Source of the DNA: Escherichia phage forsur | Reading direction: 5' to 3' (one strand) | DNA length: 42,476 bases | Sequence record: MN850617.1 | Shown here: one piece after another, positions 1-42,476 of the stretch | Layout: every line of letters begins with the position of its first letter | How positions within the stretch are numbered: position 1 is the stretch's first letter | The notes under the pieces: model-generated | Seen by the model: only the letters and a program-made list of their open reading frames with translations | Database searches by the model: none | What the model was told of the DNA's origin: nothing | Made by a program: the position numbers and the translations under genes

Positions 1-487
1 CCGTATCATCTCCATGCTGTTGGAGAAGTTCCCGCAGGTTCACGTAGTGTGTGCCGAGGGCAACCACGATATGGCCAGCTCAATCTGGATGCGAGAGCTG
101 CTGCATGTACTGTACGCCGACGAGCCGCGTGTCACTGTTGACCGCAGCCCTGACCCGTACTACTGCTATGAGCATGGCGAGACGGCACTGTTCTTCCACC
201 ATGGTCACAAGCGTAAGGCTGAGCAACTGGAGACTGTGCTGGTTGCGAAGTTCCGCGAAGTGTATGGCCGAACCAAACATGCGTATGCACACGTTGGCCA
301 CCTGCATCACAAGAAGGTGCTGGAGTCTGCCGTCATGATTGTCGAGCAGCACCAGACGCTGGCAGCGAAAGATGCCTATGCTTCTCGTGGTGGTTGGCTG
401 AGCGAGCGCAGCGCGAGCGTGATTACTTACCACGCCCGGTACGGTGAGGTCGCACGATTCACCATTAGCCCGGAGATGTTGGAGTGA
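1..487 (+). CDS. calcineurin-like metallophosphoesterase, 3' portion of a gene that wraps around the window ends (5' portion at 41848..42476)
   Basis: Reading frame is open from position 2 with no upstream stop; contains phosphoesterase motifs GNHD, HHGH and GHLH. Motifs DYH and GDFLHWD sit at the window end in the same frame (the 2 terminal nt plus nt 1 form one codon). Stop TGA at 485..487. Confidence 0.75.
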   Translation, partial: RIISMLLEKFPQVHVVCAEGNHDMASSIWMRELLHVLYADEPRVTVDRSPDPYYCYEHGETALFFHHGHKRKAEQLETVLVAKFREVYGRTKHAYAHVGHLHHKKVLESAVMIVEQHQTLAAKDAYASRGGWLSERSASVITYHARYGEVARFTISPEMLE

Positions 488-708
488 GTAGAACCCTGTA
501 CCAAGAAGATGTGGTGCAGCTCAAAGATGACGGCCTCTCGATAGACTGGGAGGCCAACACGCAGGTCGAGCTGTACAAAGATGGCACCGTCTGTATCTCG
601 CAGGAAGGGGAGCAGGTGTGGGTGCCGTGGGCATATGTCAAAGATATTATCTTCGCTCTTGAGGAAGCACACGATGCACATGAAAGACACCGTAGTAGTA
701 GACCTTGA
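484..708 (+). CDS. hypothetical small acidic protein (GTG start overlapping upstream stop as GTGA)
   Basis: 74-codon ORF from the six-frame track; start codon overlaps the stop of the phosphoesterase gene. Overlaps the next gene by ~35 nt. No recognisable motif. Confidence 0.35.
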   Translation: MSRTLYQEDVVQLKDDGLSIDWEANTQVELYKDGTVCISQEGEQVWVPWAYVKDIIFALEEAHDAHERHRSSRP

Positions 709-1177
709 CGGCACACTGGCTGATGGCCGTTGGCGTCTGCACCTGCTGCCTCCACCGGAGCGTCGGCACCTTGATGAAGCGTGGGCCGAGTTCAACTTGG
801 CTGGCGCTGACGACCCAGCGTTTCAGGACACGATTGATATTGTGAACGCACTGGCCCTCACGTATCGCATTATCATCCTGACCGGACGCGGAGCCGTGGC
901 CCGTGAAGTAACCGAGCAGTGGCTCGATGACAATGGTGTGGTGTACGACAAGCTCATCATGCGTGAGATTGGCGACTGCCGCAAAGACACTGAGATGAAG
1001 CGTGCAGCGCTGGAAGACATTGGCATTGAGAATATTGTCTGTGCCTTTGATGACCTGCCGCACATCGTGGACTTCATGCGAAGCCTAGGCATTACCGTGT
1101 ATGAAGTTACCCGGTACGAGGACAACCATGAGTACGTCCACGCCAATGCGAAATACGATGGAGATAAAGATGCCTAA
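674..1177 (+). CDS. HAD-superfamily phosphatase-like protein
   Basis: ATG at 674 preceded by GAGGAAG; N-terminus MHMKDTVVVDLDGTLADG carries the HAD motif I (DxDGT). The ORF track starts it earlier at 581, but the RBS supports 674. Confidence 0.7.
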   Translation: MHMKDTVVVDLDGTLADGRWRLHLLPPPERRHLDEAWAEFNLAGADDPAFQDTIDIVNALALTYRIIILTGRGAVAREVTEQWLDDNGVVYDKLIMREIGDCRKDTEMKRAALEDIGIENIVCAFDDLPHIVDFMRSLGITVYEVTRYEDNHEYVHANAKYDGDKDA

Positions 1178-1706
1178 ACGTGGTGACAAGTTCTGTCTGG
1201 ATATCAACCGTGAATACCACAACGCTCGGCTCAATGAGCTGCGCGATAACGGTGTCATCCTAACCTACGACGAGCCTTACGATGTACCGAATGACAGTCG
1301 TGATTACTACACCTGCGTGTACAACGGCAAGACTGAGGTGCTGGTGCTGGAACCATATGAGGTGCAGGAAGTGCAGACGGCATTCATCCCGGTAGAGCCG
1401 GAGGCCGGGCCGGGCGGTATGAAGTATGACGGCGGCAAGCCACGCATGGCCCTGCTGCTCGACGGCTGCCCGAATGCACTGGAGGCTGTGGCCAGCGTGC
1501 TGACCTTCGGCGCTCAGAAGTATGCAGCTCACTCATGGCAGACTGTGCCGGAAGGTGAGGAACGTTACAAGTCAGCGCTGCTCCGGCACCTGACTGCGGT
1601 GGGTAAGGGCGAAGAACTCGACCCGGAATCTGGCCTGCACCATCTGGCGCACGCCGCTTGCAACGCACTGTTCATTCTCGAACTGGCATTAAGGAAAACT
1701 AAATGA
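1170..1706 (+). CDS. hypothetical protein with dATP/dGTP pyrophosphohydrolase-like N-terminal-type domain (tentative)
   Basis: ATG at 1170 after GGAGATAAAG; segment KYDGGKPRMALLLDGCPNALEAVASVLTFGAQKYAAHSW resembles, from memory, the KYD..GK..FGA.KY..NW signature of phage dNTP pyrophosphohydrolase N-domains. Domain call unverified. Confidence 0.5.
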   Translation: MPKRGDKFCLDINREYHNARLNELRDNGVILTYDEPYDVPNDSRDYYTCVYNGKTEVLVLEPYEVQEVQTAFIPVEPEAGPGGMKYDGGKPRMALLLDGCPNALEAVASVLTFGAQKYAAHSWQTVPEGEERYKSALLRHLTAVGKGEELDPESGLHHLAHAACNALFILELALRKTK

Positions 1707-1882
1707 GTGCTTTACTTTATGTGATTGCTATGGCATGGTTCGTATACTTCACGCTGGGTTGCCTGAACGCCTGCAAGTCATACAACCTGAGCCACTACCC
1801 GCAACGCGCCGGGTCTGCTGGCTTCATCGTATGGCTGCTGGTAGCTGTGCTGCCAACGTGGTTCATTTGTTACTTAGCATAG
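1703..1882 (+). CDS. small hydrophobic (membrane) protein, 59 aa
   Basis: ATG 1703 overlaps upstream stop (ATGA), RBS AAGGAAAA upstream; product MSALLYVIAMAWFVYFTLGCLNACKSY...FIVWLLVAVLPTWFICYLA has two hydrophobic segments. Absent from the ORF track, presumably because it is under 60 aa. Confidence 0.45.
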   Translation: MSALLYVIAMAWFVYFTLGCLNACKSYNLSHYPQRAGSAGFIVWLLVAVLPTWFICYLA

Positions 1883-1890
1883 GAGATACG

Positions 1891-2124
1891 ATGAGCAGAT
1901 ACCAACGAGCCATTGAGGATACCGTGGTCGAGAAAGGTGTGTGCGGGGAGTGCCACGGCTGTGGCACATTCACCAGCATGACCATTCGACACGAGCTTGT
2001 CCAAACTGAATGTGAAGCCTGTGGTGGCACAGGCGTGACTGACCCGGCACTGCAACGTTCAGTGCTGCGGGAACAAGGTATGCGCTGCCAAGTGCAGCCG
2101 GGCTATGACCAACCAACGGAGTAA
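1891..2124 (+). CDS. small zinc-finger protein (CxxC...CxxC)
   Basis: ATG 1891 preceded by AGGAG; product contains CGECHGCG and CEACGG Cys pairs. Confidence 0.6.
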   Translation: MSRYQRAIEDTVVEKGVCGECHGCGTFTSMTIRHELVQTECEACGGTGVTDPALQRSVLREQGMRCQVQPGYDQPTE

Positions 2125-4559
2125 TGATGGACTTACTTGCTGAGCAGATTCGACTGGAAGAAGAAGCGCGAGCCAGACACCGCGAGGGCTGGCTGGATAA
2201 TATCAGAGAGGCGTTGGCCGCTGGCCGGGCTGGTTCAGTACCATTGCTCCAGCGTATGATGGTTGAGGCGTATCCTCAAGTTGAAGCTGCGATGCAAGAA
2301 CTCCTGAATGAAACTGCCCGTGGCTATGGTGCGCAGTACCGGACATACATGCGGGAGCTGGGGCCGCGAGCTTGTGCCTCACTCGCGTTGAGCATGGCTG
2401 TGTCCGGTGCCGCTGCTGAGCAAGCAGTGCTTAACTTGCTCAAGGACATGGGCAAGGCTCTCATGGCTGAGGTGGTGTACCTTCGGGCCAAGGCTGCCGG
2501 GCCTGTGCAGGCTGCGTACATGGCCAAGGTTAAGACTGACGTTAAGCGCTCTCGTTCCAAGTCAGCTAACCATGTGTATAACAAGGCGAAAGCGTCGGCG
2601 TCTAACGTTGGCGTTGAGCTGGATATCCTGCCACAGCGTGCGCTCATCACCATTGGTAAGATGATGATGAAGTGCATCGAGCCTACTGGTCTGCTGGTCA
2701 CTATGCGTGTCGGCGGCAACCACCGTCAGCGCGGCACCGCGCACTTCGCACTGCATGAAGATGTGCTGGCAACGATGAAAGATTGGATGGACTTGCCACG
2801 GGCAGACGGCCTGTGCTGTCCTCCAATGATTATCCCGCCAGCGCAGATTGCACGCGATGGTCGTAGTGGTATGTGGCACTCGCCGGGGCAGGCTGCCATG
2901 TACCGGGCAATCAGCCGCATGAACCACCGTGGCTACCGTGCGCTGGGTGTTGACCCACTGCCCATCATAGAGCCGTGTATGATGCTCAGCAGCGTTCCGT
3001 ACCGAGTTAACCCAATGGTATTGGAGTTCCTGAGAACGAACCGTACAGGCGTTATGGGGCTGCCTGTGCCGCCTCGTGAGCCTAAGCTCCCGTTCACCAT
3101 CCCGGCTGGTGTCAGCTTCGCTCAGTACATTAGCAAGTTCCCACCAGAAATGCAGCAGCAGATGGAGTCGGAAGCCCACGAGTACAAGGTGAAGACCCGT
3201 CTGTATTACAACGAGCTGCGCAAGTTCACGTCACAAATGCTGGCGCTGAACGGTGCAGTCAAAGAGGCCGAGCGCTATGCGCCATACGATAGGGTATATC
3301 TCCCGACTTACGCCGATACGCGGGGCCGAATTTATTATTCTTCGACCCTTAACCCTCAGTCCATCGACGCGGTGCGAGCGCTGCTCGAACTTGCTGAACC
3401 AGTGGCTCTCGGAGACGAGGGGCTGTTCTGGCTCAAGGTACATGTTGCGAATTGTTTTGGATACGACGCCACCGACTTCGACGACCGGGCGGCGTGGACG
3501 GACAAAACACTCCCCCGACTACGTGAGGCGTGCCGTCTTCCAGAGGCATTTGATTCGTTCTGGTCAGAAGCCGATAGCCCTATCTCAGCGTGGGCTGCTG
3601 CTGTTGAACTCATTCGAGCTATCGACTCAGGAAGTCCTGAGACTTATCCCTGCCGAGTGGTTACGCAGTGGGACGCTACATGTTCAGGACTCCAGCACCT
3701 CAGTGCGATGCTACGCGATGAGGTTGGAGGTGCTGCTGTCAATCTTGTCGATAGCGTGGGAAGAAAAGCAGACATATATCTTAAGACGGCAGCAGCGGCG
3801 ATGCAGGCTCTTGAAGAAAGTGAAGCGGCTGCGCCGACGACAATGGGTTCGTGGCTTGTTTCCATCGGCATTGTTCGGGCTATGGCCAAGAAGCCAGTGA
3901 TGACCTACGTGTACGGGGCAACCCGGCACGGCATGGTTGACTACTACTGCCTGTATCTGCGTGAGAACCGGGTCAAGCTGCCGGAGGGTAAGAGCCTGCT
4001 GGAGTGTGCTCAGTTCATTGCTGAGTTTATGTGGGCTGCTATCCCCCGCGTCGTGCCGAAAGCTGCCGAGCTGATGGCATGGTTGCAGGCTATCGCAGTA
4101 GAGGCTGCGAGCATGGGTGAGTACGTGGAGTTCACTGCGCCGTCCGGTCTTCGTGTGGTCAATCTGTATCAGGCCAGCAAAGAGATTGCGCTGAACAACA
4201 TCAACCTCATGGGTATCCACGGCATCAAGCTGCGCGAGTATCTGGATAAGCCAGATGGTCGCAAGTGTGCCGCTGCGATTGCTCCGAATTTTGTACACGC
4301 CATGGATGCCAGTCACATGATGAAGGTTCTGTGGGAGATGTGGAATAACGGGGTATACATGGTATCCATCCACGACTCGTTCGGTGTAGCGGCAGCCCAT
4401 GCTGGGTTACTGCACAAGGTCATCCGTGAAAAGTTTGTGCAGATGTATGAGGAATGTGACCCTATTCAGCAACTTGCGTCAGCATATAACCGTGAAGCTC
4501 CAGCTCGCGGTAATCTGGACATCCAGCTTGTGAAGAAATCAAGCAAGTTCTTCTGCTGA
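2124..4559 (+). CDS. single-subunit DNA-dependent RNA polymerase (T7-like)
   Basis: 811-aa ORF; contains QWDATCSGLQHLSAM (cf. T7 RNAP motif A DGSCSGIQHF) and VSIHDSFGV (cf. T7 motif C IHDSFG). Position immediately upstream of the structural module. Confidence 0.95.
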   Translation: MMDLLAEQIRLEEEARARHREGWLDNIREALAAGRAGSVPLLQRMMVEAYPQVEAAMQELLNETARGYGAQYRTYMRELGPRACASLALSMAVSGAAAEQAVLNLLKDMGKALMAEVVYLRAKAAGPVQAAYMAKVKTDVKRSRSKSANHVYNKAKASASNVGVELDILPQRALITIGKMMMKCIEPTGLLVTMRVGGNHRQRGTAHFALHEDVLATMKDWMDLPRADGLCCPPMIIPPAQIARDGRSGMWHSPGQAAMYRAISRMNHRGYRALGVDPLPIIEPCMMLSSVPYRVNPMVLEFLRTNRTGVMGLPVPPREPKLPFTIPAGVSFAQYISKFPPEMQQQMESEAHEYKVKTRLYYNELRKFTSQMLALNGAVKEAERYAPYDRVYLPTYADTRGRIYYSSTLNPQSIDAVRALLELAEPVALGDEGLFWLKVHVANCFGYDATDFDDRAAWTDKTLPRLREACRLPEAFDSFWSEADSPISAWAAAVELIRAIDSGSPETYPCRVVTQWDATCSGLQHLSAMLRDEVGGAAVNLVDSVGRKADIYLKTAAAAMQALEESEAAAPTTMGSWLVSIGIVRAMAKKPVMTYVYGATRHGMVDYYCLYLRENRVKLPEGKSLLECAQFIAEFMWAAIPRVVPKAAELMAWLQAIAVEAASMGEYVEFTAPSGLRVVNLYQASKEIALNNINLMGIHGIKLREYLDKPDGRKCAAAIAPNFVHAMDASHMMKVLWEMWNNGVYMVSIHDSFGVAAAHAGLLHKVIREKFVQMYEECDPIQQLASAYNREAPARGNLDIQLVKKSSKFFC

Positions 4560-4586
4560 ATAAAGCATTGTATTCCTTGCTTATTT

Positions 4587-4609
4587 ATGAAAGTGACTAT
4601 AGTGATAGA
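4587..4609 (+). promoter_or_regulatory. candidate phage RNAP promoter (T7/SP6-class core ACTATAG), putative +1 G at 4602
   Basis: ATGAAAGTGACTATAGTGATAG; the ACTATAG heptamer matches the -6..+1 core shared by T7 and SP6 promoters. Lies in the intergenic gap just after the RNAP gene. Exact inverted copy at 26463..26485; 14-mer direct copy at 4854..4867. Confidence 0.5.
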
Positions 4610-4666
4610 ATCACGCTACCGGTAGCCCCGTCAGTGGCGGGGGTGCTGCCACTCAGAGAGGATTGT

Positions 4667-4852
4667 ATGGGTAAAGAATCTCCATTAGATAGAGTAACAT
4701 TCACTAAAGCTCAGATAGCTCTACTGGAAAAGCACTTCGGTACATGGGTACAGGTAGGCAGAACAGTAACACCTGACACTAACCTACCACTGATTAACAG
4801 AGAAGCTGGTAAGCAGGATGTACTGGACTTCATCCGTGAAAGAGTGATTTGA
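4667..4852 (+). CDS. hypothetical protein (61 aa)
   Basis: ATG 4667 preceded by GAGAGG; the ORF track starts it earlier at 4568 but that start lacks an RBS and covers the promoter-like element. Confidence 0.5.
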   Translation: MGKESPLDRVTFTKAQIALLEKHFGTWVQVGRTVTPDTNLPLINREAGKQDVLDFIRERVI

Positions 4853-4853
4853 A

Positions 4854-5273
4854 ATGAAAGTGACTATTATGGGAAATACAACGCACACGACTATGCCTCT
4901 TGACATTCGGCGTGCGGTGGCCGAGGGCATACAAGCCGAGCGGCCATGGTCAGACCTATCTCCCGATGTGATAGTCGAACGCATGTACGAGGCCACTGCC
5001 GCTGGTTGCGTTGACGTTTACATTACTGCCGACGACGATGGCCTCATGGCTGTTGCTCACATCGGCAGGTTATTCGATATTCATGTGGGCGAGATGGTGG
5101 TCATTATGGCCTCATACGTCTGGCCCCAGTACAGAAACCGTGGAGTGATGCGTGCCATCCTCCGTGTACTCAAAGACGTGGCCCGTTCCGAGGGTGTACG
5201 TTGGTGCGGTTACTCCCACATGGTGCGGCCTTACGTTCAGGAGTACCGCTTCATAGATTTGGAGAAACCGTAA
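4854..5273 (+). CDS. hypothetical protein (139 aa; alternative start 4869)
   Basis: ORF in track; first 14 nt are a copy of the promoter-like 14-mer ATGAAAGTGACTAT, so the true start may be the in-frame ATG at 4869. Confidence 0.6.
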   Translation: MKVTIMGNTTHTTMPLDIRRAVAEGIQAERPWSDLSPDVIVERMYEATAAGCVDVYITADDDGLMAVAHIGRLFDIHVGEMVVIMASYVWPQYRNRGVMRAILRVLKDVARSEGVRWCGYSHMVRPYVQEYRFIDLEKP

Positions 5274-5533
5274 TGGGTAGCGTAGGTAAAGTTTTCAAGG
5301 GGATTGGCTCGGTCTTTGGACTAGGTAGCCAGAAACCCCAGTACACGATTAAGACTGACCCGAATCAGGTCAAGGCTGAAACCTTGAATGCAAACTTGCA
5401 GGCTGATTTGGCGAACGATAACACCCCGACGATTCAGGCAGGTGGTCAGGTTACTTCGGCCTCCGACACTTTATCGAGCCGACGCCGCCGCACCGGAACG
5501 GGTGTAGCAAGCAACCTCGGCATCGGGAGTTAA
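5273..5533 (+). CDS. hypothetical small protein upstream of portal gene
   Basis: ATG 5273 overlaps upstream stop (TAATG) and follows GGAGAAACC; 86 aa, Gly/Ser-rich. Confidence 0.55.
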   Translation: MGSVGKVFKGIGSVFGLGSQKPQYTIKTDPNQVKAETLNANLQADLANDNTPTIQAGGQVTSASDTLSSRRRRTGTGVASNLGIGS

Positions 5534-5536
5534 CGA

Positions 5537-7102
5537 ATGGCATACGACGCGCAGAACGTCAGCTATGAATCGCTCTGGCAAAAGTACCGGGACAGTAACG
5601 TAGTCACCAAGGCTCGTGAGTACAGTCGTTACACGTTGGCCAAGCTGGTCAGTGAATACGACCGCGCCGAGGTAGACGACATGAACCGCCAGCAGATTAC
5701 TCGTGACTACCAATCTGTCGGCGCTCTGCTCGTTAACAACCTCGTCGCTCGACTGGGTGAGTTCCTGTTCCCGGCATCAGCCCGGTTCGTAAAGCTGAAA
5801 CTCGATAAGGTGTCTGACCAACAGCGGCAGCAAATGTCCAAGGTCAATCAGGCACTCATCACTATTGAAAAGGGCATCGTAGACAAAGCCAAAGAGAACG
5901 GCGGCTACGCTGACCTGTTAATGACCATTGCCCAACAAGCAGTCACTGGTAACGCCGCGCTGTACCGCGATATGGAAACTGGAACGTACCGAGTGTACGG
6001 GCTGGAATCCTTCGTGGTGCAGCGCGACGGTCGTGGCGTTGTTACGGACGCCGTGGTCAAAGAACGCATCCAGTGGGATTCCCTCGACAAAGCGTTTCAG
6101 GACATGCTGAACGCCAAGGGCTTCCGCTGTGGTGGTAACAAACGTGTGTGGCTGTACACTCGCGTCCTCCGGGTTAGGAAGGACAGTGGGCTGTATGGCT
6201 ATGAAGTAACGCAGCAGGTGGGCAACTACCAAGGCTGTGTCTACACCCCCGGTAAAGATTACTACCCTGAAAAAGTCTGCCCTTGGATTTTCCCAGTGTG
6301 GTCTTTGAAGTCTGGCGAGCATTATGGTCGCGGGATTGTCGAAGACCACGCTGGGGATTTCGCACGTCTGTCGATGCTGTCTGAGCACTCTGCTCTGTAC
6401 ATGCAAGAGGCGCTGCGTGTCCTGTGGATGCTGACTGGTTCTGGCGGCAACGTCGATGACATTGAATCCGCGCAGACTGGGCAGGTCGTACCTCTCCAGA
6501 ATGGCACCACGCTGTCTGGTCTTGAGGTCGGGGATTACCAGAAAGTTCAACAGGCCCGTGACGAAATTAACCAGATTGTGCAGCGACTCGCGCAGGCGTT
6601 CATGTACACTGGTGAGTTCCGTGACTCGGAGCGTACCACCGCAACCGAAGTGCAGCAGGTAGCAACCAGCGCCGAACGTGGGCTGGGTGGCCCGTACTCA
6701 ATGCAGGCAAAGACCCTCCAGATTCCTCTGGCATACGTCTTGCTCGCAGAGATTGACGAGTCCTCCGTACCTGACATTGTGGGCGATATCCTGACGCTTC
6801 AAGTTGAAGCTGGTCTGGATGCCCTCGGTCGCAGCATCGAAGCTGAGACGCTGATTCGTGCGCTCTCTGATTCGCAGGCAGCAATGGTTGCTGTCCAAAA
6901 CATTAACGGCGTTGCCAACGTCATTGACCCTCAGAAGGTCATTGAGGTTATCTTCGCTTCCAACGGCGTCGCGCTTGATGACTATCGTAAGTCAGCGCAA
7001 GACCTCGCAAATGAAGGTCAGCAAATCGACAGAGCAGCAGCCGCTGCCGCAGGCGTACAGCCGGGCGCAGTCGATGTAGCGCCGAACGTCGCTCAGATTT
7101 AA
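5537..7102 (+). CDS. portal (head-tail connector) protein
   Basis: 521 aa; segments FVVQRDGRGVV, KVCPWIFPV...GEHYGRGIVED and LGGPYSMQAKTLQIPLAYVLL parallel recalled T7 gp8 segments (YVVQRDAFGNVL, EACPYIPIR...GESYGRSYIEE, LGGVYSILSQELQLPLVRVLL). Confidence 0.9.
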   Translation: MAYDAQNVSYESLWQKYRDSNVVTKAREYSRYTLAKLVSEYDRAEVDDMNRQQITRDYQSVGALLVNNLVARLGEFLFPASARFVKLKLDKVSDQQRQQMSKVNQALITIEKGIVDKAKENGGYADLLMTIAQQAVTGNAALYRDMETGTYRVYGLESFVVQRDGRGVVTDAVVKERIQWDSLDKAFQDMLNAKGFRCGGNKRVWLYTRVLRVRKDSGLYGYEVTQQVGNYQGCVYTPGKDYYPEKVCPWIFPVWSLKSGEHYGRGIVEDHAGDFARLSMLSEHSALYMQEALRVLWMLTGSGGNVDDIESAQTGQVVPLQNGTTLSGLEVGDYQKVQQARDEINQIVQRLAQAFMYTGEFRDSERTTATEVQQVATSAERGLGGPYSMQAKTLQIPLAYVLLAEIDESSVPDIVGDILTLQVEAGLDALGRSIEAETLIRALSDSQAAMVAVQNINGVANVIDPQKVIEVIFASNGVALDDYRKSAQDLANEGQQIDRAAAAAAGVQPGAVDVAPNVAQI

Positions 7103-7114
7103 TTTGGAGATTAC

Positions 7115-8347
7115 ATGTCTGGTGAATACCAACCTACTGCCGCACCCGCTCCCCAAAACGTACCCGCTGGCCCGACCTATTCTCCCTCTGGTCACGGCGG
7201 TAATGATTATGGTGGAAGCCCACAGGTGGTACAGAACCCAGCGCTCGGACGCTTAGGCACGCCGATTGAACTGCCGCGAGGTGGTGCAACTCCGCAGCCG
7301 CAACAGCCGTTCGGTCAACAGCCGGGCCTGATTCCAAATCAGGAGTACAACCCGTATGCCCAACCGCAGCAGGGAAACCCAAGCCCTTACGCACCCGTAC
7401 CTCAGCAGAACCCGTATGGTGCTCCGCAACCGCAAAGCCCGTTTGCGGCACCACCTATTCCGATTAATGGGTATCCGCAACAGGGCTACACGCCTCCGGG
7501 CCAAGCGGCTCCGGCACAGCAGCCGGGCTTAGCACCGAACAACCCTGCGTATGGCTTCAACCCGTATGGGCAGCAGCCTCAGCAGCAGCAGCCGCAACAG
7601 CAGGCACCTCAGCAGCCGCAGCAGCCTTTCCAGCAGTTGCAGCCGCAGCCGGGCCAGCCGCCTCAGCAGTTCCAGAATCCGAACCTAACGGCAGAGAATC
7701 TGGCAAAGCAGGAAGGTGGACTGACCGCTGACCAAGTGGCTCAGATTTTCCCGGATGAAACCAGTCGTGCTGTGTTCCAAGGTATGGACACCATCGCCCG
7801 TGGCCAGAACATCGACCTGCTTGCAGCGTTCGGTTCTGCATACGAGCGTCGTGACCCTACTCTGGTGAATGAGCGCTATCTGGCGCAGTTCGACCCACAG
7901 ACTGTATCCATCCTCAAAGGTCAATTCGGCGCACTGGTTGCCGCTGGTCAGCAGCGCGATGCTGCAATCGAACAGCAGGTTTACCAGATGGCTGGTGGCC
8001 AAGAGCGTTGGGGTCTGGCAGTGCAGGCATTCAATACCGCTGCCGACAAAGGCACGATTGATGCTGTAGTAGCGGCTGTGAACTCCGGCGACCCTAATCA
8101 GGTACGTCTGGCAGTGAACACCATTCTCCAGTTTGCTGGTTCCCAAGGGAATATGATTCAGCGTTCTGGACAAAGTTTGACGCCTAATGGTGGCGGTCAA
8201 GCACCTCGTGACGTTATGACTAACGAGGCATTCCGTCAGCATCTTGGCTGGCTTGAGCAGGCGCATCCTGTTGGTTCCCCGGAATACAACAAGCATTACG
8301 CCGTACTGGTAGAGCAGCGCCGTCAGGCCAAAGCTCAAGGTTACTAA
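7115..8347 (+). CDS. scaffolding protein with long N-terminal Pro/Gln-rich low-complexity region
   Basis: Sits between portal and capsid genes; C-terminal part (AGGQERWGLAVQAF...) resembles recalled T7 gp9 (AGGRERFDALYNHL). The N-terminal ~180 aa are P/Q/N/Y-rich repeats. Confidence 0.8.
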   Translation: MSGEYQPTAAPAPQNVPAGPTYSPSGHGGNDYGGSPQVVQNPALGRLGTPIELPRGGATPQPQQPFGQQPGLIPNQEYNPYAQPQQGNPSPYAPVPQQNPYGAPQPQSPFAAPPIPINGYPQQGYTPPGQAAPAQQPGLAPNNPAYGFNPYGQQPQQQQPQQQAPQQPQQPFQQLQPQPGQPPQQFQNPNLTAENLAKQEGGLTADQVAQIFPDETSRAVFQGMDTIARGQNIDLLAAFGSAYERRDPTLVNERYLAQFDPQTVSILKGQFGALVAAGQQRDAAIEQQVYQMAGGQERWGLAVQAFNTAADKGTIDAVVAAVNSGDPNQVRLAVNTILQFAGSQGNMIQRSGQSLTPNGGGQAPRDVMTNEAFRQHLGWLEQAHPVGSPEYNKHYAVLVEQRRQAKAQGY

Positions 8348-8368
8348 TTTCTTTCGTAAGGATTTCCC

Positions 8369-9361
8369 ATGGCCGACAACTACTATCAGCCGAATCAGTT
8401 CCGTCCACACTGGGGTGGTGCGAACTCTGATAACGACATTCACCTTGAGGTGTATGACCGTGATGTGCAGACCCAGTTCATCTACAACTCCATCTTCCGC
8501 AGCGGCCTGACCAACTTCAAGTCTGTTGCGAACCAGTCCAACACTTGGCGTGGCGACCGTCTCGGCTCCGTGTCTGTGAAGGGCCGTAAGTCTGGTCAGT
8601 CTCTGGACAACCAGCCAGTTCGCTCTGAGAAGCTGATTGTCACTGTGGATACCGTGTCTTACATCCGTATCCCGATTGACTATCAGGACGACTGGACTGC
8701 GCCGGACTTCCGTGCTGAGCTGACCCGTAACATGGGTACTGCACAGGCGAAAGCGTTCGACCAAGCGCACGTCATCCAGCTCCAGAAGTCTGCTGACTTC
8801 GTTCCTCCGACCTCTCTGGCAGGCGCGTTCAACTCCGGTATCAAGGAGAAAGTAACGCTGACTGGCACCGTGGCTTCTGAGGAAGACGATGCAAGCGCAC
8901 TGGTGCATGGTCACAAGAAAGTCATTGAGGCGTTCATTCGCCGCGACGCCGACCTTGGCCGTCTGGTAACGCTGATTGACCCGGCGTGGTTCAGCATCCT
9001 GCTGGAGCACAAGAAACTGATGAACGTTGAGTTCACTGGTGGTCGTGGTGTGAACGACTTCGCTATGCGTCGTGTTGCTTACGTGAACGGTATCCGTATC
9101 ATCGAGAGCAACGCATTCCCGCAGGCAGCAATCACCAACCACATCCTCGGTGCCGACTTCAACGTCACCGCCGAAGAAATCAAGCGTAAGATGATTATCT
9201 TCGACCCGTCTCTGGCTCTGGTCACTGTCGAAGCCCAACCGCTATTCAACCGCGTGTGGGATGACGAACGTGAACTGACCAACGTTCTGGACAGCTTCCA
9301 CATGTACACCGTGGGTCAGCGTCGTCCTGACGTGGTAGGCGTGGTTACTACCGAAGCCTAA
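8369..9361 (+). CDS. major capsid protein
   Basis: 330-aa ORF in the conserved position after the scaffold gene, followed by a hairpin terminator as in T7-like phages; RBS AAGGA upstream. Confidence 0.85.
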   Translation: MADNYYQPNQFRPHWGGANSDNDIHLEVYDRDVQTQFIYNSIFRSGLTNFKSVANQSNTWRGDRLGSVSVKGRKSGQSLDNQPVRSEKLIVTVDTVSYIRIPIDYQDDWTAPDFRAELTRNMGTAQAKAFDQAHVIQLQKSADFVPPTSLAGAFNSGIKEKVTLTGTVASEEDDASALVHGHKKVIEAFIRRDADLGRLVTLIDPAWFSILLEHKKLMNVEFTGGRGVNDFAMRRVAYVNGIRIIESNAFPQAAITNHILGADFNVTAEEIKRKMIIFDPSLALVTVEAQPLFNRVWDDERELTNVLDSFHMYTVGQRRPDVVGVVTTEA

Positions 9362-9371
9362 TGGTAAACTC

Positions 9372-9394
9372 GAAGCCCTTCATTGAGGGGCTTC
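9372..9394 (+). terminator. hairpin downstream of capsid gene (terminator candidate)
   Basis: GAAGCCC-TTCATTGAG-GGGCTTC, a perfect 7-bp stem followed by TATGATTAT; position is analogous to the T7 terminator after gene 10. Confidence 0.5.
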
Positions 9395-9427
9395 TATGAT
9401 TATCGTTACTCACCCAAAGGAGGGTGC

Positions 9428-9616
9428 ATGAAAGTCATTGTTGCTGATAACGCTGGTGTTTCCTACCACATACCTGAGAGTCACATCTTCTGCTACTACG
9501 CAGATGCCACTGACCCTACGAAGACCACCGTTGTCCACGCAGCGAACGGCACGCAAATCTACAAGAGCACCTTCGACGGTACGCCTGCGGATTTGGATGC
9601 CATACTTACCAGTTAA
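9428..9616 (+). CDS. hypothetical protein (62 aa)
   Basis: ATG 9428 preceded by AAAGGAGGG; lies between capsid and tail tubular A genes. Confidence 0.5.
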   Translation: MKVIVADNAGVSYHIPESHIFCYYADATDPTKTTVVHAANGTQIYKSTFDGTPADLDAILTS

Positions 9617-9628
9617 TGGAGACATGCT

Positions 9629-10177
9629 GTGACTCTACTCGAAGCAGTTAACATTGTTCTTCGGGCATTGTCTGAGCACACCGTATCATCCACAGAGATT
9701 CGTAACCCGTCCGTCACGCTTGCCCTTGACAAGATTAACGTGGCGACGGAGGAAGTTCTCACTGATGGCTGGTGGTTCAACAATATCCGAATCACCATTC
9801 CACGCGAGTCGGATGGTCGAGTCAAATATCCCGCAGACGCACTGAGCTTCATCCCCGATGGGTTTGAGTGTATTGTGCGAGGCGGGTATCTTTACAACGC
9901 GCAATCCCAAACCTTTGTTTTTACTGAGGATGTTCCGGGATTGGTTACTTATGATTTGGGGTGGGATGACCTACCGAGTCCTGTTCAACGACTCATTGCA
10001 TATCAAGCAGCTATCTCAGCTTACGCCGACGACATTGGGGATAACCCTCCGGCCAGCGTGACAGGCGGCTATGCCATGGCGTTGCAGCAGTGCCAGTCAA
10101 TCCATACCCGTCAACGTCGATTCAATGCACGCCAGCGTCAGAGCTGGTGGCGATATGAGAGTGCTCGGAGAGGATAA
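9629..10177 (+). CDS. tail tubular protein A
   Basis: 182 aa, GTG start; N-terminus VNIVLRALSEHTVSS...DKINVATEEVLTDGWWFN parallels recalled T7 gp11 (VNDILASIGEPPVS...NKINRQIQSRGWTFN). Confidence 0.85.
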   Translation: MTLLEAVNIVLRALSEHTVSSTEIRNPSVTLALDKINVATEEVLTDGWWFNNIRITIPRESDGRVKYPADALSFIPDGFECIVRGGYLYNAQSQTFVFTEDVPGLVTYDLGWDDLPSPVQRLIAYQAAISAYADDIGDNPPASVTGGYAMALQQCQSIHTRQRRFNARQRQSWWRYESARRG

Positions 10178-12621
10178 TGCCAGTATACCAAGGCGCTTAT
10201 AAATCCATCCTCGGCGGCGTGAGCCAGCAGGTCTATACTGACCGCCAGCTATCGCAGGTTGAGGAACAGGTCAATATGACCTCTGACACCGTGCGTGGCC
10301 TGCGTAAACGCCCCGGCACCCGCGACACTAAACTGGTGGACTCCACCAACGCCAGTGTCTGGAGCCTTGGTAACTTTGGCCACCTGCGCTTTTACACAAC
10401 CAACCTCGGATGGGGTGTCACTACCTTCGTGGTCAATACGCTGACCGGGTACGTCACCTCATTCGTTGAGACTGAGACTGTCCAATTCATGGGGCAGTCC
10501 AACTACCTGATTACCTCCAACCCTGACGACATTGTATTCACGACCGTGGGCAACACGATGTATGTGGCCAACTGTTCTAAGCTGCCTGTTTTGCTTGAGA
10601 ACGAAACGCGAATGAATCCGGGTCGCCGGGGTTACTTTTTCGTTTTGGCTGGTGCCTATGGCAAGCAGTACACTGTTCGCATCGAGACGAGCGGCGGCGC
10701 ATACAGTGCCACGTACACTACACCGGATGGTACAGACCCCGGTGACTCTACACAAGCCACACCAGAGTACATCATTGGTCAGTTGAAGACTCAGCTCGAT
10801 ACTGCCATCGGAGGCGCTACCGGGCTTGAGGTTGTGCAGACGGACGGGGCGTACATGTACCTCCAGACGACTGCCGCTTACACTGACCTGAACGTGTCCA
10901 CGAACACTGGCTCAACGTATGCCATCGCATCAAACACTCACAGGGTTGACCTGACCACCAAGCTCCCGGCACGCCTGCCGACTCAGGCTGGTGGCTTCAT
11001 CATGACCGTGGGTGATGACAGCTTTGCGCAATACTTCCAGTGGGATTACGCCAACTCGCGCTGGGTGGAGAAGGGTGCCTACGGCTCACCGACCGGGATT
11101 AACCCCAGTGGTATGCCGCTGGTATTCAACACGACCAGCACGCTCAATCAGCACTCGTTCGCTCAAGGCTCTTGGCCGGGGCGTACTGCTGGCGATGACA
11201 AGACCAACGCCATTCCTGCATTCACCGACGCCAATGGCGTGGGTATCACTGGGCTGGCATCGTTCCAAGGTCGCCTGATTATCTTCTCTGGCCCGTACAT
11301 CACCATGGGTTCCAGCGACAAGGATGACCGGACTAACTTCTTCCGCACCACTGTGACCCAGTTGCTGGAGAGTGACCGCATTGAGTTCACCGCGTCGAGC
11401 TTCGCTGGCGCATCGTTCCGGTATGGCATCCCGTTCAACTCTGACCTGATTCTGGCCAGTGAAGAACATCAGGCCGTCATCCCCGGACGTAACCAGATTC
11501 TGTCACCGAGCAACGCCACGGCTGTGCTCACCTCGACGTACCAGATGGACACTGGCGTAGCGCCGACCACCTCTGGCCGCAGCCTGTATTATTCGTACCC
11601 GCGTTCGAACAGCTCGTTCTCCATCAAGGAGATGCTGCCGTCCGGCTACACGGATTTGCAGTACGTGAGTCAGGACGTGACCGACCACCTGCCGACCTAT
11701 CTGGAAGGGGCTAACAGCTACATCTCTGCCAGCACCACGAACAACATCGTCGTGTTTGGCTCGACCACTGAGCGCTCGACACTGTACGTGAACGAGTACC
11801 TCTGGTCAGGGGATGAGAAGGTAATGTCCTCGTGGCATCGCTGGGAGCTGTACGGCACTATCCACGCAGCGTGGTTCGTCCGTGAGGTTCTGGTGGCGCT
11901 GGTTGAGCAGAATGGCCACATGCACATGCTCACGCTGTCTATGCGTGATTCACCAGACCCGACTGACCCAGCACGATTCCTGCCTGCGATGGACTATGCG
12001 CAGAACATGACCGTGACCAACCCAAGCACTGATAGCTCGTACATCCAGTTCGCTGCCGATGGCGTGCAGAAAGCGCTGTGGGATATTATTCAGGCCCGGT
12101 ATCTGGCCGATGGCAACACTGACTTCATGACCACGGTTGTGCCGTCCGGCGACTACATTGGTGCCGAGGTCGGTATCAAGTCAGTGGATACCACGAACCG
12201 CCGTCTGTACCTGCAACCATCTTATGGCTCCACAACTCTGTGGGTTGGCCTGCGCTTCACAGCACTGTTCAGTCCGACGCCGCCGCGCATCTTCAATGGT
12301 GACGGCTCGTACATGGACGTGAACAAGATGGTCGTGATGTTCTACAACTTCACCCTGCGGTACACCAGCCTGTTCAATATCACGGCGACTGACCGGGGAG
12401 CATACGACGCCTACAACATTGAGTCCAGCCCGATTCGTTACACCAGTAAGGAACTCGGATTGGAATCTGCAATGCTGGCGAAACGTGCGCACCTGAAAGT
12501 TCGCATGGGCCTTGAGGTCGAATCCAGCAGCATGGTCGTTGATTCGTCTACGGCTGGCGACCTGAATATTCAGGGGCTGGGTTATTACGTCAAGTTCTAC
12601 AATCGCACTCGGAGAATTTAA
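10177..12621 (+). CDS. tail tubular protein B
   Basis: 814 aa; N-terminus KSILGGVSQQ...GLRKRP parallels recalled T7 gp12 (KNLKGGISQQ...GLQKRP); conserved position. Confidence 0.9.
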   Translation: MPVYQGAYKSILGGVSQQVYTDRQLSQVEEQVNMTSDTVRGLRKRPGTRDTKLVDSTNASVWSLGNFGHLRFYTTNLGWGVTTFVVNTLTGYVTSFVETETVQFMGQSNYLITSNPDDIVFTTVGNTMYVANCSKLPVLLENETRMNPGRRGYFFVLAGAYGKQYTVRIETSGGAYSATYTTPDGTDPGDSTQATPEYIIGQLKTQLDTAIGGATGLEVVQTDGAYMYLQTTAAYTDLNVSTNTGSTYAIASNTHRVDLTTKLPARLPTQAGGFIMTVGDDSFAQYFQWDYANSRWVEKGAYGSPTGINPSGMPLVFNTTSTLNQHSFAQGSWPGRTAGDDKTNAIPAFTDANGVGITGLASFQGRLIIFSGPYITMGSSDKDDRTNFFRTTVTQLLESDRIEFTASSFAGASFRYGIPFNSDLILASEEHQAVIPGRNQILSPSNATAVLTSTYQMDTGVAPTTSGRSLYYSYPRSNSSFSIKEMLPSGYTDLQYVSQDVTDHLPTYLEGANSYISASTTNNIVVFGSTTERSTLYVNEYLWSGDEKVMSSWHRWELYGTIHAAWFVREVLVALVEQNGHMHMLTLSMRDSPDPTDPARFLPAMDYAQNMTVTNPSTDSSYIQFAADGVQKALWDIIQARYLADGNTDFMTTVVPSGDYIGAEVGIKSVDTTNRRLYLQPSYGSTTLWVGLRFTALFSPTPPRIFNGDGSYMDVNKMVVMFYNFTLRYTSLFNITATDRGAYDAYNIESSPIRYTSKELGLESAMLAKRAHLKVRMGLEVESSSMVVDSSTAGDLNIQGLGYYVKFYNRTRRI

Positions 12622-12623
12622 AT

Positions 12624-13358
12624 ATGGGTTGGGCAGCTTTTGCTAAAGCTGGTGCCGACGCCACGAACTCTTTCATCACCACCTATGCTCAAGGACGAGC
12701 AGAGCGTGCGCAGATGAAAGCTGTGCAGGCAGAGAACGAACGCCTGAACAAGCAGACGTGGCAGGCAATGGGCCAGCGCATCAACACCGTCAATCTCCAG
12801 CGTGGCCTACTCCGGCAGCAAACTGGCACCGACCTGTACAACATCAACAAGGAAGCTAACCGGGCAGCAGGTGCCAGCATCAACAACGCCGCCGCCGCTG
12901 GTATTGAAGGTGCATCGGTTGACGAATCAGTCAACGATATCAGTCGTCAGAATCAGGAAAGCCAAGCGCAGACCCGGTTCAATGAGCAGATTCAGGAGAT
13001 GAATCTGGACACGAGCATTGAGGATATTGTGAACACGGCAGTCGCCGCACAGCGATACTCTCAGAAACCTGCAAGCAACAGCATGATTGTTGGCCGCGCC
13101 ATCGGCGTGTCTGCAATGCAGTTCGCTTCCAGCCTCGCGCAGACCAGCTTCGACTACATGCCTACTGAGGGTGCCAAAGGCACAGGTACTCAGGGTGGTA
13201 GCGGATTGGGCGGCCTGTCCGGGAATACTGGTGCGAGCACGGTTCAGCTCGGTACTACCAATTGGATGCAGAAAGCTGGGGAATTTGACCCGGTTCCTGC
13301 TCAGTACAGTTCTAATCGCTACACGGGCTACAGCTCCGGTAGCTTGTTTGGGGGCTAA
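12624..13358 (+). CDS. internal virion protein (gp14-like position)
   Basis: 244 aa, first of three consecutive ORFs between the tail tubular B and tail fiber genes; call is by position and size. Confidence 0.65.
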   Translation: MGWAAFAKAGADATNSFITTYAQGRAERAQMKAVQAENERLNKQTWQAMGQRINTVNLQRGLLRQQTGTDLYNINKEANRAAGASINNAAAAGIEGASVDESVNDISRQNQESQAQTRFNEQIQEMNLDTSIEDIVNTAVAAQRYSQKPASNSMIVGRAIGVSAMQFASSLAQTSFDYMPTEGAKGTGTQGGSGLGGLSGNTGASTVQLGTTNWMQKAGEFDPVPAQYSSNRYTGYSSGSLFGG

Positions 13359-13360
13359 TC

Positions 13361-16057
13361 ATGCCAATTATGCGTGACCAGCGTGGCGCAAATCTCAACG
13401 CTGCGCAACAGGGCGTACCGAATGTGCAGCAGGCTCAGACTCCGTTTAGTCTCGCAGGCCGCGATACTCGCATCGACACGTTCCCTACTGAGTCCATCCA
13501 GCGCGTACTCAACATGGCCAGTCAGTTGGCTGGCCGTGTCACTGAGCGTGCTAACGAGGAAGAATATCTCAAAGGTGCCAACGCCGCCGCGAGCGGTAAG
13601 GCTGTTGAGGATTTGGATTCGAACTGGCTGACTGCACAGTTCCAGAAAGCTGGTTATAACGACCAATTCAAGCGTATGCAGATGGCTGGCGTAGCCTCTG
13701 AAATCTCGGCCAACATGACCGAGTACGCTAAAATGTCTCCGCAAGACTTCCTGAAAGTCATTGATGAGAAGACTACCGGGCTGTTCGACAATACCGATGG
13801 TATGACCCTTCGCGGTCGCCAGTCGCTGCTGGAGAACCAGCTCACGTTCAGCAACACCCTGATTCGCACGCAGGCTGCGCAGCACGGTAAGTATCTGGTT
13901 GAGCAGCGTGCAGCAATGTACAACTCTCAGGGTAACACTCTGGTTACTCTGGCGGCTCAGGCCAAAGCATCCGGCGACGGCGGTGCGTATGCAAACGCCA
14001 CGGCTGCTACCATGGCTTGGGCTAAGTCCATTCTGGCCGATGACAAGCTGCCGCTGGAAACCCGGCGCACGCAGGTCACGTCCATGATGGGCCTGATGCT
14101 TTCGCAGGATTTGCGTACCCCGGTCGAGACGGCGGTTAACTCCGGCCTGTTCAACGACCTGCCTGCTGAGGACTTGGCCAAGCTGCAAGGTCAGATTCGT
14201 GAATCCAAATCTCGTACCGAGGTTCAGGATAACATGGGTCTGCTGGAGGCAAAGGGTCAGCTTGATGCTCGTCAGGCTGTGTTTGGTGACGTTACGCCGG
14301 GCCAGTACGGTCAGGTGCTCCAGCAGTTGGTGGACAACAAGCTCATCACTGCTTCCGGGTACAGCTCTGCTATCGAGTCCTTCTACAAGGATTACGCCAA
14401 GCAAGCCAAGGCCAGCCAGCTCGGTCAGGCATATGCCACCGGGAACCAGACGTACATGCTCCAGCAGGGCGCGAGTGAGCAGGATGGTGCTGACGCATTC
14501 ATCAAAGCTCGCATGAAGCAGCCGGGCGCTACGGCCAGTTCTGTGGCATTCGACCTGCTGCAAGTTGGCGCACAGACTGGCTTCCCATCTGCGTACAAAT
14601 CCGCAGCCAAACTGATTGAGCCATCCCTGTCGAACTTCGGCACCGTGGATGAGATGAACCCGGATGCTGCCCGTACTGTCACTGGTCTGATTGACCGTGT
14701 GACTGTGGCAGAAAATCAGGGTGACAAGACCGCATGGACTAAACTCCTGTCCGGTCTGTCTGAGGAAAACCAAGAGAAGATGGTGTACATGCGCGAGCAG
14801 ATTAAAGCTGGCCGCACCATCGACCAAGCTGGTCAGGGTTACATCAAGCAGCAGCAGGACTACGCTGGCTTGACCCCTGCTCAGAAATCCCAAATCTTAA
14901 CACAGCGTCAATCTGACGTGAACAGTGTAGTCAACTCACTTGAGTCCCAAGGCTTCTTATCTCGCACTTGGCAGGGCTTAGCTGGTCTGTTCTCAGACAC
15001 TCAGCAGAACCTGTTCCAAGCTCGCGTCGCATCTGGTGACATTACTGCTGCTCAGGAAATGTCGGAGGTGTCTGCCGCGTACCGCGAAGAACTGCAAGCC
15101 GTGGTGCTCAAGAACCCGAACATCACGAAAGACGGTATGGAAGCGCTTGCGTCTGCGAAGCTGGCCAACCGCGTGCTGCGCGTCGGGGAGACTACGTTCA
15201 GTCCCGGCTCTGTGCTTATCGCTCCGAGAAACCAAACTGTTCAGTCTATGCTTGGCCTGCCTGCTGACGTGGCACCTGACCGTATCGGTCGCGCCATCGC
15301 CTCACTTGACCAGAGCAAGGCACCAGAAGGTTTCGAATCGTCGTACTCGTTTATGCCCGATGGCTCACTGAACGTTCAGTTCTTCAACAAGACGGGTGAC
15401 GTTTCCCCGAACAGCTACCGGATTACGCCGCAGGCTATTCAGGAACGTATCCGTGAAGACGACCGTGCAGCCGCCACCGCAAATAACGAAGTCTACGGTG
15501 ATGGGAAACTCTTTGTCGATAAGTCCAGCAACATCGGGATTCGTGTCAATGGCGTGAATACTGCCGGGGTTGATGAGCAGCGTATGCTCTATGCCCGTGG
15601 TAAGCTGATTGAGTTCGAAGGTATCCGCAACACCACGTATCGTGACAGCACTGGCGTCCAGACCAACGGCATCGGTATCTCTGACCGCAGCCCGTACTTC
15701 TCTGAGGGTCAGGCTTCTGGTATGCGCGGTGGTACTGAATGGTCGCCTCGTACAATTCACGACACGTTCGTCAATCACACCAACATGGTAGCCCGGCAGA
15801 TGCCCGGTACTGCGGCAGCGCTGGGGTGGAGTCGTGACAACGACGCCCAGTTCCAGTTCATGATGCAGATTGGTTATCAGGCTGGCGCAAGCTGGTATCG
15901 CAACGAGGGTGCGTACAGCAAGCTGGCTGATGCTATCCGTGTTGGCGACCGTGACAAGGCTGTTCAGGCTCTGGCTGCGACTCCGGCTTACAAGCTGTCG
16001 CAGGATGAGCGCAAGCAGTATTACGTCCAAACTCTACTCGCAGGTATGCAGGAATGA
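13361..16057 (+). CDS. internal virion protein (gp15-like position)
   Basis: 898 aa; call is by position and size. Confidence 0.7.
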   Translation: MPIMRDQRGANLNAAQQGVPNVQQAQTPFSLAGRDTRIDTFPTESIQRVLNMASQLAGRVTERANEEEYLKGANAAASGKAVEDLDSNWLTAQFQKAGYNDQFKRMQMAGVASEISANMTEYAKMSPQDFLKVIDEKTTGLFDNTDGMTLRGRQSLLENQLTFSNTLIRTQAAQHGKYLVEQRAAMYNSQGNTLVTLAAQAKASGDGGAYANATAATMAWAKSILADDKLPLETRRTQVTSMMGLMLSQDLRTPVETAVNSGLFNDLPAEDLAKLQGQIRESKSRTEVQDNMGLLEAKGQLDARQAVFGDVTPGQYGQVLQQLVDNKLITASGYSSAIESFYKDYAKQAKASQLGQAYATGNQTYMLQQGASEQDGADAFIKARMKQPGATASSVAFDLLQVGAQTGFPSAYKSAAKLIEPSLSNFGTVDEMNPDAARTVTGLIDRVTVAENQGDKTAWTKLLSGLSEENQEKMVYMREQIKAGRTIDQAGQGYIKQQQDYAGLTPAQKSQILTQRQSDVNSVVNSLESQGFLSRTWQGLAGLFSDTQQNLFQARVASGDITAAQEMSEVSAAYREELQAVVLKNPNITKDGMEALASAKLANRVLRVGETTFSPGSVLIAPRNQTVQSMLGLPADVAPDRIGRAIASLDQSKAPEGFESSYSFMPDGSLNVQFFNKTGDVSPNSYRITPQAIQERIREDDRAAATANNEVYGDGKLFVDKSSNIGIRVNGVNTAGVDEQRMLYARGKLIEFEGIRNTTYRDSTGVQTNGIGISDRSPYFSEGQASGMRGGTEWSPRTIHDTFVNHTNMVARQMPGTAAALGWSRDNDAQFQFMMQIGYQAGASWYRNEGAYSKLADAIRVGDRDKAVQALAATPAYKLSQDERKQYYVQTLLAGMQE

Positions 16058-19000
16058 TTACACAAGAATCGCTCGACAAGTTCATGGCTCCCAAGCAGGG
16101 GGCCAACGCCCCTACGCTGGTGATTCCAGCTCCCGTAAAAGCTGAGACGCTCAGCACTCCACTGCAAGACGCCACTCGTCAGGGTGCCGTTGAGCAGTTT
16201 GATAAGATGCAGGAACTGGAAGCGACACCAATCGCCACGGCTTTGAGCGCTTCTGTGAAGAACTGGGATACCACTCAGCTCTTTGATGCGGCACTCAACA
16301 AGCCTGTGTTTCAGGCTGACCCGAACTTCCACCCGAACGAGGCATTGCAGAATGTCCAGTTCCCGGTGACTGAGGATGACCGCACATTCCTGTTCAAGTC
16401 CAAATCAATGGACGAGTTCAACTGGCGTACACAGCAGCTCCAAGAGATGCGCGAACGTACCCAGTTGGCTCACACTGCGCCAGTGATGAACGCAGTGCTG
16501 CAATTCGCTGACCCGCTGTACCTCGCCACTGACCTGCTCTCGATGGGAGCAGGCACTGCCCTGAAACTTGGTCGCCTCGGAACCGCCGCTGTCGGTGCAG
16601 CTTCAACTGCTGCCACTATGACAGCGGTGGGTAACGAAGCACGCCCAGTGTCTCAGAACGAGATTATCTTTGCGGCTGCCCTGCACGGGGCGGCCACCAC
16701 TGCATTCTATCGCCCCGCCGCTGCGCCAGCCCGTCGCCTTGATGAGCTGTCGCCGGAGGAATTTGCGGCAGAGATGCAGCGCCGTAACGGTATTGACCCG
16801 AACAACCCTCCGCAGTTCGACCCGAACAATGCCATGTCTCCGCTGGCAATGTCACTGGGCTTCGGGCGTCGCGGTGCCATGGAGACTGACGAGGTTCCTG
16901 AATCCATCCGGGCTGCGGCTCAGCGTGGACTCGACCTCGCTCGCCGTGGTGAGCAGACCAACCCTAAGCGTCCATTCCTTGAGTGGTCACTGTTCAAGTC
17001 GTTCAGTCAGCATTCTGACGAAGCCAGTGCTCTGGCCGGGCGTCTGCTGGATGACCCGCTGAATCCGAACATGACCTCTGCTGCTGCAATCCAGCGCGAG
17101 ACTCAGGCTCGCTTCGGTGTGCTGCTGAACCAGTATGAAGACACCCTGCGTAACGCCCTGACCACTGATGGCTGGAGTAACCTCCGGCGCTTCCGTGACC
17201 CGGTAGGCTATCGCCGGGCGCAGCAGGAGTTCGAGGCTGCTGTTCGTCTTGAGCTGGACAAGCGCATGATTGACAACAACTTCCGTGGCGCTAACCCGAA
17301 TGTGGCCGCTGCCGCCGACCGACTGGGCGAATACTCTCGCGCCGTGGGCCGGGAGCTGGAACGCAAGGGGATGGTTGAGCCGGGCTTCGTGGAGAAGAAC
17401 CCGTACTACTACCCTCGCCGGATGAACGTGACCAAGATTGAGCAGGCTGAGCAGTTGCTCGGTAAGAAGCCATTCATGAAGCAGATGACGACTGCTGTGC
17501 AGCGCGGCATCGGTACTGACCGACCGACTGCCAACGTCATTGCCCATGCCATGGTAGAGCGTGCTCGCCGTAAGGGTTACGGTATTGACAACTCCGGTAT
17601 GATTATCAACAAGGAGGGCCGCGATGAGCTGCTCGAAATCATTGAGAACTCGAAAGGACTCGACGAGGCTGCCAAGGCCCGTGCTTCCGCACTCCTTCGT
17701 GAATCTGGCTCGGACGCTGGCCGACCGTCGATGCTCAAGAGTCGTATCAACATCGACATGATGCACCAGCTCGGCCCTAACTTGCAGGTGCGTGACCTAT
17801 TCGACGACAGCATCACCAGCATGATGGATGCGTACAACCGCCGCATTACCGGGCGACTGGCTCTGCATGAAGCTGGACTGGGTACTGACGCCGAACGCGC
17901 TGCTGCTCGTGAGGCTCTGGCCAAATCCATCAAGGATGGTACGGCTCGTCGTCAGGCGCTGGAGCAGTATGACAACATCATGGCTTATTATCAGGGTGCT
18001 CCGGTCGGTGAGGAAATGCCGCAGTTCATGCGCCAGCTCTCAGCACTGACTCAGGCTACTGGTCTGGCTGCATCCGGTCTGTGGCAGTTGGTGGAATACG
18101 GCACGATGATGCAACGTTTTGGGGCGGTCAATACATTTCGCGCCATGATGCGCACAATCCCGGAAGCACGCGCATTATTTAAGCAGATGAGAGTGACTAC
18201 TAAGGAAGGTCGTCAGTTGGCCTTGGATGCTGAGGAAGCTCTGACTGCTGCGGTGGCGAGCGATATTCGTATGCGTCCAATCATGCAGCACTATGACGAC
18301 ATGTTCTCTGCTGACAAGTCACCGTGGGTTATGCGTCTTGAGCACGCCCGTGACGCCACGATGTTCATCAACATGCAGAAATACATCCACTTCCACCAGA
18401 CTCGAACCAACGCAGCTCTCGTGATGCAGACGCTGCGCAAGGCAGCAGAAGGTGATGCCAAGGCTATTGCCGCGATGAAAACCTATGGTGCCAATGATGC
18501 GCTGCTGGCTGATATCCGTAAGCAGGTTGCCAAGTCCGGCACCAAGCCGGATGCGTGGGATGAGGGTGTGTTCAACCGTACCCGCATCGTCATGATTAAC
18601 GCCATGGATGACGCTATTGTTCGCGCCCGTGTGGGCGAGCTGCCTGCATTCGCAGAGTTCAGTACCCTCGGTAAGTTCCTGTTTACGTTCCGTCGATTCG
18701 TCGCGGCTACGCACAACAAGACTCTGGTTGGTACTTGGAATCGTGAGGGTGCCCGTGGCATGGCTACGCTCATGGCGTACCAGTATCCGCTGGCGATGAT
18801 GGCCACCGCTGCCAACAACGTGATTTCCGGTAAAGCATTCTCTGACCCGGAAACCATGGCACCTAACAAGCTGGCTAGTCAAGCGCTGAATTACCTTGGT
18901 GCTATCGGCTTTGCCTCTGAGTTCACTGGTGTCCTGACTGGTCAGCAGCGTAGCTTCGGTGCGCCGGGGCTGCTGTTCCTTGACCGCGCTTATGGTGTGG

Positions 19001-19161
19001 CGGGTGCAGCTACCAGCGCTGCTGGCGGCGTGCTGACTGGCGATACCGAGCAGGCAGTGTCCGGCGCTCGTAAAGCGGCAGGTAACATCATCCAAGCTAT
19101 CCCACTCATCTCAATCGTGCCGGGCGTCCGAGCACTCAACGAAGCAGTTAAGGGTGAATAA
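16054..19161 (+). CDS. internal virion / ejection protein (gp16-like position)
   Basis: 1035 aa, start overlaps upstream stop (ATGA); call is by position and size; no lysozyme motif recognised. Confidence 0.7.
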   Translation: MITQESLDKFMAPKQGANAPTLVIPAPVKAETLSTPLQDATRQGAVEQFDKMQELEATPIATALSASVKNWDTTQLFDAALNKPVFQADPNFHPNEALQNVQFPVTEDDRTFLFKSKSMDEFNWRTQQLQEMRERTQLAHTAPVMNAVLQFADPLYLATDLLSMGAGTALKLGRLGTAAVGAASTAATMTAVGNEARPVSQNEIIFAAALHGAATTAFYRPAAAPARRLDELSPEEFAAEMQRRNGIDPNNPPQFDPNNAMSPLAMSLGFGRRGAMETDEVPESIRAAAQRGLDLARRGEQTNPKRPFLEWSLFKSFSQHSDEASALAGRLLDDPLNPNMTSAAAIQRETQARFGVLLNQYEDTLRNALTTDGWSNLRRFRDPVGYRRAQQEFEAAVRLELDKRMIDNNFRGANPNVAAAADRLGEYSRAVGRELERKGMVEPGFVEKNPYYYPRRMNVTKIEQAEQLLGKKPFMKQMTTAVQRGIGTDRPTANVIAHAMVERARRKGYGIDNSGMIINKEGRDELLEIIENSKGLDEAAKARASALLRESGSDAGRPSMLKSRINIDMMHQLGPNLQVRDLFDDSITSMMDAYNRRITGRLALHEAGLGTDAERAAAREALAKSIKDGTARRQALEQYDNIMAYYQGAPVGEEMPQFMRQLSALTQATGLAASGLWQLVEYGTMMQRFGAVNTFRAMMRTIPEARALFKQMRVTTKEGRQLALDAEEALTAAVASDIRMRPIMQHYDDMFSADKSPWVMRLEHARDATMFINMQKYIHFHQTRTNAALVMQTLRKAAEGDAKAIAAMKTYGANDALLADIRKQVAKSGTKPDAWDEGVFNRTRIVMINAMDDAIVRARVGELPAFAEFSTLGKFLFTFRRFVAATHNKTLVGTWNREGARGMATLMAYQYPLAMMATAANNVISGKAFSDPETMAPNKLASQALNYLGAIGFASEFTGVLTGQQRSFGAPGLLFLDRAYGVAGAATSAAGGVLTGDTEQAVSGARKAAGNIIQAIPLISIVPGVRALNEAVKGE

Positions 19162-21533
19162 TGGCGAACAGCTATAACACTTACGTGGCGAACGGTTCGC
19201 AGACCGCGTTCCTCGTTACGTTTGAGCAGCGCGTGTTCACACAGATTCAGGTGTACCTCAACTCCGAACTCCAAACGAGCGGGTACACCTACAACTCTGT
19301 GACCAAACAGATTGTCTTTGACACCGCCCCGCTCGCCGGGGTGATTGTCCGTTTGCAACGCTACACCTCTGAGACTCTGCTGAACAAGTTCGGACAGGAC
19401 GCTGCCTTTACGGGCAGCAACCTCGACGAGAACTTCGAGCAGATTCTGTTCAAGGCTGAGGAAACTCAGGAAGCATGGCTCGCGCCGCTTGACCGCGCCG
19501 TCCGTGTCCCGAACTCCGAAGTCTCCATCAACGCATTACCGAACGTCGCTGGCCGCCGCAACAAGGCACTGGGCTTTGACAGCAATGGCCAGCCGTTCAT
19601 GATTCCTCTGGTTGATATCCCTGACTCCGCGCTGGCGATTGCTCTGGCAATGGCTGACGGCGGTAAGTGGATTGGTACACTGGGCGGCGGTACGTTCCTC
19701 GACCGTCAGGATACCGTGTGCCTGTCAGAGTTCACCAACAACACCGGGTATGCCTCTGTCGCCGCTGCGGTACAAGCGTGCTTCGATTATGCCAAGGCTA
19801 ACCACAAGACTGTGGATGCCCGTGGTTGGGTCGGTACTGTCAACTCTACTGTCCTGATGGACGGTATTGAGGTTGTCGGCGGCACTTGGAACGGTACGGC
19901 TGATATCCGGCTGCTGGATTCCACATTCCGCGACTTCAAAGCCTCCACTGTCCGTGTCTGTTACTGGGGTGGTAAGGTTCGCATCTCTGATTATGAGTTC
20001 ACTGGTGCGCCGTCGAACTCCAAAGTAGCGAGCATCCTGTTCCAAGGTAACATCGCCGGGGGCAGCTACGTTATTGAGAACGGTATCCACCGCAATGGCA
20101 AGTTCGGTATTCTCCAGCAGGGTACTGGTGAGGCTATCGACAACGGCGTTATCCGCAACATCGCTATGATGAATATGCTGGGTGACGGCATCGAGATGAA
20201 CGTAATCAACAAGCACTATGATGGTGGCCTGCTGATTGAGAACATCTACCTCGAAGACCTCGACGGTACGACCGCTCCTATCCCTCTGTCCAACTGGGGC
20301 ATCGGTATCGGTATCGCTGGTCAAGGCCCGTTCGGTTGGGATGCTGCTGAAACGCAGTACGCCAAGAACGTGGTTGTCCGTAACGTCCATGCTCCGCGTG
20401 GTGTGCGTCAGGTTGTCCACTTCGAAGTTACCCGCGACAGCGTGTGCGAGAACGTGTTCTGTAACCCTGACCTCGCTGTGTCAACTGGTACTGGCCTGAC
20501 GGCGGCAGGTGTAATCACCTACGGCTGCAAGCGAATGACCATTGACGGCGTGGCTGGTGAGCCAATCAACACTGGCGCAACCTCTCCTAACGCGATTCGT
20601 CTCGTTATGTTGGAGTGGGGTGCGAACCAAGCAGGTGCAGGCGGTACGCCGGGCGCGGCATGTCCTTCGTTTGACATGACTGTGCGCAACGTGCAGACCC
20701 GTACCGGACGCTTCTATGCTGGCGTTGGCTCTGATGACGTGAACAACAACACGTACCATCTGGAAAACATCCACTGCCATACGATGAGTCTGTTCGGCGT
20801 GGCAACGCTGCTGAATATGACCAACGTGACCGGGGTAGTGTTCGATGCTGTAGGCGATGACTCCAGCGGCGGTACTTCATCCAACGGCCTATACCCGCGT
20901 AAGAAGACTGTTCTCAACATGGTGAACGTGAACTTCTACGGCGATGGCATGACTGAGGGTGCGCTGTACAGTAAGGCTCGCTATTCGGATATCAGTACGC
21001 TGAACTCCAACGTGCGTGCTATCCCGTACACCAACATCCAAGGTAACGTAGGCGTCATCCTGTCTCCGGTCAACCGCATGTACACGCTGCCGAATAACCT
21101 TGCAACCCTGACTGGTGGGGAGTTCCCGACTGGTAAAGAGTTCTGTGAGGGGACGGTGCTGTTTAAGACTGACGGCTCTGGTGGCAACTTCATCGTGACT
21201 GGCTTCGGCGCGTACATCCCGGATGACGGGAACAACTTCAAGGTGCGTGCTGCTGCCGCTGGCCAGACGTATCTTGAGCAGAACCTGACTCCGGCTGGTA
21301 CTCAGGCTTCCACCTCGTGGCTGTACCATAAGCCTATCTCGGCTGGTACTCGTCTACAGGTGCCGGGCGCTGGCGCTGGTGGTGCGCCCTTGACGGTTAC
21401 GGTGGTTCGTGCGCCTTATCAGGTGGACAATAACATCGGGAACCCGGTACGCATCGACATTACCCCGGCGCTCGTGACGGCTATCCCTGCTGGGACTCAG
21501 CTCGCCGCGACGTACCCGGTCACTTATATCTAA
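19161..21533 (+). CDS. tail fiber / tailspike with T7 gp17-like N-terminal anchor and probable right-handed beta-helix (depolymerase-like) body
   Basis: 790 aa; N-terminal ~110 aa (MANSYNTYVANGS...VRLQRYTSETLLNKFGQDAAF) parallel recalled T7 gp17 N-domain; middle region has repetitive (I/V)xNG(I/V) beta-helix-like rungs (IENGIHRNGKFGI, IDNGVIRNIAMMN). Confidence 0.85.
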   Translation: MANSYNTYVANGSQTAFLVTFEQRVFTQIQVYLNSELQTSGYTYNSVTKQIVFDTAPLAGVIVRLQRYTSETLLNKFGQDAAFTGSNLDENFEQILFKAEETQEAWLAPLDRAVRVPNSEVSINALPNVAGRRNKALGFDSNGQPFMIPLVDIPDSALAIALAMADGGKWIGTLGGGTFLDRQDTVCLSEFTNNTGYASVAAAVQACFDYAKANHKTVDARGWVGTVNSTVLMDGIEVVGGTWNGTADIRLLDSTFRDFKASTVRVCYWGGKVRISDYEFTGAPSNSKVASILFQGNIAGGSYVIENGIHRNGKFGILQQGTGEAIDNGVIRNIAMMNMLGDGIEMNVINKHYDGGLLIENIYLEDLDGTTAPIPLSNWGIGIGIAGQGPFGWDAAETQYAKNVVVRNVHAPRGVRQVVHFEVTRDSVCENVFCNPDLAVSTGTGLTAAGVITYGCKRMTIDGVAGEPINTGATSPNAIRLVMLEWGANQAGAGGTPGAACPSFDMTVRNVQTRTGRFYAGVGSDDVNNNTYHLENIHCHTMSLFGVATLLNMTNVTGVVFDAVGDDSSGGTSSNGLYPRKKTVLNMVNVNFYGDGMTEGALYSKARYSDISTLNSNVRAIPYTNIQGNVGVILSPVNRMYTLPNNLATLTGGEFPTGKEFCEGTVLFKTDGSGGNFIVTGFGAYIPDDGNNFKVRAAAAGQTYLEQNLTPAGTQASTSWLYHKPISAGTRLQVPGAGAGGAPLTVTVVRAPYQVDNNIGNPVRIDITPALVTAIPAGTQLAATYPVTYI

Positions 21534-21542
21534 GGAGAAACC

Positions 21543-21848
21543 ATGGCATCCGTGAACAAGCAGCTCGACGGGCTGCACCGGATGCTGGTGGAGTATCTGT
21601 CCGACCGCTTGGCCGACGCACGTAGGAAAGATGAGAACGGTAATATCATCGAACCTATGGCGGCGGCTGAGCTGTCCGTGCTTCGCCAGTTCCTGAAAGA
21701 CAACGGCATTCAGGCTGATAAAGACCACGCTGACGACCTGCTCGCGCTGCAAGAACAGCTCAACAACGAGAAGACCGAGGCTGGCCGCAAGGATATCATG
21801 ACTGCTGCCATCAACTCAATCGCAGAAGATAGCGGGATGATGCACTAA
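21543..21848 (+). CDS. terminase small subunit (putative)
   Basis: 101-aa ORF immediately upstream of the large terminase gene; call is by position and size. Confidence 0.6.
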   Translation: MASVNKQLDGLHRMLVEYLSDRLADARRKDENGNIIEPMAAAELSVLRQFLKDNGIQADKDHADDLLALQEQLNNEKTEAGRKDIMTAAINSIAEDSGMMH

Positions 21849-23608
21849 TGGATTTACAACGCCGCATGGTGATGGCAGGAATCGTTCGCGCTCACTACGA
21901 GAACAACTTCCCGCTGTTCCTGCACGACTACTTCGCATGGCTGGGCTTTGACCTCACTGAAATGCAGCTCGACATTGGCCGCTACATGGCCGACCGGACG
22001 CTCAAGAACAAGTGCGTCATGGCGCAGCGTGGTGAGGCTAAGTCCACCATCGGCATTGCTCGCGCTCTGTACGAATTTGTGCAGATGCCGAACGCTACTG
22101 TCCTGCTCGTATCCGGTTCCGACGACTATGCTGGTACGCTGTCGCACGCTATCGTGTCGGCTATCATGCAATGGGACAGGTTGGAATGGTTACGCCCGGA
22201 GACTCGCGCTGGCGCACGTACATCGTACACCGATGGCTTCGACGTGCATCACGCATTCCGTATCCCTGACAAACAACCCTCTGTAAAAGCGGTCGGTATC
22301 TTCGGCCAGTTACAGGGGAACCACGTATCGCTGTTGATTGCCGATGACGTGGAGACTACCAGTAACGGTAGCTCTCCTGCCAACCGCGCCCGTATCAACA
22401 CCCTGACCAAAGAGTTCGCGGCTATCGCCAACGATGGTGCAGAGATTCTGTACCTCGGCACGCCACAGACTCAGGACTCCATCTACAACACGCTCCCGCA
22501 GCGTGGCTTCGACGTTCGCATCTGGCCCGGTCGTTTCCCAACGGTTGAGGAAGAAGAACGCTATGGCGGTTGTCTGGCCCCATGGATTAAGCAGAAGATG
22601 GAGGGCCACCCGGAACTTCGCACAGGCTACGGTATCCTTGGAAACCGTGGTGCGCAGACCGACCCGCAACGCTACTCCGAAGAAAAGCAGTTGCAGAACG
22701 AACGAGACTACCAGCAGGCAGGCTTCCAGTTGCAGTTCATGCTGGACACTTCTCTGTCGGATGCTCTCAAACAGACCTTGCATCTCAAGGACTTAATCTT
22801 CTTCCACGGCTCGCCTATCTCCGCGCCGGAAGTCTTGCATTGGTCGAATCACCCACGGCACGCCGCCGAGCTGCCACTGGATTTCCCACTCGCTCGTGCG
22901 CAGCTATTCTTGGCTGCTGATTTCTCGGACACTTATGTACCATTCGAAAATGCCTCGGCGTTTCTTGACCCTGCTGGTGGTGGGTCGGATGAATCAGTTA
23001 TCATCGTCACCGCTTCTATCGGCCCGTTTATCCACGTCCTTGGTATGCACGTCTACCACGGCGGCCAGACGGAGGAAAACATCCAGACGGCGGTGGCGTG
23101 GCTAGGTGAGCTGGGCTGCAAACGTCTCGTCATTGAGGACAACATGGGCCACGGCACCGTGACCAACATGTACCGAGGTGAGATTAAGCGGCAGAAGCTG
23201 ACCATGGGCTGCGAGGGTGTATACTCGTCCGGCCAGAAAGAGGTGCGTATCATCAACCGCCTCGGCCCAATCATGCAGCGCCACCGTGTGGTTATCCACT
23301 GGAGCGTTGTTGAAGAAGACCTGCGGTTATGCCGGGGTATGGCCAACGGTGGCCGTGAGTACAGCCTGTTCTGGCAGCTCCAGAACCTGACTCAAGACCG
23401 TCAATCCATCCCGCATGATGACCGAATTGAAACCTTAGCCGCTGCCGTGTACCTCCACGCCGAGGTGTTGCAGCAAGACGAAAACGAAGAAGCGGAGCGC
23501 CGTGCAGTCGCTGTGGCCAAAGAGTTCATCGCTAACCCTATGGGGTATGATGACCCGAAATGGCGCAGCCACAAGCCTGTACGCGGTACGCGACGGAGAA
23601 TTAGATAA
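21848..23608 (+). CDS. terminase large subunit
   Basis: 586 aa; KAVGIFGQLQGNHVSLLIADDVETTSNGSS...ILYLGTPQTQDSIYNTLPQRGFDVRIWP parallels recalled T7 gp19 ([30 protein letters not shown]...VIYLGTPQTEMTLY). Confidence 0.95.
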   Translation: MDLQRRMVMAGIVRAHYENNFPLFLHDYFAWLGFDLTEMQLDIGRYMADRTLKNKCVMAQRGEAKSTIGIARALYEFVQMPNATVLLVSGSDDYAGTLSHAIVSAIMQWDRLEWLRPETRAGARTSYTDGFDVHHAFRIPDKQPSVKAVGIFGQLQGNHVSLLIADDVETTSNGSSPANRARINTLTKEFAAIANDGAEILYLGTPQTQDSIYNTLPQRGFDVRIWPGRFPTVEEEERYGGCLAPWIKQKMEGHPELRTGYGILGNRGAQTDPQRYSEEKQLQNERDYQQAGFQLQFMLDTSLSDALKQTLHLKDLIFFHGSPISAPEVLHWSNHPRHAAELPLDFPLARAQLFLAADFSDTYVPFENASAFLDPAGGGSDESVIIVTASIGPFIHVLGMHVYHGGQTEENIQTAVAWLGELGCKRLVIEDNMGHGTVTNMYRGEIKRQKLTMGCEGVYSSGQKEVRIINRLGPIMQRHRVVIHWSVVEEDLRLCRGMANGGREYSLFWQLQNLTQDRQSIPHDDRIETLAAAVYLHAEVLQQDENEEAERRAVAVAKEFIANPMGYDDPKWRSHKPVRGTRRRIR

Positions 23609-24288
23609 TGTCCATCATCACCATCACTGATGCTCAGCGGTATGAGCTTGGTTATCGCTGCGGTATCGCAGCTAACGAGACTCAGCGCTTCATCAATGAC
23701 ACCCGTGCAGTGACGGCAGCTCAGGCTGCTGACATTGAAACGGCTATCACCAATCTGGTGGCGGCACTTGAGGCTGCTGGCTATGCTGGTACGCCGGAAG
23801 GTTCCGCTCTGCTGGCTGACGGCGCTACTGTATCTGTGGTCAACTCCGCAGGCAACGACGCGCACAATGCCACAGCCAACGTTACTGGCACCACGCTGGA
23901 TAATGTACAGCTCGTCCTGTCTACCGCAGCACTGGTAGACCACACTGACGCAACTGAGATTCGTCGCTTCGACGGCTCTATCCTTGGCATCACCACCGCT
24001 ACGGCCCGTGTAGCTGATGGTCTGCTGAGCAACGTGCGGCTCCCGGCCAACGCTGATGCAGTGGTTAACGGTACGGCTTATTCCGTCCGTAACTCTGCTG
24101 GCGCTGATGGCCACAACGCCACCGCTGTCGTGGCAAGCAACGGTGCTCTCTCCGGCTTCAACCTCGCCGCTACTGTGGCTATGGTGGATAACGGTGATGC
24201 ACTGGCAATCCCGGTCACTGGCACGTACACCAACACCGTGACCTTCGCTGTTTCCGCTGGTGCAATCACTGGCATTACCCTCTCTTAA
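23608..24288 (+). CDS. hypothetical protein with internal sequence repeat
   Basis: 226 aa; two similar segments (TVSVVNSAGNDAHNATANVTG / YSVRNSAGADGHNATAVVASNG); Ala/Thr/Gly/Asn-rich; located between terminase and lysis genes. Confidence 0.6.
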   Translation: MSIITITDAQRYELGYRCGIAANETQRFINDTRAVTAAQAADIETAITNLVAALEAAGYAGTPEGSALLADGATVSVVNSAGNDAHNATANVTGTTLDNVQLVLSTAALVDHTDATEIRRFDGSILGITTATARVADGLLSNVRLPANADAVVNGTAYSVRNSAGADGHNATAVVASNGALSGFNLAATVAMVDNGDALAIPVTGTYTNTVTFAVSAGAITGITLS

Positions 24289-24299
24289 TAGGAGTCTTT

Positions 24300-24485
24300 A
24301 TGGCACTTGTAGATTCTACCGCAGCCGAACGTGCAGAGTTCGTGGCAGCCTGTAATATGGCGGCTAAGTACCTGAACGTGTGGACTGAGGACTACTTCTT
24401 CGATACCACCAACACCACTCTGGTGGCGGCGTATCAGGCGTATGTCACTCGTGTGTCCAACGCGCTCACTGCGCTGACCAACTAA
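24300..24485 (+). CDS. hypothetical protein (61 aa)
   Basis: ORF in track, RBS AGGAG upstream. Confidence 0.5.
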   Translation: MALVDSTAAERAEFVAACNMAAKYLNVWTEDYFFDTTNTTLVAAYQAYVTRVSNALTALTN

Positions 24486-24494
24486 GGGGTCAAT

Positions 24495-24983
24495 ATGAAA
24501 CTGTCTCGGCTTATGGCCGGGGCAGTCCTGTCACTGTCCTTGACTTTGACGGGCTGCTCCGCAACAAGCGCACTGTCTGCTGTAACCTCGGCTGTCTCTC
24601 CCAATAAGCCGGAACTAACGGCACAGGTTGGCGCAGAGAACACGAAACAGGGCATCGGCTTGACTGCGAAACAGTCCGACGAAACGAAGGTCGGTGACGT
24701 ATCTGGTAACGCGCAAGTGGATACCGCTAAACAGGGTAGTGATTCGACGACTGTGAAGGACGTCACAGGAGGCTCTGTAAACGCTTCTAAGCAGGGTTCG
24801 CAGATTACCAATGGAAACGTGCAGGCTAAGACTATCGTGGTCTCTCAGAGCGACCCACGCAGTCTCCTGTGGGCATTTGGCATGGGCCTTACTTGTATCT
24901 TAGGTCTGGTGATGTGGTTTGTACCATCTCCGTGGAAGAAGAAGGTGAAAGATGACGGAAGCAAAGAAGGAGCCAGCTCCTAA
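24495..24983 (+). CDS. lipoprotein with C-terminal transmembrane segment (unimolecular-spanin-like)
   Basis: N-terminus MKLSRLMAGAVLSLSLTLTGCS is a signal peptide with lipobox LTGC; C-terminus LLWAFGMGLTCILGLVMWFV is a hydrophobic helix followed by KKK; RBS AAGGGG upstream. Confidence 0.6.
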   Translation: MKLSRLMAGAVLSLSLTLTGCSATSALSAVTSAVSPNKPELTAQVGAENTKQGIGLTAKQSDETKVGDVSGNAQVDTAKQGSDSTTVKDVTGGSVNASKQGSQITNGNVQAKTIVVSQSDPRSLLWAFGMGLTCILGLVMWFVPSPWKKKVKDDGSKEGASS

Positions 24984-25335
24984 CATCCACTCGCGTATGG
25001 GCGCTGTGGAGGCTCGTATGCAATCCGTAGAAACACGCCTCGACAAACACGAGATTCAAATCGCCAACCTTGAGAAAGGTGACGCTGCTATGCTGGCCAA
25101 GCTATCGGAGAACGACTCCCGGTGGCTGGAGATTCAGCAGCAGCTCCGTGTCGTCGAGCAAATTCAGGACATTCAAAAGACTATGAGCCACATCGGTAAG
25201 CTGTTCTCTTACGCGGCTCACGCCGTCAAGTGGTGTCTCCTGACCGCTTCACTCGTTAGCGGTATCTATCTTGCGGTCAAGGCTGGCGACCTAACGGCGC
25301 TCCAGTCCTTTATCACAACGATTATGGGGATGTAA
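24952..25335 (+). CDS. holin candidate (coiled-coil N-terminal region, C-terminal TMD)
   Basis: 127 aa; hydrophobic segment VKWCLLTASLVSGIYLAV near the C-terminus; overlaps the lipoprotein gene and directly precedes the endolysin gene. Confidence 0.4.
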   Translation: MTEAKKEPAPNIHSRMGAVEARMQSVETRLDKHEIQIANLEKGDAAMLAKLSENDSRWLEIQQQLRVVEQIQDIQKTMSHIGKLFSYAAHAVKWCLLTASLVSGIYLAVKAGDLTALQSFITTIMGM

Positions 25336-25871
25336 TGACTAACTTTGAAATCTGTATGAAGTTCACCGGGCTGGCCGAGGGTGGATACACCAAGCTGCCC
25401 GGTGACACTGGAGGGGAAACCAACCATGGAATTAGTGACGCTCGTGATGGGAAGCTGGATGGCAGAGCTTGTGGTGTCCCTACTGGGCTTGGCGGCACTG
25501 TGTGCGTGCCTATCAAAGACCTCACCAAAGAGCAAGCCGAGGCAATCTATCGCCGGGACTACTACAGCCCCATCAGAGGTGACGAGCTTCACCCTGCGAT
25601 TGCATGTGCCGTGTTTGATTACGGCGTCAACTCCGGCATCTCCCGTGCTGCTAAAGCTCTACAGCGGGTATGCGGCGTTGCACAGGACGGGGACATTGGT
25701 ACTGTCACCTTGGAAGCAGCACAACGTCTGGAACCTCACGCCGCAGCAGCAGCCATCTGTGACCTTCGTATTGCGTTCCTAAAGGCTTCTAAAGCCCCGA
25801 CAGTCGTTCGGTATAGGGATGCCTTGGTTGCTCGTGCAAAACGCTGTAGCGCTTACTGTGCGACGCTGTAG
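25335..25871 (+). CDS. endolysin, GH108-type muramidase domain with peptidoglycan-binding-like C-terminal region
   Basis: N-terminus FTGLAEGGYTKLPGDTGGETNHGIS matches the recalled GH108 signature (EGGY...D.GG.T..GI); C-terminal AAKALQRVCGVAQDGDIGTVT resembles PG-binding repeats; no signal peptide. Confidence 0.8.
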   Translation: MTNFEICMKFTGLAEGGYTKLPGDTGGETNHGISDARDGKLDGRACGVPTGLGGTVCVPIKDLTKEQAEAIYRRDYYSPIRGDELHPAIACAVFDYGVNSGISRAAKALQRVCGVAQDGDIGTVTLEAAQRLEPHAAAAAICDLRIAFLKASKAPTVVRYRDALVARAKRCSAYCATL

Positions 25872-26039
25872 GGGCATCTGAAAGCTGACACATTGAACAG
25901 GCCGTGGGTGCAATACCCCGGCTTGAAAATTGAACGTTTATGCGTGGGCCTCCCTCGACCCGAATGACCGCGCGTACCCCCATGACGTGTGCGCGGATTA
26001 GCCTCGCGACGTGCGCGATATTGCTCGCGTGCGCTGCGC

Positions 26040-26450
26040 GGCGCGTCAAGAGGATTGCCTGCGTGCGGTATAGCTCGTGCGTGTCGCGTTTCATCGTCTG
26101 CCGTGTGGCGTGCTGTGCGCTGTCCTGCTGGCTGTGCTGTGCGGTGCTGTCCTATGGGGACGCTCTGCGCTGGCTGTGCTGTGCTGCGTGCTGCGCTCGG
26201 TCGGGCGGGTATCTGTCTCTTTTGCCGTGGTACGCTCTGCGCCGTGGTGGTGCTGTGTGGTGGTGGTGCTGCCGTGGTGCTGTCCTGTCTGCTGGTCTAC
26301 TGTCTGCGCCGCCAGCTCTGCGCGTCATGCTCTGCTACCTGCTGCTACTGTCCTACTGCGTTCACTGGCTGCCGCCTGTCATCCTGTCGGATTCCATCCG
26401 TTGCCGTTCCGCGCTCGCTTGTTTCGGCTGCGCCGCGCTCGCTCTGCGTA
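26040..26450. repeat. A-depleted (C/G/T only on + strand) low-complexity block with degenerate GCTG/CTGTG/GGTG repeats; candidate terminal-repeat region
   Basis: Adenine is nearly absent on the + strand over ~400 bp, so no + frame contains a stop; non-coding position between the last late gene and the early promoters. Confidence 0.6.
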
Positions 26451-26462
26451 TCTAGCGATACA

Positions 26463-26485
26463 TATCACTATAGTCACTTTCATAA
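26463..26485 (-). promoter_or_regulatory. inverted exact copy of the T7-class promoter-like element at 4585..4607 (would fire leftward into the A-depleted block)
   Basis: + strand TATCACTATAGTCACTTTCATAA is the reverse complement of 4585..4607 (23/23). Confidence 0.4.
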
Positions 26486-26499
26486 TTATCTATTGATAT

Positions 26500-26590
26500 C
26501 AGTAACTTATAACCTATCTGATAACGGTATCTATCCTATGCAATAACCTATTCAATCAAATATTTATTCCTAATGATTACAGTAACTTAT
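26500..26590. repeat. AT-rich segment with 11-bp direct repeat CAGTAACTTAT (26500..26510 and 26580..26590)
   Basis: Read directly; copies are 80 bp apart, each preceded by TGAT; candidate origin or packaging iterons. Confidence 0.4.
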
Positions 26591-26622
26591 CCACTATTTG
26601 AGCTATTCAGTGAAAATAAATC

Positions 26623-26651
26623 TTGCAATGCTGTTTGTGATTTGCTGTAAT
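26623..26651 (+). promoter_or_regulatory. host sigma70-type early promoter P1
   Basis: -35 TTGCAA (26623..26628), 17-bp spacer, extended -10 TGcTGTAAT (hexamer 26646..26651); A-rich UP-like tract upstream. Confidence 0.6.
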
Positions 26652-26726
26652 TCTCATCGCCGGGTAGCAGAACATCGCTACACGGTGGCAAGACGGTAAC
26701 ACTGCTCTTTAACAATCTGGAGTGTA

Positions 26727-26755
26727 TTGACAAGGCAAGCTCACTATGCTGTAAT
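26727..26755 (+). promoter_or_regulatory. host sigma70-type early promoter P2
   Basis: -35 TTGACA (26727..26732), 17-bp spacer, extended -10 TGcTGTAAT (hexamer 26750..26755). Confidence 0.65.
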
Positions 26756-26863
26756 GCTTCCAGTCAGCCAGACAAGCCAAACAGTCATGGATAAAGACGT
26801 TAAAACCCGCGCAGGCTAACTGGTACGGATTATTCATCTCAGAATGGGCGCTGAATAAAACGG

Positions 26864-26892
26864 TTGACAGGATGAAACGAGTATGCTGTAAT
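26864..26892 (+). promoter_or_regulatory. host sigma70-type early promoter P3
   Basis: -35 TTGACA (26864..26869), 17-bp spacer, extended -10 TGcTGTAAT (hexamer 26887..26892); AATAAAA upstream. Confidence 0.65.
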
Positions 26893-26944
26893 ACGCTCCA
26901 GATTGACAGGGCAAGCAAGCCTGACAGTCAGTAGTAAAAAGTAG

Positions 26945-26973
26945 TTGACAAGCTGAATACACTGTGTTGTAAT
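26945..26973 (+). promoter_or_regulatory. host sigma70-type early promoter P4
   Basis: -35 TTGACA (26945..26950), 17-bp spacer, extended -10 TGtTGTAAT (hexamer 26968..26973); GTAAAAAG upstream. Confidence 0.65.
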
Positions 26974-27451
26974 CAGCACCGAGTTGGAAGGATGCAAAAC
27001 ATCCTGCTCTGAGTGAACGCAAACTGGCCGCGTAGTGTCACGGCTCACTGGGTATCCGCCGCAGGTTGGAACTGGGTGAGGCATCGCCGAAAGGCAACGG
27101 TATCGCAACAATGCTAACGCCGTAGGGGTAGCGCCTGATGCAAGGTAACGGAGAAGCGCGATAGACGCAGCGCAGTATCAGTACAATACCAAACGTCTTA
27201 TAAGGCGCGGAGTATAGCGGGTAGGTAGTCAAACGGCTTGTTAGCTGGCAACGGTGAGCAAGATACGCGACGGACTGCTGGAAGACTCCTGAGAGTGGAT
27301 GCAGACAATATCCACAGCGCGAAATGGGCGGGGCGATTTTTCAGGGTAGTGAATCCGACAAGCCAATCAATGCCACTGAGTGCAGACTGTACGGCGCGTC
27401 ACAATGGGTTCACTATCCACCTGAAAATAGCCAACAACTGGAGAAATAACT

Positions 27452-27844
27452 ATGTACCGTATCTATGCAAGCGCATATCGTCAGAACAACGCTGAGTGTG
27501 TTAATCTGGCGCTTCATTGCAAGGCACTGCGAACGGTGCAGGATATGTTCGGAGTGATTCCGGTCACACTGACAGGCAAGTTCGACAATGCGTATGAGTT
27601 AAGCATGGTCTTTCCTGTCGATGGAATCTACGAAATCAGACAGGCTGTTAAGCTGTTCTGTAAAGCCTTTGAACAGGACTGCATCATGGTAGTGACCGAT
27701 GACAATGATGCAATCTTCATGGATTCACCATATCCGGGCAAGCCTGCTGGCAAGTTTGTCAGCAAGACAGAAGCGGAGATGGAAGCCGGGCAGTTCACTG
27801 CTTGGACTTACGATGGTGAGCAATTTTGGGTAGTGGAGGCGTAA
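27452..27844 (+). CDS. hypothetical early protein (130 aa), first gene after the leader
   Basis: ATG 27452 with GGAG 8 nt upstream; ORF in track. Confidence 0.7.
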   Translation: MYRIYASAYRQNNAECVNLALHCKALRTVQDMFGVIPVTLTGKFDNAYELSMVFPVDGIYEIRQAVKLFCKAFEQDCIMVVTDDNDAIFMDSPYPGKPAGKFVSKTEAEMEAGQFTAWTYDGEQFWVVEA

Positions 27845-27845
27845 T

Positions 27846-27917
27846 ATGTTCACTGCACTCTGTGTGATAGCGGCGGCGTGCTGGCTGATTGACCAGCGCC
27901 TGTCTAAGCGAGCCTGA
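27846..27917 (+). CDS. tiny hydrophobic peptide (23 aa), speculative
   Basis: ATG follows upstream stop by 1 nt with GGAGG 8 nt upstream; MFTALCVIAAACWLIDQRLSKRA. Confidence 0.25.
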   Translation: MFTALCVIAAACWLIDQRLSKRA

Positions 27918-27918
27918 T

Positions 27919-28002
27919 ATGTGGGACTTACTGGTAGCGTTGTTCTGGTTTGTCTTTGCAGGCTTGTGGATTTACTGGTTGACTCGTCCCAAATTATGGT
28001 GA
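27919..28002 (+). CDS. tiny hydrophobic peptide (27 aa), speculative
   Basis: MWDLLVALFWFVFAGLWIYWLTRPKLW; weak RBS. Confidence 0.25.
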   Translation: MWDLLVALFWFVFAGLWIYWLTRPKLW

Positions 28003-28008
28003 CTGCCT

Positions 28009-28030
28009 AATGCGTCTTGCGAGGCGCATT
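28009..28030 (+). promoter_or_regulatory. intergenic hairpin with UUGCGA hexaloop (copy 1 of 4)
   Basis: AATGCGTC-TTGCGA-GGCGCATT; 8-bp stem including one G-U pair. Confidence 0.45.
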
Positions 28031-28066
28031 GTGAAGTAACCAACCAACAACCCGACGAGGTGTATC

Positions 28067-28594
28067 ATGACTACTGTTAAATATACTGCATTCAAAGATG
28101 CTGCGGCGCTGGACAAAGCTATCGAAGCGACTGTCAAAAAGGCGCACTCACTCCGTAACGATATTCAGAATGTTGCGGTCGGTATTATCCTGCACGCTTA
28201 CCATCACGGCGACTACACTCGTGCTGAGTCGTTCACTCACCAACTGGGTGATGGCGTCCGTGGTAAGGCACTGGTTGACTGGTTCGTCCAGTTCGGCGGC
28301 CTGATTGTGGGTGAGCATGAAGATGGCAAGTCCGGCTTCGTTGGCTGGAAGGGTGCCGACTTCATCAAAGAGAACATCGACAAGGCGAAAGCCACGATGT
28401 GGTGGACTTGCAAGCCAGAAGCGGCCTTTGATGGCTTCGACCTGCAAGATGCGCTCGAAAAGCTGATTGCCAAAGCTGAAAAGGCAATGAACAAGGCGAA
28501 CGAGCTGCGCCACGAAGGGCGCGATGAGGATGCGAACAAGGTTGTCGTGCCTCAGAACGTGCTGGACGGCCTGCGCAAGCTGAAAGCTGCGTAA
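28067..28594 (+). CDS. hypothetical early protein (175 aa)
   Basis: ORF in track; RBS GAGG upstream. Confidence 0.7.
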   Translation: MTTVKYTAFKDAAALDKAIEATVKKAHSLRNDIQNVAVGIILHAYHHGDYTRAESFTHQLGDGVRGKALVDWFVQFGGLIVGEHEDGKSGFVGWKGADFIKENIDKAKATMWWTCKPEAAFDGFDLQDALEKLIAKAEKAMNKANELRHEGRDEDANKVVVPQNVLDGLRKLKAA

Positions 28595-28607
28595 GCGGGA
28601 TTGACTC

Positions 28608-28629
28608 AAGCCATCTTGCGAGGTGGCTT
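28608..28629 (+). promoter_or_regulatory. intergenic hairpin with UUGCGA hexaloop (copy 2 of 4)
   Basis: AAGCCATC-TTGCGA-GGTGGCTT; followed by GGCAATTCTGCC at 28633..28644. Confidence 0.45.
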
Positions 28630-28667
28630 TATGGCAATTCTGCCCCAACAATTACGGAGTATCATCC

Positions 28668-28952
28668 ATGACCACTAAAACTGTTCTGGCCTACGTCACC
28701 AAGAAAGGCGAAGAAGTGTACGGCTATGCTGTGTCTATCGACGGCGGCCACAACTACCTGCATCACGTTCGTGAAGAAGGTGAACCGACTGACCACGATG
28801 GCATTCTGGAAACGCTGAAAGGCATCCCGCTGCCGCACGAAATCATCTGTATGCTGGCTGGCCAGACGGAAGATGACCTGCAACTGCGTCACGGCGACGA
28901 CCTGACCATTCAGGGTATCGGCAGCTTCGAAGCTGACGTAGACGACGAATAA
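28668..28952 (+). CDS. hypothetical early protein with acidic C-terminal tail (...GSFEADVDDE)
   Basis: ATG 28668 preceded by GGAG; ORF track starts it earlier (GTG 28623) across the hairpin, which is unlikely. Confidence 0.7.
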   Translation: MTTKTVLAYVTKKGEEVYGYAVSIDGGHNYLHHVREEGEPTDHDGILETLKGIPLPHEIICMLAGQTEDDLQLRHGDDLTIQGIGSFEADVDDE

Positions 28953-28962
28953 GCGTTGTCCT

Positions 28963-28986
28963 GCTGCATCCTTGCGAGGGTGCAGC
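28963..28986 (+). promoter_or_regulatory. intergenic hairpin with UUGCGA hexaloop (copy 3 of 4)
   Basis: GCTGCATCC-TTGCGA-GGGTGCAGC; followed by GGCAATACTGCC at 28989..29000. Confidence 0.45.
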
Positions 28987-29025
28987 GTGGCAATACTGCC
29001 TTATTCCAATCTGAGGATTAATCCT

Positions 29026-29106
29026 ATGTCTACACTGAAACTGGTACTGATTTCTAACATCGCTGCTGACGCTTTCGACGCTGATGACGTGGACTTCTCT
29101 GCGTGA
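29026..29106 (+). CDS. tiny acidic peptide (26 aa), possible remnant of the acidic-tail family
   Basis: ATG 29026 with GAGG 8 nt upstream; MSTLKLVLISNIAADAFDADDVDFSA. Confidence 0.3.
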   Translation: MSTLKLVLISNIAADAFDADDVDFSA

Positions 29107-29113
29107 TACCTTA

Positions 29114-29135
29114 CTGCCTCGTTGCGACGGGGCAG
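29114..29135 (+). promoter_or_regulatory. intergenic hairpin with UUGCGA hexaloop (copy 4 of 4)
   Basis: CTGCCTCG-TTGCGA-CGGGGCAG; followed by GGCAATCATGCC at 29139..29150. Confidence 0.45.
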
Positions 29136-29171
29136 TGCGGCAATCATGCCCAACCTAACTGGAGATTTACC

Positions 29172-29453
29172 ATGGCTACAATCAACGTGTATTCCCTGAG
29201 CAACGGCGGTCTGGCATTCATCGCTGGTGATAAGGTAGACGAAGCGCCGTCGCTGGGCGTGACGCCGAAACCGGAGGCCAGCCGTGATGATGTTATCGCG
29301 GAAGTCAAGGGTGCGCTGGAAGACCTCGGCGGTCTGCTGTTCGTCCTGAATGGTGGCAAGCTGTCGGTTGAAAAGCTGGACGCGCTGGAACCTGTCTTTG
29401 TTGAGAGCTTCGAAGCTGACAACATCGACCTCGCTGCTTTCGCTGACGCCTAA
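29172..29453 (+). CDS. small acidic early protein, tandem paralog A (MATINVY...SFEADNIDLAAFADA)
   Basis: ATG 29172 preceded by GGAG; alignable end-to-end with 29791..30099. Confidence 0.75.
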   Translation: MATINVYSLSNGGLAFIAGDKVDEAPSLGVTPKPEASRDDVIAEVKGALEDLGGLLFVLNGGKLSVEKLDALEPVFVESFEADNIDLAAFADA

Positions 29454-29491
29454 GCATAACCCGAAACCCACAACCAAAGAGGACAATCAAC

Positions 29492-29722
29492 ATGGCTAAG
29501 TTTGAACTGGTACGCTTCATTGACCCGAACGATGGCGAAGAAACCTTCGCGCAGTTTGCTGATGACCGCTCGCTGGTCGCCATCTACAACACTGAGCGCA
29601 CGGCGCGGCGCTGGTTCAAGGAAGACGACGACATGGACAGCATCGAAGAAGCGCTGGCTATGCCGGGCTACGCTGAGGCTGTCGAGGCAGCACTGAAAGG
29701 CGAAGTCGTAGCGACTGCGTGA
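29492..29722 (+). CDS. hypothetical small acidic protein (76 aa)
   Basis: ORF in track; RBS AAGAGGA upstream. Confidence 0.7.
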   Translation: MAKFELVRFIDPNDGEETFAQFADDRSLVAIYNTERTARRWFKEDDDMDSIEEALAMPGYAEAVEAALKGEVVATA

Positions 29723-29790
29723 TTTCTGTCAGCCCATCCATAGCGGTGGGCTGTAGGGCAATCATGCCACAACAACTGAGGGTATACACC

Positions 29791-30099
29791 ATGGCAACTA
29801 TCAACGTCTACAAAACTATCACTGGCTCACTGGTATTCGTAGTGGGTGAACTGCGTGAAGATGCACCAATCGTTGGCGTGTCTCTGCGTGAAGGGGCAAC
29901 CGAGGCTGACGCCATCGCTGAGATTCGTCAGAACATTGAGAACCTCGGCGGCCTGTTCTTCCTGCTGCAAGGTGGCAGCCTGAACCTCGCTAAGTTGCAG
30001 GAGCATGAGCCTGTACTCGTGACCAGCTTCGAAGCGGAAGATGTAGACGCCAGTGACTTCGAAGCCAGCCGCGCTGACGAAGAAGAAGCAGGCGAGTAA
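29791..30099 (+). CDS. small acidic early protein, tandem paralog B (MATINVY...SFEAEDVDASDFEAS...)
   Basis: ATG 29791; upstream hairpin 29730..29753 and GGCAATCATGCC at 29757..29768 mirror paralog A. Confidence 0.75.
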   Translation: MATINVYKTITGSLVFVVGELREDAPIVGVSLREGATEADAIAEIRQNIENLGGLFFLLQGGSLNLAKLQEHEPVLVTSFEAEDVDASDFEASRADEEEAGE

Positions 30100-30212
30100 T
30101 GAGCGCCATCGAGGTGGCACTGATGTTGGGCTGTCATGCAGGTATTGGCAGCCTCGTCATCTACATCGTTGGCGCGGCACGCAAATCATACGATAGGAGA
30201 ACCAAGCTATGA
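30099..30212 (+). CDS. tiny hydrophobic peptide (37 aa), speculative
   Basis: ATG overlaps upstream stop (TAATG); MSAIEVALMLGCHAGIGSLVIYIVGAARKSYDRRTKL. Confidence 0.3.
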   Translation: MSAIEVALMLGCHAGIGSLVIYIVGAARKSYDRRTKL

Positions 30213-30385
30213 AGTTTGCAGTATCGCGCAGCGGTGCAAGCCATGCGGCACACAAGTTGCACTTCCTGTTCCACTCGCTGTACCTTACAGCGGCTGCGAT
30301 GGAGGGTCACTTGTTCTATAGCCTCATGGCTGGCGGCACCTTACTGTTCATGGTTGGCACGGCGGTGCTGGGCAATGAACATTAA
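30209..30385 (+). CDS. small hydrophobic protein (58 aa), speculative
   Basis: ATG overlaps upstream stop (ATGA), AGGAG upstream; contains LMAGGTLLFMVGTAVLG. Confidence 0.3.
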   Translation: MKFAVSRSGASHAAHKLHFLFHSLYLTAAAMEGHLFYSLMAGGTLLFMVGTAVLGNEH

Positions 30386-30548
30386 TCTGTTACAACGGGT
30401 CAAGGGTATGGAGCGTCGGCACTGGGAGACGGCCATCATCCTTAAGGTAAGCATAAGCGCTGGACTGGCTGCTGCTTATTTCCTGCCAACCACCGCAGCA
30501 ATAGCCGTTGGTATCAGCACCAACCTGCTATGGTTGTGGAAGTTGTAA
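30375..30548 (+). CDS. small membrane protein (57 aa)
   Basis: In-frame ATG within track ORF 30216..30548; contains AIAVGISTNLLWLW; followed by terminator-like hairpin. Confidence 0.4.
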   Translation: MNINLLQRVKGMERRHWETAIILKVSISAGLAAAYFLPTTAAIAVGISTNLLWLWKL

Positions 30549-30562
30549 GCAGTGGATTACTC

Positions 30563-30590
30563 AAGGCTGTCCAGCGGGTAGCCTTTTTGA
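30563..30590 (+). terminator. intrinsic terminator candidate
   Basis: AAGGCTGTCC-AGC-GGGTAGCCTT stem-loop followed by TTTTGA. Confidence 0.5.
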
Positions 30591-30612
30591 AATCCATTGA
30601 CGAGAGGGGAGC

Positions 30613-30951
30613 ATGGCACTACATCGAGTGAAGGTAATGCGTGGGCCTGACTTCGAAGACGGGCAAGAGATTGCTGCATTGCAGTACCGCTTGCCGTCCG
30701 GTCAGGAGGGGCTGGTCATCATTGACCAGATTGAAATCATGGGTGAGCACATGCTGATTGCTGATGCCACCGATGAGCAAATCATTGAGCGCTGCAAGGC
30801 ATACGCCGGGGGCAGACCGTTCATCATCGACCTGATGAATGACCAGCACATCAATGCTGATGGTTCGCTGCTGTTCAAGGCATGGCTTTATGCTCTCACA
30901 ACAATCTACGAAGGGGAGATGTATCTCTTTGGCGTAGACAACGAGGGTTAA
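30613..30951 (+). CDS. hypothetical protein (112 aa)
   Basis: ORF in track; RBS GAGAGGGGAG upstream. Confidence 0.7.
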   Translation: MALHRVKVMRGPDFEDGQEIAALQYRLPSGQEGLVIIDQIEIMGEHMLIADATDEQIIERCKAYAGGRPFIIDLMNDQHINADGSLLFKAWLYALTTIYEGEMYLFGVDNEG

Positions 30952-30954
30952 ATC

Positions 30955-31269
30955 ATGAAGGTAAGCAAAGGATATCTGTTCGTGCTGTTGATGCTGGCCA
31001 CCCTGTATCTCAGCACCGTGCATGTGGCACTGGCAGCCACTGTGGAGAAGGTGCATTTGGATGCGTATGACGTACCGCTGGGCGCACCTGATGGACAGGT
31101 GTACTCTGCTTGCGTCATTGACCTACGCAAAGGCGGCACTGTCAGCACACTGGCCTACGTTGGTGAGTGTGAGGATGTGCTGCCACACCTGAAAGAAAAG
31201 CTGGAGCATGATGGCGTGACCACCATCGTGACTCTCTCAATCAACGGTCATAACATCAACCTAACGTGA
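30955..31269 (+). CDS. secreted/periplasmic small protein with N-terminal signal peptide
   Basis: MKVSKGYLFVLLMLATLYLSTVHVALA-ATVEK: charged N-region, hydrophobic core, ALA-A cleavage-like site; mature part has two Cys. Confidence 0.7.
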   Translation: MKVSKGYLFVLLMLATLYLSTVHVALAATVEKVHLDAYDVPLGAPDGQVYSACVIDLRKGGTVSTLAYVGECEDVLPHLKEKLEHDGVTTIVTLSINGHNINLT

Positions 31270-31277
31270 GGTTTTAT

Positions 31278-31529
31278 ATGAGCACTCAAGCTAAGATTGT
31301 AATTCTGCGCAACGACTATGGCCGTCCTACTCCGTTCGGCACCTTCTGTCCGTTCCTCGATACCATTGAGGGTAAAGAGTACGATGTACTCATCCTTGAG
31401 CCGGGCGAAGTGGACGCCGAAGGGGATGAAGTTGACAAGCGCTCGGTCAGTTTCCGCGATGAAGTGGGTGACTTAGCTGGCGCACACATTGACTACCATG
31501 AAGGTAAGTCATTCAAGTTCGTCGAGTAA
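31278..31529 (+). CDS. hypothetical protein (83 aa)
   Basis: ATG 31278 with GAGG 6 nt upstream. Confidence 0.65.
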   Translation: MSTQAKIVILRNDYGRPTPFGTFCPFLDTIEGKEYDVLILEPGEVDAEGDEVDKRSVSFRDEVGDLAGAHIDYHEGKSFKFVE

Positions 31530-31587
31530 TAATCTACAGCCTCTGCTTGCTGGGGCTGTGTCACTATCAAATAAACGAGAGGCAAAC

Positions 31588-31833
31588 ATGGCTAAGTATG
31601 ACGTATACAAAGACGGTGAGGGTGACTGGACTATCGTACCGGAAGGGCAGCAGATTGTAGCCCCGGTCGATGTGATTGCAATGAACGGCGCGGCGGCTGA
31701 GACACTGGCTGATGTGCAGCGCATCGCAACCACCAAGCGTGCAGGCTTCGAAGCTAACCGCACGCATGTCAAGTCGCAGGCTGTCATCAATCGCTTCGGC
31801 CCGTATGAACTGGCCGGGACTATTGAAGTGTGA
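31588..31833 (+). CDS. hypothetical protein (81 aa)
   Basis: ATG 31588 with GAGAGG upstream; preceded by hairpin 31537..31558 and motif TGTCACTATCAAA. Confidence 0.65.
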   Translation: MAKYDVYKDGEGDWTIVPEGQQIVAPVDVIAMNGAAAETLADVQRIATTKRAGFEANRTHVKSQAVINRFGPYELAGTIEV

Positions 31834-31890
31834 TAAGCTACTGCCCCTGCGTGCCGGGGGCAGTGTCATTATCAAACGATGGAGGTGGGT

Positions 31891-32175
31891 ATGGTACTGG
31901 CATCTGAATCAATCATTGAACACGCTGCTGATATCCGGGCGGCGGTTGAAAAGCGCGGGGTCGCAGCTACCCGTGGTCATCTCTCTGGCAACGGTGGCCT
32001 GCGTGGTCACAGCGTAGGCGGTGTGTTTCCCTGCGTTATCTTTGCTCGTGGCAATCCTAATGTGAAGCTCGACTGGTGCTTCCTCACACCAGCGGGTGAT
32101 GAGTTCGATGGCTTCATTAGTTATGAGGATGCGTATGCAGCCGCGCAGGAATGGCTGGAGAAAAGAGAGGTGTAA
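31891..32175 (+). CDS. hypothetical protein (94 aa)
   Basis: ATG 31891 with GGAGG upstream; preceded by hairpin 31841..31863 and motif TGTCATTATCAAA. Confidence 0.65.
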   Translation: MVLASESIIEHAADIRAAVEKRGVAATRGHLSGNGGLRGHSVGGVFPCVIFARGNPNVKLDWCFLTPAGDEFDGFISYEDAYAAAQEWLEKREV

Positions 32176-32176
32176 C

Positions 32177-32470
32177 ATGAGCAGAAGTGCTAAGTGGGAT
32201 GCGCTGGTACAGTGGGTGAAGGATAGCTTCGGGCCACCGCCTACCCCTGACCACGATGACTCGCCGTTCCAATACGTCGAGAAGAAAACGCAGGAGCTTA
32301 AGCTGGGCGACTACGTTGTAGCATACGGTGGATACATCCAGCGCATCGGTGCCGTTGAATATGATGGCAGCCGACTGGTTGTAACCAAGCTGGGGCATGG
32401 CCCTGAACGTGAATGGCAGGCGTTTGAAGACGACGAGTTCACAATCCGCACACTGAAAGAAGGAAAGTAA
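32177..32470 (+). CDS. hypothetical protein (97 aa)
   Basis: ATG 32177 with AGAGAGG upstream. Confidence 0.65.
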   Translation: MSRSAKWDALVQWVKDSFGPPPTPDHDDSPFQYVEKKTQELKLGDYVVAYGGYIQRIGAVEYDGSRLVVTKLGHGPEREWQAFEDDEFTIRTLKEGK

Positions 32471-32472
32471 TC

Positions 32473-32988
32473 ATGGCTATTGACTTTAAATTATTCAACG
32501 CCGAGCAACTTGAAACTGTCAAGTCTCTGGCTGAGTTCATCGACAACCACCCGGAGCTGAGCGAACTGGTTGAGTTCAAGGGTGGCTACCTGCCGAAGCA
32601 AAGTTACATCGGCGCGGTGCGTAAAGGTCGTGAAGGTATGCTGGATATTATTCCGCAGACCAGAACCGGGGCGCTGCTGGCACGCAACGTCAGCGTGCTG
32701 ATTGGCATGAACGTGAAGCGTGCCAGTGAGCAGGGCAATGCGGCTGAGGTTGAGACGCTGCGCCTGACAGGTACGCTCGCAGCTAAGGCCATGTCGGAAC
32801 CGGACATTGCCGAGCGCTATCATGACTGGTACATGGCGTGCGCTAATGTGCCAAGCGATATCAGTGAGACGACGCTGGGCCTGCTGTTCGTAGGTGAGTT
32901 CATCGACGCAACCATCCGTGCAGTCAGCGGTCAGGTGGGTGAATTAATTCAGGCAATGCAGCAGGCCAAGAATGCAACACGTCACTAA
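32473..32988 (+). CDS. hypothetical protein (171 aa)
   Basis: ORF in track; RBS GAAGGAAAG upstream. Confidence 0.7.
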   Translation: MAIDFKLFNAEQLETVKSLAEFIDNHPELSELVEFKGGYLPKQSYIGAVRKGREGMLDIIPQTRTGALLARNVSVLIGMNVKRASEQGNAAEVETLRLTGTLAAKAMSEPDIAERYHDWYMACANVPSDISETTLGLLFVGEFIDATIRAVSGQVGELIQAMQQAKNATRH

Positions 32989-33213
32989 GCTCACCGTAAC
33001 CAAATCACCCACCGGATTATTCTGGTGGGTAGTTGATAAGCTGCAACCAAATAAACCTTTGGCTGTGCGTGATACAAAGTGGGAAGCCGAGAGTAAACTC
33101 GAAGACCTTCAACGTATTATGCGGAATGTTATTCCAGCTTAGCCATCTACTCATGCCAGTTATTATTTAGCTGGCATTATGAAGGTGACTATATTGGACA
33201 ACCCGGAGGAAAT

Positions 33214-33381
33214 ATGTTTCGTGTATTAATGTTATTCGTACTCGTCGTTATATTGTGGGGCGCGTTATGGGTAGGCGTTGCCTATTTAATTCAGCCTTAC
33301 ATTGGCGAACAGCTTACCTCTGTAATTGGTACGCTGCTTGGGCTTTGTTGTTGGCGCAGTTGGTATGTCCAAGTGCATTGA
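33214..33381 (+). CDS. small membrane protein (55 aa)
   Basis: ATG 33214 with GGAGG upstream; MFRVLMLFVLVVILWGALWVGVAYLIQPY... has two hydrophobic helices; preceded by promoter-like GGTGACTATAT. Confidence 0.45.
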   Translation: MFRVLMLFVLVVILWGALWVGVAYLIQPYIGEQLTSVIGTLLGLCCWRSWYVQVH

Positions 33382-33408
33382 CATTGGCTGGAGTAAGGGG
33401 TGGATTAA

Positions 33409-33849
33409 ATGGTAAAGCCAAAGTACAAAGTCGGGGATGAAATCGTGGGCGACGATGGCACTGGCACCCGGTCGGGTAAGCTGGGTATCATCGCATGGGT
33501 TAACCCTGACCGCCGAGCGTGGGAACGCAGCGGGGAAACTCGTTACATCGTGAGCTGGATTGGCGAGCGCTTGAATGCGCAGCCGGATATCAGCCACTAC
33601 AAATCTGACTGGCTGGAGGACAACACCAGTCTGGTCAGTACCCCGGCGCAGAAGCGCGGTCGGTTCATGTGTCTGCTTGAGGGCGGCAGCACGCCGCCGA
33701 AGATTGAACACATCACTGAACGTGAAGCGCGTGATGAAGCTGAGCGTCTGGCAGAACGCCACGGTGGTACTGTCCGTGTGCTGCAAGTTGTGGCCAGCGT
33801 GAAGATGAAGAAGAAGATTCAGTACATACCGGACTGGGATAACGAATGA
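33409..33849 (+). CDS. hypothetical protein (146 aa)
   Basis: ORF in track; RBS AAGGGGTGG upstream. Confidence 0.7.
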   Translation: MVKPKYKVGDEIVGDDGTGTRSGKLGIIAWVNPDRRAWERSGETRYIVSWIGERLNAQPDISHYKSDWLEDNTSLVSTPAQKRGRFMCLLEGGSTPPKIEHITEREARDEAERLAERHGGTVRVLQVVASVKMKKKIQYIPDWDNE

Positions 33850-34556
33850 TGAAATCAGTGAGCAACGACGAGTGGCCGGAGCTGGCGAAGCGTCTGCCTG
33901 TAGGACAAAAGCGAAGGACGTTTCACAGTTGCTCGCGGTCATTCAACAAGACCAACTTCGAGTATGGCCGTGCGCCGGATTACATCTGGTGCAAGTGCCA
34001 CCGCTGTGGGTACAGCCAGAAGCGTGACCTGACTCACGCTGTGTATGTGCCGCCAGCCGAGGTGCAGGTGAAGGTGCCGACTGATGTGGTGCCTATCACT
34101 GAGGTGATTGCCAAGCAGCCACGACTGCTGCTGCCAGTGCTGGAGCGGGAGAACCTGATGCCGCACCTGTCACTCCTGACTGCAAGCCCAACGTATGGCA
34201 GGCTGTATCTGCCGGACGACACGGGCAGCTACTGTGGTCTGGACTACACCGGGCGGCAGTTCATCCCGTGGCGCTCGCCGCATAAGCATAGCTTGGCGAT
34301 GAAGGTCAGTCCTCGTGGTGACGCGGAGACTAACTGCCTCTGGATTTATGGTGAGGTGGATGAGTATCTCCAGCAGGTGCGCGATGGTGGTAACTGTGCA
34401 TTCGTTCCGAACGTGGATGATGCAACGTTGCAGGCTCTGGTCAGTGTGACGCTGGCGTATGGGTACAACCTCGTAGTCGTCTGCCACCACCCAAGCGCCC
34501 AACGTATCCGCAGGGAGCTGCGTATTGTGGGGCGTGTGCAAATCGTAGGAGAGTGA
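33846..34556 (+). CDS. DNA primase-like protein (putative; Cys/His cluster)
   Basis: 236 aa directly upstream of the helicase gene, with CSRSF...CKCHRCG zinc-binding-like cluster; call is by position plus motif, weak. Confidence 0.5.
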   Translation: MMKSVSNDEWPELAKRLPVGQKRRTFHSCSRSFNKTNFEYGRAPDYIWCKCHRCGYSQKRDLTHAVYVPPAEVQVKVPTDVVPITEVIAKQPRLLLPVLERENLMPHLSLLTASPTYGRLYLPDDTGSYCGLDYTGRQFIPWRSPHKHSLAMKVSPRGDAETNCLWIYGEVDEYLQQVRDGGNCAFVPNVDDATLQALVSVTLAYGYNLVVVCHHPSAQRIRRELRIVGRVQIVGE

Positions 34557-34557
34557 T

Positions 34558-35823
34558 GTGCTTGACAAGCTGTTGTTAACGGTGATGCGCGAGCGCGGGA
34601 AGTTCAACTCCCTGCGACACGCCATCCCGGAAGATACGATGAGCCAGACCACGAGCTATATGCTCAAGGCTTACGGCTCATACTTTGATGCGTTCCCGGA
34701 CAGTGACTACATTGACATTGACACGCTGGGTACGCACGTTCGTTTAAAGACAGGCAGCACGCCTGAACAGATGGCAGCCTTTGATTCGTTGTGCTCGCAG
34801 CTTCGAGAGTACAAGCCAACGAAGGAACAGAAGGAAGGTGTGCTTGACCAGCTCGTCGAGTTGGATACCGCTGGCCGTGCTAACCTGCTAATGCAGAGGT
34901 ACGACAATGGTGAGGAACTGGATATTATCTATGAGCTGGGCCGTCTTGCTGAGGGCGCACGTCGCAGCCGGGGGCAGTCATCTGTCACTGATTACGTGGA
35001 CGATGATGTGGTTGATATTCTCAACCGGACGGATGATAATCACGGCCTCAAGTTCGGTCTGCTCTGCTTGCAAGACAGCGTTCGCGTACTTCTACCCGGC
35101 GACTCCGTTGCCATCGGTGCTCGACCTGACAGCGGAAAGACTTCCTTCATCGCGTTTAACCTTACGCGAATGGCGGCGACAGCAGCGAAGCTCTATCCGG
35201 GCAGGCCAATCCTCTGGTTCAACAACGAGGGGCAGGGCATCAACATCATCCCGCGCATCTACCAAGCGGCGCTCAACTGCACGCTCCCAGAACTGAAAGA
35301 ACTGGGAGAGGACAGGGCTAAGCTGCACGCTGCGTATGCCAAAGCGCTGGGTGCGCCAGCCAACATCATTCGTGTGAAGGATATGCACGGCGCATCGCTG
35401 GCGAAAGCTGAGCAGGTTATCGAAGCGATGAACCCATGCGTTGTGGTGTGGGATATGCTGGCGAACTTCAAGCTGTCTGTCTCCGATGCCAACAGCAACA
35501 AGGCGTCGCAGGTTGAGCAGCTATGGCAGGAGGTACGTGAGCTGGCTGTGCGCCATGACTTCGTATCAATGGCCACGGTGCAGGTATCAGCCGATGGCAA
35601 GGATGATATGTTCCCTGCGCTGGATGCACTCAAGGATTCCAAGACTGGTATCCAAGGTGCGACTGATGTTATCGTCATGCTCGGCAGCGTGGATGACCCA
35701 TCGCTGGCAGCACGGCGCGGCGTCAGCACCCCAAAGAACAAACGCCAGATTGCTGGGCGTCCATCCAACGTGCGGTCACAGGTTCACTTCTTTGCTGACC
35801 GCTGCCAATTCGAGGATATGTAA
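34558..35823 (+). CDS. DnaB-like replicative DNA helicase
   Basis: 421 aa; Walker A GARPDSGKTSF resembles the DnaB/T7 gp4 family P-loop; GTG start after AGGAGAG. Confidence 0.8.
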   Translation: MLDKLLLTVMRERGKFNSLRHAIPEDTMSQTTSYMLKAYGSYFDAFPDSDYIDIDTLGTHVRLKTGSTPEQMAAFDSLCSQLREYKPTKEQKEGVLDQLVELDTAGRANLLMQRYDNGEELDIIYELGRLAEGARRSRGQSSVTDYVDDDVVDILNRTDDNHGLKFGLLCLQDSVRVLLPGDSVAIGARPDSGKTSFIAFNLTRMAATAAKLYPGRPILWFNNEGQGINIIPRIYQAALNCTLPELKELGEDRAKLHAAYAKALGAPANIIRVKDMHGASLAKAEQVIEAMNPCVVVWDMLANFKLSVSDANSNKASQVEQLWQEVRELAVRHDFVSMATVQVSADGKDDMFPALDALKDSKTGIQGATDVIVMLGSVDDPSLAARRGVSTPKNKRQIAGRPSNVRSQVHFFADRCQFEDM

Positions 35824-36176
35824 TGAGCGTGATTAAGGTAGGCGACCGAGTTCGTAACTGTGACACCAAGAGCGTACACTATGGCGCGACTGGTACTGTG
35901 GTTGATATCGACAGCAAGTGTATCAGCATCAAGCGCGACGATGGCTCTCGCGGTTCCGGTATCTATGGCTCGTGGACTGCGCGGCCTGAGTGCTGGGAGC
36001 TGCTGGTTGAGGTAGCCGAGGTGCCGGAGCCGACGACCACTGACGAGGACTGGAGCTACGCTGAGGCTGAGCGTCTGTATCAGGCAGCGTGTGATGCGAT
36101 GGCCAAGTACAATCAGTACGTTGAGCGTAAGCCAACGACCAGCTACCTGCCCGGTAGCAAGCCGAGTAAGTGGTGA
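35823..36176 (+). CDS. hypothetical protein (117 aa)
   Basis: ORF in track. Confidence 0.7.
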   Translation: MSVIKVGDRVRNCDTKSVHYGATGTVVDIDSKCISIKRDDGSRGSGIYGSWTARPECWELLVEVAEVPEPTTTDEDWSYAEAERLYQAACDAMAKYNQYVERKPTTSYLPGSKPSKW

Positions 36177-36340
36177 AGGGGCGCAGCTATCGCCGTTGCT
36201 CTTGCGGCGGCTGCCTGCTGGTTGAGCAGGTCAAGGGCAAAGCCACTGGCAAACCGCTGGTGATTTACGAGTGTGAAAAGTGTGGAGCTAAGCAGTATGG
36301 AAGACAAGGTGTATCGAGCAGCACCCTTAACCCAGCGTGA
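36173..36340 (+). CDS. small zinc-ribbon protein (55 aa), speculative
   Basis: GTG start overlapping upstream stop (GTGA); product has CSCGGC...CEKCG (two Cys pairs ~20 residues apart); not in ORF track; overlaps next ORF. Confidence 0.35.
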   Translation: MKGRSYRRCSCGGCLLVEQVKGKATGKPLVIYECEKCGAKQYGRQGVSSSTLNPA

Positions 36341-36488
36341 ACAAGACACCATCCGGGCGCAGTACCGGAAGGGTGATGCGTTCCGTGGGGAAGAAGCATT
36401 GGGTGAGCGCTACAATGTGGCACCCGAAGATATCGTGGCTGTGGTTAACTTCACCTACCGTAAGGGGAAACAGAAGCATGATAAGTAA
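36297..36488 (+). CDS. hypothetical protein (63 aa)
   Basis: In-frame ATG within track ORF 36273..36488; weak RBS. Confidence 0.45.
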   Translation: MEDKVYRAAPLTQREQDTIRAQYRKGDAFRGEEALGERYNVAPEDIVAVVNFTYRKGKQKHDK

Positions 36489-37161
36489 TGCCGAAGCTAA
36501 GCGCGTGTGGGCAGAAGACATCTGCCGTCTGCTGCAATCCGAAGAACTGAACTTCGTGGTTGCCGGGGGAGGGGCAAGGGATACCGCGTTGGGTGTTGAG
36601 CCGAAGGACTACGACATTGTGGTCTTTGGTTGGGGTGGTGATGTGAGCCGTGTGGCTGGCCGACTGGACTGGCTGGACTCCAGACTGGAGGACTATGCCA
36701 AGCAGCACGAGCTGTCGTATGAATACATGCCGAGCTATCACGATGCAGCAGAGGGTGGCGACTTCGGCTCCCGGCTGTGGGGTGTGTATAAGATTGGCCC
36801 GGTCGATGTGATTATCAGTAAGTGTGGGTGCTGGTCACAGGTACTGAACGAGTTCGACTTCAACCTGAACCAGTTCTACTTCCCGTCCAGTATCCCGCGT
36901 TACTCCGGCCAGTACAGCCGTGACCCCGGCGAGTTCATGGCGTATCCGTATGAGCCGAACCTCACTGCCGAAGATGTGCAGTGGTTCCCGGCGCTGGCCA
37001 GCCTGGTAGAAAGCTATGATGACCTGCTGACTCTCCGTGTCTGCCGACCGGATGCCAGCCTGAGTCGTGTGGCTTACATGCTGGAGAAGCACGAGAAGTA
37101 TCTGCCAGCCATTGAAGCATACGTTAATCGTATGCCCGACCACTTAGGTGGCAAAGCATAG
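36478..37161 (+). CDS. Pol-beta-superfamily nucleotidyltransferase (CCA-adding / poly(A) polymerase head-domain-like)
   Basis: ATG 36478 with AAGGGGAAA upstream; VVAGGGARDTALGVEPKDYDIVVFG matches the recalled GG.VRD...DxD head-domain signature. Confidence 0.6.
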   Translation: MISNAEAKRVWAEDICRLLQSEELNFVVAGGGARDTALGVEPKDYDIVVFGWGGDVSRVAGRLDWLDSRLEDYAKQHELSYEYMPSYHDAAEGGDFGSRLWGVYKIGPVDVIISKCGCWSQVLNEFDFNLNQFYFPSSIPRYSGQYSRDPGEFMAYPYEPNLTAEDVQWFPALASLVESYDDLLTLRVCRPDASLSRVAYMLEKHEKYLPAIEAYVNRMPDHLGGKA

Positions 37162-37171
37162 CGGGGGATTG

Positions 37172-39637
37172 ATGGCTATTCGAGCACAGATTATCGACGT
37201 TGAAACTGAGAACCATGAGTGGTATGGGGAGCTGGCATCACCTCGCTGCCCTGACAACTACGTGGTGATGCAGGGACAGCGCGACTGTGTGCTGACCAAG
37301 GATGGCTGGGAGTTCTACAAGCGTGAGGAATATCGGTACGCATCCCGTGAGGATTGGCTGGCGAACAAGAGCCTGCACCTCCACCCGGATACGAACATAC
37401 TGGTTGCACACAACGCGCCGTATGAACTGAGCTGGTGGTTCGAGCATTACGGTGACGAGTTCAAGGCATTCCTCTTACGAGGTGGCCGCGTATTCTGTAC
37501 CGCTTATGCTGAGTATCTGCTGACACACCAGCAATCCCAGTACCCATCCTTGAACGAGACAGCACCGAAGTATGGTGGTACTCACAAGGTGGATGCAGTC
37601 AAGGCAATGTGGGAGTCAGGTTATCTGACCAGCCAGATTGACGCTGAGCTGCTGAGCGAGTATCTGTCCGGGCCGTCCGGCGATATCGAGAACACGACCA
37701 AGCTGTTCGTTGGTCAGTGGGCAGAGCTGACGAAGCAGGGCATGTTGCAGATGGCACTGACCCGGTTCGAAGGTATGCTCATGTGGGCGTACATGATGCA
37801 CTCCGGTCTGCACGTTGACCGTGAGGTAGCAGAGCGTAACCGCCGTGAGTTGCAGGATTCAATCAGTGGGTTAACCGAGACACTGATGGGCTACCTGCCT
37901 GCCGACATGCCGAGTGAAGCGCGTGAGCAATTCAAGTTCACGTCTGCATATCACATGAGCGCGTTCGTGTTCGGCGGCGTGATGAAGTACAAGGCGCGGG
38001 TCGAGCGCCGGGATGCCGATGGCAATCTCATTTACGTGAAGGTGGATGCACCACTGTTCAAGCGTGGCAAGGACAAGTGGCTCAAGCATACCAGCGAGTG
38101 CGTGTGGGATGATGAGACTGGGTTGTGGTATGACCCGGTTGAGAAGGTACACCAGACTATCTACTCCAGCGGCAAGCACAAAGGCGAGCCGAAGTTTGAG
38201 AAGCTGGCGACCGATGAGGTGGACACTAAGTGGGGTGAGGTACTGTTCCGGCTGCCCGGTCTGCTGCGTGTGCAGGACAGACGGGCGCGGGAGATTGCCG
38301 ACAACCTTGAGTGGGAAGACCCGAAGCGTCCGGGTGAATATCTCCGGCGCACTGGTGACTGGGTAGGTAAGCGCAAGCTGGCTGACGGTTCTCCTGTATT
38401 CAGTACGGCGGGTGAGGTGCTGGACATTCTGGCAGCTCGTAAGATTCCCGGCGTCGTGGAGATTGCTGACCGGGCCAAGGCGCAGAAAGACCTAGGCACC
38501 TACTACCTCAGCGAGACGTTTGATGAGGATGGCAACGTGACTGGCCAGTCGGGGATGATGCAGTTCATCCAGCCGGACAGTATCGTACACCACACCATCA
38601 ACATGACCGCGACTGAGACGACACGCTTGTCGTCGCAGCGACCGAACAGCCAGAACCTGCCGCGTAAAGGTACGAGTAAAGTTAAGCAGATGTTCACCTC
38701 CCGCTTTGGCGAAGGTGGCCGCATCGTTGAGGCTGACTACTCGGCACTGGAAGTGGTGGGGTTGGCCGGGTTCAGTAAGGACAAGAACCTGATTCGTGCA
38801 TTGCTCGATGGTATCGACATGCACTGTATGCGATTGTCTGCTCAACTCAATGAGCCATACGAGGACGTGCTTAAGAAGTGCAAGGATGAGTCCCATCCTG
38901 ACCATGCACGATACAGTCAGATGCGTACTGACATCAAGCCCAAGGCGTTCTCCTATCAGTATGGTGCAACAGCGCGGGGCATTGCCTACTCGACTGGTTG
39001 CTCGGAGGAAGAAGCACAGGCGTTCATCGACAACGAGAAGGGTCTGTTCCCGGAAGTTGAAGAATGGTTCGACGCTGTAATCTTCCCCGCCGTTGAGCGT
39101 AGTGGACAGAGCAACGTGTTCAAGGAACAAGATGAGAACGGACGGTGGCAGGTGTATCGCCGTGGTCACTTCCGCTCGCCGGGTGGAACTTGTTATTCAT
39201 TCCGTCAGTACGAGAAATGGAACAAGGCGGCGCGTGCTTATCTGATGGAATACAAACCAACCCAAATGCGTAACTATCCTATTCAGGGTGAGACAGCGTT
39301 TTGGGTACAGGGAATTGGTGGGCTGCTGTTCCGCTGGCTGCTGGCCAATGACTTCTTTGGTGGGCGTGTGGTTCCCATCAACCAAGTGCATGACGCATTC
39401 TATTTCGACGTGGCACCTGACTGCCCTCACGAGTTCTTCGTTGGACTCAAGGCAATCATGGAATCCATACCGGAATACTACAACCACATCTGGCCTGAAT
39501 ATAACCTGACAGTTCCGTTTCCGGCAGAGGTAGAAGCTGGGCCAAGCATGTACGAAAAGCATCACGTAGAGACGACAGCCGAAGAAGTGCTGGAGTTCAA
39601 ACGTAACTTCCTGACGAGTAAGGGTATTAGCATATGA
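37172..39637 (+). CDS. family A DNA polymerase with 3'-5' exonuclease domain
   Basis: Exo motif IIDVETE; polymerase motif A ADYSALEVV, motif B KPKAFSYQYGATARG, motif C QVHDAFYFD; ATG 37172 with GGGGGA upstream (track lists GTG 37148). Confidence 0.95.
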   Translation: MAIRAQIIDVETENHEWYGELASPRCPDNYVVMQGQRDCVLTKDGWEFYKREEYRYASREDWLANKSLHLHPDTNILVAHNAPYELSWWFEHYGDEFKAFLLRGGRVFCTAYAEYLLTHQQSQYPSLNETAPKYGGTHKVDAVKAMWESGYLTSQIDAELLSEYLSGPSGDIENTTKLFVGQWAELTKQGMLQMALTRFEGMLMWAYMMHSGLHVDREVAERNRRELQDSISGLTETLMGYLPADMPSEAREQFKFTSAYHMSAFVFGGVMKYKARVERRDADGNLIYVKVDAPLFKRGKDKWLKHTSECVWDDETGLWYDPVEKVHQTIYSSGKHKGEPKFEKLATDEVDTKWGEVLFRLPGLLRVQDRRAREIADNLEWEDPKRPGEYLRRTGDWVGKRKLADGSPVFSTAGEVLDILAARKIPGVVEIADRAKAQKDLGTYYLSETFDEDGNVTGQSGMMQFIQPDSIVHHTINMTATETTRLSSQRPNSQNLPRKGTSKVKQMFTSRFGEGGRIVEADYSALEVVGLAGFSKDKNLIRALLDGIDMHCMRLSAQLNEPYEDVLKKCKDESHPDHARYSQMRTDIKPKAFSYQYGATARGIAYSTGCSEEEAQAFIDNEKGLFPEVEEWFDAVIFPAVERSGQSNVFKEQDENGRWQVYRRGHFRSPGGTCYSFRQYEKWNKAARAYLMEYKPTQMRNYPIQGETAFWVQGIGGLLFRWLLANDFFGGRVVPINQVHDAFYFDVAPDCPHEFFVGLKAIMESIPEYYNHIWPEYNLTVPFPAEVEAGPSMYEKHHVETTAEEVLEFKRNFLTSKGISI

Positions 39638-40521
39638 CCGCATCAGTATTGAACCGCATGAACTCCATCGTCGAACAGTATGTTGACGAGGAAGAACTTG
39701 ACTTTAACGAAGCCACGTCTGGTGGTGGTAAGCTCCTGCCGGAAGGTAAGGCGCTGGCCCGTCTGGTTGGCTACGTTGAGGTGGGGCCGCACGCCACTAA
39801 GCAGGCACCGGACAAACCGCCAGTCAATAAGTTCTTCCTCCAGTTCGCACTGTGGGGCAAGGCCAAGAACGGCGAGACTTACCACGAAGTTGTCAATGGT
39901 AAGATGGTGCCGGGCAAAGTTCGCACGCAGTTCATCGCTGTGAAGAAAGACCTGAACAGTAAGTCCGGCGCTTACAAATTGTTCAAGCGCATGAACCCGG
40001 ACAAGACTGCGAAGCACTTCGCGCAGTTGCTGAACCACACGTTCATCGTTCCGATTACCCACAACGAATCTGGTGAGGGTGATAACAAGAAGGTGTATGC
40101 GAACATCGACCTTGAGAACATCATGCTCGCTGTTGACCCGGTAACTGACCAGCCGTACCCGGTGCCGGAAGTCGAAGACGAGACGCTGTTCAAGCTGTTC
40201 CTGTGGAACCGTCCGACCAAGGAAGACTGGGAATCGCTGTACATCGACGGCAAGAACGACGATGGTAAATCCAAGAACTGGATTCAGGACAAGCTGCTTG
40301 AGTCTCCTGAGTTCCCCGGCTCACCGCTCGACCTGCTGCTCAATGGTGCTGGCGCTGGCTCTGCCATCGCTGAGCTGCCGGAGCTGGGTGATGCAGGCCA
40401 GCCGGAGGAAGTGAAGGAAGTCAAGCAGGAAGTCGCTGAGCTTCCGGTGAAGGGTGAAGCCGACAGCAAGAAAGAGCCGGACGTGACTGGCGAAGCTGAC
40501 TTCGGTTTGCCTAGCCTGTAA
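39634..40521 (+). CDS. hypothetical protein with strongly acidic C-terminal tail (possible ssDNA-binding protein)
   Basis: 295 aa; C-terminal ~60 aa rich in E/D ending ...GEADFGLPSL, reminiscent of T7 gp2.5-type acidic tails; function unverified. Confidence 0.7.
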   Translation: MTASVLNRMNSIVEQYVDEEELDFNEATSGGGKLLPEGKALARLVGYVEVGPHATKQAPDKPPVNKFFLQFALWGKAKNGETYHEVVNGKMVPGKVRTQFIAVKKDLNSKSGAYKLFKRMNPDKTAKHFAQLLNHTFIVPITHNESGEGDNKKVYANIDLENIMLAVDPVTDQPYPVPEVEDETLFKLFLWNRPTKEDWESLYIDGKNDDGKSKNWIQDKLLESPEFPGSPLDLLLNGAGAGSAIAELPELGDAGQPEEVKEVKQEVAELPVKGEADSKKEPDVTGEADFGLPSL

Positions 40522-40557
40522 GACTGGTGGCCACAGGGACGTGGCCGGAGGACAACG

Positions 40558-41532
40558 ATGAGTAGACTTCAACGCTTACTCCACAATGCAGAGGAACTTG
40601 ATGACCAGTTTGATGGTTACGTGTCTGGTCGTATCTTGCTGTGCGATGCTGACTCCACGGTCTACGTCGCGGCAGCAACCACGAAGAACATCGAGACAGC
40701 GAAGACACGATTCTGTTCCGGGGTACTGACCGCCAAGTTCCTCGCCAATGCTCAGTCAGTTCGTATCGAGTTGACCGCTGCGGAGTGTACGAAAGCTGGA
40801 CGGTACAAGCTGCGTGGGGCCAAGCTGTACCAAGGCAACCGAGACAAAGACCGCAAGCCCGGTCTGGTCGAACCGTTGCGTAAAGCAATTGGCCGGAACA
40901 TGTTCAACGTCCCGGATGGTGAGGACTGGTACGTCCACCTGAACTTTGAGTTCGAGGCAGACGATACCTTAATCATGGATGCGTGGACGATTGGCATTAA
41001 CGATGCAGTAATCTACAGCGCGGATAAAGACCTGCGTTGTTGGCCGGGCAGATTCCTTGACCCGTATGACAACAAGGTGCTGGAGCCGTGCGTTGGTATT
41101 GGCAGGCTGTGGTGGCATGAAACGAAAAGCGACAAGTCGCTGGTCGGCCATGGGCCTATCTTCTTTTGGGCGCAGATGTTGATGGGCGACACCGCCGACA
41201 ACATTGCTGGCGTGAAGAAGGTTGGTAAGCAGACTGCCTACGACATGCTGGTTGATTATCAAGAGATTGATGATGAATCAGTGGTTGCGGAATTGGTGCT
41301 GCGTGAGTACATGCAGCGTGACCAGAACCCGTGGCCGGAGGCAGTGGCGCTGTGGCTGTACCGCACGCCGACCTACTCATTCGCAGCCCACTTGAACACG
41401 CTGACCTTGAGCAAGGAGCTGCGTGTCTGGCTGCATAAGAAACTGGGTGAGGAATGGTATGCGGAAAGTGACTGGCGCGACTCTGTTGCAGCTTCGGAAG
41501 AATGCGATGGGTTGCAACTGCCCACTCTGTGA
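40558..41532 (+). CDS. 5'-3' exonuclease (T7 gp6-like)
   Basis: ILLCDADSTVYVAAA, FEADDTLIMDAW...AVIYSADKDLRCWP and FFWAQMLMGDTADNIAGV parallel recalled T7 gp6 segments (ILVMDGDWLVFQAM, LEGDDVMGVI...AVIISCDKDFKTIP, WHLFQTIKGDITDGYSGI). Confidence 0.85.
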   Translation: MSRLQRLLHNAEELDDQFDGYVSGRILLCDADSTVYVAAATTKNIETAKTRFCSGVLTAKFLANAQSVRIELTAAECTKAGRYKLRGAKLYQGNRDKDRKPGLVEPLRKAIGRNMFNVPDGEDWYVHLNFEFEADDTLIMDAWTIGINDAVIYSADKDLRCWPGRFLDPYDNKVLEPCVGIGRLWWHETKSDKSLVGHGPIFFWAQMLMGDTADNIAGVKKVGKQTAYDMLVDYQEIDDESVVAELVLREYMQRDQNPWPEAVALWLYRTPTYSFAAHLNTLTLSKELRVWLHKKLGEEWYAESDWRDSVAASEECDGLQLPTL

Positions 41533-41839
41533 TGAGCCGATGGTTGACCTCAAGCTCATGGTGGTTGACCACGACCATGTGACTGGAGAGATTCGCGGTG
41601 TTATCTGCCGCTGGTGTAATGCTCAGCTCGGTAAGGTGGAGAACTCTGCCAACCGAGCAAAGCGCCAGCGCACAGTGGATGACTGGTTGGATAGCGCCAT
41701 CGAGTGGCGACGTAAGCAGCACACTGGTCTGATGTATCCGACACATAAGACAGAGGCTGAGAAGAAAGCGGCAGCAGCCGACAGACGTAAAAAGGCAGCA
41801 GCAGCTAAAGCGCGTGCCATAATCACTAAGGGGAAATGA
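41459..41839 (+). CDS. recombination endonuclease VII
   Basis: CNCPLCDEPM...VDHDHVTGEIRGVICRWCNAQLG matches the Endonuclease VII zinc-binding/catalytic signature; start uncertain (41459 with GAGGA upstream, or 41507); overlaps exonuclease gene end. Confidence 0.8.
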   Translation: MRKVTGATLLQLRKNAMGCNCPLCDEPMVDLKLMVVDHDHVTGEIRGVICRWCNAQLGKVENSANRAKRQRTVDDWLDSAIEWRRKQHTGLMYPTHKTEAEKKAAAADRRKKAAAAKARAIITKGK

Positions 41840-41847
41840 TGACGAAG

Positions 41848-42476
41848 TTAAGTAACGCACAGCTCAAGGCAGATATCGCTGAGGGTCTTGGCACCACTGA
41901 GATTGCTGAGAAGCATGACATGACCACGGGTGCCATTCGATACCGGAAGCGCCAGCTTGCCAAGAGCGGCTGGAGTCCTGAGCACGACATGACCAAGGAA
42001 GTGCCGGAGCCGTATGCGGTTAAGGGTACGTCCACGCTGTATGATAAGGACGGCAACGTGGTCATGCAGTGGGTGAAGACTGCGCTCGACCGTGAGCAGG
42101 AGCTGGCCCTGCTGCAAGAGGCAGTGGATGCAATCAGCGAAACCATTACCCCGGAAGTGGCCCGGCCATTCAGCGGTGGCCCGGCACCTGCTGAGCTGCT
42201 GAACCTGTTCATCCTCACTGACTACCACCTCGGTATGCTGGCGTGGTCAGAGGAAACTGGTGATGACTGGGATATGAAGATTGCCGAAGACCTGCTGGTC
42301 AAGTGGTTCGCGGCAGCCATTGCCAGTGCGCCACCAGCACAGGTTGCTATCTTCGGACAGCTCGGTGACTTCCTACACTGGGATGGGTTAGATGCAGTGA
42401 CGCCATCGAGTGGGCATGTGCTGGATGCTGACACGCGATTCCAGAAGCTGGTGCGTGTGGCTATCCGGGCGCAGCG
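41848..42476 (+). CDS. calcineurin-like metallophosphoesterase, 5' portion (continues into 1..487); N-terminal HTH-like segment
   Basis: No stop before window end; carries phosphoesterase motif I (LTDYH) and II (GDFLHWD); N-terminal TEIAEKHDMTTGAIRYRKRQLAKSGW looks like a helix-turn-helix. Confidence 0.75.

Follow-up and report, generated by a model that had tools for sequence, protein, structure and literature searches.

The adenine-poor block of Escherichia phage forsur is probably the left-end or concatemer-junction region of a phiKMV-type podovirus of the T7 supergroup, comprising a collapsed direct terminal repeat, a pause-like motif, an A-free leader, and an antisense promoter. Genome-end regions of this kind are known; what is unusual here is how extreme the base composition is. 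This reading draws on the compositional anomaly itself, on homology to an annotated terminal repeat, on the conservation and placement of a short motif, on the identity and co-variation of promoter copies, and on four other genera that share the layout.

Genomic setting and composition of the adenine-poor block

The window, i.e., the whole analyzed stretch of 42,476 bp, is a complete, circularly permuted Bonnellvirus genome. Its closest database records all belong to this genus (Kc261, HHU8, ROV85, the Danish “-sur” phages, and J8-65), which falls into the phiKMV supergroup of the Autographiviridae and is now assigned to the Autoscriptoviridae. The + strand holds all forsur genes, among them a single-subunit RNA polymerase (RNAP) gene (2124-4559) and a large terminase homologous to T7 gp19 (31.6% identity, E = 6e-66). 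A non-coding gap of 1.6 kb separates the endolysin, the last lysis gene (25335-25871, + strand, stop at 25871), from the SAM hydrolase, the first early gene, with an anti-restriction function (27452-27844, + strand), and the A-poor block lies inside this gap. In agreement with the first-pass annotation, it is located between the endolysin stop and the early promoters, which start at about 26623. Direct reading of the sequence revealed four early host-type promoters on the + strand, one with a TTGCAA -35 element (26623-26651) and three with TTGACA (26727-26755, 26864-26892, and 26945-26973), each followed by a 17-nt spacer and a TGTAAT -10 element. The first three promoters are of the extended -10 type, with TGc just 5' of the -10 element; the fourth has TGt there. 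All four are kept in the relatives and are of the same type as the annotated host promoters of LIMEzero. A strict consensus promoter scan of the region missed these TGTAAT-type promoters because their -10 element carries a G at position 2. Between the block and the early promoters, an AT-rich stretch (26456-26617; 35% A, 37% T) contains the antisense promoter as well as two 32-nt direct repeats (26490-26521 and 26570-26601).

On the + strand, the interval 26040-26450 contains only 22 A in 411 nt (5.4%), next to 34% G, 30% C, and 30% T, compared with 22.9% A genome-wide, so the near absence of adenine claimed in the first-pass annotation is confirmed. Over 300-nt windows the minimum of the whole genome is 4.0% A (z = -5.9, window start 26055), and the lowest value elsewhere is 15.7%. 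Ranked by length, the first four A-free runs of the genome (66, 60, 53, and 50 nt) all fall within the block. Likelihood-ratio segmentation delimited the maximal A-depleted segment to 26021-26449 (429 nt, 4.9% A on the + strand, correspondingly T-depleted on the - strand) with a log-likelihood ratio of 52.8 versus 10.9 for the runner-up segment. Of the extent first proposed for the block, 26040-26450, the end consequently holds, whereas the start shifts by about 20 nt to the left. Tandem repeat analysis (TRF) recovered the degenerate GCTG/CTGTG-type repeats noted in the first-pass annotation, with periods of 5 (TGCTG, CTGTG), 7 (GTGCTGC), 11, and 14 nt, the repeat units being TGCTG, CTGTG, GTGCTGC, and GCCGTGGTGCT; in total 12 direct-repeat families were detected in the region.

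The compositional scan of related genomes that had been suggested as a check showed a comparable block with 5-11% A in all 12 bonnellviruses, at pairwise identities down to 50-58% and with 9-16% gaps. Nearly half of the alignment columns vary, and the variable columns chiefly swap C, G, and T. An assembly artefact is ruled out by the presence and synteny of the block in these 12 independently sequenced genomes. The part to the right of the predicted terminal repeat, a post-repeat leader of unique DNA made up of degenerate A-free short repeats (26224-26455), has a G/T-rich portion extending to about 26289 and a C/T-rich one (67% pyrimidine) beginning at 26290. No other part of the region diverges as much or carries as many gaps among the 12 relatives (mean pairwise identity 0.745, minimum 0.50, 16% gaps), and despite this divergence the A content of the leader stays at 5-10% in 12 out of 12.

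Three overlapping stop-free ORFs traverse the + strand here (25940-26455, 25989-26546, and 26077-26496), open because an A-free strand cannot encode stop codons; they had been considered artefactual from the outset, and our data lead to the same judgment. It is extremely improbable that the block encodes the “hypothetical proteins” annotated in it, or else a structured non-coding RNA. Long ORFs do exist, and CDS are annotated within the block in Kc261, HHU8, Lidtsur, and ROV85, but the ORF translations are of low complexity and rich in Cys, Ala, Leu, and Arg, no Pfam family was found at the cut-off for any of the three, and the length of most indels between relatives is not divisible by three. 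The CDS in these four records are therefore likely artefacts, and the “hypothetical protein” genes that GenBank lists in this stop-free DNA for several relatives spurious. In respect to structured RNA, the region gave no Rfam match at E ≤ 1, and its folding z-scores ranged from -0.7 to +1.5.

The predicted terminal repeat and the motif at its right edge

J8-65 (NC_025445), representing the type species of Bonnellvirus, carries annotated 259-bp repeats (1-259 and 40723-40981), which we confirmed to be identical and which align to forsur 25955-26198. Based on homology to this one annotated relative, we predict a direct terminal repeat in forsur, present as a single collapsed copy at 25955-26198 with its right boundary within 26198-26213. 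The predicted physical left end at 25955, and thereby the natural genome start by homology, reads TCGACCCGAA and falls at a conserved junction, CCTCCC/TCGAC, the slash marking the end. The J8-65 repeat occupies the same position, shows the same terminal TCGACCCGAA, and is likewise depleted in A (6.9%). It differs by low identity across the repeat stretch, with many indels and a minimum pairwise identity of 58% among the 12 relatives, and by the presence of both copies in the J8-65 record compared with one in the forsur assembly. No 16-mer of 25955-26198 recurs in the 42,476-bp sequence. Such a single copy is expected when a short-read assembler collapses the repeat and opens the circle elsewhere, and short-read assemblies commonly collapse and permute terminal repeats. 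Furthermore, the discoverers of this phage cluster described an excess of reads in the non-coding genome ends, which suggests repeats of a few hundred bp. With one repeat copy missing from the assembly, the virion DNA should therefore exceed 42,476 bp by approximately 244-259 bp.

Thus, the first-pass proposal of a collapsed terminal repeat or packaging region was right in kind, given the homology to the 259-bp repeat of J8-65, the single copy, and the read excess seen by the discoverers, but not in extent. The repeat measures about 244-259 bp and starts 85 bp to the left of 26040, while roughly 240 bp of the A-poor block (~26214-26455) are unique DNA to the right of it. Similarly, the block had been placed next to the genome end; the assignment to the end region stands, but by homology the block contains the end rather than adjoining it.

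The predicted repeat is positioned as T7-type repeats are: the genome is unidirectional, encodes a T7-type terminase and a single-subunit RNAP, and has the repeat between its last lysis gene and its early host promoters. T7 likewise has a repeat of this size class, in its case 160 bp, with the last late gene on one side and the early host promoters on the other, and exact repeats computed from records holding both ends amount to 160 bp in T7, 174 bp in SP6, 259 bp in J8-65, 324 bp in RSB3, and 416 bp in phiAp1. The terminal features are shared as well. The forsur left end starts with TC, and a left-terminal motif, CCCCCATG (25977-25984, + strand), follows at 23-30 nt from the predicted end; CCCCC(A/G)T(A/G) is found at the matching left-end distance in T7 (~25 nt), SP6, phiKMV, LKA1, KP34, RSB3, and J8-65, adding up to eight phages including forsur. 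A further likeness to T7 consists of the short imperfect repeat arrays flanking the terminal repeat (SRL and SRR in T7), although the repeat units are unrelated: those of forsur are A-free, whereas the T7 unit ACCTAAAG builds A-rich and G-poor arrays. To the left of the predicted end, the 83-nt spacer following the endolysin stop harbors a G+C hairpin, GGCCGUGGGUGCAAUACCCCGGCU, with TTGAAAATTGA behind it (25898-25924, + strand, centroid fold), which is conserved in the 12 relatives and may be a candidate terminator or processing site. A simple terminator scan gave no match to this hairpin because it is not followed by a T-run.

Immediately 3' of the repeat we found a conserved 14-mer, TATCTGTCTCTTTT (26210-26223), as part of a candidate pause or termination signal resembling class II, GGGTATCTGTCTCTTTT (26207-26223, + strand), with the core ATCTGTC at 26211-26217 and a T-run at 26220-26223. 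This signal is unique in the forsur genome and forms a conserved island in the 12 relatives, its flanks being full of substitutions and indels. It aligns with its J8-65 counterpart, located 13 nt to the right of the J8-65 repeat. More generally, ATCT(G/A)T occurs at offsets of 0, -1, -4, +8, and +13 nt from the right end of the repeat in T7, SP6, RSB3, phiAp1, and J8-65, respectively, and in T7, as in forsur, the ATCTGT-type motif at this edge is followed by Ts. RSB3 and phiAp1 share the identical 14-mer, even though their TerL proteins are only about 45% identical to that of forsur. They are also the only informative hits of an IMG/VR scan with this 14-mer, which returned 120 loci, nearly all of them chance matches within coding DNA.

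In T7, the ATCT(G/A)T-type motif is the pause signal of the concatemer junction and has a role in packaging. The class II signal there consists of the heptamer ATCTGTT on the non-template strand, with A, C, or T directly before it and a U-rich tract behind it, and T7 RNAP stops 6-8 nt downstream, aided by the U-run. The heptamer of forsur and most relatives reads ATCTGTC instead (6 of 7 positions), and that of the J8-65 clade ATCTATC (5 of 7); any change of the heptamer is reported to abolish termination by T7 RNAP. The flanks, with T before the heptamer and TCTCTTTT after it, and the location at the right edge of the repeat within the concatemer junction are those of a class II signal. Judged by its heptamer, the forsur candidate fails to fall within the strict T7 class II family; its position, preceding base, and T-run fit. 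Actual pausing at 26207-26223 would depend on the cognate forsur RNAP, which is only distantly related to that of T7.

Taken as a concatemer junction, the region would function as follows. Virions would carry the repeat (25955 to ~26198-26213) at both ends, and concatemers would hold one copy between adjacent genomes. Late rightward transcription by the phage RNAP would pause or stop at the 14-mer (26210-26223), the presumed counterpart of the class II signal in the T7 junction. Pausing at this site would mark the junction for the terminase and, in parallel, keep late transcription from entering the early genes of the next genome.

An array of Chi-like GT-rich sequences attenuating RecBCD at the genome end was considered as another function of the block, and we regard it as highly improbable. 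The GCTG and GGTGG motifs resemble Chi (GCTGGTGG), which is over-represented and strand-biased genome-wide (nine copies, eight of them on the + strand, versus 2.7 expected). Within the block, however, exact copies are absent from all 12 bonnellviruses, and one-mismatch variants are sporadic and non-conserved. Moreover, the orientation would be active at the right end, and half of the block lies elsewhere.

The inverted promoter and its counterparts in other phages

Just to the right of the block, we predict a phage RNAP promoter on the - strand, 5'-TTATGAAAGTGACTATAGTGATA-3' (26463-26485), which is identical over 23 of 23 nt to a + strand copy at 4585-4607, between the RNAP gene and the structural genes. 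The second sense copy, TATGAAGGTGACTATAT (33178-33194, + strand), follows a hairpin, lies 20 nt upstream of the gene starting at 33214 and thus ahead of a middle-region gene cluster, and is matched by the inverted copy at 15 of 17 positions. The promoter consensus was reached via this inverted repeat, and four matches to it were found in the genome compared with 0.05 expected. The element has the length of a T7-type promoter and an ACTATAG core. Its inverted and post-RNAP copies co-vary over three clades, reading ...ATAGTCAC... in forsur, ...ATAGACAC... in megetsur, and ACAGTTACTTTCATT in J8-65. The two sense sites correspond in position to annotated elements of LIMEzero, namely the 4585 site to the phage promoter at 20330 and the 33178 site to the terminator and promoter at 7255-7313, upstream of the LIMEzero primase gene. 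A direct search of the forsur sequence with the LIMEzero promoter sequences gave no close match.

Since the core ACTATAGT is palindromic, the orientation was taken from the asymmetric flanks and the gene context, and these point to a leftward promoter for the left-end copy. By T7-type geometry, transcription is predicted to start at about 26468 and to yield a U-poor run-off RNA of approximately 514 nt to 25955. The A-depleted segment stops within 14 nt of this promoter, and the block, taken to 26455, ends 8 nt short of it. As the inverted promoter abuts the block, the block would roughly represent a leftward, U-poor transcription unit running through the repeat. The passing remark in the first-pass annotation that a leftward transcript would be U-poor thereby gains its significance, because a phage promoter, which that annotation did not list, points into the block. 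If the promoter at 26463-26485 fires leftward, as its orientation suggests, the stretch between it and the left end would constitute an antisense unit, and on concatemers the antisense RNA would cross the repeat into the neighboring genome.

Such an arrangement has been mapped in LUZ19, where ONT-cappable-seq located the antisense promoter P001 and its transcripts (Putzeys et al. 2024, PMC10914365); the motif recurs, conserved, in a further 15 Phikmvvirus species. There, the antisense transcripts extend to the right-end genes, and the authors suggest that P001 blocks read-through into the early genes (PMC10914365). P001 agrees with the forsur element in being a phage RNAP promoter copy in the early region, opposite to all genes and to the left of the host promoters: the forsur copy occupies 26485-26463 on the minus strand, left of the host promoters (from 26623), in a genome with all genes on the + strand. 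The P001 transcripts are also aimed at the genome end (PMC10914365), as predicted for forsur. The two differ in sequence, TTATGAAAGTGACTATAGTGATA in forsur versus GgtTATGTCACacACAnnGG in Phikmvvirus, and in that the transcription start has been mapped for LUZ19 whereas the forsur promoter is known here from its sequence. The consulted portion of PMC10914365 makes no mention of the base composition of the antisense unit.

We compared A depletion and promoter layout over nine lineages. In phiKMV, the inverted motif occupies 731-712; between it and the left end A amounts to 6-8%, and the A-poor segment includes the inverted promoter and continues for about 75 nt beyond it. LIMEzero carries its own promoter inverted at 636-655, at the edge of the A-poor zone, the depletion weakening to 13-14% A over the last 190 nt before the promoter. 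LKA1 shows an inverted element at 457-481 that recurs on the plus strand at 17842, at 21825, directly behind the RNAP gene, and at 31512; its A-poor segment (16-459) stops at the inverted promoter. The “putative LKA1 promoters” recorded in GenBank were rejected as the source of this element, as they represent a different motif without a copy at the LKA1 left end. In RSB3, the post-RNAP promoter region recurs in inverted form at 488-518, without A depletion (14-26% A). In KP34, the promoter copy at 477 points rightward and A depletion is mild (13-17%). No inverted phage promoter was found in T7, where the left-end phage promoter phiOL points rightward and the only leftward promoter, A0, is of host type, and no inverted promoter core was found in the first 2.5 kb of SP6, the part that was checked. 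T7, SP6, and KP34 show mild A depletion in or beside the repeat. Of the five genera with an antisense unit, four hence combine it with strong A depletion, which is not obligatory, as RSB3 demonstrates. An antisense left-end promoter seems to be more widespread in the phiKMV supergroup, with candidates in Bonnellvirus, Waewaevirus, Stubburvirus, and Jiaoyazivirus besides Phikmvvirus. In the literature searched we found no report of such a promoter beyond Phikmvvirus, nor of an A-free block as the DNA transcribed from it.

Possible reasons for the exclusion of adenine

RNA transcribed rightward through the block is A-poor and RNA transcribed leftward is U-poor. Per 150 nt, the leftward RNA of 26050-26400 reaches a minimum free energy between -23 and -32 kcal/mol compared with -51 to -55 expected from its G+C content (genome sd ~7), i.e., it folds 3-4 sd worse than predicted and is therefore weakly structured. 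In addition, it cannot form hairpin-plus-U-run terminators. A nearest-neighbor estimate, indicative only, favors the leftward hybrid over the DNA duplex, with z = -2.5 for the post-repeat part of forsur; hybrid stability is hence only moderately unusual in this phage. By the same indicative estimate, the most hybrid-favored leftward window of the genome starts at 26251, LKA1 reaches z values down to -5.2, and RSB3 shows no effect. These results fit selection on the antisense unit without proving it. As the preferred reason for the exclusion of adenine we infer selection on the leftward transcript and its template, favoring a terminator-free and unstructured RNA whose hybrid lacks weak rU:dA pairs; the A-free sequence to select from would arise by repeat slippage. 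If the link between antisense unit and A depletion is causal, it provides a testable handle on the role of the antisense transcript and on the duplication of the terminal repeat.

A competing view assigns no function of its own to the composition: The block would be a tolerated spacer in which slippage and unequal recombination amplified GCTG, CTGTG, and GGTGCTG, and the missing adenine a frozen accident, just as the ACCTAAAG arrays of T7 happen to be G-poor. We consider this a serious rival, though the less likely one. It accords with the many short degenerate repeats, with an indel load that is the highest of the region among the relatives, with the depletion of another base in the A-rich post-repeat array of T7 (G 11%, z = -5.6), and with the normal A content of RSB3 in the same layout. 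Yet in four genera that are unalignable to each other, base, strand, and interval of the depletion agree although the motifs differ (GCTG/GTG in forsur, CTCT/GTG in LIMEzero, CCTGG in phiKMV, and CCCTGGTG in LKA1), and within Bonnellvirus adenine remains excluded from a block so rich in variable columns.

Selection on the leftward transcript could also be extended to an R-loop. Under this adaptive scenario, the non-terminable transcript started at 26468, free of rU:dA pairs and of most self-structure, would form an unusually persistent R-loop over leader and repeat, holding the strands apart for staggered terminase nicks and the fill-in duplication of the repeat; it might also insulate the early genes on concatemers. 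We offer it as a speculative and rather unlikely extension. If true, it would add a transcription-driven maturation step to phages with direct terminal repeats, unlike the pause model of T7.

Still less probable is the avoidance of signals in the first-entering DNA, according to which the block would be free of sigma-70 -10 elements in both orientations and of AT-containing palindromic restriction, Dam, or type I sites, and the leading end would thereby be protected until the SAM hydrolase is made. The block does lie in the first ~500 bp, upstream of the early promoters and the anti-restriction gene, and a consensus scan found no promoter-like sites in it. Palindromes of 6 bp, however, are not depleted (2 versus 2.6 ± 1.5), and those of 4 bp are even enriched (39 versus 26.6 ± 5.3), being mostly GCGC and CGCG. 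Furthermore, the following ~1 kb, which also enters before expression, has a normal composition, and the equivalent region of T7 abounds in A.

Two purely compositional factors were set aside as well. Deamination or replication skew was rejected by reasoning only, as C shows no depletion and the bias greatly exceeds usual skews, so that either direction or magnitude misfits. GC skew was dismissed as a common factor on account of disagreement between the lineages, the repeats being G-rich in forsur and LIMEzero and C-rich in phiKMV.

Single-base depletion beside the terminal repeat

The GenBank records of several relatives place "hypothetical protein" genes within the stop-codon-free A-poor block, i.e., in Kc261 (L005 914-1453), HHU8 (L006 965-1513), Lidtsur (gp55, L002 3695-4102), and ROV85 (gp21 and gp22, L007 805-1371); these gene calls are very likely artefacts of annotation. 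The phiKMV group is not alone in having one base extremely depleted beside the terminal repeat, since the ACCTAAAG array following the repeat of T7 (L014 156-455) contains only 11% G (z = -5.6) and represents the most G-poor 300 nt of the T7 genome. The depleted base differs, however, being G in T7 and A in the phiKMV group.

Genome ends, repeat boundary, and Chi sites

The forsur 14-mer TATCTGTCTCTTTT is present exactly in the Ralstonia phages RSB3 and phiAp1 (L082 423-436 in the latter), in both cases at their repeat boundary. Just left of the predicted genome end of forsur, at 25898-25924, there is a stable, conserved hairpin with TTGAAAATTGA after it. It lacks a T-run, thus ruling out a canonical intrinsic terminator. 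The LIMEzero record, in which no terminal repeat is annotated, begins ~40 nt ahead of the homologue of the J8-65 left end (CCTCCC|TCGAC; L013 1-40); this assembly, too, is probably permuted or collapsed.

Across the whole genome, Chi (GCTGGTGG) occurs nine times compared with an expectation of 2.7, with eight of the nine sites located on the + strand (7991, 9768, 10143, 10987, 21375, 21584, 22973, and 37431) and one on the - strand (42331). Chi on the + strand has the orientation seen by RecBCD coming in from the right end. Both excess and strand bias may, alternatively, merely reflect the codon usage of a one-strand genome.

Promoter-like elements and repeats of the early region

At 4853-4869, the promoter-like element has a third copy, a partial one (AATGAAAGTGACTATTA), which overlaps the ORF 4854-5273 start codon; the common ATGAAAGTGACTAT could be either what remains of a promoter or a gene start that has been used again. 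In LKA1 (L145), an unbiased inverted k-mer scan picked out AATTGTCGCACTA(G/T) at 457-481 versus 17842-17866, 21825-21837, and 31512, as the likely LKA1 promoter motif. The "putative phage LKA1 specific promoters" of the record (2757, 3608, 6926, and 15011) are a different motif. RSB3 (L146) likewise carries an inverted copy of its own post-RNAP promoter region near the left end (488-518 versus 20795-20818, 20903, and 20991), yet this end is not A-poor.

A direct repeat of 32 nt (CTAATGATTACAGTAACTTAT...) occurs twice, at 26490-26521 and 26570-26601 with a spacing of 80 nt, in an AT-rich stretch flanked by the antisense promoter on one side and the first host promoter on the other. The two copies are conserved among relatives and could constitute a protein-binding or origin-like element. 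Within the early region, the palindromic 11-mer AGCTTCGAAGC recurs at 28923, 29406, and 30025, with the variant GCTTCGAAGC at 31745. These copies apparently encode S-F-E-A in frame towards the ends of a number of small early ORFs, a recurrence suggesting that some early proteins form a paralogous family.

Follow-up and report, generated by a model that had tools for sequence, protein, structure and literature searches.

Layout of the forsur genome around a minus-strand element

The window analysed here is the whole 42,476-nt stretch of Escherichia phage forsur DNA (MN850617.1), in which all genes are carried by the + strand. A megablast search with positions 25500-27500 matched 19 phage records, all of them Bonnellvirus (Autographiviridae), including J8-65 and the Danish '-sur' coliphages as well as Kosakonia, Pantoea, Cronobacter and Enterobacter relatives. 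By homology, the window is a circularly permuted Bonnellvirus genome, of the phiKMV type of Autographiviridae. The gene order is phiKMV-like, with the RNA polymerase (RNAP) gene closing the DNA-metabolism block and the structural genes following directly. The J8-65 record contains direct terminal repeats of 259 bp (1-259 and 40723-40981), and the forsur left end and repeat were placed by alignment to this annotated repeat, so that both are homology-based positions rather than measured ones. By the same homology, a 23-nt minus-strand element at 26463-26485 faces outward, with the physical left end ~513 nt away and the repeat ending ~270 nt to its left. The features discussed below are listed in Table 1.

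Table 1. Positions of the features discussed in the text, in window coordinates.
Feature	Position	Strand	Remarks
Single-subunit RNA polymerase gene	2124-4559	+	phmmer match to T7 RNAP structures, E = 5e-57
Promoter A (rightward, late)	4585-4607	+	26 nt past RNAP stop codon; predicted start 4602
Promoter-like site B, AAATGAAAGTGACTATTATGGGA	4852-4874	+	overlaps start of GNAT-like gene; poorer match at -2 to +1
Promoter-like site E, AGATGAGAGTGACTACTAAGGAA	18185-18207	+	inside internal-virion-protein gene 16054-19161
Physical left end	~25955		begins TCGACCCGAA; from homology with J8-65 repeat start
Direct terminal repeat (single collapsed copy, approximate)	25955-26198		aligned to J8-65 1-259 / 40723-40981; right boundary inferred
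Predicted transcribed region of D	25955-26467	-	~513 nt to physical left end; U-poor, non-coding RNA
Promoter D (leftward, predicted phage-RNAP promoter)	26463-26485	-	-17 to +6 in T7 numbering; predicted start G26468
AT-rich non-coding early region	26486-27451	+	directly behind promoter D; GC 41% in 26501-27000
sigma70-like promoter TTGCAA-17-TGTAAT	26623-26651	+	read from sequence
sigma70-like promoter TTGACA-17-TGTAAT	26727-26755	+	read from sequence
SAMase gene	27452-27844	+	annotation in relatives; preceded by sigma70-like promoters
Promoter C, TTATGAAGGTGACTATATTGGAC	33177-33199	+	upstream of Shine-Dalgarno sequence and primase/helicase/DNA-polymerase cluster; covaries in all relatives

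The initial annotation had described 26463-26485 as the exact reverse complement of 4585-4607, and a pattern search of the window confirmed this. The 23-mer TTATGAAAGTGACTATAGTGATA is present exactly twice, at 4585-4607 (+) and 26463-26485 (-); no additional copy was found in the window when up to 3 mismatches were allowed, and 100 dinucleotide-preserving shuffles gave 0 chance matches. In a scan of the whole window for repeats, the top inverted pair was 4582-4607 versus 26463-26488, with 96% complementarity over 26 nt. The A-depleted block toward which the element was said to point is likewise real, as positions 26040-26460 contain 25 A in 421 nt (5.9%) compared with 22.9% genome-wide. The block falls in the lowest-A 500-nt window of the genome, and the proportion of A on the + strand is 7.8% over the full distance from the predicted left end to the element (25955-26467). 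The element reads leftward, opposite to every gene, and the unit ahead of it is non-coding. Long open reading frames are present in the + frames of the block (25940-26546) because it lacks stop codons; we considered them as genes and rejected them, given that the indels among relatives are not multiples of three. Several relatives' records carry open reading frames of this block as hypothetical proteins (41017-41556; 41053-41460; 23520-24267).

Behind the element, the two sigma70-like sequences ahead of the SAMase gene are probable early promoters for the host RNAP. A sigma70 consensus scan of 23500-27600 yielded nothing exceeding shuffle expectation, and missed the sequences at 26623 and 26727 because both have a G at position 2 of the -10 element. 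A terminator scan of the same interval turned up no intrinsic terminator from the endolysin gene to the early region, and there was no Rfam match across 24500-27600 at a relaxed threshold. Just to the left of the predicted genome end, a hairpin, CCGTGGGTGCAATACCCCGG, is followed by the invariant sequence CGGCTTGAAAATTG (25895-25954, +). This arrangement is conserved in 7/7 aligned genomes and may serve to terminate late transcription or to signal packaging. Farther into the early genes, two repeated elements occupy intergenic positions between 28922 and 30049 (+), the first containing the palindrome CAGCTTCGAAGCTG (28922, 29405 and 30024) and the second consisting of GGGCAGTGCGGCAATCATGCC (28980, 29130 and 29748).

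Promoter motif and its covariation with the RNA polymerase

Sites A and D are identical from -17 to +6 and both are intergenic. The shared 23-mer aligns without gaps to the T7 promoter consensus, from -17 to +6 and with ACTATAG in register. The +1 position of D was assigned from this ungapped alignment, together with the analogy to KP34, in which the mapped start directly follows a 16-nt promoter element. Downstream of site A come a 5' hairpin, a Shine-Dalgarno sequence and an ATG at 4668, and the RNA predicted for D opens with a short hairpin, as does the promoter A transcript. Site B lies ~270 nt downstream of site A. In the J8-65 record, the annotated start codon of gp11 (5664; window 33179) falls within promoter C and precedes the predicted transcription start, and the altidsur record starts the equivalent gene after the downstream Shine-Dalgarno sequence; the J8-65 gp11 start is probably mis-annotated.

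Motif scans of ten Bonnellvirus genomes revealed five copies per genome, and the bases at -8 to -6 shift in concert within each genome. Four promoter types could be distinguished in this way: GTGAC in forsur and ROV85, GCTAC in usur and Kc261, GTGTC in altidsur, BHUENT7 and Ec1-ASingh, and GTAAC, combined with TGT in place of TAT, in J8-65 and Lidtsur. Site D is conserved on the minus strand in 10/10 of the Bonnellvirus genomes or fragments examined. Site B covaries with A and D, having GCTAC in usur and Kc261 and GTGTC in altidsur. At site E, which lies within a coding sequence, the switches between GTGAC, GCTAC and GTGTC keep pace with the remaining sites at the cost of amino acid changes (V-T, A-T and V-S). 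What is maintained at this position is therefore the DNA motif and not the protein sequence.

The polymerases vary correspondingly. In an alignment of seven of them, the most variable patch comprises residues 688-700 and includes a one-residue indel. Residue mapping by phmmer places this patch on the specificity loop of T7 RNAP (742-754), where R746 and N748 are the counterparts of forsur N692 and N694. Between the forsur and usur polymerases, 9 of the 13 residues in this patch differ, compared with 82/811 overall (hypergeometric p = 4e-7), whereas pairs of polymerases from genomes sharing a promoter type have 0 differences in it. Four loop variants are paired with four promoter variants, which together make up a natural set of candidate orthogonal RNAP/promoter pairs.

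Three independent lines of evidence, namely the form and place of the element, the concerted covariation of its copies and their match to the polymerase, lead us to read 26463-26485 as a leftward promoter for the phage's own T7-type RNAP, and we put the probability of this reading, for both identity and direction, at roughly 0.78. As is typical of T7-type promoters, the genome contains a cognate RNAP gene, a conserved element of ~20 bp is repeated in it at positions ahead of genes, including directly after the RNAP gene, and the element covaries with the specificity loop. The initial annotation had proposed a leftward phage promoter directed at the A-depleted block and, past it, at the end of the genome or the junction of concatemers. 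That proposal is supported by the covariation of the five copies with the loop, and it is further backed by the conservation of D in all Bonnellvirus relatives examined and by the existence of a mapped equivalent in LUZ19, described below. The promoter identity of D is therefore supported by comparison of sequences.

Leftward copies of phage promoter motifs in other genera

In the distantly related Pseudomonas phage LUZ19, ONT-cappable-seq identified four phage-specific promoters, of which two directly follow the RNAP gene, one lies in the structural region, and the remaining one is P001 (Putzeys et al., 2024; PMC10914365). P001 is located in the early region in the opposite orientation, and its antisense transcripts reach the right genome end over gp47-gp49; 15 other Phikmvvirus species share this arrangement, and the authors suggested that P001 keeps transcription out of the early genes on circularised DNA (PMC10914365). 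We mapped the corresponding motifs to 21115, 21312 and 35590 on the + strand, the last of these inside gp37, the homologue of the gene that contains site E, and to 732-751 on the - strand. The minus-strand copy is ~260 nt past the 472-bp repeat and faces an A-poor block (0-6 A per 50 nt).

The correspondence between P001 and D is close. Both consist of the motif of the phage's own RNAP, which also serves the late promoters, placed on the strand opposite all genes with an A-poor block ahead, and both lie between the left repeat (the boundary of which is homology-based in forsur) and host-type early promoters, ~260-275 nt from the repeat. The sister promoters are alike in place as well, with P007 corresponding to site A, P008 to site B and P009, in gp37, to site E. 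However, the two polymerases are only ~31% identical, the LUZ19 motif is unrelated (GGTTATGTCACACACA..GG), and Bonnellvirus, unlike LUZ19, has an extra promoter ahead of the replication genes. The LUZ19 antisense promoter is also known from transcripts, and forsur D is predicted from sequence. An antisense left-end promoter having already been described and mapped in LUZ19 in 2024, the Bonnellvirus site is very probably a further example of it.

Two other phages contain comparable copies. LIMEzero (Waewaevirus, FR751545) is the closest outgroup, with an RNAP that is 70% identical, and its motif differs from that of Bonnellvirus (AAGGCAAGCACTAAGG). Its record contains two + strand entries named 'putative phage specific promoter', at 7294(-7313) and 20330, which correspond to sites C and A. 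We found further copies of the motif at 20740, corresponding to site B, at 33866, and at 637-656 on the - strand, corresponding to site D. The latter, for which the depositors made no annotation, has an A-poor block ahead of it and AT-rich DNA behind. In the Ralstonia phage phiAp1 (Ayakvirus), the sequence at the RNAP stop codon recurs in inverted form at 596-613 (-), with 17/18 positions matching. This copy, which is also unannotated, is located just past the 416-bp repeat and ahead of the annotated host promoters. The LIMEzero and phiAp1 copies would add Waewaevirus and Ayakvirus to the genera with an antisense promoter of the LUZ19 type, such that a putative leftward promoter is found within ~180-275 nt of the repeat boundary in four genera.

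The leftward arrangement is not universal, because the left-end copy of KP34 (Drulisvirus) is on the + strand and no inverted promoter copy was found in PP90. The KP34 copy (475-490), which has been validated experimentally, and T7 phiOL resemble D in being phage-RNAP promoters located a few hundred nt from the left end and just past the repeat, but both of them are rightward (+) whereas D is leftward. We also considered a strict coupling between A-depletion and a leftward promoter. This was not upheld, as PP90 is A-poor with no detectable inverted copy, phiAp1 has the copy but is weakly depleted, and KP34 combines a rightward copy with mild depletion.

Every copy of the Bonnellvirus motif contains ATGAAAG, reading 'MKV...', and we considered and rejected the possibility that it represents a mini-ORF or duplicated gene start, as the ATG is absent from the A and C copies of LIMEzero (TATAAAGG and TTTAAAGG), in which the remainder of the motif is kept. 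More broadly, it is highly improbable that 26463-26485 is something other than a promoter, such as a binding site for another protein, the relic of a duplicated gene start, an inversion substrate or an assembly artefact: sites B and C do overlap annotated start codons in some records and the promoter assignment in Bonnellvirus does derive from sequence comparison, but A and D are outside genes, the LIMEzero copies dispense with the ATG, the covariation follows the RNAP specificity loop, at least 10 genomes sequenced independently of one another contain the element, and the collinearity of all relatives speaks against an inversion.

Predicted transcript of D and its possible functions

Taking 26463-26485 as a leftward promoter, RNAP made in mid-infection would start at approximately G26468 and proceed leftward, traversing both the A-depleted block and the terminal repeat. 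If the genome is of unit length, the transcript would run off the left end after ~513 nt; on a concatemer it would cross the junction and continue as an antisense RNA into the lysis and terminase genes of the upstream copy. That D fires and that its transcripts pass over the junction we infer by analogy with LUZ19. Since the template is poor in A, the RNA cannot hold U-tracts or stop signals of the AUCUGUU type, and transcription should therefore reach the repeat and the end. With no terminator recognised in the interval that separates the endolysin gene from the early region, late transcription could plausibly read through junctions, and convergent transcription from D would oppose such read-through from the upstream copy into the early region. 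We therefore tentatively favor a role for D as an insulator at the concatemer junction, a reading that we hold with less than even confidence and that leaves the strong A-depletion of the transcribed block unaccounted for. In our ranking of the possible functions, junction processing comes after insulation, and replication priming or origin function comes last.

The initial annotation had likened the element to the terminal promoter of T7, from which transcription through the concatemer junction is implicated in DNA maturation. The T7 promoter in question, phiOR, is situated upstream of the junction and points rightward, in the same direction as the genes, sending transcription into a class II pause site. 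Pausing at the T7 concatemer junction has an established role in DNA maturation (Lyakhov, 1997; Zhang and Studier, 2004). D resembles phiOR in being a phage-RNAP promoter near a genome end whose transcripts, in this case predicted, cross the terminal repeat. The geometry is nevertheless the opposite one, with D downstream of the repeat and reading leftward; D is thus neither a rightward promoter upstream of the junction nor one whose polymerase would meet a class II signal, and the analogy did not hold in the form proposed.

A sequence resembling the T7 signal is present on the other strand. TATCTGTCTCTTTT, at 26210-26223 (+), is an invariant island within variable DNA in seven Bonnellvirus genomes and is located ~12 nt past the J8-65 repeat boundary, at the right edge of the repeat. 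It is similar to the T7 class II pause/termination signal (HATCTGTT/ATCTGTT followed by a U-run), which is likewise found at the right edge of the T7 repeat. Being on the + strand, it can act only on rightward polymerases and not on those coming from D, and it could bring late rightward transcription to a halt at the junction of concatemers. No class II-like motif was present at the repeat ends of LUZ19 and KP34, and we rejected the motif as a general feature on this basis.

The maturation role raised in the initial annotation can be put as follows: within concatemers, passage of the leftward RNAP over the repeat, or an R-loop there, would flag or open the junction so that terminase can cut it and the repeat can be duplicated, by analogy with T7 RNAP pausing at the concatemer junction. 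We regard this as doubtful. It would fit with the proximity of the promoter to the repeat boundary in the four genera, with a transcribed unit that is exactly the repeat plus its flank, with an A-poor template whose RNA, having no U-tract or stop of the AUCUGUU type, will reach the repeat, with the conserved class II-like sequence at the right repeat boundary, and with the established maturation role of the T7 junction pause. Counting against it are the reversed geometry relative to phiOR, the + strand location of TATCTGTCTCTTTT, where it has no action on D polymerases, together with its absence from the LUZ19 and KP34 repeat ends, and the fact that KP34 and PP90 have no leftward copy.

Replication is an improbable alternative to the insulator role. 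D might prime leftward DNA synthesis, or it might act as an origin by opening the AT-rich DNA behind it via negative supercoiling; it might also help concatemers to form by displacing the 3' end of the repeat, in the manner of T7 promoters at primary and secondary origins. T7 promoters do act as origins, and the very AT-rich segment 26486-26640 directly abuts promoter D. However, in a T7 origin the AT-rich region is downstream of the promoter, while in forsur it is upstream of D and the downstream DNA is 61% GC. The RNAP gene is, moreover, expressed after the replication genes.

Hybrid energies could be taken to favor replication. According to nearest-neighbour estimates, the leftward RNA:DNA hybrid has a value of -0.124 kcal/mol per nt relative to the duplex, compared with -0.032 for the rightward one, and no other leftward window in the genome has a more favourable value. 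This advantage nonetheless amounts to a deviation of only ~2 SD from the genome-wide average, and rightward RNA does equally well in some coding windows (-0.138). In phiAp1, the inverted copy is present despite weak A-depletion. RNA from the A-depleted block folds more poorly than shuffled sequences on both strands (z = +2.2 and +2.1), whereas the leftward RNA of LUZ19 has a better fold than its shuffled versions (z = -1.8), which is inconsistent with the forsur result.

A more general idea, which we consider unlikely, is that an outward promoter and a U-poor unit over the repeat together form a conserved cis-acting end-processing module of phiKMV-type phages. The hybrid energies, the folding z-scores and the loose coupling of A-depletion to a leftward copy, as given above, lend it little weight. 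If this were true, leftward transcription that no signal can stop, or an R-loop, would have to cover the repeat for concatemers to be formed or resolved or for the ends to be replicated. The purpose of D would then not be gene regulation, and the class II-like motif on the + strand would be the matching stop for rightward polymerases.

Whichever function applies, the leftward promoter reading of D adds to what has been reported for these phages. The papers describing Bonnellvirus phages mention no promoters or terminal repeats, no promoter is annotated in the Bonnellvirus sequence records examined, and the LIMEzero record lists phage-specific promoters on the + strand only. What is new here is a complete predicted map of phage-RNAP promoters for Bonnellvirus, with five sites and four specificity types that match the loop variants, and this set may serve as raw material for orthogonal RNAP/promoter pairs. 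Bonnellvirus phages infect E. coli K-12, a tractable host that permits direct tests of insulation, junction processing and replication priming. The LUZ19-type antisense left-end promoter appears to recur in at least three further genera, and hence in at least four in total, with RNAP identities down to 31%, and its recurrence across such divergent polymerases argues that the element is functional.

Follow-up and report, generated by a model that had tools for sequence, protein, structure and literature searches.

A predicted leftward phage promoter and a conserved 21-nt box near the predicted terminal repeat of Escherichia phage forsur, with a near-identical copy in chromosomal islands of E. 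coli

Layout of the Left End of the Forsur Genome

The DNA analysed here, referred to as the window, is the whole 42,476-nt sequence of Escherichia phage forsur (record MN850617.1). It is the genome of a bonnellvirus of the J8-65/LIMEzero group, which belongs to the Autographiviridae/T7 supergroup. Long reading frames were found on the plus strand only throughout the window. They are arranged in the order early genes (from position 27452), DNA metabolism, RNA polymerase, structural genes, terminase, and endolysin (ending at 25871). This gene order indicates that the record is a circular permutation of the linear genome. The non-coding stretch 25872-27451 is the concatemer junction together with the early control region. 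A 1.6-kb sequence around the repeats described below matched 19 Bonnellvirus records (J8-65 group) with an identity of 86-96%. No analysis of the promoters, origins, or packaging sites of bonnellviruses was found in the literature searched. The features of the region are collected in Table 1.

The left genome end was predicted by comparison with phage J8-65, whose record carries an annotated 259-bp direct terminal repeat (repeat_region 1-259 and 40723-40981). This repeat begins with TCGACCCGAA, 72 bp past the endolysin gene. By homology to this sequence, the terminase cut and the start of the terminal repeat are predicted at position 25955 of the window. Directly after the predicted end of the repeat stands TATCTGTCTCTTTT, and its position there is conserved in forsur, J8-65, Lidtsur, and altidsur. 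It resembles the T7 class II pause/termination signal, ATCTGTT, whose place in T7 is just right of the terminal repeat. From the predicted cut rightwards, the plus strand is strongly depleted of A. The AT skew of this tract is -0.575, and the same feature was observed in LIMEzero and in a chromosomal island described below.

The composition changes at the right border of this tract. The following AT-rich segment (26462-26622) contains 8% G and 73% A+T. The predicted terminal repeat ends about 260 bp to its left, and four tandem early promoters follow just to its right. The first-pass annotation, which had been made from the sequence alone, called this the most AT-rich part of the genome and placed it between the terminal block and the early promoters. 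Both statements agree with our data. The G+C content of 26458-26607 is 26.7%, compared with about 55% genome-wide and 37-40% in the next-lowest 150-bp windows; the predicted repeat lies to the left of the segment and the promoters start to its right.

The four early promoters are of host type and were detected by a pattern scan at 26623-26651, 26727-26755, 26864-26892, and 26945-26973. Three of them are perfect, one has two mismatches, and all are clustered here. In LIMEzero, the homologous sites are annotated as putative host promoters. A generic promoter/terminator scan of 25800-27600 gave no match; such a scan is blind to these promoters because TGTAAT has G at position 2 and fails the scan rule.

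Table 1. Features of the forsur left end and related sites in the window (a slash marks the predicted cut in the conserved block and the predicted start in the leftward promoter).
Feature	Position	Strand	Remarks
RNA polymerase gene, 811 aa	2124-4559	+	
Copy of the phage promoter motif right after the RNA polymerase gene	4587-4607	+	21-nt identity
Fourth copy of the motif, overlapping the start codon of gene 4854-5273	4854-4867	+	weaker copy
Conserved block over the predicted left genome end (…CCCGGCTTGAAAATTG…GGGCCTCCC/TCGACCCGAA)	25917-25959	+	
Predicted direct terminal repeat, single collapsed copy in the permuted record	25955-26202	+	J8-65 homology; predicted ends
A-depleted tract	25955-26461	+	base composition, 6-8% A on the plus strand; stop codons impossible on either strand
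TATCTGTCTCTTTT, T7 class II pause/termination-like	26210-26223	+	directly after the predicted repeat end
Portable cis module: end of the A-depleted tract, leftward promoter, and box 1	26346-26511		identity with islands
Predicted phage RNA polymerase promoter, 5'-ATTATGAAAGTGACTATA/GTGATA	26463-26486	-	points left to the terminal repeat
Box 1 (CTATTGATATCAGTAACTTAT)	26490-26510	+	11-mer at 26500-26510; similarity to box 2 runs to 26521
AATCAAATATTTA between the boxes, match to the IHF core consensus	26554-26566	+	
Box 2 (CTAATGATTACAGTAACTTAT)	26570-26590	+	11-mer at 26580-26590; similarity runs to 26601
A-tract UP-like element	26610-26622		next to the first early promoter
Four tandem host-type early promoters, TTGACA/TTGCAA-N17-TGTAAT	26623-26973	+	pattern scan
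Copy of the phage promoter motif (ATGAAGGTGACTATATTGG), after a hairpin and before the primase/helicase genes	33179-33197	+	weaker copy

Two Conserved Boxes in the AT-Rich Segment

The AT-rich segment carries two exact copies of the 11-mer CAGTAACTTAT on the plus strand, at 26500-26510 and 26580-26590. The first-pass annotation had reported them as lying exactly 80 bp apart and preceded by TGAT, and this was found to be correct, with a 2-nt gap between TGAT and each copy (TGATAT/CAG and TGATTA/CAG). The similarity between the copies spans 32 nt, with 25 of 32 positions identical (26490-26521 and 26570-26601). The repeat is really a box of 21-32 nt with the structure TGAT-NN-CAGTAACTTAT. The end of box 2 is 33 bp from the -35 element of the first early promoter.

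The only other near-match to the 11-mer in the window has one mismatch and is located at 31833-31843 on the minus strand. In whole-window shuffles, 0.28 matches with at most one mismatch were expected, and none of 100 shuffles reached three. When only the 176-bp AT-rich segment was shuffled, 1.5% of 5,000 dinucleotide-preserving shuffles contained an exact direct repeat of 11 nt or more. This indicates that the repeat in the window is by itself only moderately significant, and that conservation supplies the rest.

To assess the conservation, the window was aligned with 16 relatives. Thirteen of the 16 have both boxes; for most relatives, this runs counter to the refuting condition set in the first-pass annotation, namely that the repeats are not conserved. 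In several relatives, for example altidsur, the 21-mer CTAATGATTACAGTAACTTAT is exact in both copies, and 27 of 30 positions agree over 30 nt; the spacing of the boxes in those relatives is 79-80 bp. Box 2 is the most conserved piece of the segment, with 12 of 21 columns invariant. Together with the adjacent promoter-like motif it forms the best conserved part, while the flanks vary more. In aldrigsur the core of box 2 has diverged to CATACACTTAT. Box 1 occurs in two alleles, CTAATGATTACAG… and CTATTGATATCAG…, which differ at three positions with no intermediates and are both present in phages and in islands. The window and four relatives carry the second allele, and box 1 is degenerate in the clade of J8-65, smaasur, and Lidtsur. 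Related boxes stand at the same two places in LIMEzero, namely AATACATACACTTAC beside the promoter and, ending 38 bp short of the first -35 element, ACTTATCACTATTT.

A short palindrome, TTACnGTAA or TGATATCA, is present in each box allele and suggests that the binder of the box is a dimeric protein. Between the boxes, AATCAAATATTTA matches the IHF core consensus, WATCAANNNNTTR. Its parts ATCAAA and TTTA are invariant in 17 genomes, but the altidsur subclade no longer has the complete consensus.

On their minus strand, the boxes have AAGTNACT in common with the core of the phage promoter described in the next section. We rejected the possibility that the boxes are extra phage promoters, because they do not co-vary with the promoter set of their genome, as would be expected of T7-group promoters. 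The boxes stay CAGTAACTTAT in altidsur, where the promoters read GTGTCT, and they read CAGTGACTTAT in J8-65, where the promoters read GTAACT. It follows that the RNA polymerase is not the box binder.

Other candidate identities were considered as well. A DnaA box was rejected: in box 2, TTATCCACT agrees with the DnaA box consensus at 8 of 9 positions, but it is found only in the forsur subclade. The view that the repeats are themselves IHF sites is not supported, as the box 1 allele of the window, TATCAGTAACTTA, fits the IHF pattern WATCARNNNNTTR, but the commoner allele TTACAGTAACTTA fails it. In the case of leftward sigma-70 promoters inside the boxes, the minus strand reads ACTGTAAT, which agrees at 8 of 9 positions with the phage -10 region TGCTGTAAT, and a -35 element matching at 4 of 6 positions exists in the common box 1 allele only; the candidate is weak, and the allele carried by the window does not have it. 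An 80-bp tandem duplication of a promoter unit was discarded since the segment's other short repeats do not keep to this register. The GC skew is dominated by the single coding strand and was uninformative as an indicator of an origin.

The first-pass annotation described the repeats as iterons, typical of replication origins or of sites for end recognition. In a classical iteron origin, a phage initiator would bind the repeats and melt the AT-rich stretch. The direct repeats do lie in the lowest-G+C stretch of the genome, beside promoters, and the AT-rich sequence next to them could serve as an unwinding element. Iteron origins are defined by at least three regularly spaced repeats of 17-22 bp, but here there are two copies, 80 bp apart and out of helical phase. 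Moreover, one clade has only a degenerate copy 1, and a single copy is present in the islands. None of the records of J8-65, altidsur, Lidtsur, and LIMEzero, in which many early genes are uncharacterised, annotates a gene of the initiator type. Phages of the T7 group are known to begin replication with their own RNA polymerase at a promoter beside an AT-rich stretch, and not with an initiator protein. We consider an iteron origin highly improbable. The iteron array of the first-pass annotation is thus not borne out, but the broader part of its claim is: the segment behaves as a conserved, cis-like element for which a role in replication or end processing is plausible.

A Predicted Leftward Phage Promoter and Its Sister Copies

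Six bases left of box 1, the minus strand carries ATGAAAGTGACTATAGTGATA (26483-26463). These 21 nt are identical to 4587-4607 on the plus strand, 28 bp past the stop codon of the RNA polymerase gene. Two weaker plus-strand copies complete the set. The copy at 33179-33197 is homologous to the terminator and 'phage specific promoter' of LIMEzero at 7255-7313, and the copy at 4854 changes together with the rest of the set in altidsur, J8-65, and LIMEzero. The motif next to box 1 had escaped the first-pass annotation.

Four homologous sites are also present in altidsur, J8-65, and Lidtsur, and their core changes in concert. It reads GTGACTAT at all four sites of the window, GTGTCTAT at all four of altidsur, and GTAACTGT at three sites of J8-65. 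In LIMEzero, two homologous intergenic sites on the plus strand, TTTAAAGGCAATCACTAAGG and TATAAAGGCAAGCACTATGA, are annotated as 'putative phage specific promoter'. We found a further copy, TATGAAGGCAAGCACTAAGG, on the minus strand at the left end of LIMEzero (637-656), where it borders the A-depleted tract and the AT-rich segment in the same way as in the window. This left-end copy is unannotated in the LIMEzero record and in every bonnellvirus record examined. Concerted change of dispersed sites, both within and between genera, is expected of promoters that are read by a co-evolving phage polymerase. From these sequence comparisons, we regard the motif at 26483-26463 as very probably a phage promoter, directed at the terminal repeat.

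The motif has ACTATAG (CACTAAGG in LIMEzero) in common with the T7, SP6, and T3 promoters. The leftward orientation was assigned from this common sequence and from the conservation of the 5' half of the motif against a variable 3' half. By analogy with the TATA/G start of T7 and SP6, the leftward transcript is predicted to start at the G at 26468. The three spots of lowest G+C content in the genome coincide with the three intergenic motif sites. Residues of the polymerase specificity loop differ between genomes with different promoter cores (four sequences); these substitutions are compatible with promoter reading and do not constitute evidence for it. A scan of IMG/VR with a 19-mer added a single bonnellvirus; its five other hits, in unrelated DNA, are chance matches.

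A structured leftward RNA was also considered. The fold of 26466-26340 on the minus strand gave z = -0.55, i.e., no stable structure, and an Rfam search of 25800-27500 gave no match. On these two results, the structured RNA was rejected.

A Module Shared with Chromosomal Islands

When the AT-rich segment was compared with complete E. coli genomes, 52 chromosomes matched only its first 72 bases, with 92-98.6% identity. With a wider query, 54 of 5,426 complete genomes (~1%) matched. The right edge of every E. coli match falls at 26510-26511, the last base of box 1. In E. coli NCTC11023, the shared sequence amounts to 166 bp that are 97.6% identical to 26346-26511 of the window. The module of about 170 bp consists of approximately 115 bp of leftward-transcribed tract, the promoter, six bases, and box 1. 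It was also found in islands of Kluyvera and Enterobacter, with 85-88% identity. Box 2 is absent from the islands, which have a single copy of the box.

The shared block of NCTC11023 lies within a 1.26-kb gap of an island of about 15 kb that extends from a tRNA-Gly gene to a tyrosine integrase gene. Besides the integrase, its genes code for a resolvase, a DEAD/DEAH helicase, an HNH endonuclease, an endonuclease VII-like protein, and a 'capsid protein'. The last shares 56% identity with the phage major capsid protein along its whole length (E = 2e-132), and its nearest phage relatives among viral contigs are bonnellviruses and LIMEzero. A translated search of this island against the phage recovered nothing but the capsid gene and the module; no terminase homologue was detected in this one island. 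It follows that at least this island must rely on cis sites of a helper. Among the E. coli genomes, 59 carry the island capsid gene and 54 the module.

The second element shared with the phage is the predicted cut site. The NCTC11023 island has a 44-bp homologue of window 25917-25959. All nine islands that we examined (from E. coli, Enterobacter, Kluyvera, Kosakonia, and Trabulsiella) carry the cut-site block, CCCGGCTTGAAAA(A)TTG…CCTCCCTCRAC, and so do all phages examined (bonnellviruses and LIMEzero). Right of box 1, the islands have two or three rightward promoter-like motifs of differing core types, followed by a helicase operon. Their leftward promoters vary at the phage specificity positions (GTGACT, GTGTCT, GCATCT), and the upstream alleles are common to phages and islands in a mosaic fashion. 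Island subtypes L032 and L035-L039 are without the leftward module; they have only rightward promoters and keep the cut-site block. The module is therefore not indispensable for the island family. Metagenome contigs were screened for linear island genomes of the packaged form; we examined the six longer of 11 matching contigs, and in these the island lies inside a longer contig with no terminal overlap, which speaks neither for nor against packaging.

The segment is conserved better than its flanks. Since the module is nearly identical in phage and islands and the flanking sequences are unrelated, there is strong evidence that box 1 works in cis with the leftward promoter. The near-identity could partly reflect frequent recombination and not selection.

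This bears on the idea that the repeat has no function, being a leftover of local duplication or a joint of phage-island recombination that persists inside a constrained promoter region. The exact break of homology at the end of box 1 is what a recombination joint would leave, the mosaic alleles of phages and islands point the same way, and the 1.5% of local shuffles with an exact repeat leaves some room for chance. Against this, the 21-nt identity of the copies is kept across many diverged genomes while the spacer diverges, and the sister genus LIMEzero has related boxes at the same positions. A functionless repeat therefore appears improbable to us, though less so than an iteron origin.

Possible Role of the Boxes and the Leftward Promoter

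A conserved, non-coding, cis-like element that is copied by islands most plausibly functions in replication initiation or in end recognition and processing. Within this class, we favour the reading that the boxes are protein-binding sites coupled to a promoter-driven module for replication and concatemer processing, similar to T7 phiOL/phiOR. The reading is based on analogy and is tentative; we put its probability at roughly 0.4.

According to this reading, the two 11-mers would be the cores of a sequence-specific protein-binding box of about 21 nt, located in the AT-rich region between divergent promoters. Box 1, 6 bp from the phage promoter, would be coupled to leftward firing into the A-depleted tract and the terminal repeat. 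The module would act in the manner of the T7 secondary origins phiOL and phiOR, with the phage RNA polymerase opening or priming the DNA beside the concatemer junction. DNA synthesis or processing would then run through the terminal repeat, and the outcome would be replication together with the duplication of the repeat needed for packaging. The protein docked by the box may be encoded by the helper or by the host; the terminase small subunit and a replisome-loading factor are examples. This protein would also occupy box 2, 80 bp away, and the pair would bracket an easily melted spacer of 25% G+C, which also lies behind the two divergent promoters.

In T7, phiOL and phiOR are secondary origins made of a promoter and an AT-rich stretch. 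A T7 promoter/origin beside the junction is reportedly required for concatemer processing, and the origin associated with phiOR for packaging as well. The forsur region agrees with the T7-type origins (phi1.1A/B, phiOL, phiOR) in having a predicted phage RNA polymerase promoter. It also agrees with the T3/T7 concatemer junction in its location right of the predicted repeat and in the class II pause-like signal; the boxes lie 240-380 bp beyond TATCTGTCTCTTTT. In origins of the T7 type, the AT-rich stretch downstream of the promoter serves the RNA-to-DNA transition and helicase loading. In forsur, the AT-rich stretch is upstream of the leftward promoter, and the transcribed side has about 63% G+C and 6% A, which speaks against the proposed mechanism. 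So does the existence of one phage clade without an intact box 1 and of some island subtypes without the module. Because the islands retain box 1 only, the two-box design is evidently unneeded for the role of the module there.

Two other explanations deserve weight. In the first, the boxes would be operator or activator sites for a host regulator or an early phage regulator of the divergent promoters, with no direct role in replication or packaging; such a regulator might, for instance, repress or stimulate the first host-type promoter and the leftward phage promoter. The geometry is suitable: box 2 spans about -57 to -88, counted from the start predicted for the first early promoter, box 1 spans about -22 to -42, counted from the leftward start, and box 1 of the islands lies between leftward and rightward phage-type promoters that are about 50 bp apart. 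A palindrome in each allele is likewise typical of sites for dimeric regulators. No candidate regulator was identified, however, and in the altidsur subclade an 11-bp deletion moves box 2 by one full turn relative to the promoter, with a changed distance. The co-conservation of about 115 bp of leftward-transcribed tract with box 1 in the islands would also be left unexplained. Purely regulatory sites are thus rather unlikely, although they are the strongest competitor of the favoured reading.

In the second explanation, the boxes would be terminase small-subunit sites similar to the R sites of cosB, with an IHF bend between them, forming a packaging-recognition site independent of the promoter. 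The small-terminase gene of the window is at 21543-21848. The boxes are near the predicted terminal repeat, they are arranged as direct repeats around an IHF-consensus match with invariant core bases, and satellites are known to copy the packaging sites of their helpers, as in the case of P4/P2 cos. It also fits that the compared island is without a detectable terminase, that all islands copy the cut-site block, and that E. coli islands copy box 1. But the boxes are 535 and 615 bp from the predicted end, far beyond the distance between cosB and cosN, and island subtypes without box 1 retain the cut-site block. In addition, the IHF consensus is broken in the altidsur subclade, and the islands have a single box. 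We regard such a packaging site as unlikely, on about the same footing as the regulator or slightly below it. The boxes coupled to promoter-driven replication and concatemer processing remain our preferred reading.

The Islands as Candidate Satellites

From their gene content and shared sites, we infer that the islands are consistent with satellites, elements whose transcription and packaging would need bonnellvirus-type helpers. Taken further, box 1 and the leftward promoter may be the helper-recognition module of an undescribed satellite family that parasitises virulent phages of the T7 supergroup (bonnellvirus/LIMEzero type), is activated by the helper polymerase, has its own copy of the capsid gene, and uses the helper end for packaging. 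This extended proposal is speculative, and we would give it somewhat less than even odds. As part of the same tentative proposal, the hosts of the family would be E. coli, Enterobacter, Kluyvera, Kosakonia, and Trabulsiella. The helper RNA polymerase would switch on the islands through their arrays of promoter variants, the islands would build or remodel capsids using their own copy of the helper capsid protein, and they would be cut and packaged at the copied helper end site. No description of islands of this kind was found in the literature searched, an absence that is not proof of novelty.

Such islands occur in approximately 1% of complete E. coli genomes, the well-studied E2348/69 included. 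If they are satellites, the AT-rich segment of forsur would be the phage-side original of a portable replication or packaging signal. Satellites of virulent T7-like phages would represent a new helper-satellite system in a model organism, with consequences for phage therapy, for bacterial resistance to these phages, and for the part that lytic phages play in gene transfer. Replication origins and packaging signals of the T7 supergroup are essentially unmapped outside T7/T3, and a promoter and 21-nt box within about 170 bp provide a defined candidate.

Comparison with Known Systems

The region is a variant of the T7-type left-end control region, distinguished by a conserved, unannotated, predicted leftward phage promoter and by its near-identical copy in islands. 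Its elements follow one another as at the left end of T7: a terminal repeat, a pause-like motif, a phage promoter by an AT-rich stretch, and tandem strong host promoters that precede an anti-restriction gene. A leftward promoter is present in T7 as well (A0 in the T7 record); A0 is a minor host promoter, whereas that of forsur is predicted to be of phage type. phiOL points right with the AT-rich stretch downstream, whereas the forsur promoter points left with the AT-rich stretch behind it. T7 has no two conserved 21-nt boxes, and the sequence similarity ends at ACTATAG. The T7 secondary origin phiOR likewise has a phage promoter beside the concatemer junction that fires into the terminal repeat. 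The forsur arrangement is its mirror image, located on the right side of the repeat and firing left, and the function is here proposed by analogy.

In the case of lambda cosB, with its gpNu1 R sites and IHF site, the likeness consists of repeated short sites around an IHF-consensus match near a genome end. In contrast, the forsur boxes are more than 500 bp from the cut site, only two in number, and in direct orientation, and the IHF match is not universal. The putative phage-specific promoters of LIMEzero (NC_015585) correspond to the motifs at 33179 and 4587 of the window. The positions are homologous: one motif follows a terminator ahead of the primase gene, and the other stands directly behind the RNA polymerase gene.

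The islands resemble the P4/P2 cos system, PICIs, and the Vibrio PLE satellites of the lytic phage ICP1 in being integrase-bearing elements of about 15 kb at a tRNA gene with helper-like end or packaging sequences. Predicted helper-specific promoters are a further likeness, as is the lack of a detected terminase homologue in the one island compared with the phage. Unlike these satellites, the islands would have as helper a virulent phage of the T7 supergroup with its own RNA polymerase, and they carry a homologue of the helper major capsid protein together with an array of promoter variants.

Chromosomal islands sharing the cut-site block and the module

The module (window 26346-26511, comprising the end of the A-depleted tract, the predicted leftward phage promoter and box 1) and the phage cut-site block, which spans the predicted genome end, are both present in a ~15-kb island in the chromosome of E. 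coli NCTC11023 (locus L031). Besides the latter, islands were found at loci L032-L039, L041-L043 and L124-L134. The L031 island encodes a resolvase, a DEAD/DEAH helicase, an HNH endonuclease, an endonuclease VII-like protein and a capsid protein, which is 56% identical to that of the phage. The island capsid gene occurs in 59 of 5,426 complete E. coli genomes, E2348/69 among them, and the host range of the islands extends to Enterobacter, Kluyvera, Kosakonia and Trabulsiella. Judged by its gene content and shared sites, the island looks satellite-like, with virulent T7-like phages as its presumed helpers. No account of such islands was found in the literature searched.

The islands carry 2-5 rightward promoter-like motifs, arrayed upstream of the helicase operon. 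Their specificity cores differ within the arrays (GCTACT, GTATCT, GTGACT, GTGTCT and GCATCT), and the arrays look matched to several helper polymerases.

Coordinates of the sequence features (window positions unless a locus is named)
Feature	Location	Strand	Remarks
Putative phage promoters	4587-4607, 4854-4867, 33179-33197	+	
Putative phage promoter	26463-26483	-	
Hairpin ATGCCAG-N11-CTGGCAT	33148-33175		directly 5' of the promoter copy at 33179
A-depleted tract	25955-26461		500 bp
TATCTGTCTCTTTT	26210-26223		immediately after the predicted terminal repeat
CCGCGCTCGCT, second exact 11-nt direct repeat	26409-26419, 26433-26443		24 bp apart
ATTACAGTAA	26576-26585		in box 2
TTGCTGTAAT	26642-26651		first early promoter, -10 region
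Non-coding leader, ~480 nt	26975-27451		from the last early promoter to the SAM hydrolase gene
Island, ~15 kb	NZ_LS483297.1 926000-941300; L031, about 380-15300		flanked by tRNA-Gly and tyrosine integrase
Promoter-like motifs	L031 4960, 5088, 5146	+	rightward
Promoter-like motifs, further islands (examples)	L035 4341, 4498; L037 4833		rightward

A-depleted tract and early region

The tract contains 6-8% A on the + strand; therefore, stop codons are impossible on either strand. All three + frames are open, with ORFs of 139-185 aa. The 'hypothetical proteins' annotated there in relatives (Kc261 QQM15444.1, Lidtsur gp55, HHU8 XMR00743.1 and ROV85 gp21-23) are probably artefacts. The tract was also found in LIMEzero and in the islands. 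Within the part of the module predicted to be transcribed leftward, the CCGCGCTCGCT repeat is invariant among the aligned phages and islands.

ATTACAGTAA is a 9/10 reverse complement of TTGCTGTAAT; thus, on the minus strand the boxes match the early-promoter -10 region of the phage itself at 8/9 positions. In the Ec1-ASingh and BHUENT7 records only, 86 bp are inserted between the first early promoter and the second, aligned to window ~26700. The leader that follows the promoters is conserved among relatives, and an Rfam search with it returned no match.

Putative phage promoters and comparison with T7

The four putative phage promoters co-vary between genomes, and none of them is annotated in the examined records of bonnellviruses. 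At 4854 the motif overlaps a start codon, and its change alters the N-terminus of the protein (MKVTI, MKVST or MKVSV). The hairpin marks the early/middle boundary, upstream of the primase and helicase genes, and together with the adjoining promoter copy is homologous in position to the annotated terminator and phage promoter of LIMEzero. By analogy with T7 phi1.1A/B, the hairpin/promoter site may be considered another candidate origin. TATCTGTCTCTTTT, which is kept in four bonnellviruses, is reminiscent of the signal that makes the phage polymerase pause at the T7 concatemer junction.

Follow-up and report, generated by a model that had tools for sequence, protein, structure and literature searches.

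Tandem promoters for the host RNA polymerase (RNAP) are a kind of element long known from phage T7, in which the -10 boxes of A1, A2 and A3 are GATACT, TAAGAT and TACGAT and keep both A(-11) and T(-7). Two sites homologous to those described here are already annotated in GenBank, as 'putative Pantoea specific promoter', in LIMEzero (Waewaevirus, FR751545). The adenine at -11 has been called 'near universal'; it flips into a pocket of sigma and nucleates melting (PMC12781870). Its exchange for T lowers the affinity of RNAP for fork-junction probes about 300- to 1000-fold (PMC3753650).

Here we describe four sites, P1 to P4, in the window, that is, the whole 42,476-nt stretch of DNA that was analysed (Escherichia phage forsur, MN850617.1). 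This DNA is the circularly permuted genome of a T7-like coliphage of the genus Bonnellvirus (Autographiviridae). Judged from sequence comparison, we put the probability at about 0.8 that P1-P4 are sigma-70 host-RNAP early promoters of a phiKMV/T7-type phage and the counterpart of T7 A1-A3. The coordinates of all features are collected in Table 1.

Table 1. Features of the predicted early promoter region and its surroundings, in coordinates of the window.
Feature	Coordinates	Strand	Remarks
Left genome end (inferred)	~25915	+	LIMEzero nt 4-67 align to 25918-25981
A-poor tract	25941-26440 (500 bp)	+	5-8% A
AT-rich block	26441-26622	+	between A-poor tract and P1
Two 32-nt direct repeats	26490-26521, 26570-26601		in AT-rich block upstream of P1; repeat family D15
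Exact matches to IHF consensus WATCARNNNNTTR	26497-26509, 26554-26566	+	upstream of P1
P1	26623-26651	+	-35 TTGCAA 26623-26628, 17 nt ending TGC, -10 TGTAAT 26646-26651; A-rich tract just 5' of -35 at 26613-26621; predicted start ~26657-26659
Block CTCTTTAACAATCTGG	26706-26721		upstream of P2
P2	26727-26755	+	-35 TTGACA 26727-26732, 17 nt ending TGC, -10 TGTAAT 26750-26755; predicted start ~26761-26763
P3	26864-26892	+	-35 TTGACA 26864-26869, 17 nt ending TGC, -10 TGTAAT 26887-26892; A-rich tract just 5' of -35 at 26854-26860; predicted start ~26898-26900
Fifth TTGACA, without -10 box	26903-26908	+	between P3 and P4; P2-like spacer start GGGCAAGC
P4	26945-26973	+	-35 TTGACA 26945-26950, 17 nt ending TGT, -10 TGTAAT 26968-26973; A-rich tract just 5' of -35 at 26936-26940; predicted start ~26980-26982, within conserved CAGCACCGAG
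Leader, non-coding, structured, ~470 nt	26981-27451	+	fold z-score -2.6 vs shuffled controls
5' hairpin GGAUGCAAAACAUCC	~26990-27004	+	compensatory GAUG/CAUC vs GUUG/CAAC in relatives
Long irregular hairpin	27332-27432	+	directly 5' of SAMase ribosome-binding site, 8 nt before GGAG
SAMase ribosome-binding site GGAG	27440-27443	+	5' of 27452-27844
First early gene, anti-restriction SAM hydrolase (SAMase) homolog, 130 aa	27452-27844	+	phrog_2226, E = 7.7e-30

About 20 phage records align to the promoter region with 83-97% identity. They all belong to Bonnellvirus (Autographiviridae) and include J8-65, the Danish '-sur' coliphages, Kosakonia Kc261, Cronobacter RZ4 and Pantoea ROV85; the hosts of these phages belong to several genera of Enterobacterales. 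Alignment to the start of LIMEzero places the physical left end directly after the lysis genes (spanin, endolysin). Counted from this inferred end, the array thus occupies about 0.7-1.06 kb; it is oriented with the coding strand and stands in DNA free of genes, ahead of the first early gene. The linear record of J8-65 has a terminal repeat at 1-259, the same four promoters at 687-1036 and gene 1 (SAMase) at 1468; its gene order is phiKMV-like, and about 17 kb separate the left end from the phage RNAP gene. The A-poor tract presumably holds the collapsed direct terminal repeat; a 171-aa open reading frame (ORF) running through it (25940-26455) has no family match and was rejected as spurious. 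The two direct repeats of the AT-rich block are 78% identical and 80 bp apart, and their core, AATGATTACAGTAACTTATC, is kept in all bonnellviruses. The IHF consensus, which has two exact matches in this stretch, occurs 8 times genome-wide against 1.5 expected, and the chance of a match near P1 is inflated by the local AT-richness.

The sequence-only reading had proposed four tandem host-type promoters here, each with a TTGCAA or TTGACA -35 hexamer, a 17-bp spacer ending in TGc or TGt, a TGTAAT -10 box and an A-rich tract upstream. When the coordinates were checked, the four sites were found as described, with spacers of exactly 17 bp in all four sites of this genome and a TG extension that is TGC in P1-P3 and TGT in P4; the A-rich tracts are present at P1, P3 and P4, and P2 has none. 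Across the whole genome, TTGMMA-N17-TGTAAT has four matches against 0.01 expected, all of them on the plus strand and within 351 bp, and none of 100 shuffles reached four. On both strands of the 42.5 kb, only P2-P4 agree with TTGACA/TATAAT at 11/12 positions, and P1-P4 as a group rank highest in the genome for resemblance to sigma-70 sites. TGTAAT itself occurs 17 times; a TTG-type -35 at 17 nt together with a TGn extension is found only in P1-P4, and the other 13 copies lack this context. Nor do the repeat families of the genome include a repeated phage-RNAP promoter family with TGTAAT. A generic sigma-70 promoter scan gave no canonical plus-strand promoter in 24000-30000 and missed P1-P4 too, solely because it accepts nothing but A as the second -10 base.

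Set against the features of a sigma-70 promoter, the -35 hexamer matches TTGACA at 6/6 positions in P2-P4 and at 4/6 in P1, the spacers fall within 17 +/- 1 bp, TGTAAT matches TATAAT at 5/6 positions with T(-12) and T(-7) invariant, and the optional extended -10 TG is present at -15/-14. The adenine at -11 is missing, with G in all four sites, and for this reason we class P1-P4 as working like sigma-70 promoters, as atypical members. The fifth TTGACA, without a -10 box, is kept in all bonnellviruses and appears to be what remains of a promoter duplication. The block CTCTTTAACAATCTGG also occurs in LIMEzero and in two metagenomic relatives (L021, L023), amid surroundings that do not align. Candidate roles for the block are those of a distal UP element, of a binding site for some factor, or of a structural portion of the P1 transcript.

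We compared an ingroup of 22 related genomes, including sixteen bonnellvirus relatives, LIMEzero from the sister genus Waewaevirus and four metagenomic relatives from IMG/VR (L021, L023, L024, L047) that were reached via the neighbouring gene gp2. A scan for the hairpin pattern gave mostly chance matches and one new relative, L047. Among the 16 bonnellviruses the mean pairwise identity is 0.96 for all hexamers, 0.81 for all spacers and 0.83 for the remaining region, and at P1 the contrast is sharper (hexamers 0.98-1.0, spacer 0.63). Within the genus the hexamers depart from the pattern in three phages: a deletion in Lidtsur has joined P2 to P3, altidsur has TTGCCA, and P4 of smaasur reads TGAAAT. 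Conservation within the genus is by itself weak evidence, since the bonnellviruses are 83-97% identical here. Given the relic at 26903, the Lidtsur fusion and the smaasur box, the array appears to evolve by duplication, deletion and decay. The distances between promoters differ by 1-2 nt among bonnellvirus genomes, and because these shifts are not multiples of 3 we regard the promoter region as non-coding. ROV85 and HHU8 have annotated minus-strand and small ORFs here, but indels among relatives break their frames, so these are probably not genes.

Beyond the genus the hexamers persist. LIMEzero and the IMG/VR relatives have SAMases only 26-32% identical to that of the window and spacers that cannot be aligned, yet TTGxxx-17/18-TGTAAT stands at the same place. 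Over the 22 genomes, which represent five or more lineages, TGTAAT is the -10 box of 32 of the 34 distinct promoters and TATAAT of none; G occupies -11 in 33 of the 34. The exceptions are P4 of smaasur (TGAAAT) and the last promoter of L023 (TTGACA-18-AACTAT, extension TGC); they surfaced from an unbiased listing of every TTGACA in the ingroup early regions, which added no other promoter-like site. A -10 box described beforehand as atypical and strictly conserved is therefore both, and the description was an understatement: the conserved oddity is G at -11, kept almost throughout the ingroup where outgroups have A, with two departures from the full hexamer.

The 32 distinct TGTAAT promoters carry TGN before the -10 box in 30 cases (TGC in 22) and have spacers of 17 nt (22 promoters) or 18 nt (10 promoters); P1 has an ortholog in every relative, with a spacer of divergent sequence that alternates between 17 and 18 nt, and the P4 spacer is also 18 nt in several. 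Their -35 hexamers vary more than the -10 box: TTGACA in 17, TTGCAA in 11, TTGACG in 2, and TTGCCA and TTGTCA in 1 each. These 32 sequences do not count as independent, since they come from related genomes and P1-P4 are probably paralogous to one another. TGTAAT promoters number 3-4 per genome in bonnellviruses and 1-3 in the other lineages. No TGTAAT promoters were found in Erwinia phage Era103, which has a distant SAMase homolog. A metagenome scan with gp2 returned only distant relatives at 30-44% identity, mostly on short contigs, a SAMase scan returned no new lineages, and a viral-contig scan for TTGACA-N14-TGNTGTAAT gave scattered single matches among the matches listed. The Waewaevirus-type genomes LIMEzero (989-1336) and L023 (2110-2453) have an extra small ORF that separates the first early promoter from the last; bonnellviruses lack this ORF, and in LIMEzero it has no CDS annotation.

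The outgroup comprised 14 loci with a gp2 homolog at 40-48% identity, including the Aeromonas phages phiAS7 and 25AhydR2PP. Their arrays combine TTGACA, usually at 17 nt, with a variable TAnnnT -10 box (for example TAGAGT, TAAGAT, TAGTAT or TAACAT); position 2 of the box, that is, -11, is A in 32 of 39 sites and G in one. Ingroup and outgroup alike have A/T-rich tracts 5' of the -35. The last promoter is orthologous between the two groups: TAAGAT, TATGAT or TAACAT followed by (G/A/C)GGCACC in the outgroup stands opposite TGTAAT followed by CAGCACC in the ingroup, with 17-nt spacers in both. This orthology fixes the register, so that TGTAAT spans -12 to -7, with its G at the place of A(-11). 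The alternative registers GTAATN, TAATNN and AATNNN were rejected, as they need spacers of 18-20 nt, lose T(-7) and contradict the orthology. The outgroup contig L032 (IMG/VR) has TTGACA-17-TGTACT at 3003-3031, where its orthologs have TATGAT or TAAGAT; on this alignment we take TGTACT to be an independent A-to-G change at -11 within the same promoter family.

By the sequences compared here, a clade in which nearly every early promoter lacks A(-11) is genuinely atypical. G at -11 should impair the nucleation of melting severely, and activity with sigma-70 alone is not assured. There is some precedent for a base other than A at this position beside TTGACA-17, one case being the trp promoter, with its -10 box TTAACT. 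Another is the TGTACT site of L032. A third comes from a SELEX study with E. coli RpoD holoenzyme, where a site at bdcA was computationally assigned TTGACA-17-TGTAAT (PMC3946193). Our literature search on TGTAAT as a -10 box returned nothing relevant beyond computational assignments and, the original LIMEzero description aside, no discussion of a clade-wide G(-11). The AACTAT box of L023 shows that the ingroup clade is able to return to a box of the A(-11) type.

Structured RNA begins right after the predicted starts. Short 5' hairpins with compensatory variants follow both P1 and P4, and the leader downstream of P4 measures about 415-470 nt in four lineages and about 480 nt in L023, with several helices that keep their pairing through sequence change. 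Its most prominent element is the long irregular hairpin (MFE -38.2 kcal/mol), which has about 30 pairs, at least 11 of them with compensatory double changes and almost none broken, in an RNAalifold analysis of 8 sequences; compensatory changes occur across Bonnellvirus, LIMEzero and IMG/VR relatives. One example of compensation is GUAGUGAA/UUCACUAU vs GUAGCCCA/UGGGCUAC vs GUAGUUCA/UGAACUAU. From its position and shape, the hairpin is probably a site for RNase III processing of the T7 R0.3 type. Rfam gave no match to leader or hairpin in 26000-28000. Homologs of the SAMase gene that follows are labelled 'anti-restriction SAMase' in the records of J8-65, usur and glasur.

The proposal that the array is a battery for host RNAP of the T7 A1-A2-A3 type has gained support from its position, strand and architecture and from comparison with J8-65, the 22 genomes and the LIMEzero annotation. 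We favour this reading because the sites have sigma-70 geometry and canonical orthologs, are the sole good candidates upstream of the early genes, and have structured RNA just downstream. As the left genome end enters the cell, host RNAP would bind through the consensus -35, the TG extension and the A-rich, UP-like tracts, initiate about 7 nt after each TGTAAT and transcribe rightwards. The transcript would cross the structured 470-nt leader, probably be cut by RNase III at the long hairpin, and continue into the SAMase gene and other early genes. With the gene for the phage RNAP about 17 kb further downstream, much of the middle region is probably transcribed from P1-P4 as well.

For such promoters, G(-11) would weaken and slow DNA opening. 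The defect may be offset by other determinants, namely the consensus -35, the TG extension, the five other -10 positions and the A-rich tracts, and by the presence of four promoters in tandem. We propose that the loss of A(-11) requires all remaining contacts to be optimal and that this has frozen the other five -10 positions; an ingroup fixed on TGTAAT beside an outgroup with a freely varying TAnnnT fits such compensation. Why the G is kept is a matter of speculation. A change from G to A would yield the full consensus TTGACA-17-TGnTATAAT, which might bind too tightly and escape poorly, while other single changes might kill the promoter, so that TGTAAT would be a stable local optimum. A bolder proposition, which we think rather improbable, is that selection has produced, in the early promoters of the Stentvirinae, a natural class of promoters for the host polymerase that can do without A(-11). 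Either sigma-70 would have a melting route outside the flipped-A(-11) model, or a virion or host factor would open the DNA and make G(-11) a phage-specific 'private' code.

A dependence on help of this kind is the best-surviving alternative to sigma-70 promoters that act unaided, and an unlikely one. P1-P4 would be host-polymerase promoters that depend on a virion protein delivered by ejection, on a host factor distorting the -11 pair or on another holoenzyme such as sigma-S, with the G as a specificity determinant. The near-invariance of G(-11) over deep divergence, where outgroups use A, speaks for this, as does the failure of any ingroup promoter to revert to TATAAT though a single transition would suffice. 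Most sites also have C at -13, a known preference of sigma-S (22 of 32 have TGC), and a pair of IHF-consensus matches lies upstream of P1. Activators can rescue defective unpairing at -11 (PMC12781870). Against a helper, a G at the corresponding place of the -10 consensus is not known for any E. coli sigma factor, no candidate factor was found, and the hosts span several genera of Enterobacterales. AACTAT in L023 and TGAAAT in smaasur further indicate that the G-T dinucleotide is not strictly required.

Less probable still is that P1-P4 are not productive promoters at all. They would then be bipartite sites for another protein, or decoys that hold polymerase in closed complexes, and transcription would start elsewhere, for example in the AT-rich block. 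This is where the poor opening predicted from G at -11 (PMC3753650) would lead, and the block with its repeats does lie just upstream. TTGACA and the complement of TGTAAT also share 4/6 positions as an inverted repeat, T-ACA-N17-TGT-A forming a weak dyad. Against this stand the 17/18-nt spacing, TG(-15/-14), T(-7) and A-rich tracts, which reproduce sigma-70 geometry exactly, and the orthologous outgroup sites, which are canonical promoters. The plus strand of 24000-30000 offers no canonical promoter to take their place, no site of 11/12 or better exists elsewhere in the genome, and the structured leaders begin right after the starts predicted from P1-P4. By inspection, motifs for LexA, CRP, sigma-54, sigma-28, sigma-32 and sigma-E gave no fit to the sites. 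Chance, or shared ancestry without function, gains something from the 83-97% identity of the bonnellviruses but is effectively refuted by four matches where 0.01 are expected and by hexamers kept in LIMEzero, L021, L023, L024 and L047, where spacers and flanks have diverged beyond alignment.

Read as sigma-70 early promoters, P1-P4 locate a predicted early transcription start region that has been without annotation in bonnellviruses: none of the bonnellvirus GenBank records examined annotates homologs of P1-P4, and the word 'promoter' does not occur in the bonnellvirus papers examined. They also define a predicted early transcription unit of promoters, structured leader, processing hairpin and SAMase gene. 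The two sister phage clades amount to a natural experiment in which orthologous promoters carry A or G at -11, the master nucleation point of opening. Should the sites be active with sigma-70 alone, they would measure how far other elements compensate for the loss of A(-11) and may illustrate selection against over-tight consensus promoters; should they be inactive alone, this would point to a helper at the very first step of infection. As compact candidate promoters, they may also serve phage engineering and synthetic biology.

Among described systems, LIMEzero comes with two homologous sites, TTGTCA-17-TGTAAT at 807 and TTGACG-17-TGTAAT at 1405, whose placement with respect to genome end, leader hairpin and SAMase gene is the same. 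It differs in having two TGTAAT sites, a third annotated site at 928-974 without TGTAAT, and the extra ORF between. The outgroup arrays share TTGACA-17, A-rich upstream tracts, the tandem layout and the orthologous last promoter with a GCACC initial transcribed sequence, whereas their -10 box is a variable TAnnnT and that of the ingroup a near-fixed TGTAAT. A canonical E. coli sigma-70 extended -10 promoter (TTGACA-17-TGnTATAAT) has the same -35, spacer length, TG(-15/-14), T(-12), T(-10), A(-9), A(-8) and T(-7), and differs in A(-11), which is G here.

The resemblance to T7 covers more than the promoters. Both phages have tandem host promoters with a strong -35 on the coding strand within the first ~1 kb after the terminal repeat, about 80-140 bp from one promoter to the next, and a long hairpin (R0.3 in T7) just before an anti-restriction first gene (0.3 in T7; here SAMase, as in T3). 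The two marks of the T7 array, a left-end position after the terminal repeat and several tandem conserved copies, are both found here. T7 has three promoters with varied -10 boxes that contain A(-11), and a leader of about 175 nt; this locus has four, all with TGTAAT, and a leader of about 470 nt. With the phage RNAP gene as far from the left end as it is in J8-65, host RNAP probably transcribes far more of the genome than in T7.

Follow-up and report, generated by a model that had tools for sequence, protein, structure and literature searches.

The small ORFs and their setting

The left part of the genome of Escherichia phage forsur raises the question of whether the very short hydrophobic ORFs packed among its genes are genes at all and, if so, what kind of proteins they encode. 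The window, i.e., the whole stretch of DNA that was analysed, is the complete 42,476-bp genome of this T7-like coliphage (Bonnellvirus). A sequence-only reading had pointed out seven such ORFs, and all of them are there, on the + strand and with ATG starts. The size range it gave, 23–58 aa, holds for six of them but not for ORF 1703, which encodes 59 aa.

1703..1882, + strand: gene encoding a 59-aa protein that has two transmembrane helices (forsur_5)
27846..27917, + strand: mini-gene encoding 23 aa, a single hydrophobic helix (MFTALCVIAAACWLIDQRLSKRA)
27919..28002, + strand: mini-gene encoding 27 aa, a single helix that is very hydrophobic and rich in Trp (MWDLLVALFWFVFAGLWIYWLTRPKLW)
30099..30212, + strand: gene C, encoding 37 aa with a single transmembrane helix and a basic tail (forsur_35/glasur_8)
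30209..30385, + strand: gene A, encoding 58 aa with a helix rich in His and then a transmembrane helix (forsur_36/glasur_9)
30375..30548, + strand: gene B, 57 aa, two-helix hairpin, unannotated in glasur and usur
33214..33381, + strand: 55-aa ORF (forsur_45), apparently a truncated allele of a 66–67-aa two-helix protein

The one or two hydrophobic helices ascribed to each ORF were recovered by a Kyte-Doolittle scan: all seven contain at least one 15-residue stretch with a mean hydropathy ≥1.6, and two such stretches are found in ORF 1703 and in the repaired 33214 protein. About 11% of the ATG ORFs of 20–70 aa on either strand reach an equal hydrophobicity, and among the ca. 21 small ORFs that fill gaps on the + strand 7 are hydrophobic (binomial P ~0.006). 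Conservation in relatives, described below, is a stronger argument than this excess. Direct reading of the junctions also bore out the good ribosome binding sites and start/stop overlaps (ATGA, TAATG, Shine-Dalgarno sequences), and the ORFs are packed on their neighbours, with stop and start codons that overlap or abut.

Four of the seven (forsur_5, _35, _36, and _45) are already deposited as “hypothetical protein” in the GenBank record, and their exact peptides are found in protein databases. ORFs 27846, 27919, and 30375 carry no annotation in close relatives; the first two are unannotated in every matching phage record and were never called among ca. 15 billion predicted proteins. Six of the ORFs sit 1.4–6.9 kb from the left end of the genome, which we placed at about window position 26463 from the match to glasur, and the whole set precedes the phage RNA polymerase gene, with 1703 just ahead of it. 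A simple scan of the + strand found no sigma-70 consensus promoter, so that it is gene order alone that suggests early transcription.

Coding status

One check proposed in the sequence-only reading was the conservation of the frames in related genomes, and there we found retained frames and an excess of synonymous change. Frame-specific coding signals were obtained for 27846, 30209, 30375, 1703, and the 66-aa family represented by 33214, with a weaker signal for 30099. The idea that these early-region ORFs are translated into small membrane peptides is thus borne out, as far as comparison of sequences can tell, by the conservation of frame, ATG, and helix and by mostly synonymous change. That the seven ORFs are genuine, conserved genes for small membrane proteins under purifying selection appears well supported. 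Treating them as one class, however, hides at least five unrelated families with different distributions.

It could be argued that some or even all of the ORFs are open merely by chance, in intergenic DNA, and have no product. They are very short, the background of equally hydrophobic random ORFs is as given above, no gene finder has called 27846 or 27919, and for 27919 there is little independent comparative evidence. Yet frame-specific conservation, third-position bias, and the off-frame controls contradict this, as do homologues (28–55% identity) that keep the gene order in phages of other genera, and the Shine-Dalgarno sequences and coupled start/stop codons. We regard chance frames as extremely unlikely. 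Taken as a whole, the set is probably best explained as genuine small inner-membrane protein genes, among them the coupled unit C-A-B and a frameshifted copy at 33214. The proteins would be made early, from polycistronic transcripts of the host polymerase and by translational coupling, and would insert into the host inner membrane. Their roles would be accessory ones in host interaction rather than in core replication, since, wherever losses could be looked into, the gene in question turned out to be lacking in one or more viable relatives.

The C-A-B genes

Genes C, A, and B (30099–30548) form one translationally coupled unit. The start of C overlaps the stop of the upstream gene (TAATG), that of A has an ATGA overlap and an AGGAG Shine-Dalgarno sequence, and B overlaps A by 11 nt. 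Constraint is weak in C (pN/pS 0.54–0.65) and strong in the other two: pN/pS is 0.15–0.29 in A, vs. 2–8 in its two off-frames, and 0.19–0.27 in B; A and B together give 0.15–0.29 in frame against 0.6–8 in the other two frames.

Homologues of these proteins are few. Only 11 small ones were found for A among 1.84 billion representatives, and 16 for B among 5.8 billion proteins. The 11-sequence alignment of A has five invariant positions (H15, H22, Y25, L26, and H34) and three that are nearly invariant (H18, E32, and G33); the invariant His residues are replaced in a few distant homologues (P0048, P0054, and P0055). The invariant residues of B are K24, A33, P38, N50, and W53. AlphaFold2 models A as one long helix (residues 7–55, pLDDT 85) and B as two helices (3–36 and 39–56, pLDDT 84). 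As a single 49-residue helix, A could represent one or two membrane spans.

We have defined the C-A-B module as an A homologue immediately upstream of a B homologue, with A given by H-x3-H-x2-Y-[LMF]-x6-E-[GAS]-H and then a hydrophobic helix, and B by K-x8-A-x-[YF]-[FW]-[LV]-P ... N-[LM]-[LVI]-W-[LI]-[WY]-[KR]. Forsur has this arrangement, and so do 13 other lineages: A was directly upstream of B in all 14 examined, with a spacing from an 11-nt overlap to a 4-nt gap. Besides the window these lineages are glasur, Lidtsur, LIMElight, VPv81, L022, L023, L025, L027, L028, L030, L031, L032, and L033; they include a Pantoea phage (LIMElight), a Variovorax phage, and metagenomic contigs. Six lineages have a C-like single-helix ORF preceding A, and homologues or positional analogues of C (30–44 aa) lie directly upstream of A in Lidtsur, L022, L023, L025, and L027. 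In usur, C and most of A are deleted.

The closest described counterparts are two hypothetical proteins of LIMElight: ORF4 (CBW54762), a true homologue of A with 49% identity (E = 3e-8), and ORF5 (CBW54763), which is related to B in the same way, with 54% identity (E = 1e-9). ORF5 is also the only confident structural match of the B model in BFVD (probability 1.00; E = 4.7e-3). The two ORFs are adjacent like A and B, with a 4-nt overlap, in the early region of a phage of another Autographiviridae genus; unlike forsur, LIMElight has no annotated C-like ORF upstream. The trio has no known relatives among annotated families. The A-B pair has never been described as a family, and there is no model for it in Pfam or PHROGs.

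Invariant polar residues lie in or beside the membrane helices, i.e., His15, His22, and His34 of A (together with the near-invariant Glu32) and Lys24 and Asn50 of B. Strict gene linkage and translational coupling suggest that these proteins would build a small heteromeric complex in the membrane, each contributing about the same amount, which the polar residues of A and B may hold together or make active. Its likeliest activity would be to bind a host envelope protein or to alter membrane permeability or energisation for the benefit of the phage, and exclusion of secondary infection would be one possibility. We can also propose, as a speculation that may well not hold, that this is an undescribed heteromeric micro-complex of the inner membrane, used in early takeover, in which the three His and the near-invariant Glu of A, together with Lys and Asn from B, would act as ligands of a metal or cofactor or form the lining of a small ion or proton path. 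Its early use would then be to reset membrane energisation or to block a host envelope machine or the entry of competing phage DNA. The proposal spans Bonnellvirus and Limelightvirus phages of enterobacteria, a phage of Variovorax, and phage-like contigs from metagenomes. If true, it would represent a new class of phage membrane module for host takeover. A cofactor-binding or ion-conducting module would mean a new mechanism of early takeover; otherwise, the result is a useful correction of annotation.

The mini-genes behind the SAM lyase gene

The first annotated CDS at the left end is the gene to whose stop codon the mini-ORFs are coupled, and it is followed by a conserved RNA structure.

27452..27844, + strand: S-adenosylmethionine lyase gene (Pfam S-AdoMet_lyase, E = 3e-27), annotated as anti-restriction SAMase in relatives
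27997..28042, + strand: conserved RNA hairpin (core 28008–28031), recognised by fold energy and covariation

The stop of the lyase gene and the start of 27846 are joined as TAAtATG, with GGAGG 6 nt upstream. Of 19 Bonnellvirus records 18 contain ORF 27846, and none of them has an annotated feature at the matching site; its frame is the only one open across all eight distinct sequences. Its pN/pS is about 0.13–0.33, and Ser20 is encoded by TCT in some sequences and by AGC in others. HHU8 has a clean deletion of this ORF. This genus-wide gene for a 23-aa peptide, coupled to an anti-restriction SAM lyase gene, is a testable candidate.

The second mini-ORF, 27919, whose junction reads TGAtATG, is an indel module of ca. 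82 nt that is absent from most relatives. Matches are limited to glasur, usur, ROV85, and LF82-23, in which it is unannotated and 100% identical in amino acids. All three differences between forsur and LF82-23 are synonymous, but the block 27919–28066 is 96–100% identical between these two phages whereas the flanking genes are 82–90% identical, which makes a recent exchange possible. The comparative evidence for coding is therefore thin here, amounting to three synonymous changes within a block that may have been exchanged.

The hairpin, which begins 6–7 nt past the last mini-ORF's stop codon, folds with an energy of −21.6 kcal/mol (z = −2.1), and the stem is AATGCGTC/GGCGCATT in forsur vs. 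ATAGCGTC/GGCGCTAT in relatives, that is, two compensatory pair swaps. Hairpins of comparable size and shape occur at four more intergenic sites, three of them with a CUUGCGAGG-type (or GUUGCGACG) loop; the hairpin has no match in Rfam.

This proximity suggests another reading, in which 27846 and 27919 are mainly translated spacers and their peptides have little or no function. A ribosome terminating 6–7 nt before the hairpin would open or mask it and so tune RNase III-type processing, mRNA stability, or the expression of the next gene. The stop-to-hairpin distance is indeed fixed at 6–7 nt in three configurations (both mini-ORFs, 27846 without 27919, and, in L022 and L023, an unrelated ORF of 21 aa). 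The hairpin has compensatory changes and is 100% identical to that of LF82-23, against the lower identity of the flanking genes, and the last codons of 27919 form part of its outer stem. However, the mini-peptides are themselves conserved, with conservative changes, the Ser codon switch, and a pN/pS of about 0.13–0.34. Moreover, the unrelated ORF of L022 and L023 also encodes one hydrophobic helix, something that a pure spacer could do without, and HHU8 has kept the hairpin while losing 27846. On balance we find the spacer reading rather unlikely and favour genes for small membrane peptides.

The genes at 1703 and 33214

The 1703 gene is flanked by a dATP/dGTP diphosphohydrolase-like gene on one side and a zinc-ribbon gene on the other, upstream of the RNA polymerase gene. 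Its start has an ATGA overlap with the upstream gene and an AAGGA motif. It is annotated in glasur, RZ4, aldrigsur, and Kc261, with a pN/pS of 0.17–0.24. HHU8 has at the same position a two-helix variant 49% identical to it, and LF82-23 lacks the gene.

The 33214 ORF, preceded by a GGAGG Shine-Dalgarno sequence, appears from alignment to be a frameshift-truncated copy of a genus-wide two-helix protein.

33338..33339, + strand: extra T that shifts the frame of the 33214 gene (alignment with 13 relatives)

The site reads CTGCTTGGG in forsur vs. CTGC-TGGG or CTGC-TTGG in relatives. All 13 relatives have an intact ORF that ends in W(I/V)(K/R)W* and whose stop overlaps the ATG of the next gene (ATGGTAA), and the pN/pS of this 66-aa family is 0.21–0.52. 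The 55-aa sequence is a singleton cluster, known from one contig. This uniqueness would also be expected if the short form had entered the forsur record through faulty sequencing or assembly, with an intact 66-aa protein encoded by the phage itself: none of the 13 relatives has the extra T, not even those 98% identical, and repair of the frame gives a protein with 98.5% identity to that of usur. On the other hand, the insertion turns a single T into TT and involves none of the long homopolymers where indel errors concentrate, and forsur differs from its closest relatives by other real indels in this region. An error is conceivable but somewhat unlikely, and we prefer to consider this a real truncated allele.

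Possible roles and known systems

Searches of Pfam, PHROGs, NCBIfam, PADLOC, PDB, and BFVD gave none of the ORFs a significant hit on any family or structure that carries an annotation. Holins and pinholins (phage 21 S21, T7 gp17.5) are proteins of 50–70 aa that cross the membrane with one or two helices and have charged termini. Some of the small proteins could be lysis-timing factors (holin, antiholin, or pinholin-like) and not early host-interaction proteins, given that their size, topology, and charged ends recall class II and III holins and that the 66-aa protein has a sub-threshold match to Pfam Holin_BlyA (E = 0.088, 13.2 bits vs. a cut-off of 27). Nevertheless, no holin family in Pfam or PHROGs scored above threshold, and the seven ORFs lie upstream of the RNA polymerase gene, 9–19 kb (circular distance) from the endolysin instead of beside it. 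There is a separate lysis cassette at 24495–25871, with a GH108 endolysin at 25335–25871, which already has a lipoprotein and a 127-aa protein (weak XhlA match), each with a C-terminal membrane helix. Membership of the seven ORFs in this cassette is ruled out by their positions at 27.8–33.4 kb and 1.7 kb, and a role in lysis timing is very unlikely; host interaction remains the preferred reading.

Among phage proteins that do act early on the host envelope, T4 Imm is a small early envelope protein acting in superinfection exclusion. Spackle is a periplasmic T4 protein that inhibits the gp5 lysozyme, also in superinfection exclusion (PMC7677548). Both are small, early proteins of a virulent phage, located in the envelope, and act on the host envelope, which is the kind of role that the sequence-only reading had suggested for such peptides. 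The forsur ORFs have no sequence or profile similarity to them, and nothing points to a target like the gp5 lysozyme. Homology to characterised superinfection-exclusion proteins (T4 Imm/Sp, HK97 gp15, and similar) was absent at E < 0.01 in Pfam, PHROGs, NCBIfam, and PADLOC. For the alternative proposal, targeting of the host membrane, there is a precedent in Gp11 of Staphylococcus phage PhiNM1, which is reported to be a small early membrane protein that blocks cell division via peptidoglycan synthesis (PMC11237401). Its host and phage lineage are unrelated to those of the forsur ORFs, and family-library scans gave no homology.

On the cellular side, AcrZ, MgrB, KdpF, CydX, and CydH are bacterial membrane proteins of <60 aa, with one helix or a hairpin, that bind larger membrane proteins. 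A and B are like them in having a few conserved intramembrane polar residues, but these proteins are encoded by the host and not by phages and have no homology to the forsur ORFs. The sole match of B in this group, to CydH/YnhF, has E = 0.55 and was discarded as composition noise.

No part of phage genomes is annotated less well than the small membrane proteins, which gene callers skip. The strictly linked A-B(-C) module, present in several phage genera and host classes, is a testable lead. In addition, nature provides near-isogenic variants that could be compared for phenotypes of superinfection exclusion, host range, and counter-defence: usur (C and most of A lost), HHU8 (27846 lost), LF82-23 (1703 lost), and forsur itself, with its frameshifted 66-aa gene.

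Seven Small Hydrophobic ORFs Upstream of the RNA Polymerase Gene

The region 26400-34000 matched only Bonnellvirus phages (Autographiviridae) by Megablast, the closest being glasur (97.8% identity) and usur. Nine Danish wastewater bonnellviruses have been listed (Olsen et al., 2020). The window is a circularly permuted form of the forsur genome; from the glasur match coordinates, the left end of this genome lies at about position 26463, and all genes of the window are on the + strand. The features that frame the small genes are as follows.

Landmarks of the window
27452-27844, + strand, S-adenosylmethionine (SAM) lyase gene (Pfam E = 3e-27), first annotated CDS at the left end
2124-4559, + strand, RNA polymerase gene
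24495-25871, + strand, lysis cassette: a 162-aa lipoprotein (LTGC signal) with a C-terminal membrane helix, a 127-aa protein and a GH108 endolysin
27997-28042, 28596-28665, 28952-29025, 29100-29172 and 29722-29792, intergenic hairpins between early genes

The seven ORFs, named here by their starts (27846, 27919, 30099, 30209, 30375, 33214, and 1703), all lie upstream of the RNA polymerase gene of the phage; they are small accessory genes, conserved in relatives, whose products have hydrophobic helices. The sequence-only reading had described them as tiny early-region ORFs encoding one or two hydrophobic helices, and this holds: all are present with an ATG start (23, 27, 37, 58, 57, 55, and 59 aa, respectively), and in each a run of 15 or more residues is strongly hydrophobic, 1703 having two such runs. 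They are tightly packed with overlapping stops and starts, and the junctions also agreed with that description: TAAtATG with GGAGG at 27846, TGAtATG at 27919, and TAATG at 30099; ATGA at both 30209 and 1703, with AGGAG and AAGGA, respectively; 11 nt shared by 30375 and 30209; and GGAGG at 33214. As a control for chance, ca. 11% of the 20-70 aa ATG ORFs on either strand were as hydrophobic, vs. seven of the ca. 21 small ORFs on the + strand that occupy the gaps left by long genes (binomial P about 0.006). Conservation of the frames in related genomes, the check proposed together with the original observation, was examined by comparing codons with the early-region sequence of 13 annotated relatives and of several contigs from metagenomes; the frames were kept, mostly with low pN/pS (nonsynonymous vs. 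synonymous change). Five of the seven are very probably real small membrane-protein genes; for 30099 this is likely, and for 27919 the balance is only somewhat in favor.

GenBank already lists four of the peptides as hypothetical proteins (forsur_5, forsur_35, forsur_36, and forsur_45, by exact-sequence look-up), and phages commonly have small hydrophobic proteins among their early products, so the general finding is ordinary. What is new is an unannotated, genus-wide 23-aa gene (27846), the recognition of 30099, 30209, and 30375 as a linked module whose diagnostic residues recur in several phage genera and classes of host, the diagnosis of a frameshift in forsur_45, and the existence of natural deletion variants.

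In the phiKMV-type gene order, early genes are carried on host-polymerase transcripts, and the small genes would be expressed in this way early in infection. A consensus scan of 26000-34000 turned up neither a sigma-70 promoter on the + strand nor a convincing terminator, and such signals were fewer than in shuffled sequence; since no such promoter was found, it is from gene order that we infer early transcription.

Mini-ORFs Beside the SAM Lyase Gene

The 23-aa ORF 27846 was found in 18 of 19 Bonnellvirus records and is annotated in none. It is the sole frame open across all eight distinct sequences, with 8, 5, and 14 variable columns at codon positions 1, 2, and 3, a pN/pS of about 0.13-0.33, and a Ser20 codon that divides the sequences into a TCT and an AGC group. 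In HHU8 a clean deletion removes 27846 alone. Two more distant Bonnellvirus-like contigs carry at the same site an unrelated 21-aa hydrophobic ORF, MTHLEIIVYVVFLCVLFRVFG (L022, 3214-3279; L023, 377-442), missed by gene finders, which overlaps the SAM lyase stop (ATGA), is followed by the same conserved hairpin and is itself under constraint (pN/pS 0.34).

The neighboring 27919 belongs to an indel module of ca. 82 nt that only glasur, usur, ROV85, and LF82-23 share, with 100% amino-acid identity; all three of the differences from LF82-23 are synonymous. Support for 27919 as a gene is moderate. Recent exchange may explain part of its conservation, because identity to LF82-23 is 96-100% over the block 27919-28066 and only 82-90% in the flanking genes.

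The hairpin at 27997-28042 (core 28008-28031) starts 6-7 nt past the last mini-ORF stop in all three genome configurations; groups of relatives differ in it by two compensatory pair swaps. Four more intergenic sites between 28.6 and 29.8 kb have hairpins comparable in size and shape, three of them with a CUUGCGAGG-type loop. The SAM lyase gene thus makes up one unit with the mini-ORFs, and the hairpin downstream of it may be the boundary of a processing unit. All five hairpins are strong, with GC-rich stems of 9-11 bp and fold z-scores of -1.8 to -4.0; the loops of four are of the (C)UUGCGAGG type or GUUGCGACG, and in several a second, outer stem ends in GGCAAU...GCC. No Rfam family was found anywhere in the window, hairpins included. 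They may be RNase III-type processing sites or some other punctuation of the early transcript.

The constant spacing between stop and hairpin fits a second, less likely reading of the mini-ORFs, namely that it is the position at which translation terminates that matters and not the peptide. However, the mini-ORF peptides are themselves conserved, and the unrelated ORF that takes their place in the distant contigs again encodes one hydrophobic helix, which argues that the peptides count.

A Linked Trio at 30099-30548

The genes 30099 (C, 30099-30212), 30209 (A, 30209-30385), and 30375 (B, 30375-30548) are contiguous and overlapping (TAATG, ATGA, and 11 nt). Glasur has C and A annotated but not B, and Lidtsur all three. 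Against Lidtsur the pN/pS was 0.15 for A and 0.19 for B, vs. 0.6-8 in the other two frames of the same DNA, and against L022, L023, and L025 it was 0.20-0.29 for both. C is less constrained (0.54-0.65). The pair reaches beyond the genus: ORF4 and ORF5 of the Pantoea phage LIMElight are adjacent A (49% identity) and B (54%) homologs with a 4-nt overlap (tblastn), and Variovorax phage VPv81 has A at 2310-2489 and B at 2486-2623, overlapping by ATGA, downstream of an unannotated 302-aa ORF. Profile searches with B retrieved 16 small proteins among 5.8 billion, and with A 11 genuine small homologs, and no link to a named family, among 1.84 billion representatives. A was directly upstream of B in every contig inspected (L022, L023, L025, L027, L028, L030, L031, L032, and L033), and the window, Lidtsur, L022, L023, L025, L027, and L030 also have an ORF of 30-44 aa with a single helix ahead of A; this C-like ORF is often missed by gene finders.

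In A, residues H15, H22, Y25, L26, and H34 are invariant and H18, E32, and G33 nearly so, although a few distant members have one His replaced. In B the invariant residues are K24, A33, P38, N50, and W53, inside a YFLP...NLLWLWK frame. AlphaFold2 predicted one long helix for A (residues 7-55, pLDDT 85) and a helical hairpin for B (3-36 and 39-56, pLDDT 84). Given the strict adjacency, the translational coupling, and the conserved polar residues in hydrophobic segments, the most economical reading would be that C, A, and B form a heteromeric membrane complex.

A deletion in usur (window 29259-30366) has removed C and most of A and kept B with its 11-nt overlap, so at least the first two genes are not needed for plaques to form on MG1655. 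The annotated usur_47 (L003, 3516-3614; 32 aa) is a chimera created by this deletion, in which the first 28 codons of a paralog starting with MATINVY... are joined to the last four of A (GNEH).

ORFs 33214 and 1703

At the position of 33214, all 13 relatives aligned carry an ORF of 66-67 aa that encodes a second hydrophobic helix and a conserved W(I/V)(K/R)W end, and whose stop overlaps the ATG of the next gene (ATGGTAA). The window has an extra T at 33338/33339 (CTGCTTGGG vs. CTGC-TGGG), so that half of helix 2 is missing from its 55-aa product and the coupling to the gene downstream is lost. The family has a pN/pS of 0.21-0.52. Within the protein collection, the 55-aa sequence is a singleton. 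The 33214 ORF is thus a frameshifted allele of the 66-67-aa gene or, less probably, an error in the record.

The records of glasur, RZ4, aldrigsur, and Kc261 list the product of 1703 as a hypothetical protein; the pN/pS of this gene is 0.17-0.24. HHU8 and others have a variant with 49% identity at the same ATGA-coupled position and with the same two-helix plan, and LF82-23 lacks the gene. The gene upstream (1101-1706) contains a dATP/dGTP diphosphohydrolase N-terminal domain (PF18909, E = 4e-34); relatives label it only "putative phosphodiesterase."

Possible Roles

Scans of the seven peptides against Pfam, PHROGs, NCBIfam, and PADLOC gave no match at a meaningful level; there were sub-threshold, composition-driven matches to Colicin_V, Holin_BlyA, Wzy_C_2, GarD, MarC, and ZorA, and one to phrog_14261 (E = 0.013, also sub-threshold). 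Profile searches against the PDB returned only noise. With Foldseek against BFVD, A matched nothing and the sole confident match of B was LIMElight ORF5; helical hairpins of this size give meaningless fold-search matches. Apart from genome announcements, the literature searched had nothing on the early genes of Bonnellvirus, and it had no study on these proteins.

A holin identity was rejected as unlikely because the small genes lie away from the separate lysis cassette, in which the 162-aa protein is unimolecular-spanin-like and the 127-aa protein, overlapping the 162-aa gene, has a C-terminal membrane helix and a weak XhlA match. The small proteins would insert into the inner membrane and act on host envelope functions. 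Superinfection exclusion, suggested at the outset together with host-membrane targeting, is plausible, but any one specific function is unlikely to be the right one.

Other Features of the Early Region

Paralogous early genes starting with MATINVY... (28668-28952, 29172-29453, and 29791-30099) seem to make up a small family in tandem; each follows an intergenic hairpin and has an acidic FEA(D/E)..D tail. The 26-aa ORF MSTLKLVLISNIAADAFDADDVDFSA at 29026-29106 is the remnant of a ca. 111-aa gene, intact as usur_48 and glasur_4, that in forsur has suffered an internal deletion of ca. 240 nt between short repeats coding for DADDV/DDDDV. A 104-aa early protein (30955-31269), for which no Pfam match was found, has a signal-peptide-like N-terminus (MKVSKGYLFVLLMLATLYLSTVHVALA|ATVEK), which suggests that it may be exported or membrane-anchored. 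Finally, the Cys/Ala/Arg-rich long ORFs in three + frames at 25940-26546 span the junction of right and left ends, where the DNA is repetitive and GC-rich, and are probably non-coding terminal-repeat DNA and not genes.

Follow-up and report, generated by a model that had tools for sequence, protein, structure and literature searches.

The locus considered here raises the question of why four short hairpins with the same loop sequence sit between successive early genes of Escherichia phage forsur. The window, meaning the whole stretch of DNA analysed, comprises 42,476 nucleotides (sequence record MN850617.1), and a first-pass annotation had reported within it four hairpins in which different stems of 8-9 bp enclose TTGCGA. 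All four were found on the + strand, at the positions first reported:

28009-28030, + strand: hairpin 1, AATGCGTC-TTGCGA-GGCGCATT
28608-28629, + strand: hairpin 2, AAGCCATC-TTGCGA-GGTGGCTT
28963-28986, + strand: hairpin 3, GCTGCATCC-TTGCGA-GGGTGCAGC
29114-29135, + strand: hairpin 4, CTGCCTCG-TTGCGA-CGGGGCAG

A single T.G pair is present in each stem, at a distance of two or three pairs from the loop, in agreement with the G-U pair described near the loop. The stems, first given as 8-9 bp, extend to 9-11 bp once flanking wobbles and the T-A of TTGCGA are counted. The hexamer alone is not enriched in the window (12 copies vs. about 25 expected). Counting only copies with a closing stem of 8 bp or more, it was observed four times, compared to none in 200 dinucleotide shuffles. 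The hairpins are therefore real, and their number is far above what chance would give.

The window is 99% identical to phage glasur and belongs to Bonnellvirus (Autographiviridae). Genes are all located on one strand with the RNA polymerase gene mid-genome, and the phage is a T7 relative with its own single-subunit RNA polymerase. Three tandem sigma-70-like promoters, read from the sequence as TTGACA-N17-TGTAAT, lie upstream of the early genes (26727..26979):

26727-26755, + strand: first sigma-70-like promoter
26864-26892, + strand: second sigma-70-like promoter
26946-26974, + strand: third sigma-70-like promoter

These promoters are the presumed source of a polycistronic early transcript. 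They were missed by the promoter scan because it requires an A at the second position of the -10 hexamer. The LIMEzero record has three host promoters annotated in the equivalent place. All four hairpins are located downstream of the tandem promoters and between + strand ORFs. Hairpins 2, 3 and 4 begin 13, 10 and 7 nt past stop codons and end 38, 39 and 36 nt ahead of the ATG at 28668, 29026 and 29172, respectively, as the spacing first described would have it. Hairpin 1 keeps the distance to the start codon (36 nt to the ATG at 28067). The annotated gene upstream of it ends 164 nt earlier, and a stop codon precedes the hairpin only on the assumption that an unannotated ORF of 37 codons (27889-28002) is real. 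Across 12 Bonnellvirus early regions, nearly every gap contains one hairpin, 5-15 nt past the stop and 30-40 nt before the ATG.

As modelled by folding, the four hairpins are only the upper stems of longer, two-tier stem-loops. Across a small internal loop, the flanking sequences pair as a lower stem that takes in the stop codon upstream and a GGCAAUNNUGCC motif downstream, bringing the total helix to about 20-22 bp or about two turns of dsRNA. The lower stem measures 6-11 bp and usually has the upstream stop codon in its 5' strand. A small asymmetric internal loop separates it from the upper stem of 9-12 bp, which ends in a small stable loop (UGCG with a closing U-A pair in hairpins 1-4). Nearly all early intergenic gaps fold into such a structure, with the lower stem present in MFE and centroid folds. 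For hairpins 2 and 4, and for hairpin 3 in orthologues, MFE or centroid folding yields the two-tier structure, which is weak for hairpin 1. The spacing from TTGCGA to GGCAAT is fixed at 11 nt. The lower stem and the downstream GGCAATNNTGCC motif, both overlooked initially, are what identifies the element.

Covariation argues that the two-tier structure is under selection. The GGCAATNNTGCC motif is the 3' strand of the lower stem, and its NN covaries with the 5' strand (GUGAU/AUCAU, GGGAUUG/CAAUUCU, CGUUGU/AUAAUG). More distant loci carry compensatory changes, for example GCGGGAUUG/CAAUUCUGC to GCGUGAUUG/CAAUUAUGC. Flank complementarity averages -9.6 kcal/mol vs. -5.9 kcal/mol for shuffled flanks, and the flank duplex has z < -1.64 in 48% of 62 elements. 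Alignment with MAFFT and RNAalifold gave a poor consensus on the mixed subtypes because these differ in register, and was replaced by explicit structures and covariance models. In an alignment of 62 distinct elements that was fitted to the model and hence favours structure, 79.4% of cells are paired, compared to 36-45% in slid controls, and double changes occur in 18 of 20 pairs. The covariation score, from an alignment likewise fitted to the model, is 0.433 vs. 0.07-0.13 and was reached by none of 500 shuffles. A covariance-model search, as proposed by the first-pass annotation, returned 85 family-model matches, all on the + strand, and several positions are mostly U.G wobbles. The original claim of a selected RNA structure is borne out on the + strand. 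The following elements were recognized in the window:

27997..28042, + strand: site 1, two-tier element around hairpin 1; lower strands 27997-28006 (5', containing TGA 28000-28002) and 28033-28042 (3'); upper hairpin 28008-28031, 10 bp, loop UGCG 28018-28021
28595..28643, + strand: site 2, two-tier element around hairpin 2; lower strands 28595-28606 (5') and 28633-28643 (3', GGCAAUUCUGC); upper hairpin 28608-28629, 9 bp, loop UGCG 28617-28620; unpaired UAU 28630-28632
28947..29005, + strand: site 3, two-tier element around hairpin 3; lower strands about 28947-28961 (5', AAUAAGCGUUGUCC, beginning in the TAA stop) and 28989-29005 (3', GGCAAUACUGCCUUAUU); upper hairpin 28962-28987, 11 bp, loop UGCG 28973-28976
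29101..29149, + strand: site 4, two-tier element around hairpin 4; lower strands 29101-29107 (GCGUGAU, containing stop TGA 29104-29106) plus 29109-29110 (5') and 29139-29140 plus 29143-29149 (AUCAUGC, 3'); upper hairpin 29112-29137, 11 bp, loop UGCG 29123-29126
29716..29767, + strand: site 5, architecture as sites 1-4 with another loop; lower stem GCGUGAUUUCU / AGG.CAAUCAUGC; upper hairpin 29730-29753, 9 bp, loop CAUAGC
30544..30602, + strand: site 6, GGAUUACUC-AAGGCUGUCC-AGC-GGGUAGCCUU-UUUGAAAUCC
31519..31576, + strand: site 7, upper hairpin 31535-31560
31822..31881, + strand: site 8, upper hairpin 31839-31865; lower stem UGAUAAG / CAUUAUCA, containing the double stop UGAUAA
33134..33194, + strand: site 9, T7-like, CUACUC-AUGCCAGUUA-UUAUU-UAGCUGGCAU-UAUGAAGGUG
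9353..9411, + strand: site 10, in the late region directly after the major head gene (8369-9361), AAACUC-GAAGCCCUUC-AUU-GAGGGGCUUC-UAUGAUUAUC

Sites were scored with a Bonnellvirus model (R1) and a T7-only model (R2), the latter built from seven T7 sites with R6.5, R13 and R3.8 left out. No site-like fold was obtained at the T7 coordinates used for R6.5 and R13, and R3.8 could not be aligned. Site 1 reaches 31.9 bits with the Bonnellvirus model and a non-significant 8.4 bits with the T7-only model. Its lower stem is weak (duplex -6.8 kcal/mol, z -0.6), and the aldrigsur orthologue shows compensatory changes in both stems. At site 2, MFE and centroid folds agree (z -3.3) and the T7-only model gives 32.8 bits (E 3e-5, whole window). 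Site 3 reaches 46 bits with the Bonnellvirus model and 5.8 bits, not significant, with the T7-only model, with a flank duplex of -10.8 kcal/mol (z -2.9). Its lower stem loses to a competing fold in the window, whereas the full two-tier fold is the MFE in the LF82-23, HHU8 and aldrigsur orthologues. Site 4 has identical MFE and centroid folds (z -3.9) and 64.3 bits with the Bonnellvirus model; the T7-only model gave no match there. Among the remaining early sites, the Bonnellvirus model gives 37.5 bits at site 5 (T7-only 17.8 bits, E 0.15), 42.3 bits at site 7 and 40.7 bits at site 8 (T7-only 13.8 bits, E 1.5). No convincing lower stem was found at site 7 in the window phage (flank duplex z 0.0). 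Site 6 is the most T7-like element of the window (T7-only 46.2 bits, E 1.4e-8). Sites 9 and 10 score 29.6 bits (E 1.8e-4, filters off) and 37.7 bits (E 1.8e-6) with the T7-only model, respectively, and site 10 reaches 20 bits with the Bonnellvirus model.

Transcription terminators or attenuators grading expression of the early operon were among the functions initially offered. GC-rich hairpins directly after genes would suit such a role, as would the UUUUU after site 6. Two LIMEzero hairpins are annotated as putative factor-independent terminators, one directly after the major capsid gene in the place of site 10, the other at the end of the early region (7255-7284; a weak match to the T7-only model, E 0.055). 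A terminator or attenuator does not fit the four hairpins though, because no U-tract follows them (GUGAAG, UAUGGC, GUGGCA and UGCGGC after hairpins 1-4, respectively) and the terminator scan reported none at the four positions. Termination would also not need a lower stem covering the upstream stop codon. We consider this function very unlikely.

The loop was originally described as an invariant hexaloop. This description fails because the closing pair covaries and the loop changes in related phages. The UUGCGA hexaloop is better read as a UGCG tetraloop with a closing U-A pair. The closing pair is UA in 24, GC in 13, CG in 8 and UG in 8 family elements, and loops at orthologous sites are UGCG, UACG, CACG, CAAG, CUCG or a triloop. 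Hairpin loops recognized by proteins include boxB, bound by lambda N, and the operator bound by coat protein. A conserved loop on variable stems, as in elements of this type, was not found at orthologous sites. Recognition of UUGCGA by a phage or host protein might account for four copies of one loop on different stems within 1.1 kb and for the loop being kept at several sites in relatives. Such a protein would have to cope, however, with the loop replacements in orthologues, with a loop U and A that form a covarying pair, and with the same flanks carrying the loop CAUAGC at site 5. RNase III substrates, on the other hand, tolerate any tetraloop, and tetraloop sequence is not required (PMC1540722). 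A loop-specific binding hairpin hence has a very slim chance of being correct. The shared TTGCGA most likely reflects common descent and selection for a stable cap rather than loop-specific recognition, and the loop-proximal U-A and U.G pairs may serve as an RNase III distal box.

RNase III cutting of the T7 early transcript has been known since the 1970s. Much like the window elements, the T7 early sites (R0.3, R0.5, R1, R1.1, R1.3) are intercistronic and located downstream of tandem host promoters. In both, a small loop caps an upper stem of 9-12 bp, and an asymmetric internal loop separates this from a lower stem, with a total of about 20-22 bp. A U.G wobble near the loop and a predicted cut 27-38 nt ahead of the next start codon are further common features. 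Five T7 early intergenic elements fold likewise and share sequence with site 2, where ...GACUCAAGCC..GGCUUUAUGG.. parallels T7 ...ACUCAAGGUC..GGCCUUUAUGAU.., and the T7 flanking sequence ACUCAAG...CUUUAUG is common to site 2 and three other window sites. The T7 site R1 has the loop UGCG, identical to hairpins 1-4, and its hairpin differs from the J8-65 hairpin (CAGGCCAUCUGCGGGUGGCCUGAA) at 1 of 24 bases. RNase III sites are not listed in the T7 GenBank records examined, and the T7 site coordinates and terminal sequences used here are presumed to be correct. Run against the complete T7 genome of 39,937 bp, a Bonnellvirus-only model found five matches, each on the + strand, four with E <=0.011 and the fifth (13849-13907) with E 0.46. 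We take these to be known sites, based on coordinates reportedly given by Dunn and Studier in 1983:

1423-1483, + strand: presumably R0.5
5843-5902, + strand: presumably R1.1
3096-3153, + strand: presumably R1
36812-36871, + strand: presumably R18.5
13849-13907, + strand: presumably R4.7

Conversely, the T7-only model had + strand matches in the window at 30544, 9353, 28589 (hairpin 2) and 33134, each of them in an intergenic gap. A model from the hairpin 3/4 subtype alone found no T7 site. What is proposed to link hairpins 1, 3 and 4 to T7 is their architecture, their position and their continuity with hairpin 2. Based on this analogy, the two-tier elements are probably T7-type RNase III processing signals that are unannotated in the Bonnellvirus lineage. 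Among the functions listed in the first-pass annotation, a processing site is thus the one favored by the evidence, specifically processing by RNase III, with the cleavage itself being a prediction. The window phage differs from T7 in several respects. T7 has five sites in 7 kb, while the window has about nine in 5.5 kb, one after almost every small early gene. The lineage is another one, with the RNA polymerase gene mid-genome, and most window lower stems use the lineage-specific 3' strand GGCAAUNNUGCC. Hairpins 1, 3 and 4 are not detectably T7-like in sequence, and cleavage in the window phage is predicted only.

Host RNA polymerase would start at the three tandem strong promoters and, by analogy with T7, produce one long rightward early RNA. 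The helix would then be bound by host RNase III, with a single cut 12-13 nt past the tetraloop, on the internal loop's 3' side. The predicted cut falls after 28033 or 28034 at site 1, between 28632 and 28633 at site 2 (separating UAU from GGC), after 28988 or 28989 at site 3, and after 29138 or 29139 at site 4. At sites 2-4, this would be at or directly before the G of GGCAAU. The upstream message would then end in the stable upper hairpin and be protected by it from 3' exonucleases, with the downstream message beginning about 35 nt before its start codon. The likely outcome would be one message per gene. Internal loops are known to lead to single-strand cleavage and a stabilizing 3' hairpin (PMC3867540).

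How well the hairpins comply with the substrate rules of RNase III varies. The target lies within the 11-bp helix adjoining the loop, and binding is weak for helices below about 22 bp (PMC1540722). G-C or C-G at the base of the upper stem weakens binding or cleavage of the R1.1 minimal substrate, and A-U is preferred (PMC1540722). Hairpin 2 has a T7-like stem base (C.U / A-U / A-U / G-C). Hairpins 3 and 4 have G-C or C-G at this position and could thus be poor or cleavage-resistant sites. U-A and U.G pairs occur close to the loop in all four hairpins, but do not directly follow each other as they do in R1.1. The R1.1 rules are not strictly obeyed by natural T7 sites either. Alternatively, hairpins 3 and 4 with their orthologues (the GGCAAUNNUGCC subtype) might represent a lineage-specific variant that RNase III binds without cutting or that is the target of another factor. 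This subtype and the repeat family as a whole might then form portable cassettes at gene boundaries that drive the turnover of small early genes. We regard this scenario as unlikely.

The hairpins could also act passively as 3'-exonuclease barriers after cleavage elsewhere (e.g., by RNase E) or as intercistronic insulators, without being cut by RNase III. The strong, GC-rich upper stems and the many loops resembling stable tetraloops (UGCG, UACG, CUUG) are consistent with such a role. So are the lack of T7-like sequence in hairpins 1, 3 and 4, the little or absent lower stem at site 7 and hairpin 1, and the GC-rich stem bases of hairpins 3 and 4, which disfavor RNase III in the model substrate. 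Passive stability leaves unexplained, however, the conserved covarying lower stem with its fixed internal-loop geometry, the fixed 11-nt spacing and the reciprocal model matches with T7 RNase III sites. This alternative is unlikely overall. Stable C(UUCG)G tetraloop hairpins were reportedly found in T4 intercistronic regions by Tuerk et al. in 1988. They are similarly strong hairpins with UNCG-like loops between phage genes; UGCG and UACG are among the family loops, and in relatives some loops have a closing C-G pair. As simple stem-loops, the T4 hairpins lack a conserved lower stem or internal loop though, and are closed by an extra-stable C-G instead of the U-A of the window loops. REP and other intercistronic stabilizer hairpins of E. 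coli operons have their own consensus and occur in either orientation. They are likewise intergenic, GC-rich and able to protect upstream mRNA from 3' exonucleases, whereas window-type elements keep to the + strand and look like RNase III sites of T7.

The repeats might mainly serve as recombination linkers, i.e., gene-boundary cassettes promoting the shuffling and loss of small early genes. T4-type phages reportedly carry comparable promoter-early stem-loop (PeSL) cassettes, according to Arbiol et al. in 2010, in which a repeated stem-loop bounds small variable early genes. Recombination-junction evidence was also found here. Compared to aldrigsur, mellemsur lacks about 1.7 kb; the junction of this deletion falls within 5' halves that are homologous between two sites, and a hybrid hairpin remains. 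Gene content between sites varies among relatives. However, any repeated sequence would give homology-driven deletions, and linkers leave unexplained the strand-specific wobble pairs, the compensatory changes and the similarity to T7 sites. PeSLs require an early sigma-70 promoter after the stem-loop, while the window gaps measure only 30-40 nt from hairpin to ATG. A scan requiring A at -10 position 2 detected no + strand promoter-like site in the hairpin gaps. A primary role in recombination is very unlikely.

Several other readings of the motif were considered and rejected. A sigma-70 promoter with TTGCGA as -35 would have 14 nt to any -10-like hexamer, and the scan found nothing. A sigma-54 site in TGGCAAT..TGCC would have a GG-to-GC spacing of 7 nt, not 10. 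For an H-type pseudoknot between the loop UUGC and a downstream GCAA, the 2-3 nt linker cannot span a stem of 8-11 bp, and GGCAAU pairs upstream. An independent GGCA/UGCC mini-hairpin forms only as an alternative where the lower stem has become weak, for example at site 3. A promoter for phage RNA polymerase came into consideration because GUGUCACUAUC resembles the core of the SP6 promoter, but this sequence is a lower-stem strand pairing with UGAUAA. A substrate of the RNase P type would not fit, with no RCCA after the stem. An Rfam search (cmscan of 25500-33000, E up to 5) returned a single weak unrelated match and no family.

None of the Bonnellvirus and LIMEzero records examined marks two-tier elements, and searching the literature on phiKMV-like phages, LIMEzero and Bonnellvirus for RNase III sites retrieved nothing relevant. 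Recognizing the elements fills an annotation gap for a whole phage lineage. Two related LIMEzero hairpins are labelled as terminators. The elements leave the known mechanism unchanged. They suggest that the T7 strategy of early-mRNA cutting by host RNase III extends to other gene orders and is used more densely here, with roughly one cut per gene. The family provides dozens of natural RNase III substrate variants usable for testing recognition rules. Phage engineering should keep the elements intact when early genes are deleted or inserted. Hairpins 2-4 precede small acidic genes, of which at least two (29172-29453 and 29791-30099) look paralogous by eye.

The four hairpins that the first-pass annotation had reported, with the loop TTGCGA, stems that all differ and one T.G near the loop, are present in the window among the small genes that come first in the early region. 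The hexamer itself is not enriched (12 copies in the window compared with about 25 expected). Closed by a stem of at least 8 bp, it occurs four times in the window compared with none in 200 dinucleotide-preserving shuffles. The proposed placement between a stop and a start codon holds for hairpins 2-4, which begin 13, 10 and 7 nt after the stop codon, respectively; the next ATG lies 36-39 nt past their 3' ends. For hairpin 1, the upstream stop codon depends on an unannotated 37-codon ORF being real. The hairpin region shares 99% identity with Escherichia phage glasur (Autographiviridae, Bonnellvirus), and all genes in the window lie on the + strand.

28009-28030, upper stem-loop of site 1 (hairpin 1)
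28608-28629, upper stem-loop of site 2 (hairpin 2)
28963-28986, upper stem-loop of site 3 (hairpin 3)
29114-29135, upper stem-loop of site 4 (hairpin 4)
2124-4559, + strand, single-subunit RNA polymerase gene, mid-genome
26727-26979, three tandem TTGACA-N17-TGTAAT promoter-like sites (26727, 26864 and 26946), upstream of the first early gene

The tandem promoter-like sites resemble the A1-A3 promoters of T7 and escaped the promoter scan, since position 2 of their -10 hexamer is a G. Between hairpins 3 and 4, the gene at 29026-29106 has 26 codons compared with 113 in glasur (L001 2561-2899). This looks like an in-frame internal deletion of 258 bp, which would explain why the two hairpins are just 150 nt apart.

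The loop had been described as invariant, which did not survive comparison with 12 relatives. A census of their + strand intergenic hairpins found one GC-rich hairpin of 9-12 bp in nearly each early gap, with loops including UGCG, UACG, CACG/CAAG/CUCG, CUUG, triloops and CAUAGC. The site before the second gene reads as follows:

window: TAATGCGTCT-tgcg-AGGCGCATTG
aldrigsur: TATAGCGTCT-tgcg-AGGCGCTATG
Kc261, RZ4, J8-65 and Lidtsur: TATAGCGTCC-tacg-GGGCGCTATG

The T and A of TTGCGA alternate with C-G across relatives and therefore form a base pair, making the true loop a tetraloop. Among 62 distinct elements, the closing pair is UA in 24, GC in 13, CG in 8 and UG in 8. A protein that binds the hairpins by reading their loop is contradicted by both the loop turnover and the closing-pair changes.

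When the gaps were folded together with their flanks, the flanks paired, and the hairpin is only the upper stem of a two-tier element with a lower stem and a small internal loop:

site 4: GCGUGAU.CC[upper]GG..AUCAUGC
site 2: GCGGGAUUG.CU.[upper]...GGCAAUUCUGC

The motif GGCAATNNTGCC is found 3' of hairpins 2-4 at a constant 11 nt from TTGCGA, as well as 3' of a fifth hairpin whose loop differs. The lower stem has the motif as its 3' strand, and the NN of the motif varies in step with the 5' strand, which in most cases contains the upstream stop codon. Compensatory changes (e.g., GCGCUAU/AUAGUGC) occur in more distant loci. Flank complementarity was -9.6 kcal/mol compared with -5.9 in shuffled controls, with z < -1.64 in 48% of elements. 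Flank pairing is weak at hairpin 1, and complementarity is absent, compared with shuffled controls, at site 7 (31519-31576), a further element of this type. Hairpins 1-4 are not followed by U-tracts, which argues against the transcription terminators that the first-pass annotation had also considered. The genes at 28668-28952, 29026-29106, 29172-29453 and 29791-30099 follow GGCAATNNTGCC-type sites and encode small acidic proteins with SFEAD/SFEAE-like tails, two of which begin with MATINVY. By eye, these genes look like a tandem paralogue array.

A covariance model trained on 25 Bonnellvirus elements recovered 85 elements in 16 loci, all on the + strand. The alignment of matches was fitted to the model, which creates a bias toward structure only partly carried by the slid controls; in this alignment, 79.4% of cells were paired compared with 36-45% with partners slid, 18 of 20 pairs had changes on both sides, and the covariation score was 0.433 compared with 0.07-0.13; the observed values were attained by no shuffle. 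The predominance of U.G at several paired positions fits a + strand RNA, not a DNA palindrome.

Elements of this kind entered textbook knowledge in the 1970s. In T7, the five intergenic regions of the early genes that hold RNase III sites have the same two-tier fold and a sequence like that of window site 2:

T7 R1.1: GGGACAAACUC-AAGGUCAUUC-GCAA-GAGUGGCCUU-UAUGAUUGACC
window site 2: GGGAUUGACUC-AAGCCAUCU-UGCG-AGGUGGCUU-UAUGGCAAUUC

The loop of T7 R1 is UGCG, as in hairpins 1-4. The J8-65 hairpin CAGGCCATCTGCGGGTGGCCTGAA (L008 3266-3289) differs from the R1 upper stem-loop (L021 3114-3137) at 1 of 24 bases, despite the two phages belonging to different subfamilies. The likeness could come from common ancestry, from exchange or from a strong convergence of both on RNase III. 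A Bonnellvirus-only model matched the whole T7 genome five times, always on the + strand (four matches with E <=0.011, the fifth with E 0.46). The matches coincide with what we take to be R0.5, R1.1, R1, R18.5 and R4.7, with cleavage presumably 42-45 nt inside each match, directly past the upper stem. A T7-only model of seven T7 sites gave four matches in the window, each in an intergenic gap:

30544-30602, + strand, E 1.4e-8
9353-9411, + strand, E 1.8e-6
28589-28646, + strand, E 3e-5 (hairpin 2)
33134-33194, + strand, E 1.8e-4

The model also matches early gaps of relatives and of LIMEzero, which belongs to another genus. Passive stabiliser hairpins would leave both these cross-matches and the lower stem unexplained. 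Even with the search narrowed to 1.25 kb, the T7-only model recognised neither hairpin 1 (8.4 bits), hairpin 3 (5.8 bits) nor hairpin 4 (no match), and a hairpin 3/4-subtype model found no T7 site. The T7 link of these three hairpins rests on architecture, position and the lower-stem strand common with hairpin 2. Hairpins 3 and 4 carry G-C or C-G at the upper-stem base, pairs that lower binding or cleavage of the R1.1 minimal substrate (PMC1540722). Natural T7 sites too depart from the minimal-substrate rules.

In published work, internal loops confine RNase III cuts to one strand, leaving a stabilising 3' hairpin (PMC3867540). Tetraloop sequence is immaterial to the enzyme, the target being inside the 11-bp helix adjoining the loop (PMC1540722). 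Cuts at sites 1-4 are predicted after 28033/4, 28632, 28988/9 and 29138/9, which would be 34-38 nt before the next start codon. The prediction is by analogy with T7, where cuts presumably fall 12-13 nt past the loop and 27-35 nt before the next start codon. A literature search found no paper tying these phages to RNase III, and the elements are unannotated in the GenBank records of relatives examined, including LIMEzero.

The sites might alternatively serve mainly as recombination linkers. Compared with aldrigsur (L006 5103-5131, 6830-6860), mellemsur (L011 7110-7139) is missing about 1.7 kb of early genes, and the junction lies within the homologous 5' halves of two sites, leaving a hybrid hairpin with one mismatch. 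Repeated sites thus act as recombination junctions, a role that is real but looks secondary to the proposed RNase III processing.

The two-tier, T7-like stem-loop at 9353-9411 (…AAACUC-GAAGCCCUUC-AUU-GAGGGGCUUC-UAUGAUUAUC) lies directly 3' of the major head protein gene. The LIMEzero record labels the hairpin at the equivalent place a putative factor-independent terminator, and the element may serve in processing, termination or both. Ten early gaps of LIMEzero (L024 2282-7295), a Pantoea phage in the genus Waewaevirus, hold elements of this type, none of which its record marks as a processing site. One of the ten, a weak match at 7233-7295 (E 0.055), overlaps an annotated terminator (7255-7284). 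The window segment 25940-26460 is very GC-rich, with many GCGCG/GTGCTG runs and spurious Cys/Arg-rich ORFs, and adjoins the AT-rich promoter region on its upstream side. The segment is probably a genome end or terminal-repeat region; J8-65 is annotated with a 259-bp terminal repeat. A strong 11-bp hairpin at 24500-24526 (ACTGTCTCGGC-ttatg-GCCGGGGCAGT), at the very beginning of the ORF 24495-24983, has a stem like those of site 4 and site 8 (31822-31881). A leader hairpin at 27295-27315 (GTGGATG-cagacaa-TATCCAC), about 136 nt upstream of the first early gene, is kept in relatives and is not two-tier. Directly 5' of the RNA polymerase gene, LF82-23 (L002 22840-23154) and LIMEzero (L024 17660-17896) carry a small gene annotated as anti-termination protein Q-like.
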